A stretch of DNA of 64,000 nt, taken from the NCBI GenBank assembly GCA_010909165.1, contig VJWM01000003.1, forward strand, positions 1-64,000. The letters are read 5' to 3'. Origin of the DNA: Anthoceros angustus. Taxonomy: Eukaryota; Plantae; Anthocerotophyta. The notes under the pieces were generated by a model that searched no databases, was not told where the DNA came from, and saw nothing but the letters and a program-made list of their open reading frames with translations. Below are positions 1-64,000 of the stretch, piece by piece (positions within the stretch are counted from its first letter, which is position 1; the number at the start of each line of letters is the position of its first letter). A program made the translations under genes and the position numbers.

Positions 1-358
1 TGCAGAGGGTCACCCAAGGGAGGTTGTATGTGGAAGGCCTCCTATAAGAGGAGGAGGTTTTCACAAAGTAAAGTATCATGTCTTGCGCCCACGCCACCGA
101 GTCCTTTGCCATTACAGAGGAATTTCGTGTGAGCCAACACATTCGGTAGAGAGGAAGTGTGGTCGGAGTGTTTGGTGGAGGACTTGCTCACCGCAAGTGC
201 CTAAACGAGTTGCTCCCTTGTGAATGGCTGTGAAATTGCTTTGCTTTGGGTGTGTGGCAAATGCCTGCAGAACTCCCGGCTTGAGGGTAGACTACAGGAA
301 AGACTCTCGAGGTTCTCGCCGTCTGTGTCAAACTCATAGCAACCGCCCAAGGAAGAAC
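1..358 (+). repeat. 3' part of the 5' LTR of gypsy element 1 (starts before the window)
   Basis: About 38-358 aligns with 28035-28378, the end of element 2's 3' LTR (cctcctataagaggaggagg...aactcatagcaacc(g)gcccaaggaaga). TATA-like ctataag at ~42. It lies upstream of a gypsy pol. Confidence 0.75.
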
Positions 359-560
359 TTGCCGGTGGAGGCGACCTGTGCAGCAGCCGTAAGGGCGAGT
401 CGAAACCAAGAAGCCCGAATCGAGGTTAGACTAGGAGGAAGAGGATGAGGAGATGAGAAGATGAGTAGAGGATTAGAGGTGTAGGTGTTAGTGGAAGGCC
501 ACAGAGCCTAAGGGACGAATCCCAACCGCAAGTAAACGAGCGCCCCCGAGTGGAGAAGAG

Positions 561-764
561 TGGTCTTAGAAGTAGGGAAATCAAGGTGAACTGGGGTCCC
601 CGGCGCCCGTGGTAGGCTCTCGCCGAGGCAGACTCGCAATTGTGTTGTGTCGCTAGGTCAAGTTTGGTCTTAGAAGTAGGGACGAAAAGCTGTGTGAACT
701 GGGGTCCCCGGGCGCCTGGTAGGCTCCCGTCACGAGGCGTGACCCGCAATTGTTTTGTGTCGCT
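561..764 (+). repeat. Two tandem ~105-bp imperfect repeats in the 5' leader of element 1
   Basis: tggtcttagaagtaggg...gtgaactggggtcccc...gcaattgt.ttgtgtcgct starts at 561 and again at ~666. Confidence 0.85.
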
Positions 765-959
765 GTGGGTCGAGGGTTGGCGATTTTTCAAGGGCAAGTG
801 GTGCACCGTGAGAGGGAGAGTAGGCGCCTTGCTTGCTGAGAAGGCCGAGAGTTGTGCAGTAGGACACAGACCACAAGGCCTCGAACTTCACACAAGTCTC
901 ATGGGACTAAACCCAACGACGGGCGACAAGGATAAGTGTGGCTTATAGTGGGAGGACCT

Positions 960-1330
960 CGGGAGCGCCCCGGATTCTCCCCACCACACCAGCCTTTGCT
1001 CGGTTCAGTGCGCGGCCCCTGACCACGACCCCACTCGCCCCTTTGCGCCTTGACGCCCATCACTGCACCGTGCAAGCAATGAGAAGCCACCTTGGTATCC
1101 TACCAATGTCCCCGGACAGCCCCGGCAGACTTTGCCTACCTTGGTGAGCTTTCCCACCTATGCATAGGGGACAAGGGACAGTGCTTCCTCAACACATGTA
1201 TACTGTGTGGGAGGAGCCCACTGTGGAAGAGCGGAGCGCATCATGGGGTTCCACACCCATGCCACTGCAGCTCCACAGTCACGCACAGTGCCTTTTAGGC
1301 AGAGCTATGGATCCTGCTGACCGACTGGCT
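960..1330 (+). pseudogene. C-terminal remnant of a retrotransposon-borne C5 cytosine methyltransferase (element 1)
   Basis: Frameshift-corrected reading NEKPPWYPTNVPGQPRQTLPTLVSFP.SYAY...WEEPTVEER.RIMGFHTHATAAP...CLLGRAMD aligns with element 2's MDKLPFYHMNRVGE...LVSTPQSYAF...ELNVEEREQAMGF...RMLG, and resembles DNMT motifs IX-X. Confidence 0.65.
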
Positions 1331-1659
1331 TGTGAGTGCTTGCCTTGCTTTTCAACTCCTATCCCGATCCGGGACACACTGGAGTTGCGCCCTGGGCACA
1401 CCAGCCGATGCAGCATTTGCCCTTCCCTGGCTACACCACCTGGTCTTATTGGCTGGATGCGTGGGGAGAGCATGAGGCATGGGCGCCCATGAATGTTTTT
1501 TCAGCATCCACCGGTGGTGGCCGGAGTCCCGATGGCGCTGTGACATCCCCGGGGGGCGAGATAAGCCACCAGCACCTAAGCTCAAGCTATGTGTCGAGAC
1601 TTTTCCATGGACCATGGGACCCAAGCTTAGCGGACAGCAGTACTTTGCGCGCTTTGATA

Positions 1660-4430
1660 CTTCAAGACAAGGACGCTTGCTTTCCATGAAGGAGCTTACT
1701 TAATGTGGCCATTTTTCACATCAATCGACTCGCAAGGAGCCCATTTACCGCGACGATGTGCCCAAGCAGACAGTGGGGGACATGCATGCCAAGAATTGCC
1801 GGAAGCCGTGCTCATCCGGCCCTTCACACTGGACTATGCCGTACTACCATGCATGCCACCCAAGAAGGATGCAATGGCCTATGGATGAGAAGGAGTGTGG
1901 GGACTACCGTCCCATCAATGCCACCGCCCAGACGCACAACCCAATCCGAGGAGATTTTGACAAAGATTGGCAACTCCACTTTCTTCTCCATACCGACCTT
2001 CGGCAAGGCTTCAACCAGGTCCCTGGCTAAGGAGGACATCAAGAAAACTGCTTTCCATGGTTCCCAGCAGTTGTGGGAATGGCTGGTGATGCCTTCGCTT
2101 CAAGAATGCACCGTCACTTTCTGTCATGGACATAGTGCTTCCGGATCCGCCAATCTAGTGTGCTATATTGATGATGTGCTTGTCCACAGCGTGGACTTTG
2201 AGTCACATTTAGTCCATTTGGAGGACCTATTTCAGCGCTTGAGGAAGGCACGGTGACTTGCCACCGGCTAAGGCGAGTTTGGGAGTGACACAGTGGGCTA
2301 CCTTGGACATTGCATTGTGCCCAATGGAGTGACGCCACACTCTGCCAAGGTTCAGGCCATCCTACAGGTCAAGGAGCCTACCAATGTTTCGGCGCTACGA
2401 GCTTTCTTGGGTCTATGCAACTACTATCGAGTATACATCCAAAACTTCAGCCGAATAGCCAAGCCCCTCAACGACCTGCTGCGCAAGGATGTCAAATGGG
2501 AATGGACAGAGGCGGTTCAGCAAGCCTTCGAATCCTTGAAGGAAAGGCTGACCGAGGCACCCGTCATGGCTAGGCCAGATTTCGAGAAGCCCTTTGTGGT
2601 CCACACCGACTGGAGCATCTTGGGACTTGGAGCTGTGTTGGCCCAGCTAGACGAGGAAGGGCAGGAGCGAGTGATTGCCTATGCCTCTCGCAGCAACAAT
2701 AGAGCTGAAGCGAACTACAGTAGCTACCAAGGAGAGTGTCTTGTAGCCGTGTGGGCCGTTTGCCACTTTCGGCCCTACCTCTATGGCAAGCCCTTTACGC
2801 TGGTCACTGATCATCAGCCTCTCAAGTGGCTCATGACCAACACCAAGCTCAGTGGTAAGCTGGCCAGGTGGGCCATGATTCTTCAAGACTATGAATTCGA
2901 GGTGGTTCACCGGCCGGGCATCAAGCATCAAAACGCTGACACTTCGTCCCGAAATCCTGGAGACAGCAGCGAAGATGCCACGGAGGCAAGGCAAGATGCT
3001 GATTCCAGAATGCCCGGTCTTCTCTTTGCTTATTTATTTGGCTGGCCAACGCCGGATCGAGTCCGAAGGACGTGTGGGAGGATTCTGACACTTTGAAGTT
3101 TTTGCAAACAGGTCAGCTAGACTCCTCCTTGAGATTAGCCGAACAGGAGCGGATCAAGCAGCGTGCCTCCTCATACCAATGGCGGGATGGCTACCTTCTA
3201 CGAAGGCTGCATAATGAGCTGGAGCGCCTAGTTCCACCACCGGCGGACCGGGTGGAGCTGATCCACCGAGTACACAACGACATGGGACACTTTGGTGTCA
3301 AGCGCACCTACAGCCTGTTGGTTCCTCACTTCTATTGGCATGGCATGCATGCTCGTCAAGCAACGGTGGCGTCTTGTGAGGAATGTGACCGTCAAGACCT
3401 CATTCACTATCCAACATGCGCAGCTCCACCCACTCCCGATCATGGGACTATTCTCGTGGTCTGTGACTTGATAGGAGAGCTGCCACGGACGCCAAGAGGG
3501 AATGTTTACATTCTCGTTATGATGGAACATTTCTCCAAGTGGGTTGAGGTAGTGGCGCTACCAGACAAGACTTCACGGAGCACGGCCCAAGCATTCTTGC
3601 AGAACGTCTTGGGTAGATTTGGAAGTTGCGCCGAGTGTCTCACCGACCAAGGCTCCGAATTCCGGGGAGAGTTCCAAGATCTTTTGGATTCAGCCCTCAT
3701 TGATCACCGTCGGACCAGCCGGGATCATCCCCAGGCTGATGGGTTGGCAGAGCGGATGGTTCAGACCATCAAGAAGGGTCTTAGGAAACTCTGATTTGCC
3801 CAAGGCAAGTGGGACTTGTCACTTATATATTGCCATGGGATCTGTATGAGCAAGCATGGCGTTGGCTCATTTCAGCCCTACTTTACTGCTTTGGTAGGGG
3901 CCACGCCCCTAGTTCCATTGCCAAGCACATATGCGAGGTGGTGGACTTGGATGACCCAGTGTGGGGAGTCATTGGACAGGGGCTCTCTTTTGCCAAGCAA
4001 TGCCTATGGCCATGGCCAATTTGGCGCATTGCTCAAGACCGAGACACCCTCCGCTATGCCCACACTCGGTGGCGTTTAAGCTGAAGAAATTTCGGTGGGG
4101 ACTTCATCTACTTGCAGCTGCAAACTGGATACCTTGGACACCAGGCCAAGCATGTGCTACGGGTCAAGGAGGTCGAGACCCAGTGGGTTCTTTTTTTGCA
4201 AGGAGTCGATGGGCGCACAACCACCGACCACATGAAGAATTGTGCGCCCGCCACCTCCCAAATCTTGATCCAACCATTTGTGATTGGATTCCCCAAGATT
4301 ACCCATGCCAAGTATGCCGGTATCGATGATTCGAGACTTGATGTTCTTGTCGATAGCGCAATGGAGGATACCATCTGCTCGCTTGATTCCACCTTTGTCA
4401 AGTCCCAGGTTGTGGTATTGCCCAGTCTTG
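1660..4430 (+). pseudogene. Ty3/gypsy pol of element 1: RT, RNase H, integrase, C-terminal PHD finger (frameshifted)
   Basis: RT: CGDYRPIN, DLRQGFNQ, CYIDDV. RNase H: FVVHTDWS...IAYASRS...TDHQPLKWL. Integrase: HH-CC zinc finger (HNDMGHFG...CEEC) and DDE residues (CDLIG, LTDQGSEF, GLAERM). The order RT-RH-INT is gypsy. Confidence 0.95.
4306..4430 (+). other. PHD finger coding segment after the integrase (element 1)
   Basis: Corrected reading CQVC...MFL(C)DS(C)NGGYHLL(C)LIPPLSSPRLWYCPV, a C4HC3 pattern with the conserved W before the last Cys pair. Several 1-nt indels are needed. Confidence 0.8.
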
Positions 4431-4483
4431 GCGGGCAACCTGCGTTCGAGCACTTACCATCAAGACCCAAACAGCTGGGGGAG

Positions 4484-4752
4484 GGGACAAGAGAACTATG
4501 TTTTCGATGCGGGGTTGGCACAATTGGAAGTCCATGGCGAGAAGGGAACTTCAGCATTGCCAATGTGGTGAAAGAGGAGGAGGATACCGGGGCGGTCCAA
4601 GACGCCATACTGGGGCGATCGATGCTCGGCCATACTGGACAGCCAGTGTCGCCATACTGGGGCGGTCGATGCTCAGCTCCTGGGGCGGTCAGATCAGCCA
4701 TACCGGGACAGCCCCAAGAATGCTGACCCCTAGGCACCTTGACCCTCGACGT
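4484..4752 (+). repeat. Dispersed repeat with a degenerate minisatellite, homologous to ~15955-16280 and ~17510-17830
   Basis: Shared gacaagagaactatgttt...ggttggcacaattgg...aatgtggtgaaagag...ccaagacgccatact...ccctaggcaccttgacc. Confidence 0.85.
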
Positions 4753-5849
4753 CGTGAAAACAATAACAGAGATAGCGGATGTGCGGTGACTAGAGATGGG
4801 TGGGGGGCTCGATCCCTCCCGGGGCTCTCCGATCTGTTCCGGGACTCACTCAGCCCAACGTCCGGGACACTCTCATCCAGAACTTGAGGCTGTCTTAGGA
4901 CCTACTACTTACTTACCTTAGCCTTATTTTCCTTTTGTTGAGATAGGCTAGAACACCATAATATTTGAACCGGCGGAATATACATCAAGCGGCTTTATGC
5001 ATGAATATACGCTGAACCGGGTTGTGGATGGTAACTAAATCGATGTTCATGTATGTAGTTGCGGATAATGTGTTCAAAATTATGGTCAAAATCACATTCT
5101 ACTTCAAATTTACAAGGAGCCCAGCACAAAGGGTCGTGGGGACATTCTGTGGTTTGCAATGATTTAGCACCGACTTCACACTTTGTGCTGATCCGAAACC
5201 CGCCGATGTTGTTTACAATATATTGTCTTATATCAAGGGAATGGAAGCCACTTTTGCATCCGGGTTCACATTTACGGTGGCAAGGTATGGAAAATGTGCG
5301 GTTCCTCTATGGTAGAAAGGTGAGTAACCGCAGTCGCGGGCGGCGCCGCATGCCGGCGCCCATCGCATGCACACCTTGCAAAGGCCCTTAGCCATTCCTC
5401 GTGCACCAAACAGTTCAACATGGCCTTTTGATATTGTGAGCGGAGAAATCTCTTGTAGTGTACCATGTTCTTGTGAACCCTCAACAAAACCACAATTTGG
5501 CATATCCTCGAAAGGGCTGCCAAGTTTCACGGAAACATTGGGTTGGCGCCACCATTAAACGAATCCACTAATCAACAGAGCCATGGCAGCCCTGACAATG
5601 GAAGGGGCCACTAGGAATAGACGCACAAAATGTGGTGCGGAAGGAGTGCGGCATGCCATCGCAAAGGGTGTTACAAAGGGTTGCGCCATAAGTTCTTAGG
5701 AGCGGACCATGATGGAATATATTTCAAGCCGTTTTATTCACTCCTCACCGACTCGAGACCGTGCCCTCCATGCCCAAGACTGCGTCATCCCCATCATCCT
5801 CGCTGTCCACCGATGAGGGAGTGGTTGAAGATGGGGACGGAGGGCACTT

Positions 5850-8800
5850 AACTTCTTTGATAGCTTTTTATCCGCCGCGTACAGATGTTTCCTAGAAGTG
5901 AGATTGAACCCATAGTACACAATGACCGCCTTATGGACAAACAACTTCAATGTTGGGAGGCTTCCATGCTTTTGCACCTTTGTTGGTAGGAGGTAGTTCT
6001 CTGTCCTCCGGTCCTAACAAAGTATTCCCGACATACTTGCCCTCGTATGCATCTGTGTGTTTTCGCCACTGCACTGTGAAGTAGGGGTCATCGGCGGTCA
6101 TGTGCACACTCAAGACCTTTGCAACCTGTAATTCATGGAGTGTCCCCTCACAAGGTGACAATAAACATACCTTTTTATCTCCATGATGTCACCATTCATC
6201 CGCTCGACCTCTTGTTCCCGTCTTTCCACACTGTAAGCTCAAGTACATGTCCGTGGAGGCACGCCTCGCAATAAGGCTTCGTCCAATATAGCCTCCTCCG
6301 AACTCAGTGGTACAAGTGCATCTGCCGCAGATCCGCTATACCACTTCCACCGCCTTTTCGCATAAAGGCCGATGTTATTGTCCACAATAGTTGCGATCTC
6401 CTCTTGATCCTCCAAGTCACTCCACCACTCCTCACCCGTTAGATATGTTGAGCTTTTGCAAACCCTTTCTTAAGTGGTCTACTCCATCCGTGCACAAGGC
6501 TTCCATCAACGCCTTTCTTGTCCTTGGCCCAGAGCTAGCAGGTTGTAGGTCCAATCTCGATTTGGAATAAAAGACAAGAACTCCAGCCCATCTTCTTCCC
6601 ATAACGGTGAGGTCGAATAATCGCTTCAATAACGTTACTTTACCCCGCTGACTTTTCCTCCCGCGTGATTTTGAATTGGTGTTGGTATGATAGATTGTTT
6701 AGCTTGCGAACCGCACTTTAAACTTCCGTGCGCCTTCCCTGCTTCAAAGGCCGACGAAAGAACGGAAGTCCGGAACCTCGGTCGACCTTCACTGGTTTGG
6801 CGTGAAAGCCTTGCTCAATATATCCCGCATGACGGAAGAGTTTTGCCTCTTTGTGCTTCAATGTTTGGAAAACACGAGAACATTTGGTCCACTGGTCATG
6901 TGTGTGACCTACAAGAAGAAAGCCCACCTTCACTTTTTCAAAGTCCCCGCTCCACGAGCATATTCGGATAAGCAAAATAGTTGATTCTTGTTCTCCGACA
7001 TGTGTTGTCCAGTTGCAAATATAGAACCTTGGGAAGTAAGCCAACATATGTATGTATCACATCTTGGATAATGCATATGGTTAAATTAGCATCATTCCGC
7101 AAATTTGTGAGTGCGATACCGACTTGAACGTGTGATTGTGGATCATACACCCCACCACATGGACGAATACATAGTCTTCTTTAGCTCCTTAGGCCATCTA
7201 AGTATATGCGGTAAGGATGTTTTTTCGATCCATGCCATCGATACATAACAACATGTACTTGTGAGGCTCGGTGTATCCTTTCGCTCGATGTTTTGTCAAC
7301 TTCTTCCTCCTCCATAAGCTTTATGCGATGTTTGTTCAACGCGTCCCGATATATATCGCCTTCAACCAAACATCATGTCGGTCCATCCATGAAATATAAC
7401 GTCATGCGCTAACCAGACCAACCAACGGAGTTCGACATAACCCGTAGGGGCAAAGGGCAATAGCATGATGGCAACCCTCGGAAGGGTCATGCCCCAACAG
7501 CAACCTAGGGATCCACCCCAGGCGGCCCAGATCGGTCCTTAAATCCCATCTGCAGGGCGCCCCCGCCGCCTCCCTACCGCCTCAATTAGGATGTGGCATG
7601 CCGCGCCCCAAGCTCCTTTAGGGTTTAGGTCGCGCCGCCTCCCCCATTGCACACCCCCATGAGGCGCGGCATGCCGCCTCCTCCCTCCCACAACACATGA
7701 GGGCGCCGGCATGCCGCGCCCCCGCCGCCTCCTCAATGAGGGGCATGGCATGCGGCGCCTTCCCTACCTCCTTTAGGGTTTAGGTCCCGCATGCGCCGCC
7801 TCCTCCCCTCCGCACACCCTCCACATGAGGGCGCCGGCATGCCGCGCCTCCTCCTCTCCTCCCACGACCCCGAGGGCGCCGGCATGCCGCGCCTCCCCAC
7901 TGGCGGCGCCCGCCACCGCCTTCATCTCAGGGCCGAACCGTTGTGCCTCGACCAAGGTTCAACCTCCACCATCACAACGCCCACCGTTAGATATCGATGG
8001 CACTGCCACTTCTAACCTTTCACCGCTTTATACCATGCCGAAAAACGGTGTGAGCGATGAGCTTACCTTGATCCGTCTGCGATCCAAGATTTCAATGTTG
8101 AACTTTAGACCGCGCAAAGAGAACATGTTGAAAACCGATTGATTTGGGTATCTTCACGCTTGAAGTTCGCTCCCATAGTCTCGTAAAGTAAGCATACGAA
8201 ATATCTGCAGCCCTTTTGCTCCATGCCACATTTGTATTGTGTCCACACTTCTAGTTTGGTGAAAGTGTCGAAGATTGTAGACTTCAACATTAGGCGCCGC
8301 CAATTGCGTAAATGTTGCATCCATCCATGCAATAGCGCCCAATGCATGAGAGGATTTCACCCGGGCTTGGCTTGCTACAATCCCATGGTGAATTCAACAA
8401 GACCGCCTTCACCTCCTGACCTTTCCGACCCTATGCAATACACCCTTCAAGGATTTCGTGCAACACTTGATTGGAACCGGCCTTGAAAGTACATACTTTG
8501 TCTTTGCCATTCGAACCATGGTCGTCTTACAAGGGTCTCTAGGAATGTCTCCGCCGACCTTCCCAACCTAAGGAACCTTTGCCTCTTCTGAAACCTTCCT
8601 CGAAAGTCGTTGAATACATACTTTGTTGCAACACGGTTTACGGAAATCCTCCGTAATCTGTCCGCCGCCTTCTTCAAGGAGACACCACGCGTGTTTGCAA
8701 ACGAAACGCAAGCTCGTCATAGCCGCAATGTCTCCGACATTGGCTTCGGATGATATGTACACTGCAGCGAGGAGGTGAACGGGAGGGTGGGGAACGTTGT

Positions 8801-8900
8801 CGCCGCCAAGAATATCGCTCCCCGATGCACCCAAAACTCCACACGGAGGCGAAAGAGACCTCTCATTGCCCGCTGATGGCTCACTCGAGGGCGGCATCTC
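5850..8900 (-). pseudogene. Sola-like (Sola1-type) DDD transposase, frameshifted, probably intron-containing
   Basis: Minus-strand motifs in order: CCNKVC (N-terminal Cys cluster); FTKLEVW.QYK; FTRLW..NF..VKIPK.NRFSTCSLC; EPHKYMLLCIDGMDRKKTSLPH (~7235, first D); LPKVLYLQLDNTCR (~7010, second D); FEKVKVGFLLVGHTHDQ.DQMFSR (~6890, third D). The superfamily label is recalled from motif patterns, not searched. Confidence 0.75.
7540..7930. repeat. GC-rich array of GGCGCCGGCATGCCGCGCC palindrome-like motifs with TTTAGGG teloboxes, probably in a transposase intron
   Basis: At least six gcatgc-centred motifs. ttagggtttagg occurs at ~7618 and ~7773, giving a ~155-bp higher-order period. A minus-strand donor (aggtaag) lies at ~8067. 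Confidence 0.8.
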
Positions 8901-11219
8901 CTCCTGTCTTCGGGGCTAAGTTCCATAGCCGCATACAAGTTCAAGTTCCGAGGCGTCGGTGGCACATAGGGGGATGCACGCGAAAGGTGATGAGTCCTTC
9001 GGCACCCTGAGCCTGCAAGCATGTTTGCCGAATACAAGGTGAAGCTCATCGTCATCCAGCCAGACAGGCGATGATTACCAGTGCAAACCCGCATGCCCCA
9101 GGAGGCATTGCTCGGAAAACATCCGAATACCGCACGAATTATGAAACATGAGCTTTTCAACAAAGAGCACTTAATGTGGTCGCCTCATCGCCGGCAAAGT
9201 TTGCAAGCGCTTACGGAAATAGATCGGATGCTCCTTTCGTCGCATGCGCGCTTGAGTGCAAGACATTACAGATGCGGACAAGTTCCTCCCATCTCGCACT
9301 CGATCGATGCATGACACCCACGGTCGAACAACGACCCAATGGATATAAACTACATTGAAGGAGCAGGCAATCGCTTTGAAGCTACCTCTGTATCCTCATC
9401 GGTATGGGTGGAGTGGAGCATGGTGTGTGACGTTCACGTCTCGCGGAACGCAAACGAGCCAGCCGTCAACCAGGAGCAACAAACAAGGAGGTGGGCAAAT
9501 TAGTATGAGACATCGGAGAACAAGCAGCCGGATGCCTTAGCGTCGAATATTTCCAGCATTCACTGTTGGAGAAGATCTACCTATCAAGTGCCGGATCCGA
9601 CGCCGCCGTCATTTACTAGCGCACATAAATGTTGCGGCTTTTGCCATTTGGTATCGGGAATCATTTAATGCAGTACGTAACACCACGCTGGAAAACATGG
9701 GCACCCGCTTAACGAAACCATGGCAAAGCAAGCGGTGCCGAATTAGGGTTCCAAAAATGGACACCAAAACGCGGTGGCGATTACCGTCGCGGCTTTTAAC
9801 CGCCCCGACCTTTTAGGGCTTCAACCTTACCGTAATGGAGCGCCCATCACGGCCTACACCGTGTTCACGGCCGAGTTGCGCCCACTTCCGCAAGCCGTGA
9901 ACGCCGGATTGCGCCGCCCACGCCGCTTGTTCGTGATTTTTGTCAATTGCGCCGCCTGCCTGCGTGACTTCGCGGCAGTGCGCGCATCCCGCCTCCTTTT
10001 GCATTGAGGGAGAACTGGGTAGTCACCGTAATCAGCTGCACATGCGAGCTATGGCAAGTGGGCGGCGAAGAAGGAATTGGCGATCGAAGAAGAAACCCCG
10101 CCGCATGTAGACAAACCAAAACGTCAAGAGACCAAAAGGGAAGAAGGAGACCCACGCAAAGGAGCCGTGCGTGAGTGGATGCACACCAAAGTTCGAGCCG
10201 ACCGGTGTTCCAATTCAGGAGCATTCAAAAGGTAACGAGCTGCCCTGACGGGGCCCCGAACTCTCGTGGATCCCGGGTCGGCAAAGGTGAGCACAACGAA
10301 GGGAGCGGTGAGGGAAATCGAGATGGCCAAGTCACAAAAGCCACCGGATTCTAATCCTCACCTTTACGCTTGAGGAGACTGCTCAATTGCGCAGACACAC
10401 TAACCGATTGATGAGACAATTCTCCGGAGAAGGACCGCTTGTGACATGAGCGCAGAGTCAAGAAGACAATGTGGTGTGGACACCCATGCTGAAATTGTGG
10501 ATTTATGGCCACAATGTGCGAATCAGAGCAGGTGGGTATGTGGTCCGGCAACTTTGATAGAAGCGGAAGGAGATCCGGATATTCAGCTGCTGGTGACTTC
10601 AAAGCCTTATGGGTTTGAAGCTTTGCCAGTGGGGTCGGAAGATTACAGTGTGTTCGTGTTGAGCATAGCAGGCTTGCACAGCAAAAAGTGCGAGCCACGG
10701 GAACTGTCTCTTAAATTCCGGGAAGCTCTTCGACCGAGGATTGTAAGTGTGTGTCTTTGGAAGTCATTGATTTTGAAGTTTTGGAACATCATTGCATCCA
10801 CTTAACACTTTTCGGCACTTCTAACGCTTGGGCGTAATGCAAGGAATTTTTATCGATGCTTATGTGAGGTGATTACAAGTTCTATCATCAATCACCGCCG
10901 GAGATGTCTTTAGAAGGACCTGGGCTATCGACTATGAATTGGAAGGAGATGAGGACGAGGCGAGTATGGACCCTCGGTGAAGAGGATGGCCCTATACCGG
11001 AGCTGCACGCATGATGACGAAATGTCGGAGGAGGACGGTGATAACCTTGAGGAGTAATGGAATTTGCTTCCATAATGCCGGGCATCCATGCTGGTGCCCA
11101 CTATTCCTTCCAATCCAGATGAGGACATGGGTCGCAAAGGAATTACTGCGGGCAGGAGCACATGGAGTTGGGTACCCCCGCATCGGGTTTATATCAGGGT
11201 ATGAAGGCATGGGAGGAGA

Positions 11220-11640
11220 GGAAGGGCGCCGGCGTGCCGGCGCCCTTCCTGGCACAACCGCCGCAGGAAGGCGGCATCCAAGTACTATGGGATCTGTGCA
11301 GGAGGGCACCCAAGGGTTAGCCAGACCATCGGCCGGAACTAGCCGCCGCCGTGGAGGAGGAGGCGCCGGCATGCCGCGCCCCGGCCTTGGGACGAGAGGG
11401 AGGCGCTGCATGCCGCCCGGTGGCCTTGGGACGAGGAGGGCGCGCATGCCGGCGCCCGCCGGCCTTGGGACGAGGAGGGCGCTGCATGCCGCGCCTCGGC
11501 CTTGGGAGAGGAGGGCGCCGCATGCCGCCTCCGGGAGACGAGGGCGCGCCGGCGCGCCTCCCGGCCTTGGGAGAGGAGGGCGCGCCGGCATGCGCCCGCC
11601 AGCCTGGAGGGAGGGCGCATGCCGCGCCCGTGATGCCGGC
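11220..11640. repeat. Second GC-rich array of the GCATGC-centred palindromic motif, interleaved with ggccttgggacgaggaggg units
   Basis: ggcgccggcgtgccggcgcc at ~11225, ggcgccggcatgccgcgcc at ~11363, and many variants to ~11630. Confidence 0.85.
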
Positions 11641-11899
11641 GATAGTGGAGGCGTATCGGGAGGTAGTGGGAAGCGCAAACGGAGTTCGACATATGCAGCT
11701 GGTTTGGGGGGCAGGTCAACAAATGTGGAGCCCGAAAGAGATTTGAGAAGGAAGAAAGGCAAGCGCGCAGCAGGAGCGGCAGACAAGACATCCCGACTAT
11801 GCATGTCGCGACTGACGGGGAGAGGCTGGAGGCCTCCATTCAGGATGAAGATTATTTGCGGAATATCGAGAGATACGCCAAGAAAGTGGTTCAAAGCAG

Positions 11900-12878
11900 T
11901 TCTTGAAATTAGAGAATTTAAGGCCCCATCCTTTCTTTCTCCGATGCATTCGGATTGTGGATGAAGCTTGGACCAACCACCGCTCGAGTCATTTCGAAAG
12001 GTAGAGTGGAGGAAGGTGTCTTGCCTCTACTATGCATGATTGACCCAGGAGTGCAGACATTCAATCTATAGATCGATAAGTTTAGAGCCAAGAAGTATGT
12101 CATGGGAGTGCTCGGGCAATCACACCTATGCACGATGAAGCATCCGCGACATATCTCCATCAAGGCCGATACCAATGGATGGAAGCCCATGTGTATTGTG
12201 GGCTCACTTTACCGAGATGAGGGTTCCGCCACCACCACAACACTATGTCCGATAAACGGCGGAAGATGAATTTCATTGAGCAAGTAAGGTACTTGCGAGA
12301 TGAGTTGCAGATTGCAAAGAGAGTTGGTGTCAATATGAGCATGAACTGGAAGTTCAACTGTATAAGGTGCTAGGCTTGATAGATGATGATGAGGCCGAGA
12401 GGATGAGCGATAAGCAAAACAAGGTCGATAATCGCACACATATCCTTTGCATCGCCAAACTTGAAGGGAGAGTGTGGGAAAATGTTGATAAGATCTTCAC
12501 GAAGTGGAGGCCATGGAGTTGCGAACAAGCCAAACATGTTGTCAGGAACAAGCAAGAAAAGCAAGGGAAACTAAGATCGCAGATGAGGCGAAGTCGGACC
12601 AAAGTTTTGTGAAGCCAAAAGACATGCAAGGAAGCCTTGGCGAAGTTTTCGGTATTCCACCGGGTGAGACTGCCAAAAATGTTGATCGTGTCACCGAGAA
12701 GGTCGTGTGTCTCATAGACCTCAATGGTATGGCCAAAGAGATCACTTCGGAAGAAACTACATGTGATCCAAGTGGCTATGGCGAAGCATCTAGGCTGCAA
12801 TTCATTCGAGATGGTGAGGAAGGAGTACCTGCACTCAACGGATGAAGTCATTGCCGCTGATTTCATTTTCAAGGGAAG
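11900..12878 (+). pseudogene. ParB/Srx-like domain coding region in the transposon cargo gene
   Basis: Corrected reading RIVDEAWTNHRSSHFE...IDPGVQTF...KYV.GVLG(G)NHTYA...EAHVYCGLT...HHHNTMSDKRRKMNFIEQVRYLR. The R..D and G(G)NH pattern resembles ParB-like folds. A GTGAGT donor follows at 12879 and a tttgcAG acceptor at 13004. Confidence 0.5.
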
Positions 12879-13199
12879 GTGAGTTTTGCTGTTCTTACCA
12901 GTATAGAACTATAAGAGGGCGCCAGCATGCCGGCGCCCTCCCTTTCCCTATTGTCCCCGCAATCTGACTTTCGGCAATCTCACTTGTTTTGTGTTATTTT
13001 GCAGCAAGTTAAAGATGTTGAAGACCTGAAAAAGCTACCAGAAGATTTCCACGCTTTTATATTAGAGGTCCACACATGGAAAGGGCTGGAGGATGAGCAG
13101 AGGTCACTTGCGGACATGGACATGGAGGAAGGGCTGCAATCATCGTGCCCAAAACAGAGGAGTTAGTGAAGTATCAAGTGGTGCGCAGAGATGTGGCGT

Positions 13200-13800
13200 A
13201 AATGAGAGGGTTTCTTTGAGTCAAGTATACAACGGTGATGGATGTCCCTGTGGGATTCAACAAGGGAAGTATGATGTCAAACTTGAGCAAGAAATGGCAA
13301 ACATATTTCATTCCTTCCATGACATGACAATGTGCGACGAGATCGTAATGATAGTAATGCATGGTGTGGAAGAGCGCATATTGTCGTGAGAGTATGAGGA
13401 AGTGGTGTGCGTGGAGGCATGGTCTCATTTGTTTGGGACAAAACTAATATGCACAATGACCAAGGAGGCTTTGACACCGTGGAGTACATCATGGGGTGGG
13501 GTGTGACCGCACGAGCAAGAAGACAAAGGTGTCCATGTCAATACCTTGCGTGGCTCTTTCAATAATGGGCGGCGGTTATTGCACACGACGTGGTGAAGAA
13601 GTTATTATACATGTCACCGGACAAGCTGGTTGTTTCCGCGTATCGAGGCCACCGGGTCTAATGATGAAGTTGATCAAGAACTTCCGAGAAGGAGATTGGA
13701 TATTAGATGCATGTGGAGTGGAACAACGACATTAGCGGCACTCCTTTGTGGCCGAAATTGCATTGCCGTGGAGGTTGACAAACGCTGCGTAGTTCATTCC
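13200..13800 (+). pseudogene. Beta-class N6-adenine/N4-cytosine DNA methyltransferase (N6_N4_Mtase-like), copy 1
   Basis: Catalytic-position motif VMDVP(C)GIQQGKYD at 13241; FVWDKTN...VEYI; C-terminal RPPGLMMKLIKNF.REGDWILDAC.GSGTTTLAALLCGRNCIAVEVDKRC (motifs X-I-II). Catalytic motif before the SAM-binding motif is the beta permutation. Confidence 0.85.
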
Positions 13801-14149
13801 GCAAAGGATTCATGGCTATGAAGTTTTACGGACGCAGAGGAGGAGTTGACCCATGAGCCACACCGCCGAGGCCCCACCCACCTGGGCAAAAGAATTGAGC
13901 TTGTCCGAGAAGGATGCATCCCAGCCCGTAGTCCCACTTGGGTTGAGCAGATGAAAGAGAAGACCGAAAAAGCTACCAAGATTTCCGTGCTTTTATATTA
14001 GAGGTCCACACATGGAAAGGGCTGGAGGATGAGCAGAGGGCACTTGCGGACATGGACATGGAGGAAGGGCTGCAATCTTTACCGTGCCCAAAACAGAGGA
14101 GTTAGTGAAGTATCAAGTGGTGCGCAGATGTGGCGTAAATGAGAGGGTT

Positions 14150-14770
14150 TCTTTGAGTCAAGTATACAACGGTGATGGATGTCCCTGTGGGATTCAACAA
14201 GGGAAGTATGATGTCAAACTTGAGCGCAAATGGCAAACATATTTCATTCCTTCCATGACATGACAATGTGCGACGAGATCGTAATGATAGTAATGCATGG
14301 TGTGGAAGAGCATATTGTCGGGAGAGTATGAGGAAGTGGTGTGGAGGCATGGTCTCATTTGTTTGGGACAAAACTAATATGCACAATGACCAAGGAGGCT
14401 TTGACACCGTGGAGTACATCATCGTGGGTGTGACCGCACGAGCAAGAAGACAAAGGTGTCCATGCTGCCAAACACCTTGCAGGGCTCTTTCAATAATGGG
14501 TGAGCAGTTATTGCGCACGATGCTGTGGTAAAGAATTTATTACACATCCTTGGACAAACTGGTTGTTTCCGCGTATCAGAGGCCACTGGGTCTAATGATG
14601 AAGTTGATCAAGAACTTCTCCAAGGAAAGAGATTGGATATTAGATGCATGTGCAGGGAGTAGAACAACGACATTAGCGGCACTGCTTTGTGGCCGGAATT
14701 GCATTGCTGTGGAGGTGGACAAGCGCTGTGTAGAGTTCATTCCTCAAAGGATTCATGGCTATGAAGTTTT
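14150..14770 (+). pseudogene. Beta-class N6A/N4C DNA methyltransferase, copy 2 (tandem duplicate)
   Basis: DVP(C)G at 14178; SFVWDKTNMHNDQGGFDTVEYIIVG; ORF 14550-14876 YQRPLGLMMKLIKNFSKERDWILDACAGSRTTTLAALLCGRNCIAVEVDKRCVEFIPQRI. Confidence 0.88.
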
Positions 14771-15074
14771 ACCGGACGCAGAGGAGGAATTGACCCATGA
14801 GCCACACCGCCGAGGCCCCACCCAATTCTGGGCAAAAGAATTGAGCTTGTCCGAGAAGGATGCATCCCAGGCCTAGGTAGTCCCACTTGGGTTGAGCAGG
14901 ATGATCGCCAGCAAACCCTGTCTGCATTGTGGCATCCTGACTATTTGGAGAAGAGCAAGGAGGATGCGAACGATATCGCCGGAAATGCTATGGTCGAAAA
15001 CGACAATTTCGAGGATCCCGAGGATGCTCGACACGAAGGACGGAAGTTGTGTTAGATAGCGTGTCGGGACAATG

Positions 15075-18000
15075 CCCTCCGAGCCACGCCTCAAGCCGAG
15101 AATCGGTGAGGAAGTGAGTCTAGTTTAGTTTTGAAAGTTCCATAACCTCAATGGTTAGAATTAGATGGCGCCGCATGCCGCCTGCTTCCTTCTTTAACTA
15201 TGAGTGACATTGTTATTCGCTTTGTCAAGGATGACTTCGCTGACGGCCGCAAAATATCCGTAGACCTCGCTTTCACACCTATAAGACATCGGCACCGCAC
15301 GAGGTCCGAATGCACCAACATACCCACATTCGTGTGAAAGCACCACAAACGGGATGCGCAACCTCAAGCACTAAACTTGCATCACGATCGGATGGGGAAC
15401 CCGAATTTGGTCCCGGTTTTCAAAGCGGGTTCGTATATTCACGGTTCAAATATTATGGTGTTCTAGGGTAGTTGCTTAAAGGGTATATATATATTTGACC
15501 AACCAAACTAACACATTCACATTAGTTTTTAGGTGTGTTTAGTTAGGTTGGTTTCATTAACAACACCTAGGAGTTGACTTAGGTTAACCGTAGGTGTACC
15601 CTAGAACCGCCGGTGAAGGACGCCCATGATGACTCACACCAACAAGGGCCGAGGGAATCATGGGAAAGCAAGGACCAATTGCCAAGTGGATCCGAGCGTG
15701 AAGATTGAGATGGACGCCGGACAAAAGGAGGAGGGCGCCCATTGAAGGCGTTGTTGAAGTCGTGCCAGAGCGCCAGAAGGAGAAAGAAGCATTGCAATTT
15801 CTAATTTTGGTGTGTGGAATGTGTTGATGTTTTCCTTGGGATCGAACTTGGGAGGGCGATCCGCAGGTGGGCTGATTTCACCGCCAATTTCACAATCGTG
15901 TGAGGCCCCGCTATCAATGCCAGCGATGCCGTCAACAAGAAGCGCGATTTTTTTTGACAAGAGAACTATGTTTACAAGTGGGTTGGCACAATTGGCGCCC
16001 ATGAAGGGGAACTTCAAAGATTGCTAATGTGGTGAAAGAGGAGGAGATACTACGCCCCAAGACGCCATACTCGGATGGGCCCCAAGATCACCATACAACC
16101 CCAAGACGCCCATACCGGATAGTCCCAAGATCGCCCATACTGGACAAGCCCCAAGACGCCCATACTCGACACCCCAAGATCGCCATACCGGATACCCCAA
16201 GATACCATACCGGATACCCCAAGATCACCATACCGGATACCCCAAGATCGCCCATACCCTAGGCACCTTGACCTCAAGACGACAAGACTTTTGGCTGCTA
16301 TTTGTATCCAAGTGTGAGGATCGGCTTGTCCGGTCCGACGACGCCCACTTGGTAGGTAGGTATCCCGTGGGTCGATTTCATGCCTCACCTAAACTCTAAG
16401 AGTGCCTTGGACAGCTTCTTAAAGCACAAAGAGTCATTCATGGTACGCCCACAACGCCTCCTCACCGCCGCAGATAGAAGATCGTACTCCACTTGGTGAT
16501 CTTTTGCTCGCAGTTTTTGAGTAGAGTGTGGCTAACATCTTCATGCACACCATGCCAGTCATGTTCTTTTATGGAGGCATCTTAGTTCATTGCCAATCGA
16601 TCGGTTTGATTGAAGCGCAATGCCTCCCGAGCCACGCCTCAAGCCGAGAATCCCCTCAAGAGGGAAGTGAGTCTAGTTTAGTTTTGAAAGTTCCATAACA
16701 ATGGTTAGAATTAAGATGCGCCGCATGCCGCCTGCTGTTTCCTTCTTTAACTATGAGTGACATTGTTATTCGCTTTGTCAAGGATGACTTCGCTGACGGC
16801 TGCAAAATATCCGTAGACCTCGCTTCACACCTATAAGACATCTGCCGTGCACCGAGAGGTCCAGAATGCACCAACATACCCACATTCGTGAAAGCACCAC
16901 AAACGGGATGCGCAAACCTCAAGCACTAAACTTGCATCAATGGATCCGGATGGGGAACCCAATTTGGTCCCGGGTTTTCAGCGGGTTCGTATATTCCGCC
17001 GGTTCAAATATTATGGTGTTCTAGGGTAGTTGCTTAAAGGGTATATATATATTTGACCAACCAAACTAACACATTCACATTAGTTTTTAGGTGTGTTTAG
17101 TTAGGTTGGTTTCATTAACAACACCTAGGAGTTGACTTAGGTTAACCGTAGGTACCCTAGAACCGGGTGAAGGACGCCCATGATGACTCACACCAAGCCG
17201 AGGCCGAGGGAATCATGGGAAAGCAAGGACCAATTGCCAAGTGGATCCGAGCGTGAAGATTGAGATGGACCGGACAAAAGGAGGAGGCGCCCATTGAAGG
17301 CGTTGTTGAAGTCGTGCCTCGAGAGCGTAAGGAGAAAGAAGCATTGCAATTTCTAATTTTGGTGTGTGGAATGTGTGATGTTTTCCTTGGGATCGAACTT
17401 GGGAGGGCGATCCGCAGGCGTGGGCGCGATTTCGACCGCCACCTCACAATCGTGTGAGGCCCCGCATATCCAACCAGCCGATGCCGGCTCAACAGCGCGA
17501 TTTTTTTTTGACAAGAGAACTATGTTTTCGATGCGGGGTTGGCACAATTGGCGGTCCATGGCGAGAAGGGGAACTTCAAAGATTGCTAATGTGGTGAAAG
17601 AGAGGAGGATACTGGGGCCCCAAGACGCCATACTGGATAGTCCCAAGATCACCATACGGACAACCCCAAGATACCATACCGGATAGTCCCAAGATCGCCA
17701 TACTGGGGCCCCAGATCTTACTCTGACACCCCAAGACGCCCATACCGGATACCCCAAGATCGCCGGGATGGGCCCCAAGATCACCATACTGACCCTGAAG
17801 TATGCCCCTAGGCACCTTGACCTCGACGACGACATTTGGCTGCTATTTGTATCCAAGTGTGAGGATCGGCTTGTCCGAGGTCTGACGACGTCCACTTGGT
17901 AGGTAGGTATCCTGTGGGTCGATTTCATGCCTCACCTAAACTCTAAGAGTGCCTTGGACAGCTTCTTAAAGCACAAAGAGTCATTCATGGTACGTCCACA

Positions 18001-18180
18001 ACTGCCCCTCCTCACCTGCTGCAGATAGAAGATCGTTACCTCCACTTGGTGATCTTTTTGCTTCTGCAGGTTTTTGAGTAGAGTGTGGCTAACATCTTCA
18101 TGCACACCATGCCAGGTCATGTTCTTTACAGGAGGCATCTTAGTTCATTGCCAATCTGTACAGTTTGATTGAAGCGCAGC
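15075..18180 (+). repeat. Tandem duplication, ~1.55-kb unit, including the right TIR and flanking DNA
   Basis: tgcc(c)tcc(c)gagccacgcctcaagccgagaatc at ~15074 and ~16621; TIR at ~15433 and 16989; gtcgatttcatgcctcacctaaactct at ~16371 and ~17918. Confidence 0.9.
16055..16260 (+). repeat. Minisatellite, ~22-23-bp unit CCCCAAGATCGCCATACCGGATA (about 9 copies); paralogue at ~17615-17810
   Basis: Head-to-tail units read directly; no unique spacers. Confidence 0.9.
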
Positions 18181-18633
18181 TGCCCTTTCACATCGCGTTG
18201 GATCATCACAATACTGGTGCTTCCGAGCCCTTGTATGAGACCTATCATGGCGCCTACATAAACATCCAGGTCAAGACCACAATGTGGATGCTGCAGAGAG
18301 TTGAAGTGTGATTTTAGCAGCTGCTTCGCTAACAAATTTGCAACTCAGCACACTCGGTTCGGTTCTTGTTCCAAAGGCATGATCACCCCGGCGTGCTAAG
18401 GGATATTTCAAGGCTCCTTCTACAAGTAGTAGTTCATGATAGAGGGAGAGGTCACTTGCTGATTGGTGTTTTCCTCCAAATGAGTTGCGTCATTCCCGAC
18501 GACTTCCGTGTCTAAATCAGGTGGTAAAGAAGCACCAAGTCCCTACATACCTCCATGGAATTTCGAATTGAGTGACCTTTAAGCTCAAGTGGCAGCATTC
18601 TGACAAGGAAGTCGAGGTCAGTTGTTTCTTTTA

Positions 18634-18866
18634 TTTGGCCTGAGGTGTTGAGGCGAGATTATTATACTATCACTTCTCGCCCTGTGCTTATGTTCATACT
18701 ATTGAGAAGCGGTTTGATCACTTTGGATATGGCGGAGTCCTTGATGATTTGGCCTGAGGTGTTGAGGCGAGATTGTTATACTATCACTTCTCGCCCTGTG
18801 GATATGTTGATACTATTGAGGAGCGGTTTGATCTCTTTGGATATGGCGGAGTCCTTGATGACTTGG
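18634..18866 (+). repeat. Two tandem ~115-bp repeats
   Basis: ttggcctgaggtgttgaggcgagatt.ttatactatcacttctcgccctgtg...ggatatggcggagtccttgatga occurs twice. Confidence 0.9.
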
Positions 18867-18999
18867 CCGCAGATAAACCGTGGAATTGACTCGAGCATCC
18901 CCTCGTATCATCCCATTTTTTAGTAAAGTATTTTATCGAGTAATTATTGTTTTATTACCCAAATGGGGAATAATAGAAACGGGAGTGGAACGTAAATAC

Positions 19000-19135
19000 G
19001 AACGCGGACGGAACGGCGAACGGAACGGTGGACGAGAATGACGGACGGAACGGCGGACGGAACGGCGGACGAGAACGGCGGACGGAACGGCGGACGGAAT
19101 GTTGGGCGACAATGATGAACGGGAGTGGACGGGAC
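19000..19135 (+). repeat. Simple repeat (GACGGAACGGCG)n-like
   Basis: Repeated ggacggaacggc units. Confidence 0.85.
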
Positions 19136-19748
19136 GTCAATGGTAACGTGAACGGAAAGAAAGAACGAGAACGGGTTGGGGGTATGGGTTAAACATGAGT
19201 TAGGAAAACAACGGTTCCTAAATAACACAAACAAGCTCTTCGTTGTTTTCAGCTAGGTTCGGTGGCCGTTGTTTTTCCAACTTTTCCGTTGTTTTTTACA
19301 AACATGCGTTGTTTTCACACGTTGTTTTGGATCCTCAAATGTAGTAGTGGCAGAGGATTTTGTTCTCTGACTCTGATGAAGATGAGGCGTTTGGCATGAT
19401 GGCGGTGCGCAAGAAAAAGAAAAGGACTGTTGTTGACTTTGGTGAAGGCGTCACTGCGAAGGGGTGTCTTGGAGCAGGAATCGACCAAGATGCCGAGAGT
19501 TTCCGTCGGTCGAGAAAACTCCACGACACAGGTGTCAAGACCGATCGAGACGTTGAGGCGTTCTTTGGACAAGGCCATGGAGGTGCCTCGCAGAAGTCTT
19601 GTGGATCCGGGAGTGAAGGGCAACAACTTCAAAAACATCATGCGAGAATGGGTGAGAAAGGAGCTTGAATCCGCAGGATCTCTTCCTAGTATGGCGGTTG
19701 TGTGGCGAGCATCGATGCCGGAGGAGGCGAGGTGAAGGAGGTGTTGCC

Positions 19749-20045
19749 ATGATTGACAACACGGGGTGACGTGACCTTTGATGGCTATGCTCCGATGCGT
19801 ACTTGTAGACACGGAGCGGATCCGATCGGGAGCACGAGTGCGGGAGGCACTAAAGTCAGACGGACACAAGCTCGTTCGGCGTGAACATCACCACCTCTGC
19901 GGTACCAAGGCAGTCGGGAATGATGAGGAGGCCCGTGAAGATTGAATTGAAGCTCGCACGAAGGATGCGGCATCATTGAAGTGAGATGTTTGGTCACTGC
20001 AAAGACATATGATGTCTTGCTGGGTCGGATGGAACTCACCGTCAC
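19749..20045 (+). pseudogene. Retroviral-type aspartic protease remnant (element 2)
   Basis: atgattgacaacacggggtgacgtg reads as an MID(N)TG-like active-site segment, and AKTYDVLLGRM occurs ~250 bp downstream. Confidence 0.55.
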
Positions 20046-20459
20046 GCCATGGGGTTGATCCCTTGCACTCAAGCTTTCTGAGACCATTACGGTGGAGAGG
20101 AGATTTCACGCATGTTGCAATTCCTCTAAGGATGAATAGGAGTGGTGGCAAGAGCAGGACGAGGATGACGGGCAGCGCCATGATTGCCCGAGTGCTCAGA
20201 GTGAGCATCGACATGAGATGTGGGAGGAAACGCAGAGTTATCCTCTCCGGAGATGCCAAGCCAAGAGAGCGAAGGGTGTGCTTAAGGTTGTGCGCCGTAA
20301 TATTTGGATCAAGCGAGGGTTCGAGAAAACCAAGGAAGGAAGGAGGATCGACGGAATCTCACGGACACATGTCCCGAGAGGTCGATCCGGTATGAGGCCC
20401 GCCAAGTCGGAGATCGACGCATCGGCGATGCTCTAGTACGATGGAAGGTGGGCGTCAAG

Positions 20460-21325
20460 GCATCCATGTTGGAGCTACCTCGGGGTCGGCGGGACAGGCG
20501 GTGTTGCGGTGTGGCGTCAAGATACGGCAATATACTGCGTGGAAAAGGATGAGAAGATTCGAGCCGCTAGGGTCGAATCCTCGTGTTCAGCGTATCCAAC
20601 ACTCGAGCGAGGAAGCGCTCGAGGTCGAGCGGTGCCTGACGTGAACTGGTTGGGAAGCGGCAGCTAGAAGCCTTGTCAAGCCCGGTGGATATGCTGATCG
20701 CGGGATGGGAATGCAAGACATTTTCGACAGCAGGCAGAGGCAAAGGTGAAGGCGTTTCGTTGGCCGCTGAGCTCGCACGAATCACGCGAGAAGTCCAGAT
20801 TGCGAATCCACGATGTTGGTACATTCTGGAGAATGTGTGTGCAGCCATGGACAAACGTCCAGCTGTTAGGGCCCTGTATGAAGAGATTCGGGCGTGGTTC
20901 GGCAATGAGTTGATCATGGACGCGGTGCAGTGTGGCTCATATGCACACAGGCTTCGCAGTTACTGGACAAATGTGGCTGGACTGGAGGTGCTCAGACAGC
21001 ACAGGAATTTAACGACTCCGAAGCGGAAGGTCGTGGATGACATCCTAGAGTTGGGAAGGTGCTCACAACAGGTGAAGCGGATGGACAAGTTGCCATTTTA
21101 CCACATGAATCGAGTAGGGGAAGCCGAAGGGCATGGCCAACTCGTGAGCACACCGCAATCTTATGCCTTCGCACGGAGGAGATGGTGTGATTCTCGATTT
21201 GAAGGGAATGAGCTTGGAGCTCAATGTTGAGGAACGCGAGCAAGCGATGGGCTTTGCCAAGAAGGACACTCGGACCATGGGCATCACGATCTGCAAGATG
21301 CGGATGCTTGGATGCATTTGACACA
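20460..21325 (+). pseudogene. C5 cytosine DNA methyltransferase domain inside the retrotransposon pol
   Basis: Motif I LEL(Y).GVGG (~20470); motif II VEKD; motif IV VDMLIAGWECKTFSTAG (Cys at 20712-20714); motif VI YILENV; motif VIII AHRLRSYWTN; motifs IX-X LELNVEEREQAMGF...RMLG (21214-21320). All are in canonical order. Confidence 0.9.
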
Positions 21326-21499
21326 TGTCGAGGTGGTGTAAACAGCTTGGCGTTCCAACTTGCGTGTCAAGGAAGCGAAAGCCTTCCTCCAACTACTGCA
21401 GGATAAAGAGGTTCCTAAGGCAGAGGAAGATGAGCTGCTGCGGGAGAGATTCAGCATGGCCGCTGTGGATACTGAACTGTCTACCAAGAGTGTGACGAA

Positions 21500-23950
21500 A
21501 GAGGTTCATGTATGGCACATTGCAGAAGATGTGAGCCCGGAAGATAAGCAGAAAATCATCAACATGCTTGAGAAAAACAAGGGTGCTTTTGCATTCAGTT
21601 GGAAGGAGCTGGGTAGGTATGAGAAGATCAAGTTCAAAGTAGTGACGACTCATGAAGAGCCCATCTTCAGAAGGAGGCATCGCCTCAGTTCAGCAGAATG
21701 GGAGATTGTTGACAAACGCTATCAAGACTTGTTCGAAGCAGGGTTGATAAGAAAATCAAGCTCTCAATATCTTTCAGCTGCCACCGCTCAAAAAGGATGA
21801 GAACGGTGAATGGAAGGACAGGAGGATGTGTGGCGACTACCGACCTCTAAACGAGGTGACTCCTATGGAGCGGTACCCCATGCCTACTCCGAGATTTTCG
21901 ATGCCATAGGTAAGGCAAAGTTCTTTACCGCTTGGACTTCCGCCGCTTCAACCAAATTGTGATTGAAGAGCAGACAAGTGCAAGACACTGGGGAAGGACC
22001 AGCTTTGGGAGTGGGAGACAATGCCGTTTGGGCTGAAAATGCTTCTATATATTTCCAAAGAATTGCGGATCTAGAGTCTGAGGCCATTTGTGCGTTGCTA
22101 CATAGATGATATCCTGGTCTTCAGTGAGACAATCGAAGAACATATGGAGCATCTAGAGATATTGCTACAGAGGCTGTCAAGCTCGGGTTTGAAAGCTCAT
22201 CCTAAGAAATGCAATTTTGCTTTCCAGCAGATCGAGTATCTGGGGCATGAGATAGTACCAGGAGGCATCATGCCTCAGCTGGCTAAGGTGCAGGCCGTGA
22301 TGCAAATGCCTAGACCAAAGGATGTAGCTGCTCTTAGAGCCTTCCGGTTTGGTGAACTATTACAGAGGTTTATGAAGGACCTCGCCCACATGTAAACCTC
22401 TGTATGAACTGCTGAAGAAAGACATTGTGGAAATGGGACCAAGACCGAGTTGGCTTGGCAAGATCTTCGGACCGCCAAGGAGAAGCCTATCTTGGCCGGG
22501 CAATTTTGATCACCCTTTCACTGCATACGCATCGGAGCACGGAATTGGAGCGGTGTTGTCACAACATGGTGCAGATGGTGTTGAGCGAGTGATAGCTTAT
22601 GCAAGCCGATCTAACAACTCCGCTGAAGTGAACTACTCCTCATATGAGGGAGAGTGTCTTGCTGCGGTATGGGCAGTTCTGCATTTCAGGGTCTATCTGT
22701 ATGGAAGGCGTTTTCAACTGGTCACAGATCACCAGCCACTTCATTGGCTGATGACCAACATGAAGTTGAGTGGTAAGCTAGCCAGGTGGGCGCTGCTGCT
22801 GTCTGAGTACGATATGGAGATCGTGCACAGGGCAGGCAAGGTGCATCACAATGCAGATGGGCTAAGCAGAAACCCGCTGGAGAGTGACAAGGATGTCACA
22901 GGAGCTCGACAGGATGAGGGGCACATCGGTGGTGCACCCAGCAGCTTCATGGCACTCATGGCCAGGATAGATGATCATGAAGAAGGACATGTGCTGACAG
23001 AGTCCGTCAGGGATGTTTGGAGACATCCTCAAGCCATACGATTCTTGAAGGAAGGCAGGTGCGGAATGACCAAGCAGCTTGGCTAAACTCGGGCGCGTGG
23101 CGGATACTCATGGGAAGATGGTGAGTCACGTCAAGGAGAACTCGTAAGGAAAGTACCAAGTCCTGAGGAAAGAGTGGGCATAGTGACCAAGGTGCACGAA
23201 ACCCTTGGCCACTTTGGTGTGAAGAGGACACACCACATGCTGAAGAGTACGTACTTCTGGTCAGGGATGTATGCAGATGTCGAGAAGGTGGTGGCTAAGT
23301 GTGCTGCATGTGATGCAGTCAAAGCCAGATTTAACACCCAGGATGTGGTGTTGCACTCCCTACCAATCAGGGGGCTATTCTTTAGATGGTCGGTTGACCT
23401 TATGCCAGAGCTTCCTCTCACAAAGCAAGGTAACCGACATTGCATGGTCATGATTGAGCATTTCTCTAAGTGGGTTGAAGTAGCGTTCTTACCACAGAGA
23501 ACTTCGCATTACACCAGCAGAGCTTTTCTGCAGTGTGTGCTCAGCCGATTTGGGAGCTGCGCGGAGGTGCTTACAGACGAGTAACGAGTTTCGAGGTGAA
23601 TTCCAGACCTTGCTAGACAGGAGTCTCATTGATCACAGGAGGACATCGAGGGATCATCCACAGGCCGATGGCCTGGCAGAAAGGCTAGTGCAGACCTTCA
23701 AGGATGCACTAAGGAAATACTGCATTACTGTGGAGCCCAAGTGTTGGGATGAATTGCTCCCTTACATCGTGTTGGGGTACAGGGTCAGTGTGCAAGCAGC
23801 TCTTGGGAGTTTCAGTCCATACTTTTTGTTATTCGGACGCAACGCAGTGTTGCCGAATGTGGTGAAGGACACTTACTCCATCCTGTTGATGGAGCAAAGA
23901 TGCAAATGTGTGCTTGGCACGAGTTCAAGCAGGCAGTATTTCAAAGAATT
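21500..23950 (+). pseudogene. RT-RNase H-integrase of gypsy element 2 (frameshifted)
   Basis: RRMCGDYRPLNEV; CYIDDILVFS; IAYASRSNNSAEVNYSSYEGECLAAVWAV...TDHQPL; HETLGHFG...CAAC; VDLM, LTD, GLAERLV. Confidence 0.95.
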
Positions 23951-24260
23951 CTTCCCATGGCTATGGACAATTTAATTTGGGACATCGGGACCGGTGAGGT
24001 ATGCTTATACGCTGGGGCTCGTGGAAGCCCAAAGCTGCAAGTTTGCATCCGAGATTATGTGTACTTGCAACACAGCCCGCAAGCACGTTAGATGTCGACA
24101 GGAGGCTTATTTTGAGAGTTGTCAGTTGGTGAGCAAGGTGTGGTTGAACTTGAAGGAAGAGATGGCGAAGGTGCAAGGAACACATGAAGCATTTGGCTCC
24201 ATGCCATTTGCCCGATCCGGATACACGAATCGCCTCGCACTGGACGCCACCAGACGGTTG

Positions 24261-24384
24261 CCACTGAGGAGTGTGGGCACACACGAAGAATTCATGTTGC
24301 TATGTGTGTAACCGTGGTTACCATCTGCTTTGCCTCAAACCCCGGGAGTGTTCCGGAAGGAGAATGGCTATGTGAGCAAGAATG
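24261..24384 (+). other. PHD finger coding segment after the integrase (element 2)
   Basis: Corrected reading LP(C)EECGHT..EFMLLC(D).CNRGYHLLCLKP..GSVPEGEWLCEQEC. It is preceded by GRLILRV...ELEGRDG...EHMKHLAPCHLPD, which element 1 also has. Confidence 0.85.
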
Positions 24385-24399
24385 TGCTAAGTGTGAACG

Positions 24400-26054
24400 T
24401 GGCTCTTACACAAGGTGGTACTGATGTTGTCTTAAATTCACACACGTTGGAAGCTGACAGTTGGCAGCAAGAAGAAGGACACAAGATGCTTGGGGCCAAA
24501 TTCACAAAATGGGTTGCTGCACATGCTAAGGGGCAAACAGAGTTGTTGCGAGAAGCCAGTGCTCTGCATGTGCAAGGAATTGTGAAGAGAGGGATTACAG
24601 AGGTACAGAGGACTGACAAGCCCGACAAGGGTCTAATTCGGACCAGAAACAAGGAGCAAAGCTGGGCACGGGTAGCTACGAGGAAGGATATCGAGCTTCT
24701 GCATGCACAAGCTAACCAAGCTCGCAGGTTGAGAATTCCTCACAGTGTTTCTAAAGGTGGTTTCACTGCTTGAGCCGGATAGAGCGCCATGGTCGCCGCC
24801 ACACGTGCATGGAAGAAGGCGTAAAAGTCTTGCCCTATCTGCTATTGCTGAAGTTGAAGCGTCAGAAGGGGAAGCGCCACCGTCACTCAAGCGCAAGAGG
24901 GGACGACCACGCAAGCATCCCCTACCAGAGATCATGGAAGACCAGCAAGAGTTCGGGGAGAAACGGTCTCAACCTGTGGAGCGGACGGTCGATGGCCGGC
25001 GGGACAGATCGCCTCCTCGCAACAGAGCAGCGGAGCACACCGCCCACTCCGAGGCAATGGGCGCCTCGATCCTACTCAGTACACCATGATTGTCGGCTTC
25101 CAGAATTCCGTGGTTGCACCTAGGGACCGCTCACCTGCAGCCATGGAGGAGGTCTCGAGCGAGGTGGAGGTCGAAGGCGCCTCCGAGTGTGCTATGAGTG
25201 TCTCAATTCAAGCAAGTTTCAGGCGGTTGGGACCCCAATTTGTGGATGATGAAGATGCGGGCAAGTGGAGCATCTTCTACTCCCGCCAAGATGACCGAAC
25301 GGGTATTCCACCGAAGTTATGATGAGCTTCACATCTTCATCAGATGTTGAGGAGCATCATGAAAGTGGGTGGAGCATTATCCCATGAACACCGGATTTGT
25401 TTGAGCTCAGGTCGGGGTCTGGCGCTTGCCACAGACTGGACAAGTTATGCAGAGGGTGCATGGAGGAAGCTGCAGCATCACTTTCAGATGCATCAATGGT
25501 TTGACGGAATGAGATTGCCAGCAGAATTCGTTGACTGGGGAGACACATACCCTCGTCGCTTGGTTTTTCTCAAGGAATGGTTTCGAGTGTTCCATCATTT
25601 GCAGACAGGGCATCATGTGGTAGGATGGCCTCGCCAGTTTTACATTCTGACCAACAAATTGAGGACCCCTCATGTTGATCAGCGTGCTTGGACTCGAGAG
25701 GAGAAGAATGCTTTCAACTGTCTCAGGAGACTCGCCAGCCCGCACATCTACACTTCCTGTAAGCTGCCGTTTTTCAATTACCCAACCCAGGAAGCTTACA
25801 GTAGAGACATGGATGCCGGACAGGATGGCATACATCCTGTTTTCAGCCAGTTCGATGCACAGAAGCGCTTTGTGGAAGAACAGGTTGACAGTCTCTCTGG
25901 ATTCAAGCTGCCCAGCGAGATTACTATTAAGCAGGAGGCACAAGAAGACCCATCAGATGATGAGGATCTCGAAGATGACGCAATTCCTCCTCCTCAGGGA
26001 GAGCCACCCTCGGTATTGGACAAGTTGCGTTTTCGATGGTGGGGACGTTGGTAA
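24400..26054 (+). CDS. Extra sense-strand ORF(s) of unknown function between integrase-PHD and the 3' LTR, with an AT-hook motif
   Basis: Overlapping ORFs 24330-24773, 24745-25089, 25086-25322 and 25344-26054 (236 aa open). KRKRGRPRK at 24889-24915; acidic tail DPSDDEDLEDD. Confidence 0.5.
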
Positions 26055-26137
26055 CAGCTGTGTGTTTTTCTAGGCCACATGGTCTAGACAATTTTGTGGG
26101 AAACCAGGTGGCTAGGCCTCCAAGTTTCCTGTGGGGG

Positions 26138-28378
26138 TGTCAGGCCGGGCTCTCTTAGGCAAACCCCTTTGTAGCCTTGCCCTTGGTCATAGGCCAAGGA
26201 CAATTTATGGCTAGGATTGTTGCTCCGGCCAAGGCCAAGGAGATCGCAGGAAGGATGGTGCTTAGCGACTTAGCTTTGTAGACAGGCTAGGTAGGCATGC
26301 AATCTATATGCATGGTTATGCATGTAAGGCGCGTATCATGCTTGTATGGGAAACAGAGCACCTAAGACTCTATGACTGGATATTGACTAGAGCATCCTGG
26401 GCATAAGCCCAATGCCGAAATGACTAGATATCGATCGGAGCATCTCGCATAAGCCACGATCTTTGAAGTGTGATGATGTCATGTACATGGCCCATGGATG
26501 GCCTGCACATGACATGTATGCCATGTATGCATGTGTGCCATGTATGCATGCGTATGGAGATGAAGGATGACATGTGATGTATGTGGACATGTAGCAGGAG
26601 ATGTATCATGGCGCATGTAATCTATATGCATGGTTATGCATGTAAGGCGCGGTGCTATGACGCATATATAGATAGTAGATTTATATTAGAAATACATAAA
26701 AATCGTAAATCAAGGAAAAGGGCGAATAGGTGTTAAACACATAAAATATTATTATTTCAAGGCCAAGGAAAGTAGGATTATAAAGTGCCCACCATCGATA
26801 CGGTGGACACTTCATCGAGAACTCTTGGGGTTTTGCCTATATGTAGGCACCACCATGGATTCTTGGATTGTTGATGTTTGTCTTGTTCTAATAGATGCCC
26901 ATACTGCCCCTCACTGTGTCTTTGTCTCCTAGAGGTTCTTGTGGTTCGTTGCATTGTCGGGTTGGGAGAATTTTCTAGCTTGATTTCACTGCTCATGCCC
27001 CGGCCGCCTCTCTTAAGCGGGCCCTTTTGTAGCCTTGCCCTTGGTCATAGGCCAAGGACAATTTATGGCTAGGTTATTGCTCGGGCCATAGGCCAAGGAG
27101 ATCGCAGCCGGTGCTTAGCGACTTAGCTTTGTAGAGGCTAGGTAGGCATGCAATCTATATGCATGTGTGCCATGTATGCCATGTATGCATGCGTATGGAG
27201 ATGAAGGATGACATGTGATGTATGTGGACATGGATCTTGACTAGAGCATCCCGGCATAAGCCACGAATCGAAATGACTAGATCTTGTTGGAGCATCTCGG
27301 GCATAAGCCCTGATGCTGAAGTGCTTGATGATGTCATGTACATGGCCCATGGATGGCCTGCACATGACATGTATGCCATGTATGCATGTGTGCCATGTAT
27401 GCATACGTATGGAGATGAAGGATGACATGTGATGTATGTGGACATGTGGCAGGTGATGTGTCATGGCGCATGCAATCTATATGCATGGTTATGCATGTAA
27501 GGCGCGGTGCTATGACGCATATATAGACAGCAGATTTATATTAGAAAATACATAAAAATCATAAATCAAGGAAAAGGGCGAATAGGCTGTTAAACACATA
27601 AAAATATTATTATTTCAAAGGCCAAGGAAAGTAGGATTATAAAGTGCCCACCATCGATACGGGTGGACACTTCATCGAGAACTCTTGGGGTTTTGCCTAT
27701 ATGTGGGCACCACCATGGATTCTTGGATTGTTGATGTTTGTCTTGTTCTAATAGACAGCCATACTTGTCCTGCGTGTCTTTGTCTCCTAGAGGTTCTTGT
27801 GGTTCGTTGCATTGTCGGGTTGGGAGAATTTTCTAGCTTGATTTCACTGCTCATGCCCCGGCCGCCTCTCTTAAGCGGACCACCTTTTGTAGCCTTGCCC
27901 TTGGTCATAGGCCAAGGACAATTTATGGCTAGGTTATTGCTCCGGCCATAGGCCAAGGAGATCGCAGTGCTTGGTGCTTAGCGACTTAGCTTTGTAGACA
28001 GTTAGGTAGGCATGCGGTATCACGGTGCTGTGACCTCCTATAAGAGGAGGAGGATTTCACAAAGTAAAGTATCATGTCTTGCGCTTCCATACTCCCGAGT
28101 CCTTTGCCTTGGTAAAGGAATTTCGTGCCGGCTGTGAGCCAACGCAGCGTCTGGTAGAGAGGAAGTCGCGGTGGTCGGAGTGCTTGGTGGAGGGCTTGCT
28201 TCCTGCAAGCGCCTAAACGAGTTGCTCCCCTTGTGAATGGTTGCTGTGAAATTGCTTTGCTTTGGGTGTGTGGCAATGCCCAGGGAACTCTCGGCTAGAG
28301 GTTGATCCACAGGGAAAGACTCCCTGAAGGTGCTCGCTGACTGGTGTCAAACTCATAGCAACCGGCCCAAGGAAGACA
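26138..28378 (+). repeat. 3' LTR of element 2 with an internal ~860-bp tandem amplification
   Basis: TG...CA ends. The block ctctctta.gc...gtagccttgcccttggtcataggccaagg recurs at ~26150, ~27008 and ~27866. The last ~340 bp match 38-358. Confidence 0.8.
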
Positions 28379-28474
28379 TGGTCCTCTTTTAGTGGAGAAA
28401 AACCGCTAAACCTGGGATCATTTGCTTGGCCATTTCTAACCTGGTCCTCTTTAGTGGAGAAAAACCGCTAAACC
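28379..28474 (+). repeat. Short direct repeat (~34 bp, twice) next to the LTR end
   Basis: tggtcctcttt(t)agtggagaaaaaccgctaaacc at 28379 and ~28442. Confidence 0.85.
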
Positions 28475-29285
28475 AGGAGAGAGTGTTCCTTTTGGATGCT
28501 TGGTAAGGTATTCTTTCTTTCCGAGCTGCAATCAAGGTGTATGAAGGTCAGTTTCCTCCCATCTTTTGTTCGTTTGTGGCTCCGGCTCCTTTGTTACTCG
28601 GGCCAATAGACTTTGAGACTTTCTCGCTCTTCTCTCCTTGTTAGTGCTTGCCACTTGTTGGACGCGTTTCTCCGGACAAGGGATGCTGCAAAGAACCTCA
28701 ACCTGAGAGAGTGGCCAAGCAGGGTCCGAATACCATGCAGGTTGGGAATCAAGCCATTGGAAATGACCAGGAATACGGTTTTGACAAGTGTCCTGTTGTG
28801 GTGGGTACGCCACATGGTGAGTGGATTTGCAAGAAAAAGGAGAAGCGCGGGCAAGGAGACGCGTCCAAGAAGATGGGAAGGCACCGCGAACGACCACGGA
28901 TTGCCCTACGAAAATTAGAATTGAAGGGACATGCACCATGAATGCGCGTGGGCTCGAGTGGTGGGACCCAGGCGCATTCGTCGTGATGTCCTCAAAGCAT
29001 TAAGCATTTGCAAGCTCAAAGGCTTGGCACCATACTTCGCAGTCAGTGCGGAAAAACAAGCCATGAGTGTGATGCGGCTTTCACATCGAAGCCGACAAGA
29101 GTGACTGCGCTGTTCGCAGTGACTTCCGAAAAGAACGCTAATACCTTATTTTAAGGTTTCTTTCTCCTGGCAATTCAGCTTCTCACTGCGCCTTCCGTAG
29201 TGTCGTATACCTGTAAATAGCCTCCACAATAAGGCGGGTGCAGGCGCTGGTTCCGTTACATATCCCCGGGATCTTAAACTCCATT

Positions 29286-29302
29286 ACCTAAAACCCTAAA
29301 CC
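29286..29302 (+). promoter_or_regulatory. Telobox-like motif (AAACCCTAA) upstream of the Myb ORF; similar motifs at ~7618, ~7773, ~43869, ~46479, ~52171 and ~52628
   Basis: acctaaaaccctaaacc just before the ATG region. Teloboxes are known plant promoter elements; function here is not shown. Confidence 0.4.
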
Positions 29303-29327
29303 ATGATCGTGCACCGGGTGTGGATCT

Positions 29328-30613
29328 ATGCAACACCAACGTGCAAGCGTCCTAGGCGTCCGTCACTCTTGGAATACTGCATCATGGAGGAAACCATTCG
29401 TGTCTACATGCGGTGGAGAAGAACGCTATGGCACAAGATACGTAACAACGGGAGTCGACGACGATGTTATGCTTGGAAGTGCCAAAGATTTCCTCAAAGC
29501 TGTAGGCAAACGACCCGAATCCATTGCATGGAGTGAAGAGGCCACAACAACACTCATTGAAGCTTACTTGGAGATGCAGATTGTGCACCTCAAGCACAGG
29601 AATTTGGGGACGAAGCACTGGACACGAATTGCCCAAGAAATCAGCAGCACCTGCAACATGGACAACCTCACAGCTAGGAAATGCAAACAAAAGTTGGAAA
29701 ACTTGAAGAAGCGCTACAGGAAGGAGAAGGACATGAAGGCAAGCTCTTGCCAAACAAACTCCTCTTGGCCACACTTTGCTGCAATGGCAACACTTTGTGA
29801 CAACAACCCCAAGTTCGCGGGAATCCCCAACGGCATAGACCCAGGTAAATCCATTTCCACTTTGTCTTCGCAGACTGCTCCAAAATTGGAGGGTGCCACA
29901 AAACCTAGTGCTCCTACTGCTGAAGTTGAGGAGACAGATGTTGCTAACATCGGGACGCCTCCACCTATGCCTGCAAGAGCCAACACAAGGTACCTGCCTA
30001 TGCCAAATCTATGAGTGATCAAAGGAACCTACCAAGCTAGACTACAGTGGTGCTTTGTCCCGCTTCAAGTTGTGCATGGCATCTATTCTTTGCTTGCCAT
30101 CTAACTGTCGTAGATTCTGCATGAGTAGGTTGCAGATTTTGTTGCATTCTGTGTGTAAGCCTGCATGCTAATCTAGTCTGGTGTATGTCTCTGCATGCTA
30201 ATCTAGTCTGATGTATGTCTCTGCATGCTCATCTACTCTGCTGTACGTCTCTGCATGCTAATCTAGTCTGGTGTATGTCTCTGCCCTCTGGTTGGTCATT
30301 TTGCAGTGAAGGCGGGGTTTCACACGTTCCTGAAACACCATGTGACAGCAACCATTCACCTTCCGAAACAGATAATGAGAGGCACACTCCAGGTGGAGTG
30401 CAATCCAAAAAAATAAAGCGACGTAGGTCATCAGGTGGTTTAGGCAAGGACCTCAAGTCTGGCTTGGCAGCTTTTGCTGAATGCCTCGCTCAGATTGAGT
30501 CGGCCAAGATGGCCAATTCCTTGCAGATGCAAAAGCTCTTTCTCGCGAATGGAGATGGCGAAAGTCTTGGCAGGGCGGTCATTGAAGAAAAGCAAGCCCA
30601 GTGTGCCAAATGA
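29328..30613 (+). CDS. Harbinger Myb/SANT (trihelix-like) DNA-binding protein, two exons (29328-29989, 30307-30613)
   Basis: WSEEATTTLIEAY...HWTRIAQEI...CKQKLENLKKRYRKEK...WPHF. The GT donor at 29990 and the ttttgcAG acceptor at 30306 join in frame (ag+t = Ser, then EGGVSH). Confidence 0.85.
30161..30285 (+). repeat. 30-bp tandem repeat (4+ copies) within the Myb gene intron
   Basis: ctgcatgctaatctagtctggtgtatgtct at 30161, 30191, 30221 and 30251. Confidence 0.92.
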
Positions 30614-30747
30614 GTAGAAGTCCTTTTCATTAAGGAATATTATTGGCTTCTTAAAAGCAATTTTCTATTTGCAAATGTCTTCTTTGAAGATGAACCACAT
30701 CTTCACGTTTTAAGTTTTTTCTTTGACACTTTCCACCATTCCATACT

Positions 30748-32014
30748 CTATGTTTCAGCAACTAGGGGACCTTGTGCAGAAATTCTCCAAGCATCAAACA
30801 AAGCCTGTCTCCTCTTTTTCGCTTCGTTATACAAATGTCTATATGACATATCCTCCCACATATTCATTTCTTGGCCATCATGTAAAGGATATGGATCCAC
30901 ATCCACATCACGGGGATGTGCCTCGCCAGACATGATACAATAATTATGTAACACACAACAAGCAATTATAACTTGAGAGGCATATTTCAACCTTACATTG
31001 AAGCTTTTCAATATGCGCCACCTGTTCTTCAAGAGTGCAAAAGCATTTTCTATCTTCACCCGCCCACGCCGCATGCTCCTATTGAACATAGCCTTTTCTC
31101 TATCATTTCCCACGCATGAAAAGCTTTTCAAAGAAAAGGCATCAAAGGGTACGGAATCACCCACAATAAATGGAGTAATAGTTGTCCCACAAATTTCCAT
31201 GGAAGGTGATGTCAATATTTGTCCCTGTCATTTTCGCCATACGCTTTCGTAAAATTGTAGCATCATGGACACCACCGGATGAGTGCAAGACACATCAAGG
31301 AATAATTGGTCGAATCACATATTCCTTGCAAAACAACAGTGAATGTCATGCCGACACCAATAGGCCACTGGGTTGTCTTTCGTATCGGTTGTCTAGCCAA
31401 CTTGATATGAGATCCATCTCGCTCCAACCATATTTGGTAATCTGTGAGAACCAAAACTTTGCGAGATATATTCCGTTCTTGAGTTGTGGAGGGCCAAGAA
31501 ATAAATCTTGAGAACAACTTGTCAGGATTGCTTAAAACTTCAGTAACCAACAAAGTGTCTTGAACCACGTGGATGCCCCAACTCCATACATGTCCGCAAC
31601 AATATGTGGTGGAAGCCCTCTAGCGAGTCGATGCAACACCATGGCAACAGCATGGTGCAACTCCACTGGTTCTCTTAACCCAGCACGCACAATATAAGGC
31701 TTGAAAAGGTCAACCAAGGCCATGAAATTAGGGTATGACATCCTATAAGCAAAACGGCATTGCGCATCTCTCACCGCTTCTCCATTGATTTGCCAAGCTC
31801 TCATGTGAACATCTCGCCACAGCGTTACTTGACGAGGGAATTTCCACCATATTCTAGATTGCTTCCGTTCAATCTCCTCTCCGCTAGCTGCCACAATAAT
31901 TGTGATTAAAACAGCTATAATCATAGAATAAAGCAATAAACTATCTTCTTGAAGAAGAGCATTAGGAACAGATTGATGAACTTGGAGAACTAAGTTAAGA
32001 CACAAGATTTGCAT
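30748..32014 (-). pseudogene. Harbinger DDE transposase (HARBI1/DDE_Tnp_4-like), frameshifted
   Basis: YRMSYPNF..LVDL...AVAMVLHRLARG...VADMYGVG (HTH); DGSHI; VVLQGICD; IVGDS; FNRSMRRGRVKIENAFALLKNRWRIL...IIACCVLHNYC. Confidence 0.92.
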
Positions 32015-32573
32015 GCAAACCTATTCATCATTTTAGGGCATAAAATAACATACAACACTATAATGAAGAAACTATGCACTTCAAAACTTCAAGATACCAA
32101 GACCTTGGTAGAGGATTGTCTCTACCAAGAAAAGTAAATAACAAAAAAAACAACTCTAACATAACACATGAAAAAAACCAGCAAGACTCTTCTCCACAAA
32201 CGAAATGGGACAGGACACCCAAGAAATGAAAACCCTAACATGAGAATACCACACACCGCCTTCTTATGTAGGTCTAGGGCTAGACCTATCTCTTATGATC
32301 TCATGCTCTCTTAGAATGACATTATAAATAAAACTTATTATTTAACTCACCGGAACCCGGCCCTGGGATACCGCTGACCGATTCCGTACTTTTCGGGCAC
32401 TCATTATGAAAGCTTATTCCCAAGCACTACACTGTTCACGGCGCCGTTCATTACGAACGGCGCCGTGAGCCTAAAAACCGCGCAGTATTTCTATTCTAGG
32501 TTTCCGATGCAGTTCATTAAAGTGCACTGCGCAGTGAAGAGGAAACTTGTCTTCTTCGATGTGAAAGCCACAT

Positions 32574-35500
32574 GAGTGTGGATTACTGTGAAAGTTTTGG
32601 AAGGGGCCTGGCTGCTTTTGAAGGTTTTGAAAGTCAGGCGGCTTTTCAAGCTTTTGGAAGGCAGTCGGCTTTTCAAGCTTCTGGAAGGCAGGCGGCATTC
32701 GGAATGCAGGTGGCTTGTGAAGGTTTTGAAGGGCCTGGCTGCTTTTGAAGGTTTTGAAAGTCAGGCGGCTTTTCAAGCTTTTGGAAGGCAGTCGGCTTTT
32801 CAAGCTTCTGGAAGGCAGGCGGCATTCGGAATGCAGGTGGCTTGTGAAGGTTTTGGAAGGCAGGCGGCTCACGAGGCTCTGGGCCAGCTTGTTGCATCCA
32901 GTCGCAGCTTACGAGAACTTTCAGCACGTAGGGTTGGGCTAGATGCCGCGGGACCGGGTGCCCTTGCCAAAGGCTTCAACAAGGATTCTGTCCTGGAGAG
33001 TTTGGACCTAGGCAAGAACAGTGTGGGAGATGCTGAAGGGGCACAGCACCTGGCCCGCATTCTGGCCACGGCTCCCCGTATCAAGGTTTTGGTACTGGAT
33101 GGCATCGGCATGGATGTGGCGGGAGCCCAGTGTATTGCAAATGCTCTTCCGCTCTGTGCCACGCTCCGGTATCTGGCGTTGGATGATGGCGTTGCATTGC
33201 GGGTCCCATTCCCGGCGGCCTCGGGCCCATGGGCACTGTGCTCAAACTTGCTTTCACCCGCGCGGATGAGGATGAGAATGCCTCCATCTCTGGCGTCACA
33301 GCTTATTTGGATATCTCGAAGGATGGGGAGGCAGGCCTGGCAGACGCCCTGGCCGGAATGCTGCGCACCAACGATCGTATCGAGATGCTTGTCACCACTC
33401 CATATGCTCTCATCCACGGCCTGGACGGGTTACGCCACAACTCCACCATATCTGAACTTCGTCTCCTCTCAGTACGCCATCAGCTGCGACGGATGTGTGG
33501 ATGCGCCTTGTCCAGTTGCTCCCGGAATGCAAAGCACTGCGTGTCCTGGACTTGCATCTCAAGGGCCACGCCTCGTTCAAGAAAGAGTTGCTGAGATCCT
33601 TGGAGGGCAACGCATCTCTGAAAAGCTCGACATTTCTGGGACGCCCTGGATCATGACATGTTTAGAGACTTGATGAACTGTATTCAAGTCAACAAGACGT
33701 TACGGAGATCAACATCGGGGACAACATGGGAAGCGGAAGGAAAGGACGCAATCATCAATGCAGCCTTGGCAGGCAATGCCACTCAAGAGGCTTACTGGCC
33801 TTTGCTCGTGGGCAGGCAAGGGCCTGTGATGCCCAAGGCTGGGCGCCTCTTCCTGTGCGGTGCCCTTTGGCAGGAAGACCACTCTCCGCACCACCATGAT
33901 TCGCGCATGGAGACGACAGACAGCCGCATCACCGAGTTCCAGCTCAGCCAAGTTCTAGCTCGACTGAAGGGAAAATATTTCGTGCTTGGCGACGGATGGC
34001 TTCCGTCCCCGGTACCAGAACGGAAGGCATAGAAATCGAGGTGTTGCGCAACGACCATGATATGCAAGTTACCATGTGGGATCTGGCTGGACAAGCTCAC
34101 TACCGAGCTCTGCAAGACTACCTTTTCCGACCTTCAACCAAGCATGTGTCTTCCTGTTTGCGTTCAGCCCATTTGATGATCGGAAACCTCCCCAACTGCA
34201 TCCGTCTAATGTCCTGCAGGACAGGTTCAGAAGGAGCTTGGCGTACTGGCTTAGGTTCATCAACTCCAATTGTCGCAACGTGGGCTCTACTTTGCCTCAA
34301 ATATTTGTGGTGGCAACTCATGTGGATAAGATGAAGCGTTCTGATGCTGAAGCATTACCGGATCTCCTTCAACCCGTTCTGACACAGTTGGCCACAGAGT
34401 TTCAGCAGGTTGTTCACGTGCAAACACCACTCTTCTCCATGGACGCTCGATCTGCCAAGAGTGTGAAGCCCTTGCTGGACGCACTCATGGAATCGTTTCG
34501 AGCTCTATTTGCAACTAAACTGTTTTGGGTACCCGAGGTATGCAATCGATTGAGTGCTGTTTTGACTGCTTGGGTATCTCAAAATCCAGCTCAACACGTT
34601 GTGAGGAAACAGCAATTTCAAGCTTTGTTTGAAAACGAGCTACGGAATTTCCACAAAGGTGGGGTTCAAGATGAGGGGAACGATTGGGAGCCATTCTTGC
34701 CTATTTGCATGATGTGGGTAGTATCATCTGTTTTCAAGATACAGATGTTGTGGTGATAAATCCACACTGGATCAGTCACAATTTTTAGGGCGACTCATTC
34801 ACCTTCTAACCAGCATGTCTCCGTCTAGAGGTTTGTCGCATTCCTCAGATGGATTTGTTGCTCAAAGTCTGCTTCATTCCACCTTGGATGAGATTCTCAG
34901 AGGCACACAAGCGGAGGGATTGAAAGGCAACATCTGGTATCGTTGATGACCACTCTCAACTTATGCTATGAAGAGGATGGGACTCGACGTGTCGGATTCT
35001 TTGTTCCCTTCACCATGGCCGCCGGTAATGGTGACGCTCTTCCTGGGAGACGACAGTTGAACTGGGAAACTGCTGATACAGCAAGCAATTACAACTACCT
35101 CGGAAGGAGCTTACAGTGCCTTGACAGGACGAAGACGTTTCTTGATCCAGGCTTTTTTCCAAGATTCCAAGTACGATAACTACCAACATGTCTTTGTTTT
35201 GATGGTATGTGTGTCTTCAACTTGTTTACTGACATTGTGGAGGTTTGCGTATTGCAGGTCTGCCTTCGAAAGGATTTGTTTACCGGATTCCATGGCATGC
35301 AACCTCATCAATATTGTATTGAACGCAACCTCATCAACTTTTTGTGTGATGGTATGGTTGTGTTTTTGGAAAGCAGTGGGGATATCGGAGAGGACACCGG
35401 AGACATCGGTGACCATATCGATATACGGTGAGGTCATCCAAGAGCAAAGTTGGAACTATTGAGTTCCTCAAGGAACATGTGGTTGCAAAGCTGAAATCTT

Positions 35501-36772
35501 TTTGTGCTTCCCCTGAAGGCAGTCCGGGAGTCGAGCTTGTGGAAGGAATTATCAGGACAGAGTGTGTCGAAAACCTCACACTCTGTATCTACCGCCATAA
35601 CCAGTCAGTGCTAACGCAGGATTTGCTCAAGTGTGTTTTGCAGACCAACAAGACTGTACAGGGAGATTTTCTCCTCAATGGATCTGGCCGACTTCAAATG
35701 GTCGTGGCCAGAATGTCCTGAAGCCTCTTTGAGAGTGCCTTTGAGGGAGCTGATGAGCTCTTAAGTACTGGTGAAGTCTTGGATGTCTTGCAAAGGCGAC
35801 GAACAGGTCTCCGTCAAACCATATCCAGCATAGATGCAGCTGTAGAGGAAGTCCTGCCTACAGAGGAAGGGTGCTCGCACAACAAGACGCACCACTTCAA
35901 ACGTCTCGGTTTGCCATCCGACGTACTATATCCCTCCCTGGAACTAGTCACTCGGAGATGGGGGAGCAACTGTTGCAAACCTTCATGGGATGAGAGATTT
36001 GAAGCACGACGTGAAAATCGTGGATACACGGTTGAAAATGGTGGAGACAGAGGTGAAAGCAGTGGAGTCAAAGTGGATAGAGTTGGCGAGACTTTGCAAC
36101 GTGAGATAAGCGATATGAAGACCTGGCAGGAAGATACTCTACAACTCTTGCTTTCGAAGATGGATGAGATTATGAATTTCTCTGTAGAATTAGAAACCAG
36201 TCAGATACCCAGACGTCCCTACATCACCACTGCAGACGTGGGTCTGGCACAGAGATTGATTGCAGGGGTGCGTGTGGGCAAAGCGGCTAAGCTGCACTTC
36301 ATGTGCGAAAACATCTTTGGGAATCACATCGTGCTGGGCCAAACTGGATTTGACTTGACATTGGAGGATGCGAAGTGGAGGTGGATCAGGCCCTTAGCAA
36401 TCAACGGTGCAAAGCTTTTGCTCTTCCTGGCCAAGGCTGGCCTACACGTGGCTGCCGGCATTGGGGTGCGGTTCCCGACCCTGCTACCAGCTTGGATGGA
36501 GCGGTTTCTGTGGCTGCGGCCTTTGGGAATCAGCCCTGTCCCATTTAAATCTGGACCTGACAGGACCAGCTGCGAGCCAGAACACTCCCGTGCAAGAGGC
36601 ATGGATTGCTCTGAAGAATCTGTTGCAGCCGTTGCTGAGGGATCAAATGGCCGACAAATTCCAACTGCACAAGGTGCAATATCGGAAACGGCAGGATGGA
36701 GGACGAGGAGTGGCATGGGTTTGCGAACGGTGTATGCGGAGTGGAATTAAGAGACAAGTCTATCAGCCGCTC
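32574..36772 (+). pseudogene. TORNADO1-like LRR-ROC-COR (ROCO) gene, copy A, 5'-truncated and frameshifted
   Basis: RI-like LRRs (LESLDLGKNSVGDAEGAQHLARIL); P-loop RLFLCG..LAGKTTL; TEGIEI; TMWDLAGQ; VVATHVD; WVPEVCNRL; TRN1-like C-terminus LHFMCE...DKFQLHKVQY...VAWVCERC. Confidence 0.88.
32595..32870 (+). repeat. Tandem repeats (~117-bp unit twice, built of ~23-bp subunits) at the 5' end of ROCO copy A
   Basis: gggcctggctgcttttgaaggttttgaaagtcaggcggcttttcaagcttttggaaggcagtcggc...gcaggtggcttgtgaaggtttt occurs twice, derived from the gene's own gaaggttttggaaggcaggcggc motif. Confidence 0.9.
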
Positions 36773-36789
36773 TGACGGGAGCAACTAAA

Positions 36790-37130
36790 ACGTCATGTGT
36801 TGCAGCCTAACTGCGGCATTTGCAGGATTTGGAGAGGACACAGGGGACGTCGGTGATCGTGTTGATATTTTGATGAGGTCTGGTAAGGGTAATCGAGTAA
36901 GACCAAACAGTCGAGTTTCTCCTGAGAGCGTTGCAGAACTGAGAGCGCATTGTGCTTCTTCTGAAGGTGGTGCGGAAGTTGAACTTATCGAAGGGATCAT
37001 CAGGATTGAGTGTGTAGAGAACCTCACACCCAGTATCAATCAGTTCTAACACAGTTTGATGAAGTGCCTTCTTGAGAATCAGAAAAGCTTTCCAGGGTGA
37101 AACTCTGGACAGTGTCATCGGAGTGACACC
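36790..37130 (+). pseudogene. COR-region fragment of another TRN1-like paralogue; also at ~38060-38285 and ~49570-49850
   Basis: GFGEDTGDVGDRVDILMRS...HCASSEGGAEVELIEGIIRIECVENL, paralogous to 35390-35580. Confidence 0.75.
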
Positions 37131-37149
37131 TGAAAAAGAGACACTGTCA

Positions 37150-37620
37150 TCGGAGTGACACCTTCAATGCCGCGTCATAGTGACAGTCCAGAGTTTCAGT
37201 GTCCGATGACACCTGAAAAACTCCGATGACAGTGTCTCTTTCAGGCAATGCGTCAAACACCTGCTGTGCATCAACCGTGCTGCTGGACTTCCCATACATG
37301 TGAATCAAACTGCCAGCTACAAACACATGAGCTTGGAGCCGCTGTCCTACAATCTGCCTGCGTGGCTGTCTTCCCACACCCAAGGATGCCACATTTTCAC
37401 ATGCCAGCAAGAGGCACACAAAAGTCACGGAATCGGGTACAACCATGCCTTCCTGACATCTCTTCGGTTGGAGAGCCCTCAACGATGGCTTCCACCAACG
37501 CGAGGATAAATTTTGTGCCTTTCTCCCATGACTGGTTGAGAAAACGACGAGACAGTCACTCACAGAAAGCAGGGGTCGAACCTTCCCAGCTCTCTTGCTG
37601 ACGAGATTGCTTCTCTTCGA
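37150..37620 (-). pseudogene. PPR fragment plus an unassigned upstream module
   Basis: EGMVVPDSVTFVCLLLACENVASLGVGRQ...AHVFVAGSLIHMYGKSSSTVDAQQVFDALPERD (PLS-type PPR motifs). Confidence 0.85.
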
Positions 37621-37659
37621 CGTCTTAGGCCTTGACGGTTGTCCGTGCCTCGACAAGCA

Positions 37660-38048
37660 TTAATGATAAAACATAAGGTGCAAAGCTATTGCTCTTCCTG
37701 GCCAAGGCTGGACTACATGCGATTGCCGGCATTGGGGGTTTGGTTCCCGACCCTGCTACCAGCTTGGATGGACCGGTTTCTCTCGCTGCGGCCTTTGGGG
37801 AATCAGCCCTGTCCCAATTAAATCTGGACCTGACAGGACCAGCTGCGAGCCAGAACACTCCCGTGCAAGAGGCATGGATTGCTCTGAAGAATCTGTTGGA
37901 GCCGTTGCTGAGGGATCAAATGGCCGACAAATTCCAACTGCACAAGGTGCAATTTCGGAAAAGGCCTGAGGGAGGACAAGGAGTGGCATGGGTTTGCGAA
38001 CGGTGTATGTGGAGGGGAAATGAGAAAAAAGTCTATCAGCCGCTCTGA
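37660..38048 (+). pseudogene. Duplicated C-terminal fragment of a TRN1-like gene
   Basis: ORF 37689-38048 LFLAKAGLHAIAGIGG...AWIALKNLLEPLLRDQMADKFQLHKV...VAWVCERC, near-identical to 36410-36772. Confidence 0.88.
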
Positions 38049-38279
38049 CGGGAGCAACTAAAACGTCGTGTTGTTGCAGCCTAACTTCGGCATTTGCAGG
38101 ATTTGGAGAGGACACAGGGGACGTCGGTGATTGTGTTGATATTTTGATGAGGTCTGGTACGGGTAATCGAGTAAGACCAAACAATCGAGTTCCTCCTGAG
38201 AGCGTTGCAGAACTGAGAGCGCATTGTGCTTCTCCTGAAGGTGGTGCGGGAGTTGAACTTATCGAAGGGATCATCAGGA

Positions 38280-39870
38280 AACCTTCCAGGGTTTGGCAGG
38301 AAGTACAATACAGATTTCCAGAACTCAGCGTCTAGTACAGTCCTCCGCTCGGCCAACTGAGCTAAAGTCGGATGTGTGTATCAGCCTGCGGACGTGCGAG
38401 TCCTTTGCAGTTATTCAATTCGCATTCGAACATCCTGCAACATTGCAACACCGACAATGTTGCAGCAACGAGAATCCATTCATGAGAAAGAATGCAGTAA
38501 TGCCCTTACCTTGCAACCACCAGAATACGTGCAAGCCTGCTGTACTTCAGTCACGAATTCTTGCCAAACGTCTCATATCCAGGCAAAGATAGTCCCATGT
38601 GCTAGAAATCCTGAAAAAGAACGGTAGTAGAGTGTCGGTTGCTGGATCAGCAGCCTACAAAGCTCAAAGCTGAAACCAGGTTGAGGACTGTAGATGAGCG
38701 GTAGAACACTTGACTTGATGACTCTATCCATGTCCATGTCTAATCTTTCGGATGTTGACTTGCCTGACAAGCAGAGTGGAGTTGGGTGTGAGGCGGCGGA
38801 CTCAGATGACACCGAGCCTTCGTTGCACAAAAACTCTGCACCCGAAGGGCGTGGGAACTCCGAGACTCTGCACTCACAGCTCACAAGTCACTGAATGACG
38901 AAGAGGTATGATTCCCTGCTGGGGCAGAGCTGGGAGGGATCTTCCAGTCTCATCAGCATGCATGAATGGCCAGAAACGACATCGCGCCCTGCTCCCTGCA
39001 TTGTTGCCTGCTTGCAAGCTGCAGGGAATGGTGGATTCTGCATGAGATGGTGAGGCATATGCCAGTGTGGATTAGGGCGTTGCAGGTGGTTGCAGCCAGG
39101 TTGTCAAGGTTCCGATTCGGATCAGCATATGCTACCTTGGCGTGCACGTCTTGTGAGCAACTGCACCGCATCGGCTTGCTCCTTAGCTGGCTGCGACAGG
39201 CTTCTTAGGGTAAAGTATGTACAGTACATTGTCCAGGGCATAGCATCACCTAGCACCTTAATTCACTGCCTTGAGTCGAGGAGACGACTCTCCCTTTCCT
39301 GACTTGGTCCATCCCTTTGCCTGCAAGGATTTCAGGAACAGAACAGAGATGGATGGAGGAAGTCCGGCGTGAAGCCAGTCTTATCCCGTTTGGAGCGGGA
39401 CGTTTCCCACGCGTTTGCCACAGAGAGGAAGTGTTGGTTGTGTTCCGGGGCCTGGCACTCGACCCTGTCCTGAACTATTTGCATGTGGATGGGGGTGAAG
39501 GTTTTGGAAGGCCGGCGGCTTGCGTGGCCCTGGGCCAGCTTGTTGCATCCGGTCGCTGTTCAGTGGCCCTTGGGCTGCGAGGGGTTGGGCTTGATGCCGC
39601 GGGGCTGGGTGGCCTTGCGGAAGCCAAGAGCATCTCCCTTGAAACTTGAGCCGCGTGTGCTATTGTGCAGCTGAAGGGTTTTCTCACCTGGTCGACACAT
39701 CCATGGCCTCCTGTAGCCGTCCCATAAACCGCTCCTGCAAGCGGCTAACTTGGCTACCGTCTGCAAATGCAAAGAAACGAGAGGTGCTCACACGAGCCAT
39801 GAGAAGGTTGATTACTTAGCTTCACCCAACCTCAACCGCAAACTCAGCACAAAATACAATGTTCAGGCAG
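38280..39870 (+). repeat. Segmental duplicate of ~54690-56550 plus ~59770-59995, including a truncated 5' ROCO fragment (~39340-39645)
   Basis: Shared blocks: atttccagaactcagcgtctagtacag (38333 vs 54720 and 55160); cggactcagatgacaccgagcc; cttcttagggtaaagtatgtac; gctgaagg.ttttctcacctg (39670 vs 59782). Confidence 0.88.
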
Positions 39871-40650
39871 TGTGGCCGCCCTAGGAGTCGCGCCAAGGTG
39901 GCAGACCCTCGAGTATCCCAAACGGATATGGTATCTATGATCGGCAATCTAGAGGAAAGGGATCCCACTTGTTGCTCTTTCTCATGGAGTCAGATTCATA
40001 TCTCGTGTGATGCCCAAAGCGTACCTCTGGAATATGAAAAGGGAGGTGGTAAGCGGCCTGGAAAGATCCGAGGGGCATTAAAAGCCCACGGGAAAAGGGG
40101 AAAAGCTTGTGCTGAATGCCGAGAGCACGGCCTCAGTGCACATGGGGCAGCGAAACAATGCAAAGTCGGACTTCCCAGTGATGGGTGATTGTATGGTGGA
40201 AACAAGATGGGTTGGTAGCAGTCAGTCACTGTCTTGTTCCTGAACGCGTTGGGATTCCTGTTACACACACGGATGGTTTAATGGAAGTGTTATCCGAACC
40301 AAACCAGTTGTTTTCGGACCAGGACTAAGGACTAAGGACTTGGACTTGGGGCATGGACGCACTCCGGATGCGATGCGGCTGTGGGACGTTGGAAGCTGGA
40401 ATTCGGTTGGCTCGCGCCGGGACACAGTGGACAGGCCACGCCGAGTGGCTCTTTGCAGGGATTCGACCTCCGGTGTGAAAACGATGGAAGCGAAAACGAG
40501 GCGGGGCCCGCGGCGGCGGGCACTGGACTAGAGATTCTGGCAGTTGGCTGGCAGCAGGCTCTTGGCGGCAATTCCCCGAGGAGAGGGGACGGATACATGT
40601 AGGCATGGATCCACGGTGAGAGGGCGCGTCCATCGTCCTGCCCTCGAGCC

Positions 40651-41796
40651 ATGGCAGCGCTGGCCCAGTGCGCGGGCGGGCAGCAGGTGGTGCAAATGGG
40701 GCCGGGCGAGGGGGACGACAGCTACGTGAAGAACTCGTGGGTGCAGTCCCACGTCCTGGGCGTGGCGGAAGCGCCGCTGTGGCACGGGATTCGATCCGCC
40801 TCCCGCGTTCCGGAGATGGGCGATGGCGGGAAGGCCCTGCGCGTGGCCGACCTCGGCTGCGCCACGGGCGACAACACGGTGCGGGCCGTGGACAAGCTGC
40901 TGGCGAGCCTGGCGGTGCTGTGGGAGGCCAAGTCCCGACCCGAGCGCCACGCCTTCCCCGGGGCCGTCCAGGTCTTCTTCGCCGACCTCGCCTCCAACGA
41001 CTTCAACACGCTCTTCCGGAGCCTGCAGGCCCAGGCCGAGGCCGGGGCCAGGCCCAGAAGCTACTTCGCGGCGGGCGTGCCGGGCTCCTTCTTCGGCCCG
41101 CTCTTCCCCGCCGGCAGCATCCACGCCATCACCTGCTTCACGGCGCTGCACTGGCTGTCCCGGGTCCCGCCCGAGGTCCTGGACCCGCGCTCGCCCGCCT
41201 TCAACTCCGACAGGGTGCACGTCCGGGGCGCGGCCCCCGCCGTGGACCGGGCCTTCGCCGCCCAGAGCTCCAGGGACCTGGCGGCCTTCCTCGCCCACCG
41301 CGCGGCCGAGCTGGTGCCCGGGGGCTTCCTCGCGCTCGCCATGCTCGCCAAGCCCGACGAGCGGGGGCATCGCGCCGAGCTGCAGGACCTGTTTCACGAC
41401 ACGTTCCACCACCTGGCCGTGCAGGGCGTCATTCCGCCCTGCCTCATCCAGACCTTCAACATCCCCATGTACTTCCCGAGCGTCGCTCAGGTGAGGCGGG
41501 CTGTGGAGGAAGTGGGTCTCTTCGACATCCACCTCCTCCAGTCGTGCGGTGACGTCCCGAGCTACCCTGCACGCACATGCGAGGAATACCGAGCCGACCT
41601 CCGCAGGTTTGCCACCGAGAGTGCGTTCTTGTGGAAGAGCCTCTTCCGCACGTCCATGGAGGACCACTTCGGTGTGGAGCTCAGCGACCTCGTGTTCCAG
41701 CACTACGAACACCATCTGCTTCAGCGTGGTCGTGGCAGAAATGTGAACGACCTCTTCACCGTCAATTATGCCGTCGCCCTTCTCACCAGGAAGTAG
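40651..41796 (+). CDS. SABATH-family (Methyltransf_7) SAM-dependent carboxyl methyltransferase, intact and intronless, 381 aa
   Basis: MGPGEGDDSYVKNS; LRVADLGCATGDNT; VFFADLASNDFNTLF; AAGVPGSFFGPLFP..SIH...TALHWLSRVP; FNIPMYFPS. Uninterrupted ORF. Confidence 0.96.
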   Translation: MAALAQCAGGQQVVQMGPGEGDDSYVKNSWVQSHVLGVAEAPLWHGIRSASRVPEMGDGGKALRVADLGCATGDNTVRAVDKLLASLAVLWEAKSRPERHAFPGAVQVFFADLASNDFNTLFRSLQAQAEAGARPRSYFAAGVPGSFFGPLFPAGSIHAITCFTALHWLSRVPPEVLDPRSPAFNSDRVHVRGAAPAVDRAFAAQSSRDLAAFLAHRAAELVPGGFLALAMLAKPDERGHRAELQDLFHDTFHHLAVQGVIPPCLIQTFNIPMYFPSVAQVRRAVEEVGLFDIHLLQSCGDVPSYPARTCEEYRADLRRFATESAFLWKSLFRTSMEDHFGVELSDLVFQHYEHHLLQRGRGRNVNDLFTVNYAVALLTRK

Positions 41797-41949
41797 GCCA
41801 TGGCCAGCTCAAGTTTAGTTTGTTTCCTCGCAAAACCCTCGCACCCTCCGCTTCGTATGTCACGGTGGGATTTCTGGGGCACTTCGTGGCTGTGCCATGA
41901 AGAGGATCTGGGCTCAATGCTGTCTCGATAAAGATGTACTTGATGAATG

Positions 41950-42620
41950 TGAACACGTGAAAATTGGCATTGGCCTCAAGAGCTCGTGTGTACATACATG
42001 CATATTAACGATGCCTACCAAGCTCTCATTCCTGGAGCATGTCCGTCTCCATGGCACGCCGTCATGTTCATCGATCAAGCCCTCCGTCAAGCCCTGAACA
42101 AAACGCACGTATCCAGGACCCAGGACTGCCATCTATCATTCATCTGCTTGCAATTGTCCTCTACCAGCAGGCCTTTGAGTGGAGCAAGCTTGTGGTAGGC
42201 CCACATAGGTGCATAGCTCCCACAGTTGGCATCCATGTTCACAAACTGCATGCTACGTGCACATGTCTGCAGACCGCACATACATGTGACCGACTCGGGT
42301 AAAGCCATGCCTTCTGCTCCCATGGCACGGTAGAGAAGAAGAGGGGATTCCTGCCCCATCCCCTGCTGGCCAGGAATACCCAGCCCACCCCTCCTACAGA
42401 TCATGGCATCCCACATCTTTTATGACAAGTCTATCGAATCTGTGCACCCTCCAAGCTGAGGCAAGTCGCATACATGTTCACCAAAACTGTTGGCTAGCGC
42501 AAAACTGTAGTGCAAGCACGTCAGATAAATCAGATTCATGTCCCCGTTCGCATGAAGCAGCTTTCCCTTCTCCAATGCCCTGCAGCGCCCACACTTTCAC
42601 GTGCCTTCCTGACAGTACCC
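41950..42620 (-). pseudogene. Degenerate PPR gene fragment
   Basis: LVNMYA.C.SLEGA...WDAMI...QQGMGQE..LLYRAM.AEG..PESVT..C.LQTCA. Confidence 0.65.
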
Positions 42621-43064
42621 TGCAGCCTCCTGCAAGTTACCCCCGGCTTTTGATCCAGTCCAGTTCTTTGACGAAGGGCTCATGGGGGCACCAACACGAT
42701 GCCACACAGCGGCGATGCTCAAAGTTGCTGCCAGTGTGTTGCTGCTGCCGTTCAGTTCATTGGTGATATGAAATACCGGTGGTACCTATTATCTGCTTCC
42801 GTGCGATGATGCCATTAACGAGACTCTCGACAAAGCAACGGATCCTCACAAAATATTTGTGGAGCAGACAACAACCTGTGCGGGAAGACAAGGGGTTTGA
42901 GCTTCTGCCCATGGAATGGTTCCATCTTCTATACATTTGGCGATGGAAGCAAGAACGGCAGCAACAAATCGCAAGCAGACTCACTATTTTAGTCCACATG
43001 GATGGATTTTTTCTCTTTGGCCGGGTCGGTGAAGGAAGGAGGTATTTTTAGGGCACCAATTTCG

Positions 43065-43795
43065 GGCTAGCCGTAAAAATCAGGTGGCCAGGTGCGGGGC
43101 CCGCTGACTCCCTCGTGCAGAGCAGGCATGACCATGTAGTCCATACCCTCTCAATCCTCTCAATCTGCCATATGAATATGTATATACCTCTGTATGCCAC
43201 CGGCAACCCGGGTCACGCCAGACCCAACAAGGGCAACGCCAAACCCAACAAGGGCAACCCGGGTGACGCCAAACCCAACGAGGGCAACAACCAACAAGGG
43301 ACCCAACAAGGGCAACCCGGGTGACGCCAAACCCAGGGTCACGCCAGACCCAACAAGGGCAACGCCAAACCCAACAAGGGACCCAACCCGGGTGACGCCA
43401 AACCCAACGAGGGCAACAACCAACAAGGGACCCAACAAGGGCAACCCGGGTGACACCAAACCCAACAAAGGGTTATCGCTTCCAGACATAGGTATCCGAC
43501 ACGCAAAATGCAAATTAGGAGGATCGAGACCGAAACCGCTCCAATGTGGGGGGCTGATCCGACCACCAAACCACAGCACCTGCGACAATTTCGAACAAGA
43601 CAGGTATAATCATATACAAACCAAAAGACAAAAATGCCCCCGAACGACGCACCCCCGGCCGGTGGCCGGTGAATTGCTGGACCGTATAGACGATCTCTAC
43701 GTCATGGATGTTAATGGCAATGTGCGGGACATGACCATGAAGTACACCAATGTCAGCGGGCCCCGCACCTGGCCACCTGATTTCTACGGCTAAGC
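43065..43795. mobile_element. Non-autonomous TIR element (MITE, Mutator-like) with an internal tandem repeat
   Basis: About 43-bp TIRs: (gg)ctagccgtaaaaatcaggtggccaggtgcggggcccgctgac and its near-exact reverse complement at 43752-43795. A 9-bp TSD CCAATTTCG lies at 43056-43064 and 43796-43804. Confidence 0.9.
43200..43470 (+). repeat. Minisatellite inside the MITE (gcaacccgggtgacgccaaacccaacaagg-like, 21-30-bp units)
   Basis: Head-to-tail units read directly. Confidence 0.9.
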
Positions 43796-43929
43796 CCAAT
43801 TTCGACCATATTTTAGGGCTTCGCACCGCGTCTACATAAAGCCAGTCAGCCTATGGAGCTGTGTAAGGCTTAGGGTTTTGAGGGAGCCAGTGGAGCTGTA
43901 AGCTCTCTCTATGGAGGCGCCCGCGCTTG

Positions 43930-44465
43930 TATTGTGTCCCTGTGTTCACCATGGCTCTGTTGACGCATGCGAAGGTCTCCGTGATTGTACAGGATCATTT
44001 AATCTACTTTTGTAGCTGGATTTCTGTCCTTCCGTGTAATCTGAAGCTGCGGTCTGTCGCCAAAGTCTGCTATGATGACTCTAATAATCCCAGCTCGCTT
44101 CGAGGTCTTTCGAGATTTATGAAGAGAAACAGATCTGAGCAGGCCTGACTCCTGGTTTCTTTCGTGCTGTTTTATCGTATGTCCACCACATCTGCTTTGC
44201 TACGAAGGTCGGTGCGGTCTGTCGTCCAGACTCCTGTGCTTGCCTTGTGCCCCTGTGTCCACTACTGCTCTATTGACGCATGTAAAGGTTTAATCAACAT
44301 CTGTAGCAGGTTTTCTGTCCTTCCCCGTAATCTGTACCTGCTGTCTGGCACCGAAGTCTGCGATGATGACTCTAATAATCCCAGCTCGCTTCGAGGTCTT
44401 TCGAGATTTATGAAGAGAACCAGATCTGAGTAGACCTGACTTTCTTTCGTGCTGTTTTTTCGTAT
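43930..44465 (+). repeat. Two imperfect ~300-bp direct repeats
   Basis: gatgactctaataatcccagctcgcttcgaggtctttcgagatttatgaagag at ~44074 and ~44365. Confidence 0.85.
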
Positions 44466-45199
44466 GTCCTCCACGTCTGCTGTCCTGCGAAGGTTGTTGT
44501 GGTGAAATCTTGCTGTGCCTGCGGTAGGTTGTTAGGGCAAGCTTCCCATGATTACATCTACCATGCTAATGCTGAACTTGTGATGACACTCGTCTACGGC
44601 TATGAGGAAGCTATGCACTTGTTGGGCATTAGGGTTTTTTACAGTCTTAGAGATCTGTTGTTCGTCCATGCCTCCGCGTGGTTCAAAGCCCTTTGTATTC
44701 CGATGGCTGTCTGGTCAGTCTCGGGCAATGACAACCCGTAAGTGGAGGCAGTCGGAAAGGAGATGGAGGTTCCCTGCTTCCCAACCTGCCTCTGTTTGCT
44801 GCGTCTGCGTTATACTGTTGGAATGTGGTGTGTGGTGTGAGTTTCTCTCGCTTCTTGGCGGTTTCACTTCGGCAGCGGGGAAGGACTTTGTTTGTGACAG
44901 CATTGTTCAAGGCAAGAATCATCTTGCAACAACGGAGAAAGAAAGCGCCGAATCTTCTTACTGATCTGAGCCACCTGGTGTGCACATTTCCAAGGGTGAT
45001 GGTGGCACCGAAACATGTGCCAGTCTTTACACCCTTGGTGGCACCGAAACATGTGCCAGTCTTTAGGAACCCTCAGTATGGCTTCGCTTTTCCATAATCT
45101 TCTTTGTACAGATTTGACCGTAGCAACATGACTATACCGCAGTTGTACAGGCCGAGGCTGTAGAAGTCATCCCAGAAAGCAGGATTCGCGTGCCAAATT

Positions 45200-46050
45200 G
45201 CAGCATTGGGCTGTAAAGTCACTACCCCAAAAGATGCACCGTGCATGCGTAGTGTTTTTCCGAGGCAACTACAACGCGGATTCTGCTTATTGCCTTACAT
45301 TGATACCGCCCCTCGGTTCACCAGACCTGTACGCCTGCACAAATTCAGTACACCAAATATTACGATACCATCCAGTTGGGTGCTATCCTGTTTCACTGTC
45401 TGGCCCCAACTCAAAAAAATCTTTACTGTGTCCTTCACAAATGTAGCCTGCAATCAGTGCTTCGAGATGACAATTCCTCTTTCAGGCAATGCATCGAACA
45501 CATGCTGTGCATCAACTGTGTTCCTGGACTTCCCATGCGTGTTAATCAAACTGCCCGCAACAAACACATCAGCATGGAGGCCCTGTCCCATGAGCTGTGC
45601 GCATAAATGTCTTCCCACAAACAAGGCTGCCACATTTTCACAAGTCTGCAAGAGGCACACAAATGGCACGGAATCGGGTACAACCGTGCCTTGCTAACAT
45701 CTTCTGTTTGAGAGCCCTAAACGAAGTCTTCCACCAACGCTGTATAGCTCGTTTTCACCAAGAAAACGACAAGACAATCACTACAGAATGCAGGGATCAA
45801 ACCTCCCAACCTCTCTTGCCTCTTGTGACAAGGTCGTTGGTACCTCGACAAGCATTAATTAATGACAAGACACCTTTGGCCTGTTTGCAGATTACTGTAT
45901 TCAGAGTGATACCCTCATCAGTGAATGCAGTTACATATCTGGCAAACAAGCCAAAGGTGTTTGTCATCAATGTTTTCGAGATCACTTTCTTCAACCGTGC
46001 AGCGGCTCGAAACCTGCCATCTCATGACACAAACAGCTGCTGACCCTAAC
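45200..46050 (-). pseudogene. PPR fragment preceded by the same unassigned TNTFGLFAR module
   Basis: PFVCLLQTCENVAALFVGRHL...HADVFVAGSLINTHGKSRNTVDAQHVFDALPERG; upstream KTLMTNTFGLFARYV. Confidence 0.82.
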
Positions 46051-46606
46051 TAATTAACGCTGCAGTCAAAAGGAAGCTCTCTACATCTCTGGAACTATCA
46101 CAACCCATAATCTATCCTACCCGGCCAGAAGAGGATACTCAGGGATGAGTTTCAGGGCTGGAACCTGCAGACTGGAGTAGCCAGGGTCCCCAAGGTCAAG
46201 ACAGGTTCCTGGGGTCCCAGCAGGACTCCAGACTTGGCAGAGAAATCGTCCTTCCTTGAACAGAAATCCGGCCCTGCACCTGCCGCCATCCTAGCTCCTG
46301 CTGCAGGGAAGGGCACAAGACGCGAGTGCCGGGCTGACCGAACTGGGAAGCCGACCAGAGGAGCAAGTAAACGTTAGGAGCTCCTCCTCAAAGCCCAACT
46401 GGGATGGAAACCTTGCCTGGACAGTACTGCCCATTTCACGACTTGTTAAGGCACGACTACTGTCAAGACGAAATATAGGTTAGGGTTTAGGATTTGGCGT
46501 GCAGGCCAACCCGCTCAAAGAGGTCCGCCACCTGCTACTGTGAGGCAACAAGGTCGGCGGCGGCGAGGAAGGTGGAGGCGCCGCGCATGTGGCGGCTCTG
46601 CCCCAA

Positions 46607-46678
46607 GCACGCAGTCTGCCCCAAGCACGCAGTCTGCCCCAAGCGCGCAGTCTGCCCCAAGCACGCAGTCTGTACCTG
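46607..46678 (+). repeat. 18-bp tandem repeat (4 copies) abutting the 5' end of ROCO copy B
   Basis: tctgccccaagcacgcag, four copies. Confidence 0.92.
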
Positions 46679-46679
46679 A

Positions 46680-49548
46680 TATCTCTGAGGGTGGATTACT
46701 GTGAAGGTTTTGGAAGGCAGGCGGCTTGCGAGGCTCTGGGCCAGCTTGTTGCATCCAGTCGCAGCTTACGAGAACTTCCAGCACCTAGGGTTGGGCTTGA
46801 TGCCGCGGGACTGGGTGCCCTGGCCAAAGGCTTCAACAAGGATTCTGTCCTGGAGAGTTTGGACCTAGGCACCTGGAGAGTTTGGACCTAGGCAAGAACA
46901 GTGTGGGAGATGCTGAAGGGGCACAGCACCTGGCCCGCATTGTGGCCACTGCTCCCCGTCTCAAGGTTCTGCCACTGGATGCCATGGGCATGGATGTGGC
47001 TGGAGCCCAGTGTATTGCAAAGGCTCTTCCGCTCTGTGCCATGCTCCGGGTACTGGCGTTGGATCATGGCGTTGCATTGTAGGGTCCCATTCCCGGCGGC
47101 CTCGGACCCATGGGCACTGTGCTCGGCCCATGAGCCATCAGCTGCGACGGAAGAGTGGATGCTCCTTGTCCAGTTGCTCCCGGAATGCAAAGCACTGCGT
47201 GTCCTGGACTTGCAGTTTCTCCAGGGCCACGCCTCGTTCAAGAAAGAGTTGCTGAGATCCTTGGAGAGCAACGCATCTCTGGAAAATCTCGACATTTCTT
47301 ACTGCGACGCCCTGATCTATGACATGTTCACAGACTTGATGAACTCTCTTCAAAGTACGGGATCAAAGTACGGGGAACAACATGGGAAGAAGAAGGAAAG
47401 GACGCAACCATCAATATAGCCTTGGCACGCAATGCCACTCAAGAGGCTTACTGGCCTTTGCTCGTGAACGGGCAAGGGCATGTGATGCCCTAGGCTGGGC
47501 GCCTCTTCCTGTGCGGTGTCCCTTTGGCAGGGAAGACCACTCTCCGCACCACCATGATTCGCCCATGGAAACGACAGACTGACGCATCACCCGAGTTCCA
47601 GCTCGTCGAAGTTCCAGCTCGACTGAAGGAAACAATGTCTTATGCTCGGCGACGGATGTTTACCGTCACCGGTACCAGAACGGAAGGCATAGAAATCGAT
47701 GTGTTGCGCAACGACCATGATATGCAAGTTACCATATGGGATCTGGCTGGACAAGCTCAGTACCGAGCTCTGCAAGACTACCTCTTTCCGACCTTCAACC
47801 AAGCATGTGTCTTCCTGTTTGCGTTCAGCGCATTTGATGTCCGGAAACCTCACCAACTGCATCCGCCTAACATCCTGCAGGACAGGTTCAGAAGGAGCTT
47901 GGCGTACTGGCTTAGGTTCATCAACTCAAATTGTCGCAACGTGGGCTCTACTTTGCCTCAAATATTTGTGGTGGCAACTCATGTGGATCAGATGGAGGCT
48001 TCTGATGCTCTAGCATTACCGGATCTCCTACAACCCGTTCTGACACAGTTGGCCACCGAGTTTGATCAGGTTGTTCACGTGCAAACAACACCACTCTTCT
48101 CCATGGACGCTCGATCTGCCAAGAGTGTGAAACCCTTGCTGGACGCACTCATGGGATCGTTTCGAGCTCTATTTGCAACTAGACTGTTTTGGGTACCCGA
48201 GGTATGCAATCGATTGAGTGCTGTTTTGACTGCCTGGGTATCTCAAAATCCAGCTCAACACGTTGTGAGAAAACAGCAATTTCAAGCTTTGGGAGAGGAC
48301 ACCGGAGACATCGGTGACCATATCGATATACTGGTGAGGTCATCCAAGAGCAAAGATGGAACTATCGAGTTTCTCAAGGAACATGTGATTGCAAAGTTGA
48401 AATCTTTTTATGCTTCCCCTGAAGGCAGTCCGGGAGTCGAGCTTGTGGAAGGAATTATCAGGACCGAGTGTGTCGAAAAGCTCACTCTCTGTATCTACCG
48501 GCATAACCAGTCAGTGCTAACGCATGATTTGCTCAAGCGTGTTTTTGCATACCAACAAGACTGTAAAGGGGAGATTTTCTCCTCAATGGATCTGGCCGAC
48601 TTCAGCTGGTCCTGGCCAGAATGTCCTGAAGCCTTTTTGGAGAATGCCTTTGAGGGAGGTAAAGAGCTCTTAAGTGCTGGTGAAGTCTTGGATGTCTTGC
48701 AAAGGCGACGAACAGGTCTCCTTCAAACCATATCCAACATAGAACAAACCATATCCAACATAGATGCAGCTGTAGAGGAAGTCCTGCCTACAGAGAAAGT
48801 GGTGCTCGCACAACAAGACGCACCTTTTCAAACGTCTCGGTTTGTCAACATCCGACGTACTATATCCCTCCGTGGAACAACTCACCCGGAGATGGGGGAG
48901 CAACTGTTGCAAACCATCAATCAAGGGATAAAACATTTGAAGCACAATGTGAAAATTGTGGAGATAAAGTGAAAGCGGGGGGAGTTAAAGTGGATGAAAT
49001 TGGCGAGACTTTGCACCGTATGCAACGTGAGATCAGCGACATCAAGACCTAAAAGATCCACCTCCACTTCGCATCCTCCAATGTCAAGTCAAATCCAGAT
49101 TGGCCCTGCACGATGTGATTCCCAAAGATGTTTTCGCACATGAAGTGGAGCTTAGCCGCTTTGCCCACACGCACCCCTGCAATCAATCTGTGTGCCAGAC
49201 CCACGTCTGCAGTGGTGATGTACGAACGTCTGGGTATCTGACTGCTTTCTAATTCTGCAGTGAAATTCATAATCTCATCCATCTTAGAAAGCAAGAATTG
49301 TAGAGTATCTTCCCCATTTAAATCTGGACCTGACGGGACCAGCTGCGAGCCAGAGCACTCCCGTGCAAGAGGCATGGATTGCTCTGAAGAGTCTGTTCCA
49401 GCCGTTTCTGAGGGATCAAATGGCCGACAAACTCCAACGGCATGAGGTGCAATTTCGGAAAAGGCCTGAGGGAGGACCAGGAGTCGCATGGGTTTGCGAA
49501 CGGTGTATGCGGAGGGGAATTGACAAAGAAGTCTATCAGCCGCTCTGA
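46680..49548 (+). pseudogene. TRN1-like LRR-ROC-COR copy B, with an internal deletion and a local inversion
   Basis: High identity to copy A. ORF 47524-48972 (482 aa) AGKTTLRTTM...IWDLAGQ...VVATHVD. It jumps at ~48290 from the copy-A 34625 equivalent to the 35390 equivalent. 49051-49312 is the reverse complement of ~36130-36390. Confidence 0.9.
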
Positions 49549-50379
49549 CGGGAGCAACTAAAACGTCGTGTGTTGCAGCCTAACTTCGGCATTTGCAGGA
49601 TTTGGAGTGGCGTTTTGTTCTTCCCCTGAAGGTGGTGCAGGAGTTGAACTTATCGAAGGGATCATCAGGATTGAGTGTGAAGGGAACCTCGCACCCTGTC
49701 TTTACCGACAGTCTCAATCAGTTCTAACACAGTTTGATGAAGTGCCTTCTTGAATATCAGAAAAGCTTTCCAGGGCAGATTTCCTCCGGCTTGGATTTTC
49801 CCGATTATCAATGGTTCTGGCCAGCGAGGCCTGAAGCCCGTCTTTGAGGAAGCCAGGGACCTCTTAAGTACGTAGTCTCTTTCTGATGCGATGATACGAT
49901 GTGTTACATAGGGGAATCAGAACCCTTGAGGAAAGGACGTCAACTTAGACAGGTCTACAACGAGAGGGAAATTTGAAGAGTCCATTTGAATTAAAACCTA
50001 CAGAACCACTGTCTACTTCTTCTCTTAGACTCGTAGAGCAGGAACTACACCAATGCCCACATTCGCTGCTGTTCCAGCAACATTTCGCATTGACGTTGTG
50101 TCATTGAACAGTTCAACGAATGACATCGTGCCCTGCACCTTGGCAATTTACAAAACACAAACAATATGCACAGTTCCTCCGACGATCATAGCGTCTTGCA
50201 GAGAAGACATTGACTAATGACTAACACAAACTTGATCTGTGCATCTGTAGATTTTAGTGGTACGAACGTCTTGGGAAGAACAGCCAACCCGAGCTGGGAC
50301 AAGCCGCCAAGACTTTGGAAGTGGTGGGTCTGACTGGCAGCAATTGTTCACTACTCATGGTAAGACTTGCCCTGCCAAG

Positions 50380-51760
50380 GTTTGCAAGTTACTGATGCCA
50401 TCGTGTGTCCGGAACGCACTTGGTGAAAATACTGGTGTCACATGTACTGCCAGGATAGCAGGATATGCCCAGCAGGGGCATGGGTTCACGAAGCCTTTGT
50501 CTCTATGGTGCGATAAAGGTTAGGCATGGATGTGCGCGCCTCCTGCACAGGAGGGCACCAGAACGCTGGAGAAGGGGATGCAACTTCATGTGCAGACTAG
50601 AGAGCAATCAACGTGTTTGTGGCCAGCACTGGTAAAGGACATGGTATGGTAAAGACTATGCTATGTAGCACTGATTGCAGCAAACCTATGAGTTCGTTAC
50701 ACGGCATGTTCTCGATTGCGTTTCTCAGCCAGTTGTGGGATATGGAGCTATTGCAGTTAAAGATGGTTCCGGTACTGCTGACATGTTTCGTGCTTCAGGC
50801 CTCGTAGATCGTTTGAATTGATAAAATGTGCAGAGAAACGACAGACCTGCAAGTTCACAGGTTTGAAATTGGGGTGTTAGGAAGCTGGAGGTTATATTCA
50901 TAGTGGATCTCCTGCTCCTGCAATTGGGATTTTGCAGCTGGACTCTGGAGGCCTTCTTTCCCAGGCTTTAGGAAATCCTGCTGTCAGGAGAGATCATGGT
51001 TCTCCACAATCTCTGGCAGGTCACTCAAGTTTGCTTTAGACATGTCCAAAGGGTAACCAATACGCATGGAGGCACGGACTTGTACAAGAAAGCAGTGCGT
51101 CCAAGGTGAGAAACCGATTGCAAATCACCTCTTAAATGTCTACCTGAAGAGACATCGTCATCTGGATGCACTGATGGCAGGCTACACCCGCCATGAAGGA
51201 GACAGTAAAGTGGACTTTGAGTTGGTCCAGAGAATGAAACAGGATGGCTTGCAACCAGACGGTATCACATTCCTTAGTGTACTGCCTGTCTGCTGGACTG
51301 TGAACGAGGGGCGGAAGCCTTTTGAGGCAATGAGCAGACTCCACGGCATAGTTCCCACAGAAAACCACCACACATGCGTGGTGGATCTCCTGGGCCGCGC
51401 ATGACGAGTGGATGAGGCAATATGTTTAGTAAGGAGAAAGCCTTTTCTGTCCAATGCTGCAGTTTGGCACACACTGTTGGGTGCTTGTCGAAAACGGAGC
51501 AACGTCGAAGTAGGACTCCATGCTTTCAATGAAGCAATGAAGCTAGGCAAGAAAGACGCTGCAGCATACATATTGATGTCGAACATATACACCAGTACCC
51601 AGATGCAGGATCGGGTACAGACCACTAGAAAAAGGATTAAGGCATGGAAGCGGCCAGGTCAGAGCTGATGGACTGATGAGGAAGGACTGGTGCATAGTCG
51701 CTTGATTGGGGATGAGAAGCATCCACAACGTCAGGCAAGCCTAGATGAAGGGCTGTGTCA
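50380..51760 (+). pseudogene. PLS-class PPR pseudogene with E domains
   Basis: IAGYAQQGHG; QRMKQDGLQPDGITFLSVL; HGIVPTENHHTCVVDLLGRA*; AVWHTLLGACRKRSNVEVG...AAAYILMSNIY...KRPGQS*W (PG-box). In-frame stops are present. Confidence 0.88.
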
Positions 51761-51952
51761 AGTGTTTTCCAAAACGAGCCACCGAGCAAGTAGAACCTAG
51801 AGACTAGGTGCTGGGAAGTGCAGGGAAGTGGACTAGGTGCTGGGAGGAGGAGCAGAAGGAATTCCTAAGACGTCCTACCAAGTCCGGCAAGCAATCCTGA
51901 TCTAGTCTTGAAGACTTTACAAACGAGCTCAACGTGCGAAGTGAAGCCCAAA

Positions 51953-52093
51953 GCAGGATCCCCTCCAGATGGACCTTTCCCAGAGCAGGATCCCCGCCAG
52001 ATGGTGCTTTCCCAGAGCAGGATCCTCTCCAGATGGACCTTTCCCAGAGCAGGATCCCCTCCAGGTGGTGCCTTCCAGAGCAGGATCCCCTCC
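51953..52093 (+). repeat. 32-bp tandem repeat (~4.5 copies)
   Basis: gcaggatcccctccagatggacctttcccaga units. Confidence 0.92.
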
Positions 52094-52949
52094 CCCTGTC
52101 ACAAGTTTAGGGCTTGGTTTACAACTTGGACGACCAGACGGCTTTTCTTTCTTGTTCGCGTTGCCATCAGTTTAGGGTTTATAATGTACCACAGTTGGAC
52201 GACCACAAGGCTTACCCCCCTTTGTTGGCGCTGGCATCCTGAAGGTAGACTGCACTTAGGCTTCCACTCCAGTAGGATCTCCGCGGACGAGCCCCGAGCG
52301 CTTACTTGCAGCTGTGATGTGTTTCCAAGTCCAGTCATCCTCGGCACTCGCGCCTTGTGCCCTGCCCTGCAGCAGGAGCTAGGATGGCGGCAGGTGCACG
52401 GCAAACATGGGTTCATAGGAACTCCAAGTCCATTGTAACATGAGTCCATGACCGGGGCTATGCATTGGCATCATGTGGAAATGAAGAGACACAGAAGGAA
52501 TTCCTAAGGCGTCCTACCATGTCCAGCAGGCAATCCCGTCTACGACAAGTTGAACGTGCCGAGGAAGAAATCTTATCCAGAGCAGGACCCTTTCCACATG
52601 GAGCCCTTAGCAGACGCCAGTCACAAATTTAGGGTTTATTTCACCACGAGTTGGACGACCAGACTGGCTTTCCTCTACTGCTTTGTTGGCATCCTGGATG
52701 CAGGCAGCACTTTCCATCCCCCTGAAACTTATGCCTGATATATCCTCTTCTGCCTGGATAGGATAGATTTGTGATTGGTGAAAGTTCCAGAGATGTAGAG
52801 AGCTTCCTCTTGACTGCAGCATTAGATTATCAGCCGTACTTGTCAAGAGAAGCAGGGTTCGAGCTGCCGCACCGGTATTGGATGGAGAAAGCAGCATTAG
52901 GGTTATGAGCCGTACTTGTCAAGAGATGCAGTCGCACCGGTATTGGATG

Positions 52950-53640
52950 GAGAAAGCGATCTCGAAAGCAATAATGACAAACACCTTTGGCTTGTTTGCC
53001 AGATCTGTAACTGTTTCCACTGATGGGTCCATCACTGGACATAGTGTTGCGGCAGATAAGCCAAAGGTGTTTTATCATTAATGCTTGTCAGAGGCACCGA
53101 CAGCCGTCAAGGGCTAAGACGTCGAAGCGAAGCCATCTCGTCAGCAAGAGAGCTAGGAAGGTTCGACCCCTGCATTCTGTGAGTGACTGTCTCGTCGTTT
53201 TCTCAACCAGTTATGGAAGAATTATGCTTCAGAGATGCCGAGAAAGGCACAAAATTTATCCTCGCTTTGGTGGAAGCCATCGTTCAGGACTCTGAAACCG
53301 AAGAGATGTCAGGAAGGCATGGTTGTACCCGATTCCGTGACTTTTGTGTGCCTCTTGCACACATGTGAAAATGTGGCACCCTTGGGTATGGGAAGTCAGC
53401 AACACACGCAGATTGTAGGACAGGGGCTCCAAGATGATGGGTTTGTAGCTGGCAGTTTGATTAACATGTGCTGGGAAGTCCAGCAGCACGGTTGATGCAC
53501 AGCAGGTGTTTGACGCATTCCTGAAAGAGACACTGTCATCGGAAAGCACTGATTGCAGGCTGCACCTGTGAAGCACATAATTGAGTGGTTTTTCGAGTTG
53601 TTCTAGAGAATGAAACAGGATGGCATGTAACCAGGTGGTG
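52950..53640 (+). pseudogene. TNTFGLFAR module plus PPR fragment (third copy; a fourth partial copy at ~58530-58960)
   Basis: KAIMTNTFGLFARSV...EGMVVPDSVTFVCLLHTCENVAPLG...GFVAGSLINM. Confidence 0.8.
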
Positions 53641-54714
53641 TCGCATTACTTGTTGTACTGACAGTGTGCAGTCAACTCAACTTCCAACTTCTTTAGCGTA
53701 GTGTTGCAGGCTAGAGCCAGCCCAATCATCTCCGCAAGACACAAGACCACAGTTTCTATTCCATCACTATTTCTGGTTCCAGTTCTCGCAGCCTCCGGAT
53801 CAAGGATCAACCAAGGAGTGTAAGAACGCAATACAGCGAACAGCACAAATTAATCCGCTGAATCATTGTCAAAGCCATGTGCAAGAATGTCGGGCCATGT
53901 CACACCCGCTTTTTGTCACAATGTACTTCCTTCTTGGCAGGCCAATTCCACTATCCACAACCACTACGCACATGACGATTGATTCTTTTGTGGTGTGGAG
54001 TGAAGCCCAGCCTGTACATATGCAGTTTGGACTTGTCATTCCAACTGTTCAGCGGCAAAAGACACGACCAAAAACTATCAAAAAGAAGAGCTGCCCGCGA
54101 CGGTTCCCTCATACGCTTCAGGAAGGCTGAAGTGGCTGTGCATCTTCTTTGGCCTGAAAGCTGAGCAATGTTTTTCTCCAGGCAGTTCACCGATGCCTGC
54201 AGAATCGTGCATGGGTGAAGGAAGGGTTGAACCAGTCTCTAATCGTATGTGGGTGAAGCAAGCGGCCCTTCCAGGAAAGGACGAATTCCGGCTAGATGTT
54301 GCCTGAATTCCGTACACATTTCCTCACCACCACGACTGATGTCCAGTTTAGATAGATTCCTATGCCATGCGAAAAGGAAGAGCATCCGTACAGAGAGCAC
54401 AGTTCCTATTCGATCCCTGACATAGACTAGAGCAAAAATGCTGAAGCGTGCCAGTTCCCACTGCCTCCGGATCAAGGAAGCCCGACCCCTTGTTCACAAG
54501 CTCTCAATGCAGATCCCCACATGGACAACTGCCATCAATTGTGTAGCCTAAATATTTCTTGACGGTTCATGAATTTTCGTTACCGCCGAGGGGAGCATTG
54601 AGCATCCACTCACTCTGAAGTGAGATGGAAACCTTGTCAATGAAGGTAGCAAAGTAACAAGCCTGCAAAACCTTGCAGTCCAATAAACCTTCCAGCGCTT
54701 GGCAGGAAGTACAG

Positions 54715-55520
54715 TACACATTTCCAGAACTCAGCGTCTAGTACAGTCCTCCGCTCGGCCAACTGAGCTAAAGTCGGATGTGTGTATCAGCCTGTGGACG
54801 TGCGAGTCCTTTGCAGTTATTCAATTCGCATTCAAACATCCTGCAACATTGCAACACCGAGAATGTTGCAGCAACGAGAATCCATTCATGAGAAAGAATG
54901 CAGTAATGCCCTTACCTTGCAACCACCAGCAGACGTGCAAGCCTGCTGTACTTCAGTCACGAATTCTTGCCAAACGTCTCATATCCAGGCAAAGATAGTC
55001 CCACGTGCTAAAAATCCTGAAAAAGAGTGGAGTTCGGTGTAAAGCGGCGGACTCAGATGACACCGAGCCTTCGTTGCACAAAAACTCTGCACCTGTGAAG
55101 CAAGCGGCCCTTCCAGGAAAGGACGAATTCGGCTAGATGTTGCCTGAATTCCGTACACATTTCCAGAACTCAGCGTCTAGTACAGTCCTCCGCTCGGCCA
55201 ACTGAGCTAAAGTCGGATGTGTATCAGCCTGTGGACGTGCGAGTCCTTTGCAGTTATTCAATTCGCATTCAAACATCCTGCAACATTGCAACACCGAGAA
55301 TGTTGCAGCAACGAGAATCCATTCATGAGAAAGAATGCAGTAATGCCCTTACCTTGCAACCACCAGCAGACGTGCAAGCCTGCTGTACTTCAGTCACGAA
55401 TTCTTGCCAAACGTCTCATATCCAGGCAAAGATAGTCCCACGTGCTAAAAATCCTGAAAAAGAGTGGAGTTCGGTGTAAAGCGGCGGACTCAGATGACAC
55501 CGAGCCTTCGTTGCACAAAA
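54715..55520 (+). repeat. Tandem duplication, ~440-bp unit
   Basis: gtacacatttccagaactcagcgtctagtacagtcc at ~54713 and ~55153; ORFs 54782-55042 and 55219-55479 encode identical peptides. Confidence 0.92.
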
Positions 55521-55999
55521 ACTCTGCACCCGAAGGGCGTGTGAACTCCGAGACTCTGTATTCACAGCTCATAAGTCACTGAATGACGAAGAGGTATGAT
55601 TCCCAGCTGGGGCAGCTCTGCTGGGAGGGATCTTCCAGTCTCATCAGCATGTATGAATGGCCAGTAACAACATCGTGCCCTGCTCCCTGCATTGTGCCTG
55701 CTTGCAAGCTGCAGGGAACGGTGGTTTCTGCATGAGGTGGTGAGGCATATGCCAGTGTGGATTAGGGTGTTGCAGGTGGTTGCAGCCAGGTTGTCAAGGT
55801 TCCGATTCGGATTAGCATATGCTACCTTGTTGTGCAAGTCTTGTGAAAACCAAACTTCTTAGGGTAAAGTATGTACTTCAGTAGATAGTTCAGGGCAAGG
55901 CATCACCTGGCAGCTTAATTCACTGCCTTGAGTCGACGAGACGCCTATCCCTTTCCTGACTTGGTCCATCCCTTTGCCTGCAAGGATTTCAGGAACAGA

Positions 56000-58340
56000 A
56001 CAGAGATGGATGGAGGAAGTCCGGTGTGAAGCCAGTCTTATCCCGTTTGGAGCGTGGACGTTTCCCACGCCTTCGCCAAAGAGACCTTTTGTGCTGGACT
56101 GCCTGGCCCGGAATGATTTGGGCAGTCCAGCCCGTCTTGAAGATGATGAACGGTATGGCAGCTACTTCAGCCGCCAAGGAGTTGGTCCGCGTGATGGTGA
56201 TGAGGGGAGGTACTGGCGAGTGCGCATGCGGGTGTTGACAGCCATTGACAACTGCCGCAGTCGCTACGACATACACATGTCCCCCGAGTGGAAAACCGGC
56301 GTGGAGAGGGAAGAGGAAGTGCTGGTTCTGTTGCGGGGCATGGCACTCAACCCTGTCCTGAACTATTTGCATGTGGATGGATGTGAAGGTTTTGGAAGGC
56401 CGGCGGCTTGCGTGGCCTGGGCCAGCTTGTTGCATCCGGTCGCTGTTTAGTGGCCCTTGGGCTGCGAGGGGTTGGGCTTGATGCCGCTGGGCTGGGTGCC
56501 CTTGCGGAAGGCTTCAACGGGAAAGTCTGTCTTGCAGGACTGAAACTTGAGCTGGAATGAGGTGGAAGACGCTGGAGGGGCACAGCATCTGGCCCGCATT
56601 CTGGCCACTGCTCCCCACCTCCGCCGTCTGGTGCTGAAGGGTATCGATATTGGCACGGATGCGGCGGGAGCCCAGGTGGTTGCAGATGCTCTTCAATAAT
56701 GCAAAGCATTGGGTGAGCTGAGCTTGGCGCATATCACTGGCCACGCCTCTTTCAAGAAAGCGGTGCTGAGATCCTTGGCGTACAATGCATCTCTGACTGA
56801 GCTCGACAATACGGCCTGGGATGACCTGAACGATGAGATGTTCCCAGACTTGATGCATTCTCTTCCAGTCAACAAAACACTGCGGGTCATCTGGATGCGT
56901 GGGACATCATGGGAATTGGAGGGAAATGACGCAACCATCTCCCGAGCCTTGGCACGCAATGCTACACAAGAGGCTTACTGGCCTCTGCTCTCGGACGAGC
57001 CAGAGCCTTGGATGCCCACGGCTTGGCGCCTTGTCCTATGCGGTGCTCCTTCGGCAGGGAAGACCACTCTCCGCATGAATCTCATGGCGAGATTCATGCT
57101 TCGAGGTCGGGCAAGTTGGATTGAAAGAGAAAATGTCGCAAGCATGGGACAGTTTTCGCCGAACATGTGTTCAGCGATGGGTGTGTTCCTGCACTGAAAC
57201 CAGAAAAGAAGACGTAGAAATGGAGGCGTTGCGCAGCGACACCGGTACCGGAACGGAGGGAGTAGAAATCGAGGTGTTGTACAATGACCATGATATGCAA
57301 GTTACCATCTGGGATCTGGGTGGACAAGCTCAATACCGAGCTCTGCAAGACTACCTCTTTCCGACCTGTAACCAAGCATGTCTCTTCGTGTTGGTCTTCA
57401 GCCCATTTGAGGCTCAACGTCCTGAGGAACTCCACCCGCCTGAGATGCTGCAGGACAAGTTCAGAACGAGCTTGGCGTTCTGGCTTCGCTTCATACACTC
57501 CAACTGTCGCAATGTGGGCTCTACTTTGCCTCGAATATTTGTGGTCGTAACTCATGTGAATCACATGAAGGCTTTTGATGCGCTACTATTACCGGATCTG
57601 CTACAACCAATTCTGACCCAGTTGGCCACCGAGTGTGAGCAGGTTTTTGATGTTAGAACACCATCACTCTTCTGCATGGATTGACCTGGAAAAGTGGTGA
57701 TACCGCTTGCAATTACAACTACTTCGGAAGGAGGTTGCAATGCCGAGACAAGTCTAAGACGTTCTTGGTCCAGGCTTCTTTTCAAGATGCCGAGTATGAT
57801 CGTCAGCCTTTGATAATATCTTTGTTTTCCTAGTGAAAAGTCAAATCTGTTTTGTGACGTGGTGGACGTTTGTACATTGCAGGTGAGCCTTCGGAAAATC
57901 TTGTTTACTGAATACCACAAGTCTCATCTCTACAGCATTGAACGTAATTTGATCACCCTTCAATGTGATGGTATGGATGTATTCTAGAGAGTTATGGGGA
58001 TATTGCACAGGACACCGGAGACGTTGGTGACTATATTGATATTTTGGTCAGATCGTCCAAGGGCAAAGACCAAACTATCGAGTTTCTCCAGAAGAATGTG
58101 ATTATACAATTGGAAACTTTTTGTGCTTCTCCTGAAGGCAGCCCAGGAGTTGAGCTTGTGGAAGGGATTATCAGGACCGAGTGTGTGAAGAACCTCATGC
58201 TTTGTGTTTACCGACAATCAGTTTTTAAGAAACGAGTTGGCGAAGTGTCTTCTTGAGAATCAAAAAGACTCGGTAGGGGAGATTGTTTCCTCGTTGGATT
58301 TGACCGACTACATATGGTCCTGGCCAGCAGTACCTGAAGC
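56000..58340 (+). pseudogene. TRN1-like LRR-ROC-COR copy C (more diverged, retains the N-terminal region, internally deleted)
   Basis: LRGMALNPVLNYLHVDGCEGFGRPAAC; WRLVLCGAPSAGKTTL (intact P-loop); TEGVEI...IWDLGGQAQY...VVVTHVN; partial COR. Confidence 0.85.
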
Positions 58341-60307
58341 CCTTCTAGTGAGTGTTAGGATCTGCATGGAGGCCAGCGCGTGAACCACAATATCCTAACA
58401 AAAGTGTGGAAAAAGGTTGAAAGGGAGGTGTGGCAGTGATAATCAGCATGGAAGAGGTTAGACCTGGAGCCGTGGTGGACAGAGGGCGACTAAGAGAGGC
58501 TATATGGTGTAGTTGATTTTTTGAATGTATCATCTTTGGCTTGTTTGCCAGATAACGGTGTCCACTGATGGGGGCATTACTGAATACTATTATCTCGCAA
58601 ACAAGCCAGAGATGTTTATCATTAATTGTCACATGTAGGAAAGCAAGGGCTCAAACGATGAGGAAAGCCACAAGAGAGTTACGACCCCTGCCTTCTCGGA
58701 GCCATTGTCGCGTGGTTTTCTCGACCAGTCATGGAGACACTATCTTTCAGAGATGCCGAGAAAGGCACAAACTTTATCAAAGCTTTGTTGGAGTTCTCCA
58801 AACAGAAGTTGTGTTGAGCATTCTAACAATCGTGATTGGTAAGGTTACAGGGATGAAGGTCGGGCACCAAAGCGAAGGAGAGAAGCGCTATGAGAAATTC
58901 TGGTGTCCCGAGTTGTACAGCACTAAAGCTATCCTGGTGTGAACCATTCCATGCTCTTCACATGCCTGGCCGGTGTGGCCATTTTCCACCATAAGTAACC
59001 AACCTGTATGATGCCTTCAATCAACTGCCAGGTATCGTTTCCAGCAAGACACTATTGGTGCAGCAATCTGCTTTTGGTAGGGTCTTTGCATTTCTTCGTT
59101 TCTGTTCATTCCTGAAGTTTAGTCTTGCATGCATATTGGCAAGAGCAACGTCTCACAGCCTTCTTTGGTGGATGAACAGGTGTTAGCTCGTGGAGGGTAG
59201 GAAGGAAAGAACGTTTGAGTTGCAGGGCTGTAGGTGCTTGAGCTTTCGGTTTCAAGTCCAGATTTTCCGTCCTCTGTTTGAATGATTTCTAGATCTTTTG
59301 CACACTGTCTAGATGTATTGTGTTCCATCTTCCCGACCGGCCAAAGTTGGGAAAGGATGTAGTCACTGGAATGGCGGCTGAGGCCCCTTGCCTTCATGTC
59401 TCTATGACACTAGACAACGCGGAAAATCGCTCACAGCCATCTCCGATATCCAACTAACTGGAGATTCTGCTTTCTTTGAAGGTGAGGAAGGGAAGGTGTG
59501 TTTCTATCCTTTCTATCCAGGGTGATTTGGTTGTGGAGAGCGGCAGCGGAAAGCGTGGCTTTTGCGAAAAATAAACCGTGAGAGCAACAGCAGCACCAAC
59601 TTGCTCAATAGATTGCCGAACCCGACTGTGTAGAAACCATTAACCTGGTCAAACACCACCAGTTCAACAGTGATGAAGGCCACAAGGAACTACATTGAGT
59701 GCAGCAAATGCATAAAATTGTCAAGCTTGAAGGGGCTGCTACACAGACAAGAGCGTCTCCCTTGACACTTCAGCCTGTGCTGCTGAAGGATTTTCTCACC
59801 TGTTCGACACAACCATGGCCTCCTGTAGCCGTCCCACGAACCTGCAAGCGCGAAAGGTGCAGATTATCCGCAGATATTAACTTGACTATCGTCTGCAAAT
59901 GCAAAGAAACGAGAGGTGCTCACACAAGCCATCGCAAGGTTGACTACTTAGCTTCATCCAACCTCAACCGCAAACTCAGCATAAAATACAATGATCGAGC
60001 ACGGCAGCTCGAGGCTCAGCTCCGAGGACGACAACAGACGGAGCTCAATGCAGGGCTTCCTGCGGGAAGCCTGCAGCGGCGATCTCGCTCACATCTGACA
60101 TCTCACCGGCATGGGCTGGGGGCCGGTCACCGTAGGCGGGCGCGAGTCTGGCCTGGGTCAGTACAGTCGTAGACGACCAAGTTAGAGGCATGGTGAAGGT
60201 GTGTAAAATACTCTCTGCCCACATACACAATGACAGCGACTAATTTCAAGTCTTGTTACATCTTGAAAAGGAGAATGGTAATGGAAAGTATCCTAGTTTT
60301 CTTTAAC

Positions 60308-60619
60308 CGTCATTCAAGGCTTGGTAATAGTTTGCATGGACGATTTGTTAAGATATTGGATTGAAATAGATTTGAATAGAAATTGTAGATGTAGATTAGG
60401 ATATGAGTTATTGGCATTTGGAGTGTGAAATATTAGCCATTGGAATGTGTGGAGTATTTGTCTGTCGTTCAAGGCTTGGTAATAGTTTGCATGGACGATT
60501 TGTTAAGATATTGGATAGAAATAGATTTGAATAGAAATTGTAGATGTAGATTGGGATATGAGTTATTGGTATTTGGAGTGTGAAATATTAGCAATTGGAA
60601 TGTGTGGAGTATTTGTCTG
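60308..60619 (+). repeat. Near-identical 156-bp tandem duplication (AT-rich)
   Basis: cgt(c)attcaaggcttggtaatagtttgcatggacg...gtgtggagtatttgtctg occurs twice. Confidence 0.92.
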
Positions 60620-62949
60620 CCACTTGATGATTGTCGACAGTTTGTACCCCAATTGTTAATAGTTTATATCCAAATCTATGTCGATAGTTCACACCCACAT
60701 CTATCTCTAATCGATATCCTAACACTTTACCTCTGCAAACCATTGCCAAGCTTTTAGTAAAAGTTAGAGGGAAGCTGGGTATTTTCCATCCCATTCTGTT
60801 TTTCAAGATGTAACAAGGCTTAAAATTGGTCATTCGTCGTGTATATGAGCAGAGAATATCTTTTATATTTCTACTATGTCTCTAACTTGGTTGTCAATGG
60901 AATGCCAATTTGTCAAAGTCTTCAATCATTGAGTCAACTTAGCGTCACTCTTAAAAAATGCCCCCAACAATTAGGTCTACTTCCCTTATTGATACTTAAT
61001 TTTTAGCTTTTACTCGAAGAGCTTAAAAACTTCTCTCATGTTGTTCGCAATTCTTGCCGTCAGAAGGTCGAATTCGAAATCCCGAATTTCCTCTTCACAA
61101 TAGAATATAACTTGTCGCTTGGTTAGGTCACTTCATTCTCGGCCCATTCCACCATGTCAGACAAATTTATTGACAGCCTTGTTAGTTTTGCTTAACCTGT
61201 ATCCGATATCGAAAGGCACGGTATATGTCCATTGCAGGAGAAGGAAAGGCAGGAGGGGATTCAAGTGCTGGAAGGGGCCATAAAAGAGATCCAAATGGCG
61301 CAACTATTACCACAAGTGTGAAGGCAAAGTTGACAATGCCATATGAGTGTTACTTGTAGTTTGGTGGTTGGTAGCATGATGATTTTGTTCGCAACTTTAC
61401 ATTCTCAAATGCAACATGTTGTGTCAAGCGTGACACCTTCTTTTAGCTTGAACTGTGCAACAGTGTCAACAAAGGGTGCTCATTCTTCGCTTCAAGTTTC
61501 TCCCAATTTCGGTCTCGCCTTGTTCCCTTCCGGTGTTGGTCCCGCCTCGATTGTGCCCAGTTATGACTATTGTTTTCCTCCTAGTCTGGTACCTATTCCA
61601 TGTTCCACGTTCCCTTATCCCAGATATTATTCCCACCATAAGCTGACTAGCCAATCCTTGACTACCAAGCTAATGGCTTCCTTCGTCAGTCCTGGCCCCT
61701 TAGACACGTCTATTTTCAAATACAACCATACGTCCCATTCTTCCAAATCAAGGATTGTGCTATGTGAACGGGGGCAAGAACGAGCCAATAGGATGCTCCC
61801 TCACCTAAATTCAAACATATGCTGGTTATAGCCAAGGTCCGTGGGAATAAGAGATTGATAGATGTGATTGGGAATTGTGCGGAGGACCTTGCCCTCATCA
61901 AAATGTAGTGGATGGCCCTAAGGGGCACGACAGATGTATAAATTAGGTTGTTAAGGCAAAGCTATGCAGAAGGCCGTTAGTGGTCCATCTCTACTTCTCT
62001 AAGCATCTCTTATGTGTTGAGGCTAGCCCTTCCAAGCTATTCCCTCACATTATAATTCAAAGTCTCGTGCTAATCATCACTTTGTATGTGCATCAGTTAG
62101 TAAAGTCTTAATTTCTAGTTTGCTTGTGCAAGACATTGTGCACATTGAGTTGTCCCGTGAGTATGCAAGTCTCACTACTCGAGGTCAAGCAGTAGAGCAT
62201 CAAAACTCTGTCTTTCCTTATCCTACACAACAATATTGTAGACAGCATCGGCAACATTGTGCACCATTTGTATGTTCATATAAGTGTAGGTGTAGAAGGT
62301 ATAACAATACATCATTAGTCTCACGGAAGAACATGAGGCCTAACCCTTGCATTACATTGTGGTTCAAACTTCATATTTTAGATCATAATTCCTCATTCCT
62401 CTAACTTTCCTTTTTATTTTCATATCATACTATCGTACTAGATGTAGCGAGACGCCTAACGAGTTAATGTTTTTCAAGCAAACCATTATAAAAAAATTAA
62501 TCTATTTTAGTTTATTTTTTGGAAGTAACATATTATAGTTAGGTATCATTTGTTAATCTAGATATGCCTAGTTGCGTACACATAGGGTTTGGCCTATAAT
62601 TTAAGTATGTAGATTTTTGTACACAAATTTTATTTTTTCTATGTCCTCTAGTTACAAGATTGTGTTTACAACCAATGTGGAATTTATATCCATGGAAATG
62701 TTGATGATGTTGAATCTACCCAGAATTAAAGTCCTATAGTTTAACTGCAAAAGGAAAAGAAGACTTTATTATAGAAAAGAGATGGGAAAAACCCAACGAA
62801 GAGCACCATGGCAGGGGTACTAGCCCCCACGATCACACATTTCAAAACTATCAACCGCTCGAAGAACTTCGTGGTCAGGGATGTGAAAAGGCCTATTTAC
62901 CACCGGTGTCGAAGAAGTTGCATCTCCCACGCTTGCTGTCGTTCTGTAC

Positions 62950-64000
62950 ATTGCGTTGGCCAACGCCCTCAGCAGAGGGATGAAAACCCTATGCCGGAAA
63001 AAAGCAATAATACAAGAAAGGGGGAGGCCAACCCCATTCTTGCGGCTATGATAAGCCTAGAGAAATCCTTGCCCATGGCTCCGTGACTCTCAATGGCAGG
63101 ACGAAGGCATGGCCATCCTGCATAGGAGAGTACTTGTGGACCTTAGCTGTCGCGCATCCCTCTACCGCCCCGGGTCAAAAATAGATCATCCCTAAGAGAA
63201 ACCCGTTGAGCAGGGTGCAAGGGCGCTCCCTACATGGAAGGAACCCGCCTTCCCTAACAATAGAGAACATGACATCTCGGACGGCGTCATGCGTAGTGAT
63301 CCGCAGCCAACCTGTGGGACAGCGAGTTAAGTGCGTCCCAAAGTCATCGAGAGGGGCTCCATAGCTGCAAGTTGAAAGAGAGCAAGCCAAAAGATGGACC
63401 AAGCCTAGGCGAAAACGCATCGCGATGGAAAAAGTTGCTGGTGCGATGCGGAACGCCTAAATACTGGGTCGAGCCAAAAGCCAGGAACCTACCCCCTCCC
63501 CCGAGCAAGAGCGGAGATGAGCCTGAGTGGGCTTAGGAATGGAGGAATCCCGGAGGAGGGCCAACTACACCTGCCCGTATTGTTTCTTCAGGAGGGACGC
63601 CTAAAGCCCGCAGAGCCCAAACTCGGGAAGCGAGGAAAAAGACGGCATGACAACCCTCGCCTCGGATCCTGGTTAATCTTAGTGAGGCCTGCATGGGAAA
63701 AAGTCCCCTCCTCAACGCCCGCGACAAGAGCCTCCAGGATTTGTGAATGTCGAATTAAGAAACGGGAGGACAAGATGGGGGCAGAGAGAGCCCAGCTCCC
63801 TAAGAAAGCCGCTAGCGCCGAGGCCTCCGTAGCCAGCAAATCAATACCCCAAAAGCGACGGGAAGGAACACTTGCCACTTCGCAAGATTCCCGGCCGCAC
63901 ACTCGAAGATGCCTGGACCGATGATGTCGCCTAAAACTTGCATAAGCCGGTTGTCGAAATTCCTTAGGCTAGACAAGAAAACTGGGGAGGGGGCAACCGT
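62950..64000 (-). mobile_element. 3' part of a CRE-like non-LTR retrotransposon (post-RT region, zinc knuckle, restriction-like endonuclease); continues beyond the window
   Basis: Minus strand: LRNFDNRLMQVLGDIIG...QVFLP..GGIDL...AAFLGSWALSAP; GSWLLARP...FSIAMRFRLGL; (C)SYGAPLDDFGTHLTRCPTGWLRITTHDAVRDV; K.HKY...GHAF.PAIESHGAMGKDF. Confidence 0.8.

Follow-up and report, generated by a model that had tools for sequence, protein, structure and literature searches.

Does this Anthoceros angustus locus hold a DNA transposon that carries its own DNA methyltransferase, and what might such an enzyme do for the element? The window, that is the whole analysed stretch of 64,000 nucleotides, contains a DNA transposon with a ParB-like and methyltransferase gene inside the transposed unit. 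The transposase gene and this cargo gene are divergent, transcribed away from each other within the element.

Ends and organization of the element

Both ends of the element were revised. The inverted repeat 4948-4983 / 16989-17024 is perfect over 36 nt, as the first-pass annotation had stated, but its reading of all 36 nt as terminal inverted repeat (TIR) did not hold. Four DNA contigs from other copies lose similarity before 4952. A further contig (X2) follows the left flank to 4951 and then continues into right-flank sequence with a single CTAG, revealing a paralogous empty site. Because the other copies diverge at 4952 and the empty-site contig has one CTAG, the outer CTAG is the 4-bp target-site duplication and the TIR is 32 bp long. 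The right end had been placed at 17024, which falls in a 1.55-kb tandem duplication; the TIR occurs a third time, at 15433-15462. The span 4948-17024 as one element was rejected; 15070-16619 / 16618-18178 is a tandem duplication. The element proper covers 4952-15462 (10.5 kb), bounded by 32-bp inverted repeats at a CTAG insertion site. The features are as follows.

4948-4951, left copy of the target-site duplication, CTAG (divergence of the four contigs and X2 contig)
4952-4983, plus strand, left TIR, 32 bp, starting 5'-AACACC, perfect complement of 16989-17020
5934-8915, minus strand, DUF7869-type transposase gene, frame-broken, outer limits approximate (Pfam and family profile)
7320-6509, minus strand, transposase catalytic core (colinear matches of family profile A3)
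about 8915-8100, minus strand, N-terminal part of the transposase (weak match at 8356-8108, E=0.03)
7588-7897, intron or spacer inside the transposase gene, with GC-rich palindrome arrays centred on GCATGC, periods 39 and 45 nt
11210-11600, array of the same GC-rich palindromes in the spacer between the divergent genes, some 5 units repeating every 38 nt or so, inverted relative to the arrays at 7588-7897
12086-12878, plus strand, exon(s) encoding the N-terminal, ParB-like part of the cargo protein (colinear profile A1 matches)
12879-13004, plus strand, intron, GTGAGT...TTTTGCAG, separating the ParB-like and methyltransferase parts, with one palindrome at 12919-12936
13005-13954, plus strand, tandem copy 1 of the methyltransferase segment, joined by splicing to the ParB exon and with 4 or more frame changes
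13959-14904, plus strand, methyltransferase segment, tandem copy 2, C-terminal half 14532-14873 best preserved, stop at 14874-14876
15433-15462, minus strand, right TIR, first copy, where the element proper ends, with 2 nt fewer than the left TIR and with CTAG next at 15463-15466
15070-18178, two 1.55-kb units in tandem, in each of which the final 393 bp of the element are joined to about 1.15 kb of flank
16618-18178, second 1.55-kb unit, containing the perfect right TIR 16989-17020 and CTAG 17021-17024

The TIRs, the 4-bp target duplication and the empty site confirm the cut-and-paste transposon proposed at first. Because the empty site shows insertion between one CTAG, the cargo moved in as part of the whole unit. 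DNA contigs of other copies showed that the source organism has a family of such elements, internally deleted derivatives among them, and the high contig depth over the cargo there indicates many copies.

The transposase and ParB-methyltransferase genes both carry many frame changes, and no open reading frame in the 64-kb window exceeds 482 aa. Differences between the units 15070-16619 and 16618-18178 are indel-rich. The methyltransferase segment is also doubled in tandem (13020-13954 and 13959-14904), and DNA contigs of other copies jump from 13026 to 13967, without one of the two units. Because about half of the tandem-copy differences are indels, much of the frame breakage in both genes is probably assembly noise, and the frame changes were rejected as proof of a dead copy. 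The window copy is defective or else its assembly is poor, and its two tandem duplications are private to it.

The DUF7869 transposase and its liverwort counterpart

The minus-strand motifs IDGMD, LQLDN and GHTHDQ, on which the first reading of a transposase was based, were recovered at 7320-6721 together with DUF7869 matches and a colinear family profile. DUF7869 (PF25273) was the sole Pfam family found for the window transposase, with matches of 5e-9 and 5e-5. A tblastn search with Riccia and other homologues matched the window at 7308-6574, and 113 transposase homologues were found. In the alignment, every sequence keeps the Asp of LQLDN and nearly all keep one Asp in GHTHDQID; IDGMD has acidic residues too. 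The transposase model (pLDDT 87) adopts a compact RNase H topology. Foldseek alone placed this model only generally in the RNase H fold; a second alignment pass ranked Mos1 first, the best solved structural matches being Mos1/SETMAR (Z 8.8) and then retroviral integrases. No mention of DUF7869 was found in the literature searched, and the present assignment gives this Pfam family a function, that of the transposase of elements that begin with AACACC and duplicate 4 bp of their target.

The Sola superfamily, reportedly described by Bao et al. in 2009, combines a 4-bp duplication with TIRs some tens of bp long and an all-Asp-like triad, and is not known to match a Pfam transposase family. Compared by description only, the window element fits the term 'Sola-like' in its 4-bp duplication and putative acidic triad; its TIR length and its lack of a match to a Pfam transposase family are also in common. 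Sola2 duplications are described as AT-rich (AWWT) in PMC3627910, and Sola is also cited in PMC4455052, whereas the target duplications here are CTAG in the window and TAGA in Riccia L004. No report of a methyltransferase cargo for Sola was found in the literature searched.

The liverwort Riccia sorocarpa carries an 11-kb element, L004, with the same divergent gene pair and ends at 2883 and 13813.

4215-8109, minus strand, L004 transposase
10001-13195, plus strand, L004 ParB-methyltransferase

L004 has AACACC termini, a 4-bp duplication (TAGA) and palindrome arrays of its own, and the proteins of the Riccia pair share 26-45% identity with those of the window. Its ends came from a mismatch-tolerant scan requiring a 4-bp duplication, in which about 0.4 chance matches are expected, while a seed-based TIR search found none; the top end match starts with AACACC like the window element. 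The same start is found at the ends of the Riccia L001 element, and L001 and L007 agree with the conserved layout. Because the Riccia element shows the same divergent pair, AACACC termini, 4-bp duplication and palindrome arrays, the cargo is a conserved family feature and not a single capture. The concern raised at the outset, that the cargo might be a one-off insertion, is contradicted by this pairing with the same transposase type, and by the many source-organism copies seen by depth. The taxonomic range of the family is drawn from one exhaustive search and two cluster look-ups; with the full-length family alignment as query, only Ginkgo paralogues were retrieved. At the Chara and sea cucumber (Holothuria) loci examined, no DUF7869 transposase was found within 10 kb of the ParB-methyltransferase gene.

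All 13 distinct palindrome sites in the window lie inside the element, near both ends (5346 and 15171), in the intergenic spacer and in introns. Two patterns gave 9 and 8 matches in the window, with about 0 expected by chance. Riccia palindromes are likewise confined to elements, with 16 in L001 and 18 in L004. Each element has a different palindrome of 14-18 bp; CATG is common to three of the four element-specific palindromes, and that of L004, TGTATGCGCGCATACA, is without it.

The ParB-like methyltransferase gene

The plus-strand beta-class methyltransferase is supported by Pfam and by its motif order. The PF01555 match at 14550-14876 (E=1e-10) reaches 42.4 bits, above the curated cut-off of 26.7, the highest score among full-length relatives is 65.7 bits, and family profile A2 matches copy 2 with E=2e-35, plus colinear N-terminal pieces. 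Copy 2 displays the permuted order DVPVG (14178-14192), FVWDKTN, YQRP, LDACAGSRTT (about 14640) and IAVEVD; its motif I thus reads GSRTT, not GSGTT as first reported. In copy 1, indels of contig X1 at 13288, 13410 and 13571 coincide with frame changes. Among liverwort, fern, Ginkgo, Chara and sea cucumber, conservation of the protein is highest in its AdoMet-binding part, YQKP...D.C.GSGT...NC.AVE.D.

The canonical form of the catalytic motif IV, (D/N/S)-P-P-(Y/F/W), was seen in none of the high-scoring family members. Relatives have D-[VILFAM]-P-[YHRQ]-G, and most members keep Asp-x-Pro-Tyr-Gly. The window copy has DVPVG, in which Val replaces the expected aromatic residue, and its nearest relatives have DLPRG. 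Because motif IV is non-canonical throughout and the aromatic residue is missing in the window copy and its nearest relatives, some family members are possibly inactive. Application of three read-supported indels around motif IV did not improve the motif over the reading in the frame of the window itself; these indels probably come from different copies.

The nearest solved relatives are CcrM (1e-13), DpnA, MboIIA and RsrI, and an N4C enzyme matches at 5e-7 in the AdoMet part only. The best phage-family matches are PHROG 67 and 498. The Asp in motif IV and the nearest solved relatives favour N6-methyladenine, which the predicted enzyme most likely makes. Similar to CcrM, DpnA, M.MboIIA and M.RsrI, the window family has the permuted order with the catalytic motif before the AdoMet motif. 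However, those enzymes have DPPY, whereas the window family has D-h-P-Y-G, a spliceosomal intron and a eukaryotic transposon as its setting. Bdelloid N4CMT and Marchantia DN4MT1 resemble it as PF01555-type enzymes in eukaryotes, and the first-pass annotation had pointed to them. This kinship was rejected, as motif IV has Asp and not Ser (D-x-P-Y-G, not the N4-cytosine signature (T)SPPY of N4CMT/DN4MT1; bioRxiv 10.1101/2021.02.12.428880) and the nearest solved enzymes are N6-adenine methyltransferases. In addition, N4CMT has a chromodomain, is a host gene, and matches the window family profile weakly (AdoMet part only, 5e-7).

The ParB-like domain proposed upstream of the methyltransferase survives as a weak resemblance. 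Profile A1 matches 12086-12878 in colinear pieces (hmm 51-75, 83-127, 115-188 and 239-270), and tblastx showed the ParB-like exon region to be colinear with locus L003. A Foldseek search with the N-domain model of the Riccia homologue returned ParB/Noc/Spo0J/KorB proteins in all top 19 places (best E 7e-3, prob 0.99, TM 0.25-0.38). VIA-align gave the same ParB-type proteins as its top 13, with weak Z values of 4.6-5.6, mostly over model residues 103-241. The model has a mean pLDDT of 67 with the first 100 residues at low confidence, and the match covers mostly the helical DNA-binding part. On the other side, Pfam ParBc (PF02195) had no match in the window pieces or in ten family members, and the one weak Pfam match among them was DUF6551 (E=0.006). 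The arginine-rich CTP-binding box of ParB, GERRxRA, is absent; the aligned position reads GG-x-H-x-x-x-A (GGNHSALA, GGGHSREA; alignment A1, by eye). The N-domain profile against PDB sequences gave a chance match only. Judged from the model, the cargo N-terminus would be ParB-like in this weak sense, through its fold match to ParB/Noc/KorB and a colinear family N-domain.

The intron proposed at 12879-13004 has the GT..AG ends, but as written it leaves the exons one base out of phase. The Riccia genes carry an intron with palindromes at the corresponding position.

Related cargo systems and possible roles of the enzyme

The first-pass annotation knew of no description of this combination of genes. 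Red-algal Plavaka, Zisupton and Mutator transposons, however, carry genes for an N6-methylase and for a ParB-domain protein together with inverted-repeat arrays, and the PAG cassette is found in transposons of Bostrychia moritziana and Chondrus crispus (bioRxiv 10.1101/2025.02.11.637652), which makes these elements close prior art. Both systems are large cut-and-paste DNA transposons with inverted-repeat arrays beside a ParB-domain gene. In the red-algal, CACTA-type Plavaka elements, the methylase is joined to SET (PAG2) and ParB to a 2OG oxygenase (PAG3) in separate genes, whereas the window element has a ParB-like part fused to a PF01555 methyltransferase, a DUF7869 transposase, 4-bp duplications and streptophyte hosts; the likeness between the two is one of domain type. 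Pfam found no SET or 2OG domain in the family members. What is new is the ParB-like-methyltransferase fusion with a DUF7869 transposase, a variant of the known red-algal cargo type. Retrotransposons carrying prokaryotic-type adenine methyltransferases, termed DAM-TEs (bioRxiv 10.64898/2026.05.21.726589), and Gypsy/DIRS elements with DNMTs are likewise eukaryotic mobile elements with a lasting bacterial-type DNA methyltransferase, proposed to shape their own chromatin. In those elements the enzyme lies inside the polyprotein, is of Dam-like or C5 class, and comes without a ParB-like domain or palindrome arrays.

We propose that the element, which carries both this gene and arrays of short palindromes of its own, may methylate its own DNA. 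The transposase would move the element by cut-and-paste. ParB, Noc and KorB bind palindromic sites as dimers, and by analogy the ParB-like domain would dimerise on the palindromes that the element carries, bringing the methyltransferase to element DNA. The enzyme would then write N6-methyladenine, most likely, and the mark might serve the element by protecting its promoters from silencing or maintaining their activity, or by adjusting how the transposase binds. We hold this picture of a transposon with a ParB-guided methyltransferase marking its own DNA to be the best explanation, with a little better than even confidence. It is just as possible that the palindromes are subterminal repeats bound by the transposase, or parts of promoters.

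A wider version of the proposal is tentative and may well prove wrong. A Sola-like streptophyte lineage would be a self-addressed epigenetic writer, its own parS-like palindrome read by a ParB-type domain, with adenine methylation on the element alone and co-evolution of palindrome and reader. It would also be a vehicle spreading beta-class amino-methyltransferases among eukaryotes, including an echinoderm. Its hosts would be a charophyte-grade alga or non-seed plant, a liverwort, and probably fern and Ginkgo. Transposons are usually targets of DNA methylation; a cut-and-paste element bringing its own, possibly self-aimed methyltransferase would reverse this relation in the plant lineage. The 14-18-bp palindromes, the intact Riccia gene pair and the defined 11-kb element form a testable system. 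Questions are opened about 6mA/4mC in streptophyte nuclear DNA outside sperm, about self-marking by a mobile element, and about the route by which amino-methyltransferases of bacteria came into eukaryotes and spread between them.

An unlikely but serious alternative is that the methyltransferase domain is a pseudo-enzyme or passenger and writes no methyl mark, the element retaining the ParB-like protein as a DNA binder that could, for example, bridge or pair the palindrome arrays or bring in host factors. The departure of motif IV from (D/N/S)PP(Y/F/W) in every member fits this explanation, as do Val, Arg, His or Gln for the aromatic residue in several, including the window copy and its closest relatives. 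In addition, no RNA run is listed with the ParB-methyltransferase gene. However, the strongest conservation, from liverwort to sea cucumber, is in the AdoMet part, which is hard to explain without cofactor binding, and Asp-x-Pro-Tyr-Gly is kept in most members.

Rather improbable, in our view, is an active enzyme that acts as a timing switch and not as a shield, with hemimethylated palindromes or ends after replication controlling transposase binding or expression. Dam methylation controls IS10 and Tn5 in this manner. The regulation of IS10 by adenine methylation is established and is cited in PMC3627910. Palindromes near both ends and in the presumed promoter spacer 11210-11600 would suit such a switch, and symmetric sites are what it needs. 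Against it, the palindromes are no more than candidate methylation targets, and the L004 palindrome is without the CATG common to the other three.

An accidental pairing, through a neighbouring host or horizontally acquired gene, a single capture or a chimera of the noisy assembly, might be suspected from the indel-rich tandem differences and short reading frames, the two tandem duplications at the locus, and the Chara and Holothuria genes with no transposase nearby, but it is highly improbable and largely refuted by the insertion of the whole unit, cargo included, between one CTAG, by the high contig depth over the cargo in the source organism, and by the Riccia element, where the same gene pair, at 26-45% protein identity, is enclosed by AACACC termini and flanked by a 4-bp duplication.

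Element ends and the state of the window copy

Contigs of X1, the one public DNA run with the window sequence, and of its sister run X2, which is labelled RNA with a question mark, were aligned to the locus. The first-pass annotation had placed the element at 4948-17024 between perfect 36-bp terminal inverted repeats (TIRs). The repeat is present, with 4948-4983 pairing perfectly with 16989-17024. Four X1 contigs matched the element from 4952 inward and carried unrelated sequence ahead of 4952. In addition, an X2 contig of 1217 nt (depth 34) matched the left flank as far as 4951, then continued with 30 other letters, which aligned at 26 of 29 positions to the right flank (17025 onward; duplicate 15467 onward), the top-scoring places window-wide. 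This contig is a paralogous empty site with a single CTAG, and therefore a palindromic target-site duplication of 4 bp accounts for the outer bases of the 36-bp repeat, leaving a TIR of 32 bp starting with AACACC. The right end at 17024 had to be withdrawn, because an extra TIR copy puts the end of the element proper at 15462, giving 4952-15462 (10.5 kb). The insertion mechanism is ordinary cut-and-paste. The third TIR copy results from tandem units at the right end:

15433-15462, third TIR copy, then the same flank; due to the 1.55-kb tandem units
15070-16619 and 16618-18178, tandem units of 1.55 kb, spanning the right element end and flank
13020-13954 and 13959-14904, tandem pair of methyltransferase segments (units 1 and 2), missed in the first-pass annotation

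The 1.55-kb duplication took in the final 393 bp of the element plus flank. Comparison of its units revealed 55 substitutions against 80 gap openings; the duplication may be real but blurred by assembly noise, or it may be an assembly artefact. The flank also holds a 23-nt minisatellite of about 7 units (consensus close to CCCCAAGAT-N-CCATACCGGATA) at 16054-16258 and 17618-17764, one per duplicated unit. The 128 nt at 4486-4613, left of the element, were found again on the right (15956-16071 and 17510-17636), indicating together with the X2 empty-site contig that the element lies in a dispersed repeat, which may be transcribed.

Other forms of the element were seen in X1: those skipping 13026 to 13967 have a single methyltransferase unit, and one joining 4995 to 6172 is an internally deleted copy. 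Summed contig depth peaked at 240 across the cargo gene and was 40-140 in parts of the transposase, which fits many copies, but depth here does not equal copy count.

Both genes of the window element show repeated frame changes, and no ORF across the 64 kb exceeds 482 aa. X1 contigs carry one-base differences at these frame changes, both in the methyltransferase (13288, 13410, 13571) and in the transposase core (6942, 6948, 6980). Units 1 and 2 differ by 30-35 substitutions and 27 gap runs, an indel share far above natural divergence. Given this share and the read-supported one-base differences, we read much of the frame damage as long-read assembly noise. Small indel errors are apparently frequent in the genome assembly, and frame-based calls anywhere in it need care. 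The run search listed no RNA runs with the cargo gene. The window copy is a poor specimen of its family.

The cargo gene in a transposon family

The view that the methyltransferase travels with the transposase was borne out by Riccia sorocarpa, where loci L004, L001 and L007 carry both genes. In L004 the two genes diverge from a shared spacer, and an end scan requiring a 4-bp duplication delimited the element:

L004 2883-13813, element, TAGA on both sides
L004 4215-8109, minus strand, DUF7869 gene
L004 10001-13195, plus strand, ParB-methyltransferase gene

The L004 termini start with AACACC and AACATC, resembling the window ends. L001 has the same layout; its transposase is interrupted by an additional insertion, and its right end starts with AACACC. 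In L007 the two genes are adjacent. The element family is real and conserved, and the cargo is part of it, as far as testable here. The window and Riccia transposases share only 26-45% identity, so the transposase-cargo association is old.

The cargo gene occurs in other contexts as well. In the Chara braunii and Holothuria leucospilota loci examined, it was found without a DUF7869 transposase within 10 kb. The Chara locus (L008), with no DUF7869 transposase detected, holds three ParB-methyltransferase copies within 50 kb (10331-12204, 36214-38142 and 44457-46184), partly fused in one 1825-aa gene model; these may belong to a different carrier.

Transposase and cargo proteins

The pieces 7150-6938 and 7047-6718 matched Pfam DUF7869. 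A Riccia sorocarpa ORF sharing the motifs IDGMD, LQLDN and GHTHDQID with the window retrieved 113 relatives, dozens of them from Riccia and others from fern, amphioxus and clam. A model built on 25 of these (pLDDT 87, pTM 0.86) predicts the order strand-strand-strand-helix-strand-helix-strand-helix, as in the RNase H fold, with acidic residues placed on strand 1, strand 4 and the start of the helix following strand 5. Foldseek gave generic RNase H-fold matches only. A second alignment pass ranked the catalytic domains of Mos1 mariner and SETMAR at the top (Z 8.7-8.8, 169 residues), followed by retroviral integrases. The first-pass annotation called the transposase Sola-like. Bao et al. reportedly described a DDD triad for Sola in 2009. 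The predicted acidic triad of the window transposase is compact and its target duplication is 4 bp long, both of which fit descriptions of Sola. The 4-bp target duplication of Sola is cited in PMC3627910. "Sola-like" is a resemblance in these described features.

For the cargo, one exhaustive protein search was run with a 114-aa C-terminal methyltransferase piece. Its best matches showed about 50% identity and were all eukaryotic in character; the family has named members in Riccia sorocarpa, Adiantum, Ginkgo, Chara braunii and the sea cucumber Holothuria. The family motif order is D-h-P-Y-G, W-x-K-x-N, YQKP, D-x-C-x-GSGT and NC-x-AVE-x-D, and the family profile matched unit 2 colinearly over the whole domain and unit 1 in pieces. 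The canonical (D/N/S)PP(Y/F/W) occurs in none of the high-scoring members. The motif IV-type site reads DVPVG in the window copy and DLPRG in its nearest relatives. Against solved proteins, the profile was closest to the N6-adenine enzymes CcrM, DpnA, M.MboIIA and M.RsrI (1e-13 to 1e-10), and a solved cytosine-N4 enzyme was matched only in its AdoMet part (5e-7). The proposed kinship with N4CMT and DN4MT1 is not upheld, as the family has D-h-P-Y-G against TSPPY in DN4MT1 (bioRxiv 10.1101/2021.02.12.428880) and the N4 match is confined to the AdoMet part. By its motifs and the profile comparison with solved proteins, this is a separate methyltransferase family. Judged from sequence, adenine would be the likelier target, provided that the enzyme has any activity. 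Holothuria leucospilota is the animal outlier in an otherwise plant-lineage family; its ParB-methyltransferase gene (L006 12682-17363) has at least 7 exons and DMPQD replacing the catalytic motif.

A common N-terminal domain was found in 14 of the 152 proteins scored and matched the window at:

12086-12878, plus strand, ParB-like N-terminal domain

Pfam gives this domain no name. For the Riccia domain, modelled at pLDDT 67, the top 19 Foldseek matches were all ParB, Noc, Spo0J and KorB (best E 7e-3, prob 0.99), and the same proteins filled the top 13 by VIA-align (Z 4.6-5.6), with the alignments falling mainly in the helical DNA-binding part. These modelled matches make the ParB-like assignment consistent but weak. 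The intron predicted at 12879-13004 begins with GTGAGT and has a pyrimidine tract with CAG at its end; as written it leaves the flanking exons one base out of phase.

Palindromes and a possible self-binding mechanism

A GC-rich palindrome with GCATGC at its centre was located at 13 sites, all within the element, and at none in the remaining 50 kb; chance expectations for the two patterns used were 0.2 and 0.02. Its positions are:

5346, palindrome close to the left end
7588-7897, two arrays within the transposase gene
11210-11600, array in the intergenic spacer
12919, palindrome in the ParB/methyltransferase intron
15171, palindrome close to the right end

Riccia L001 has a different palindrome, CTCATGCG-N-CGCATGAG, in 16 copies, and L004 another, GTATGCGCGCATAC, in 18 copies, with yet another in a second L004 element. 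The placing is similar in each case, with subterminal, spacer and intron sites. This anatomy suggests that the ParB-like domain may bind the element's own palindromes and so recruit the methyltransferase there.

Among published systems, red-algal Plavaka elements come closest, and the same self-binding idea was proposed for them; their accessory genes include a putative N6-adenine methylase linked to SET and a ParB-like domain linked to a 2OG oxygenase, and tandem inverted-repeat arrays lie beside the ParB gene (bioRxiv 10.1101/2025.02.11.637652). Dam-like enzymes are carried by retrotransposons (bioRxiv 10.64898/2026.05.21.726589) and methyltransferases by viral mariner elements (PMC3627910). 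In PMC4738411, which surveys adenine methyltransferases of eukaryotes, the only ParB-type fusions mentioned are those of a Dam-like clade of chlorophytes and chytrids. In open-access text, no description was found of the ParB-methyltransferase fusion, of the DUF7869 transposase type or of these hosts.

A second element lies in L004 at 18064-22101. No ParB-methyltransferase was seen for it in the part of the locus examined, and its DUF7869 transposase gene (18597-20255, minus strand) sits amid a palindrome of its own, GTCCATGAG-N-CTCATGGAC, in 10 copies.
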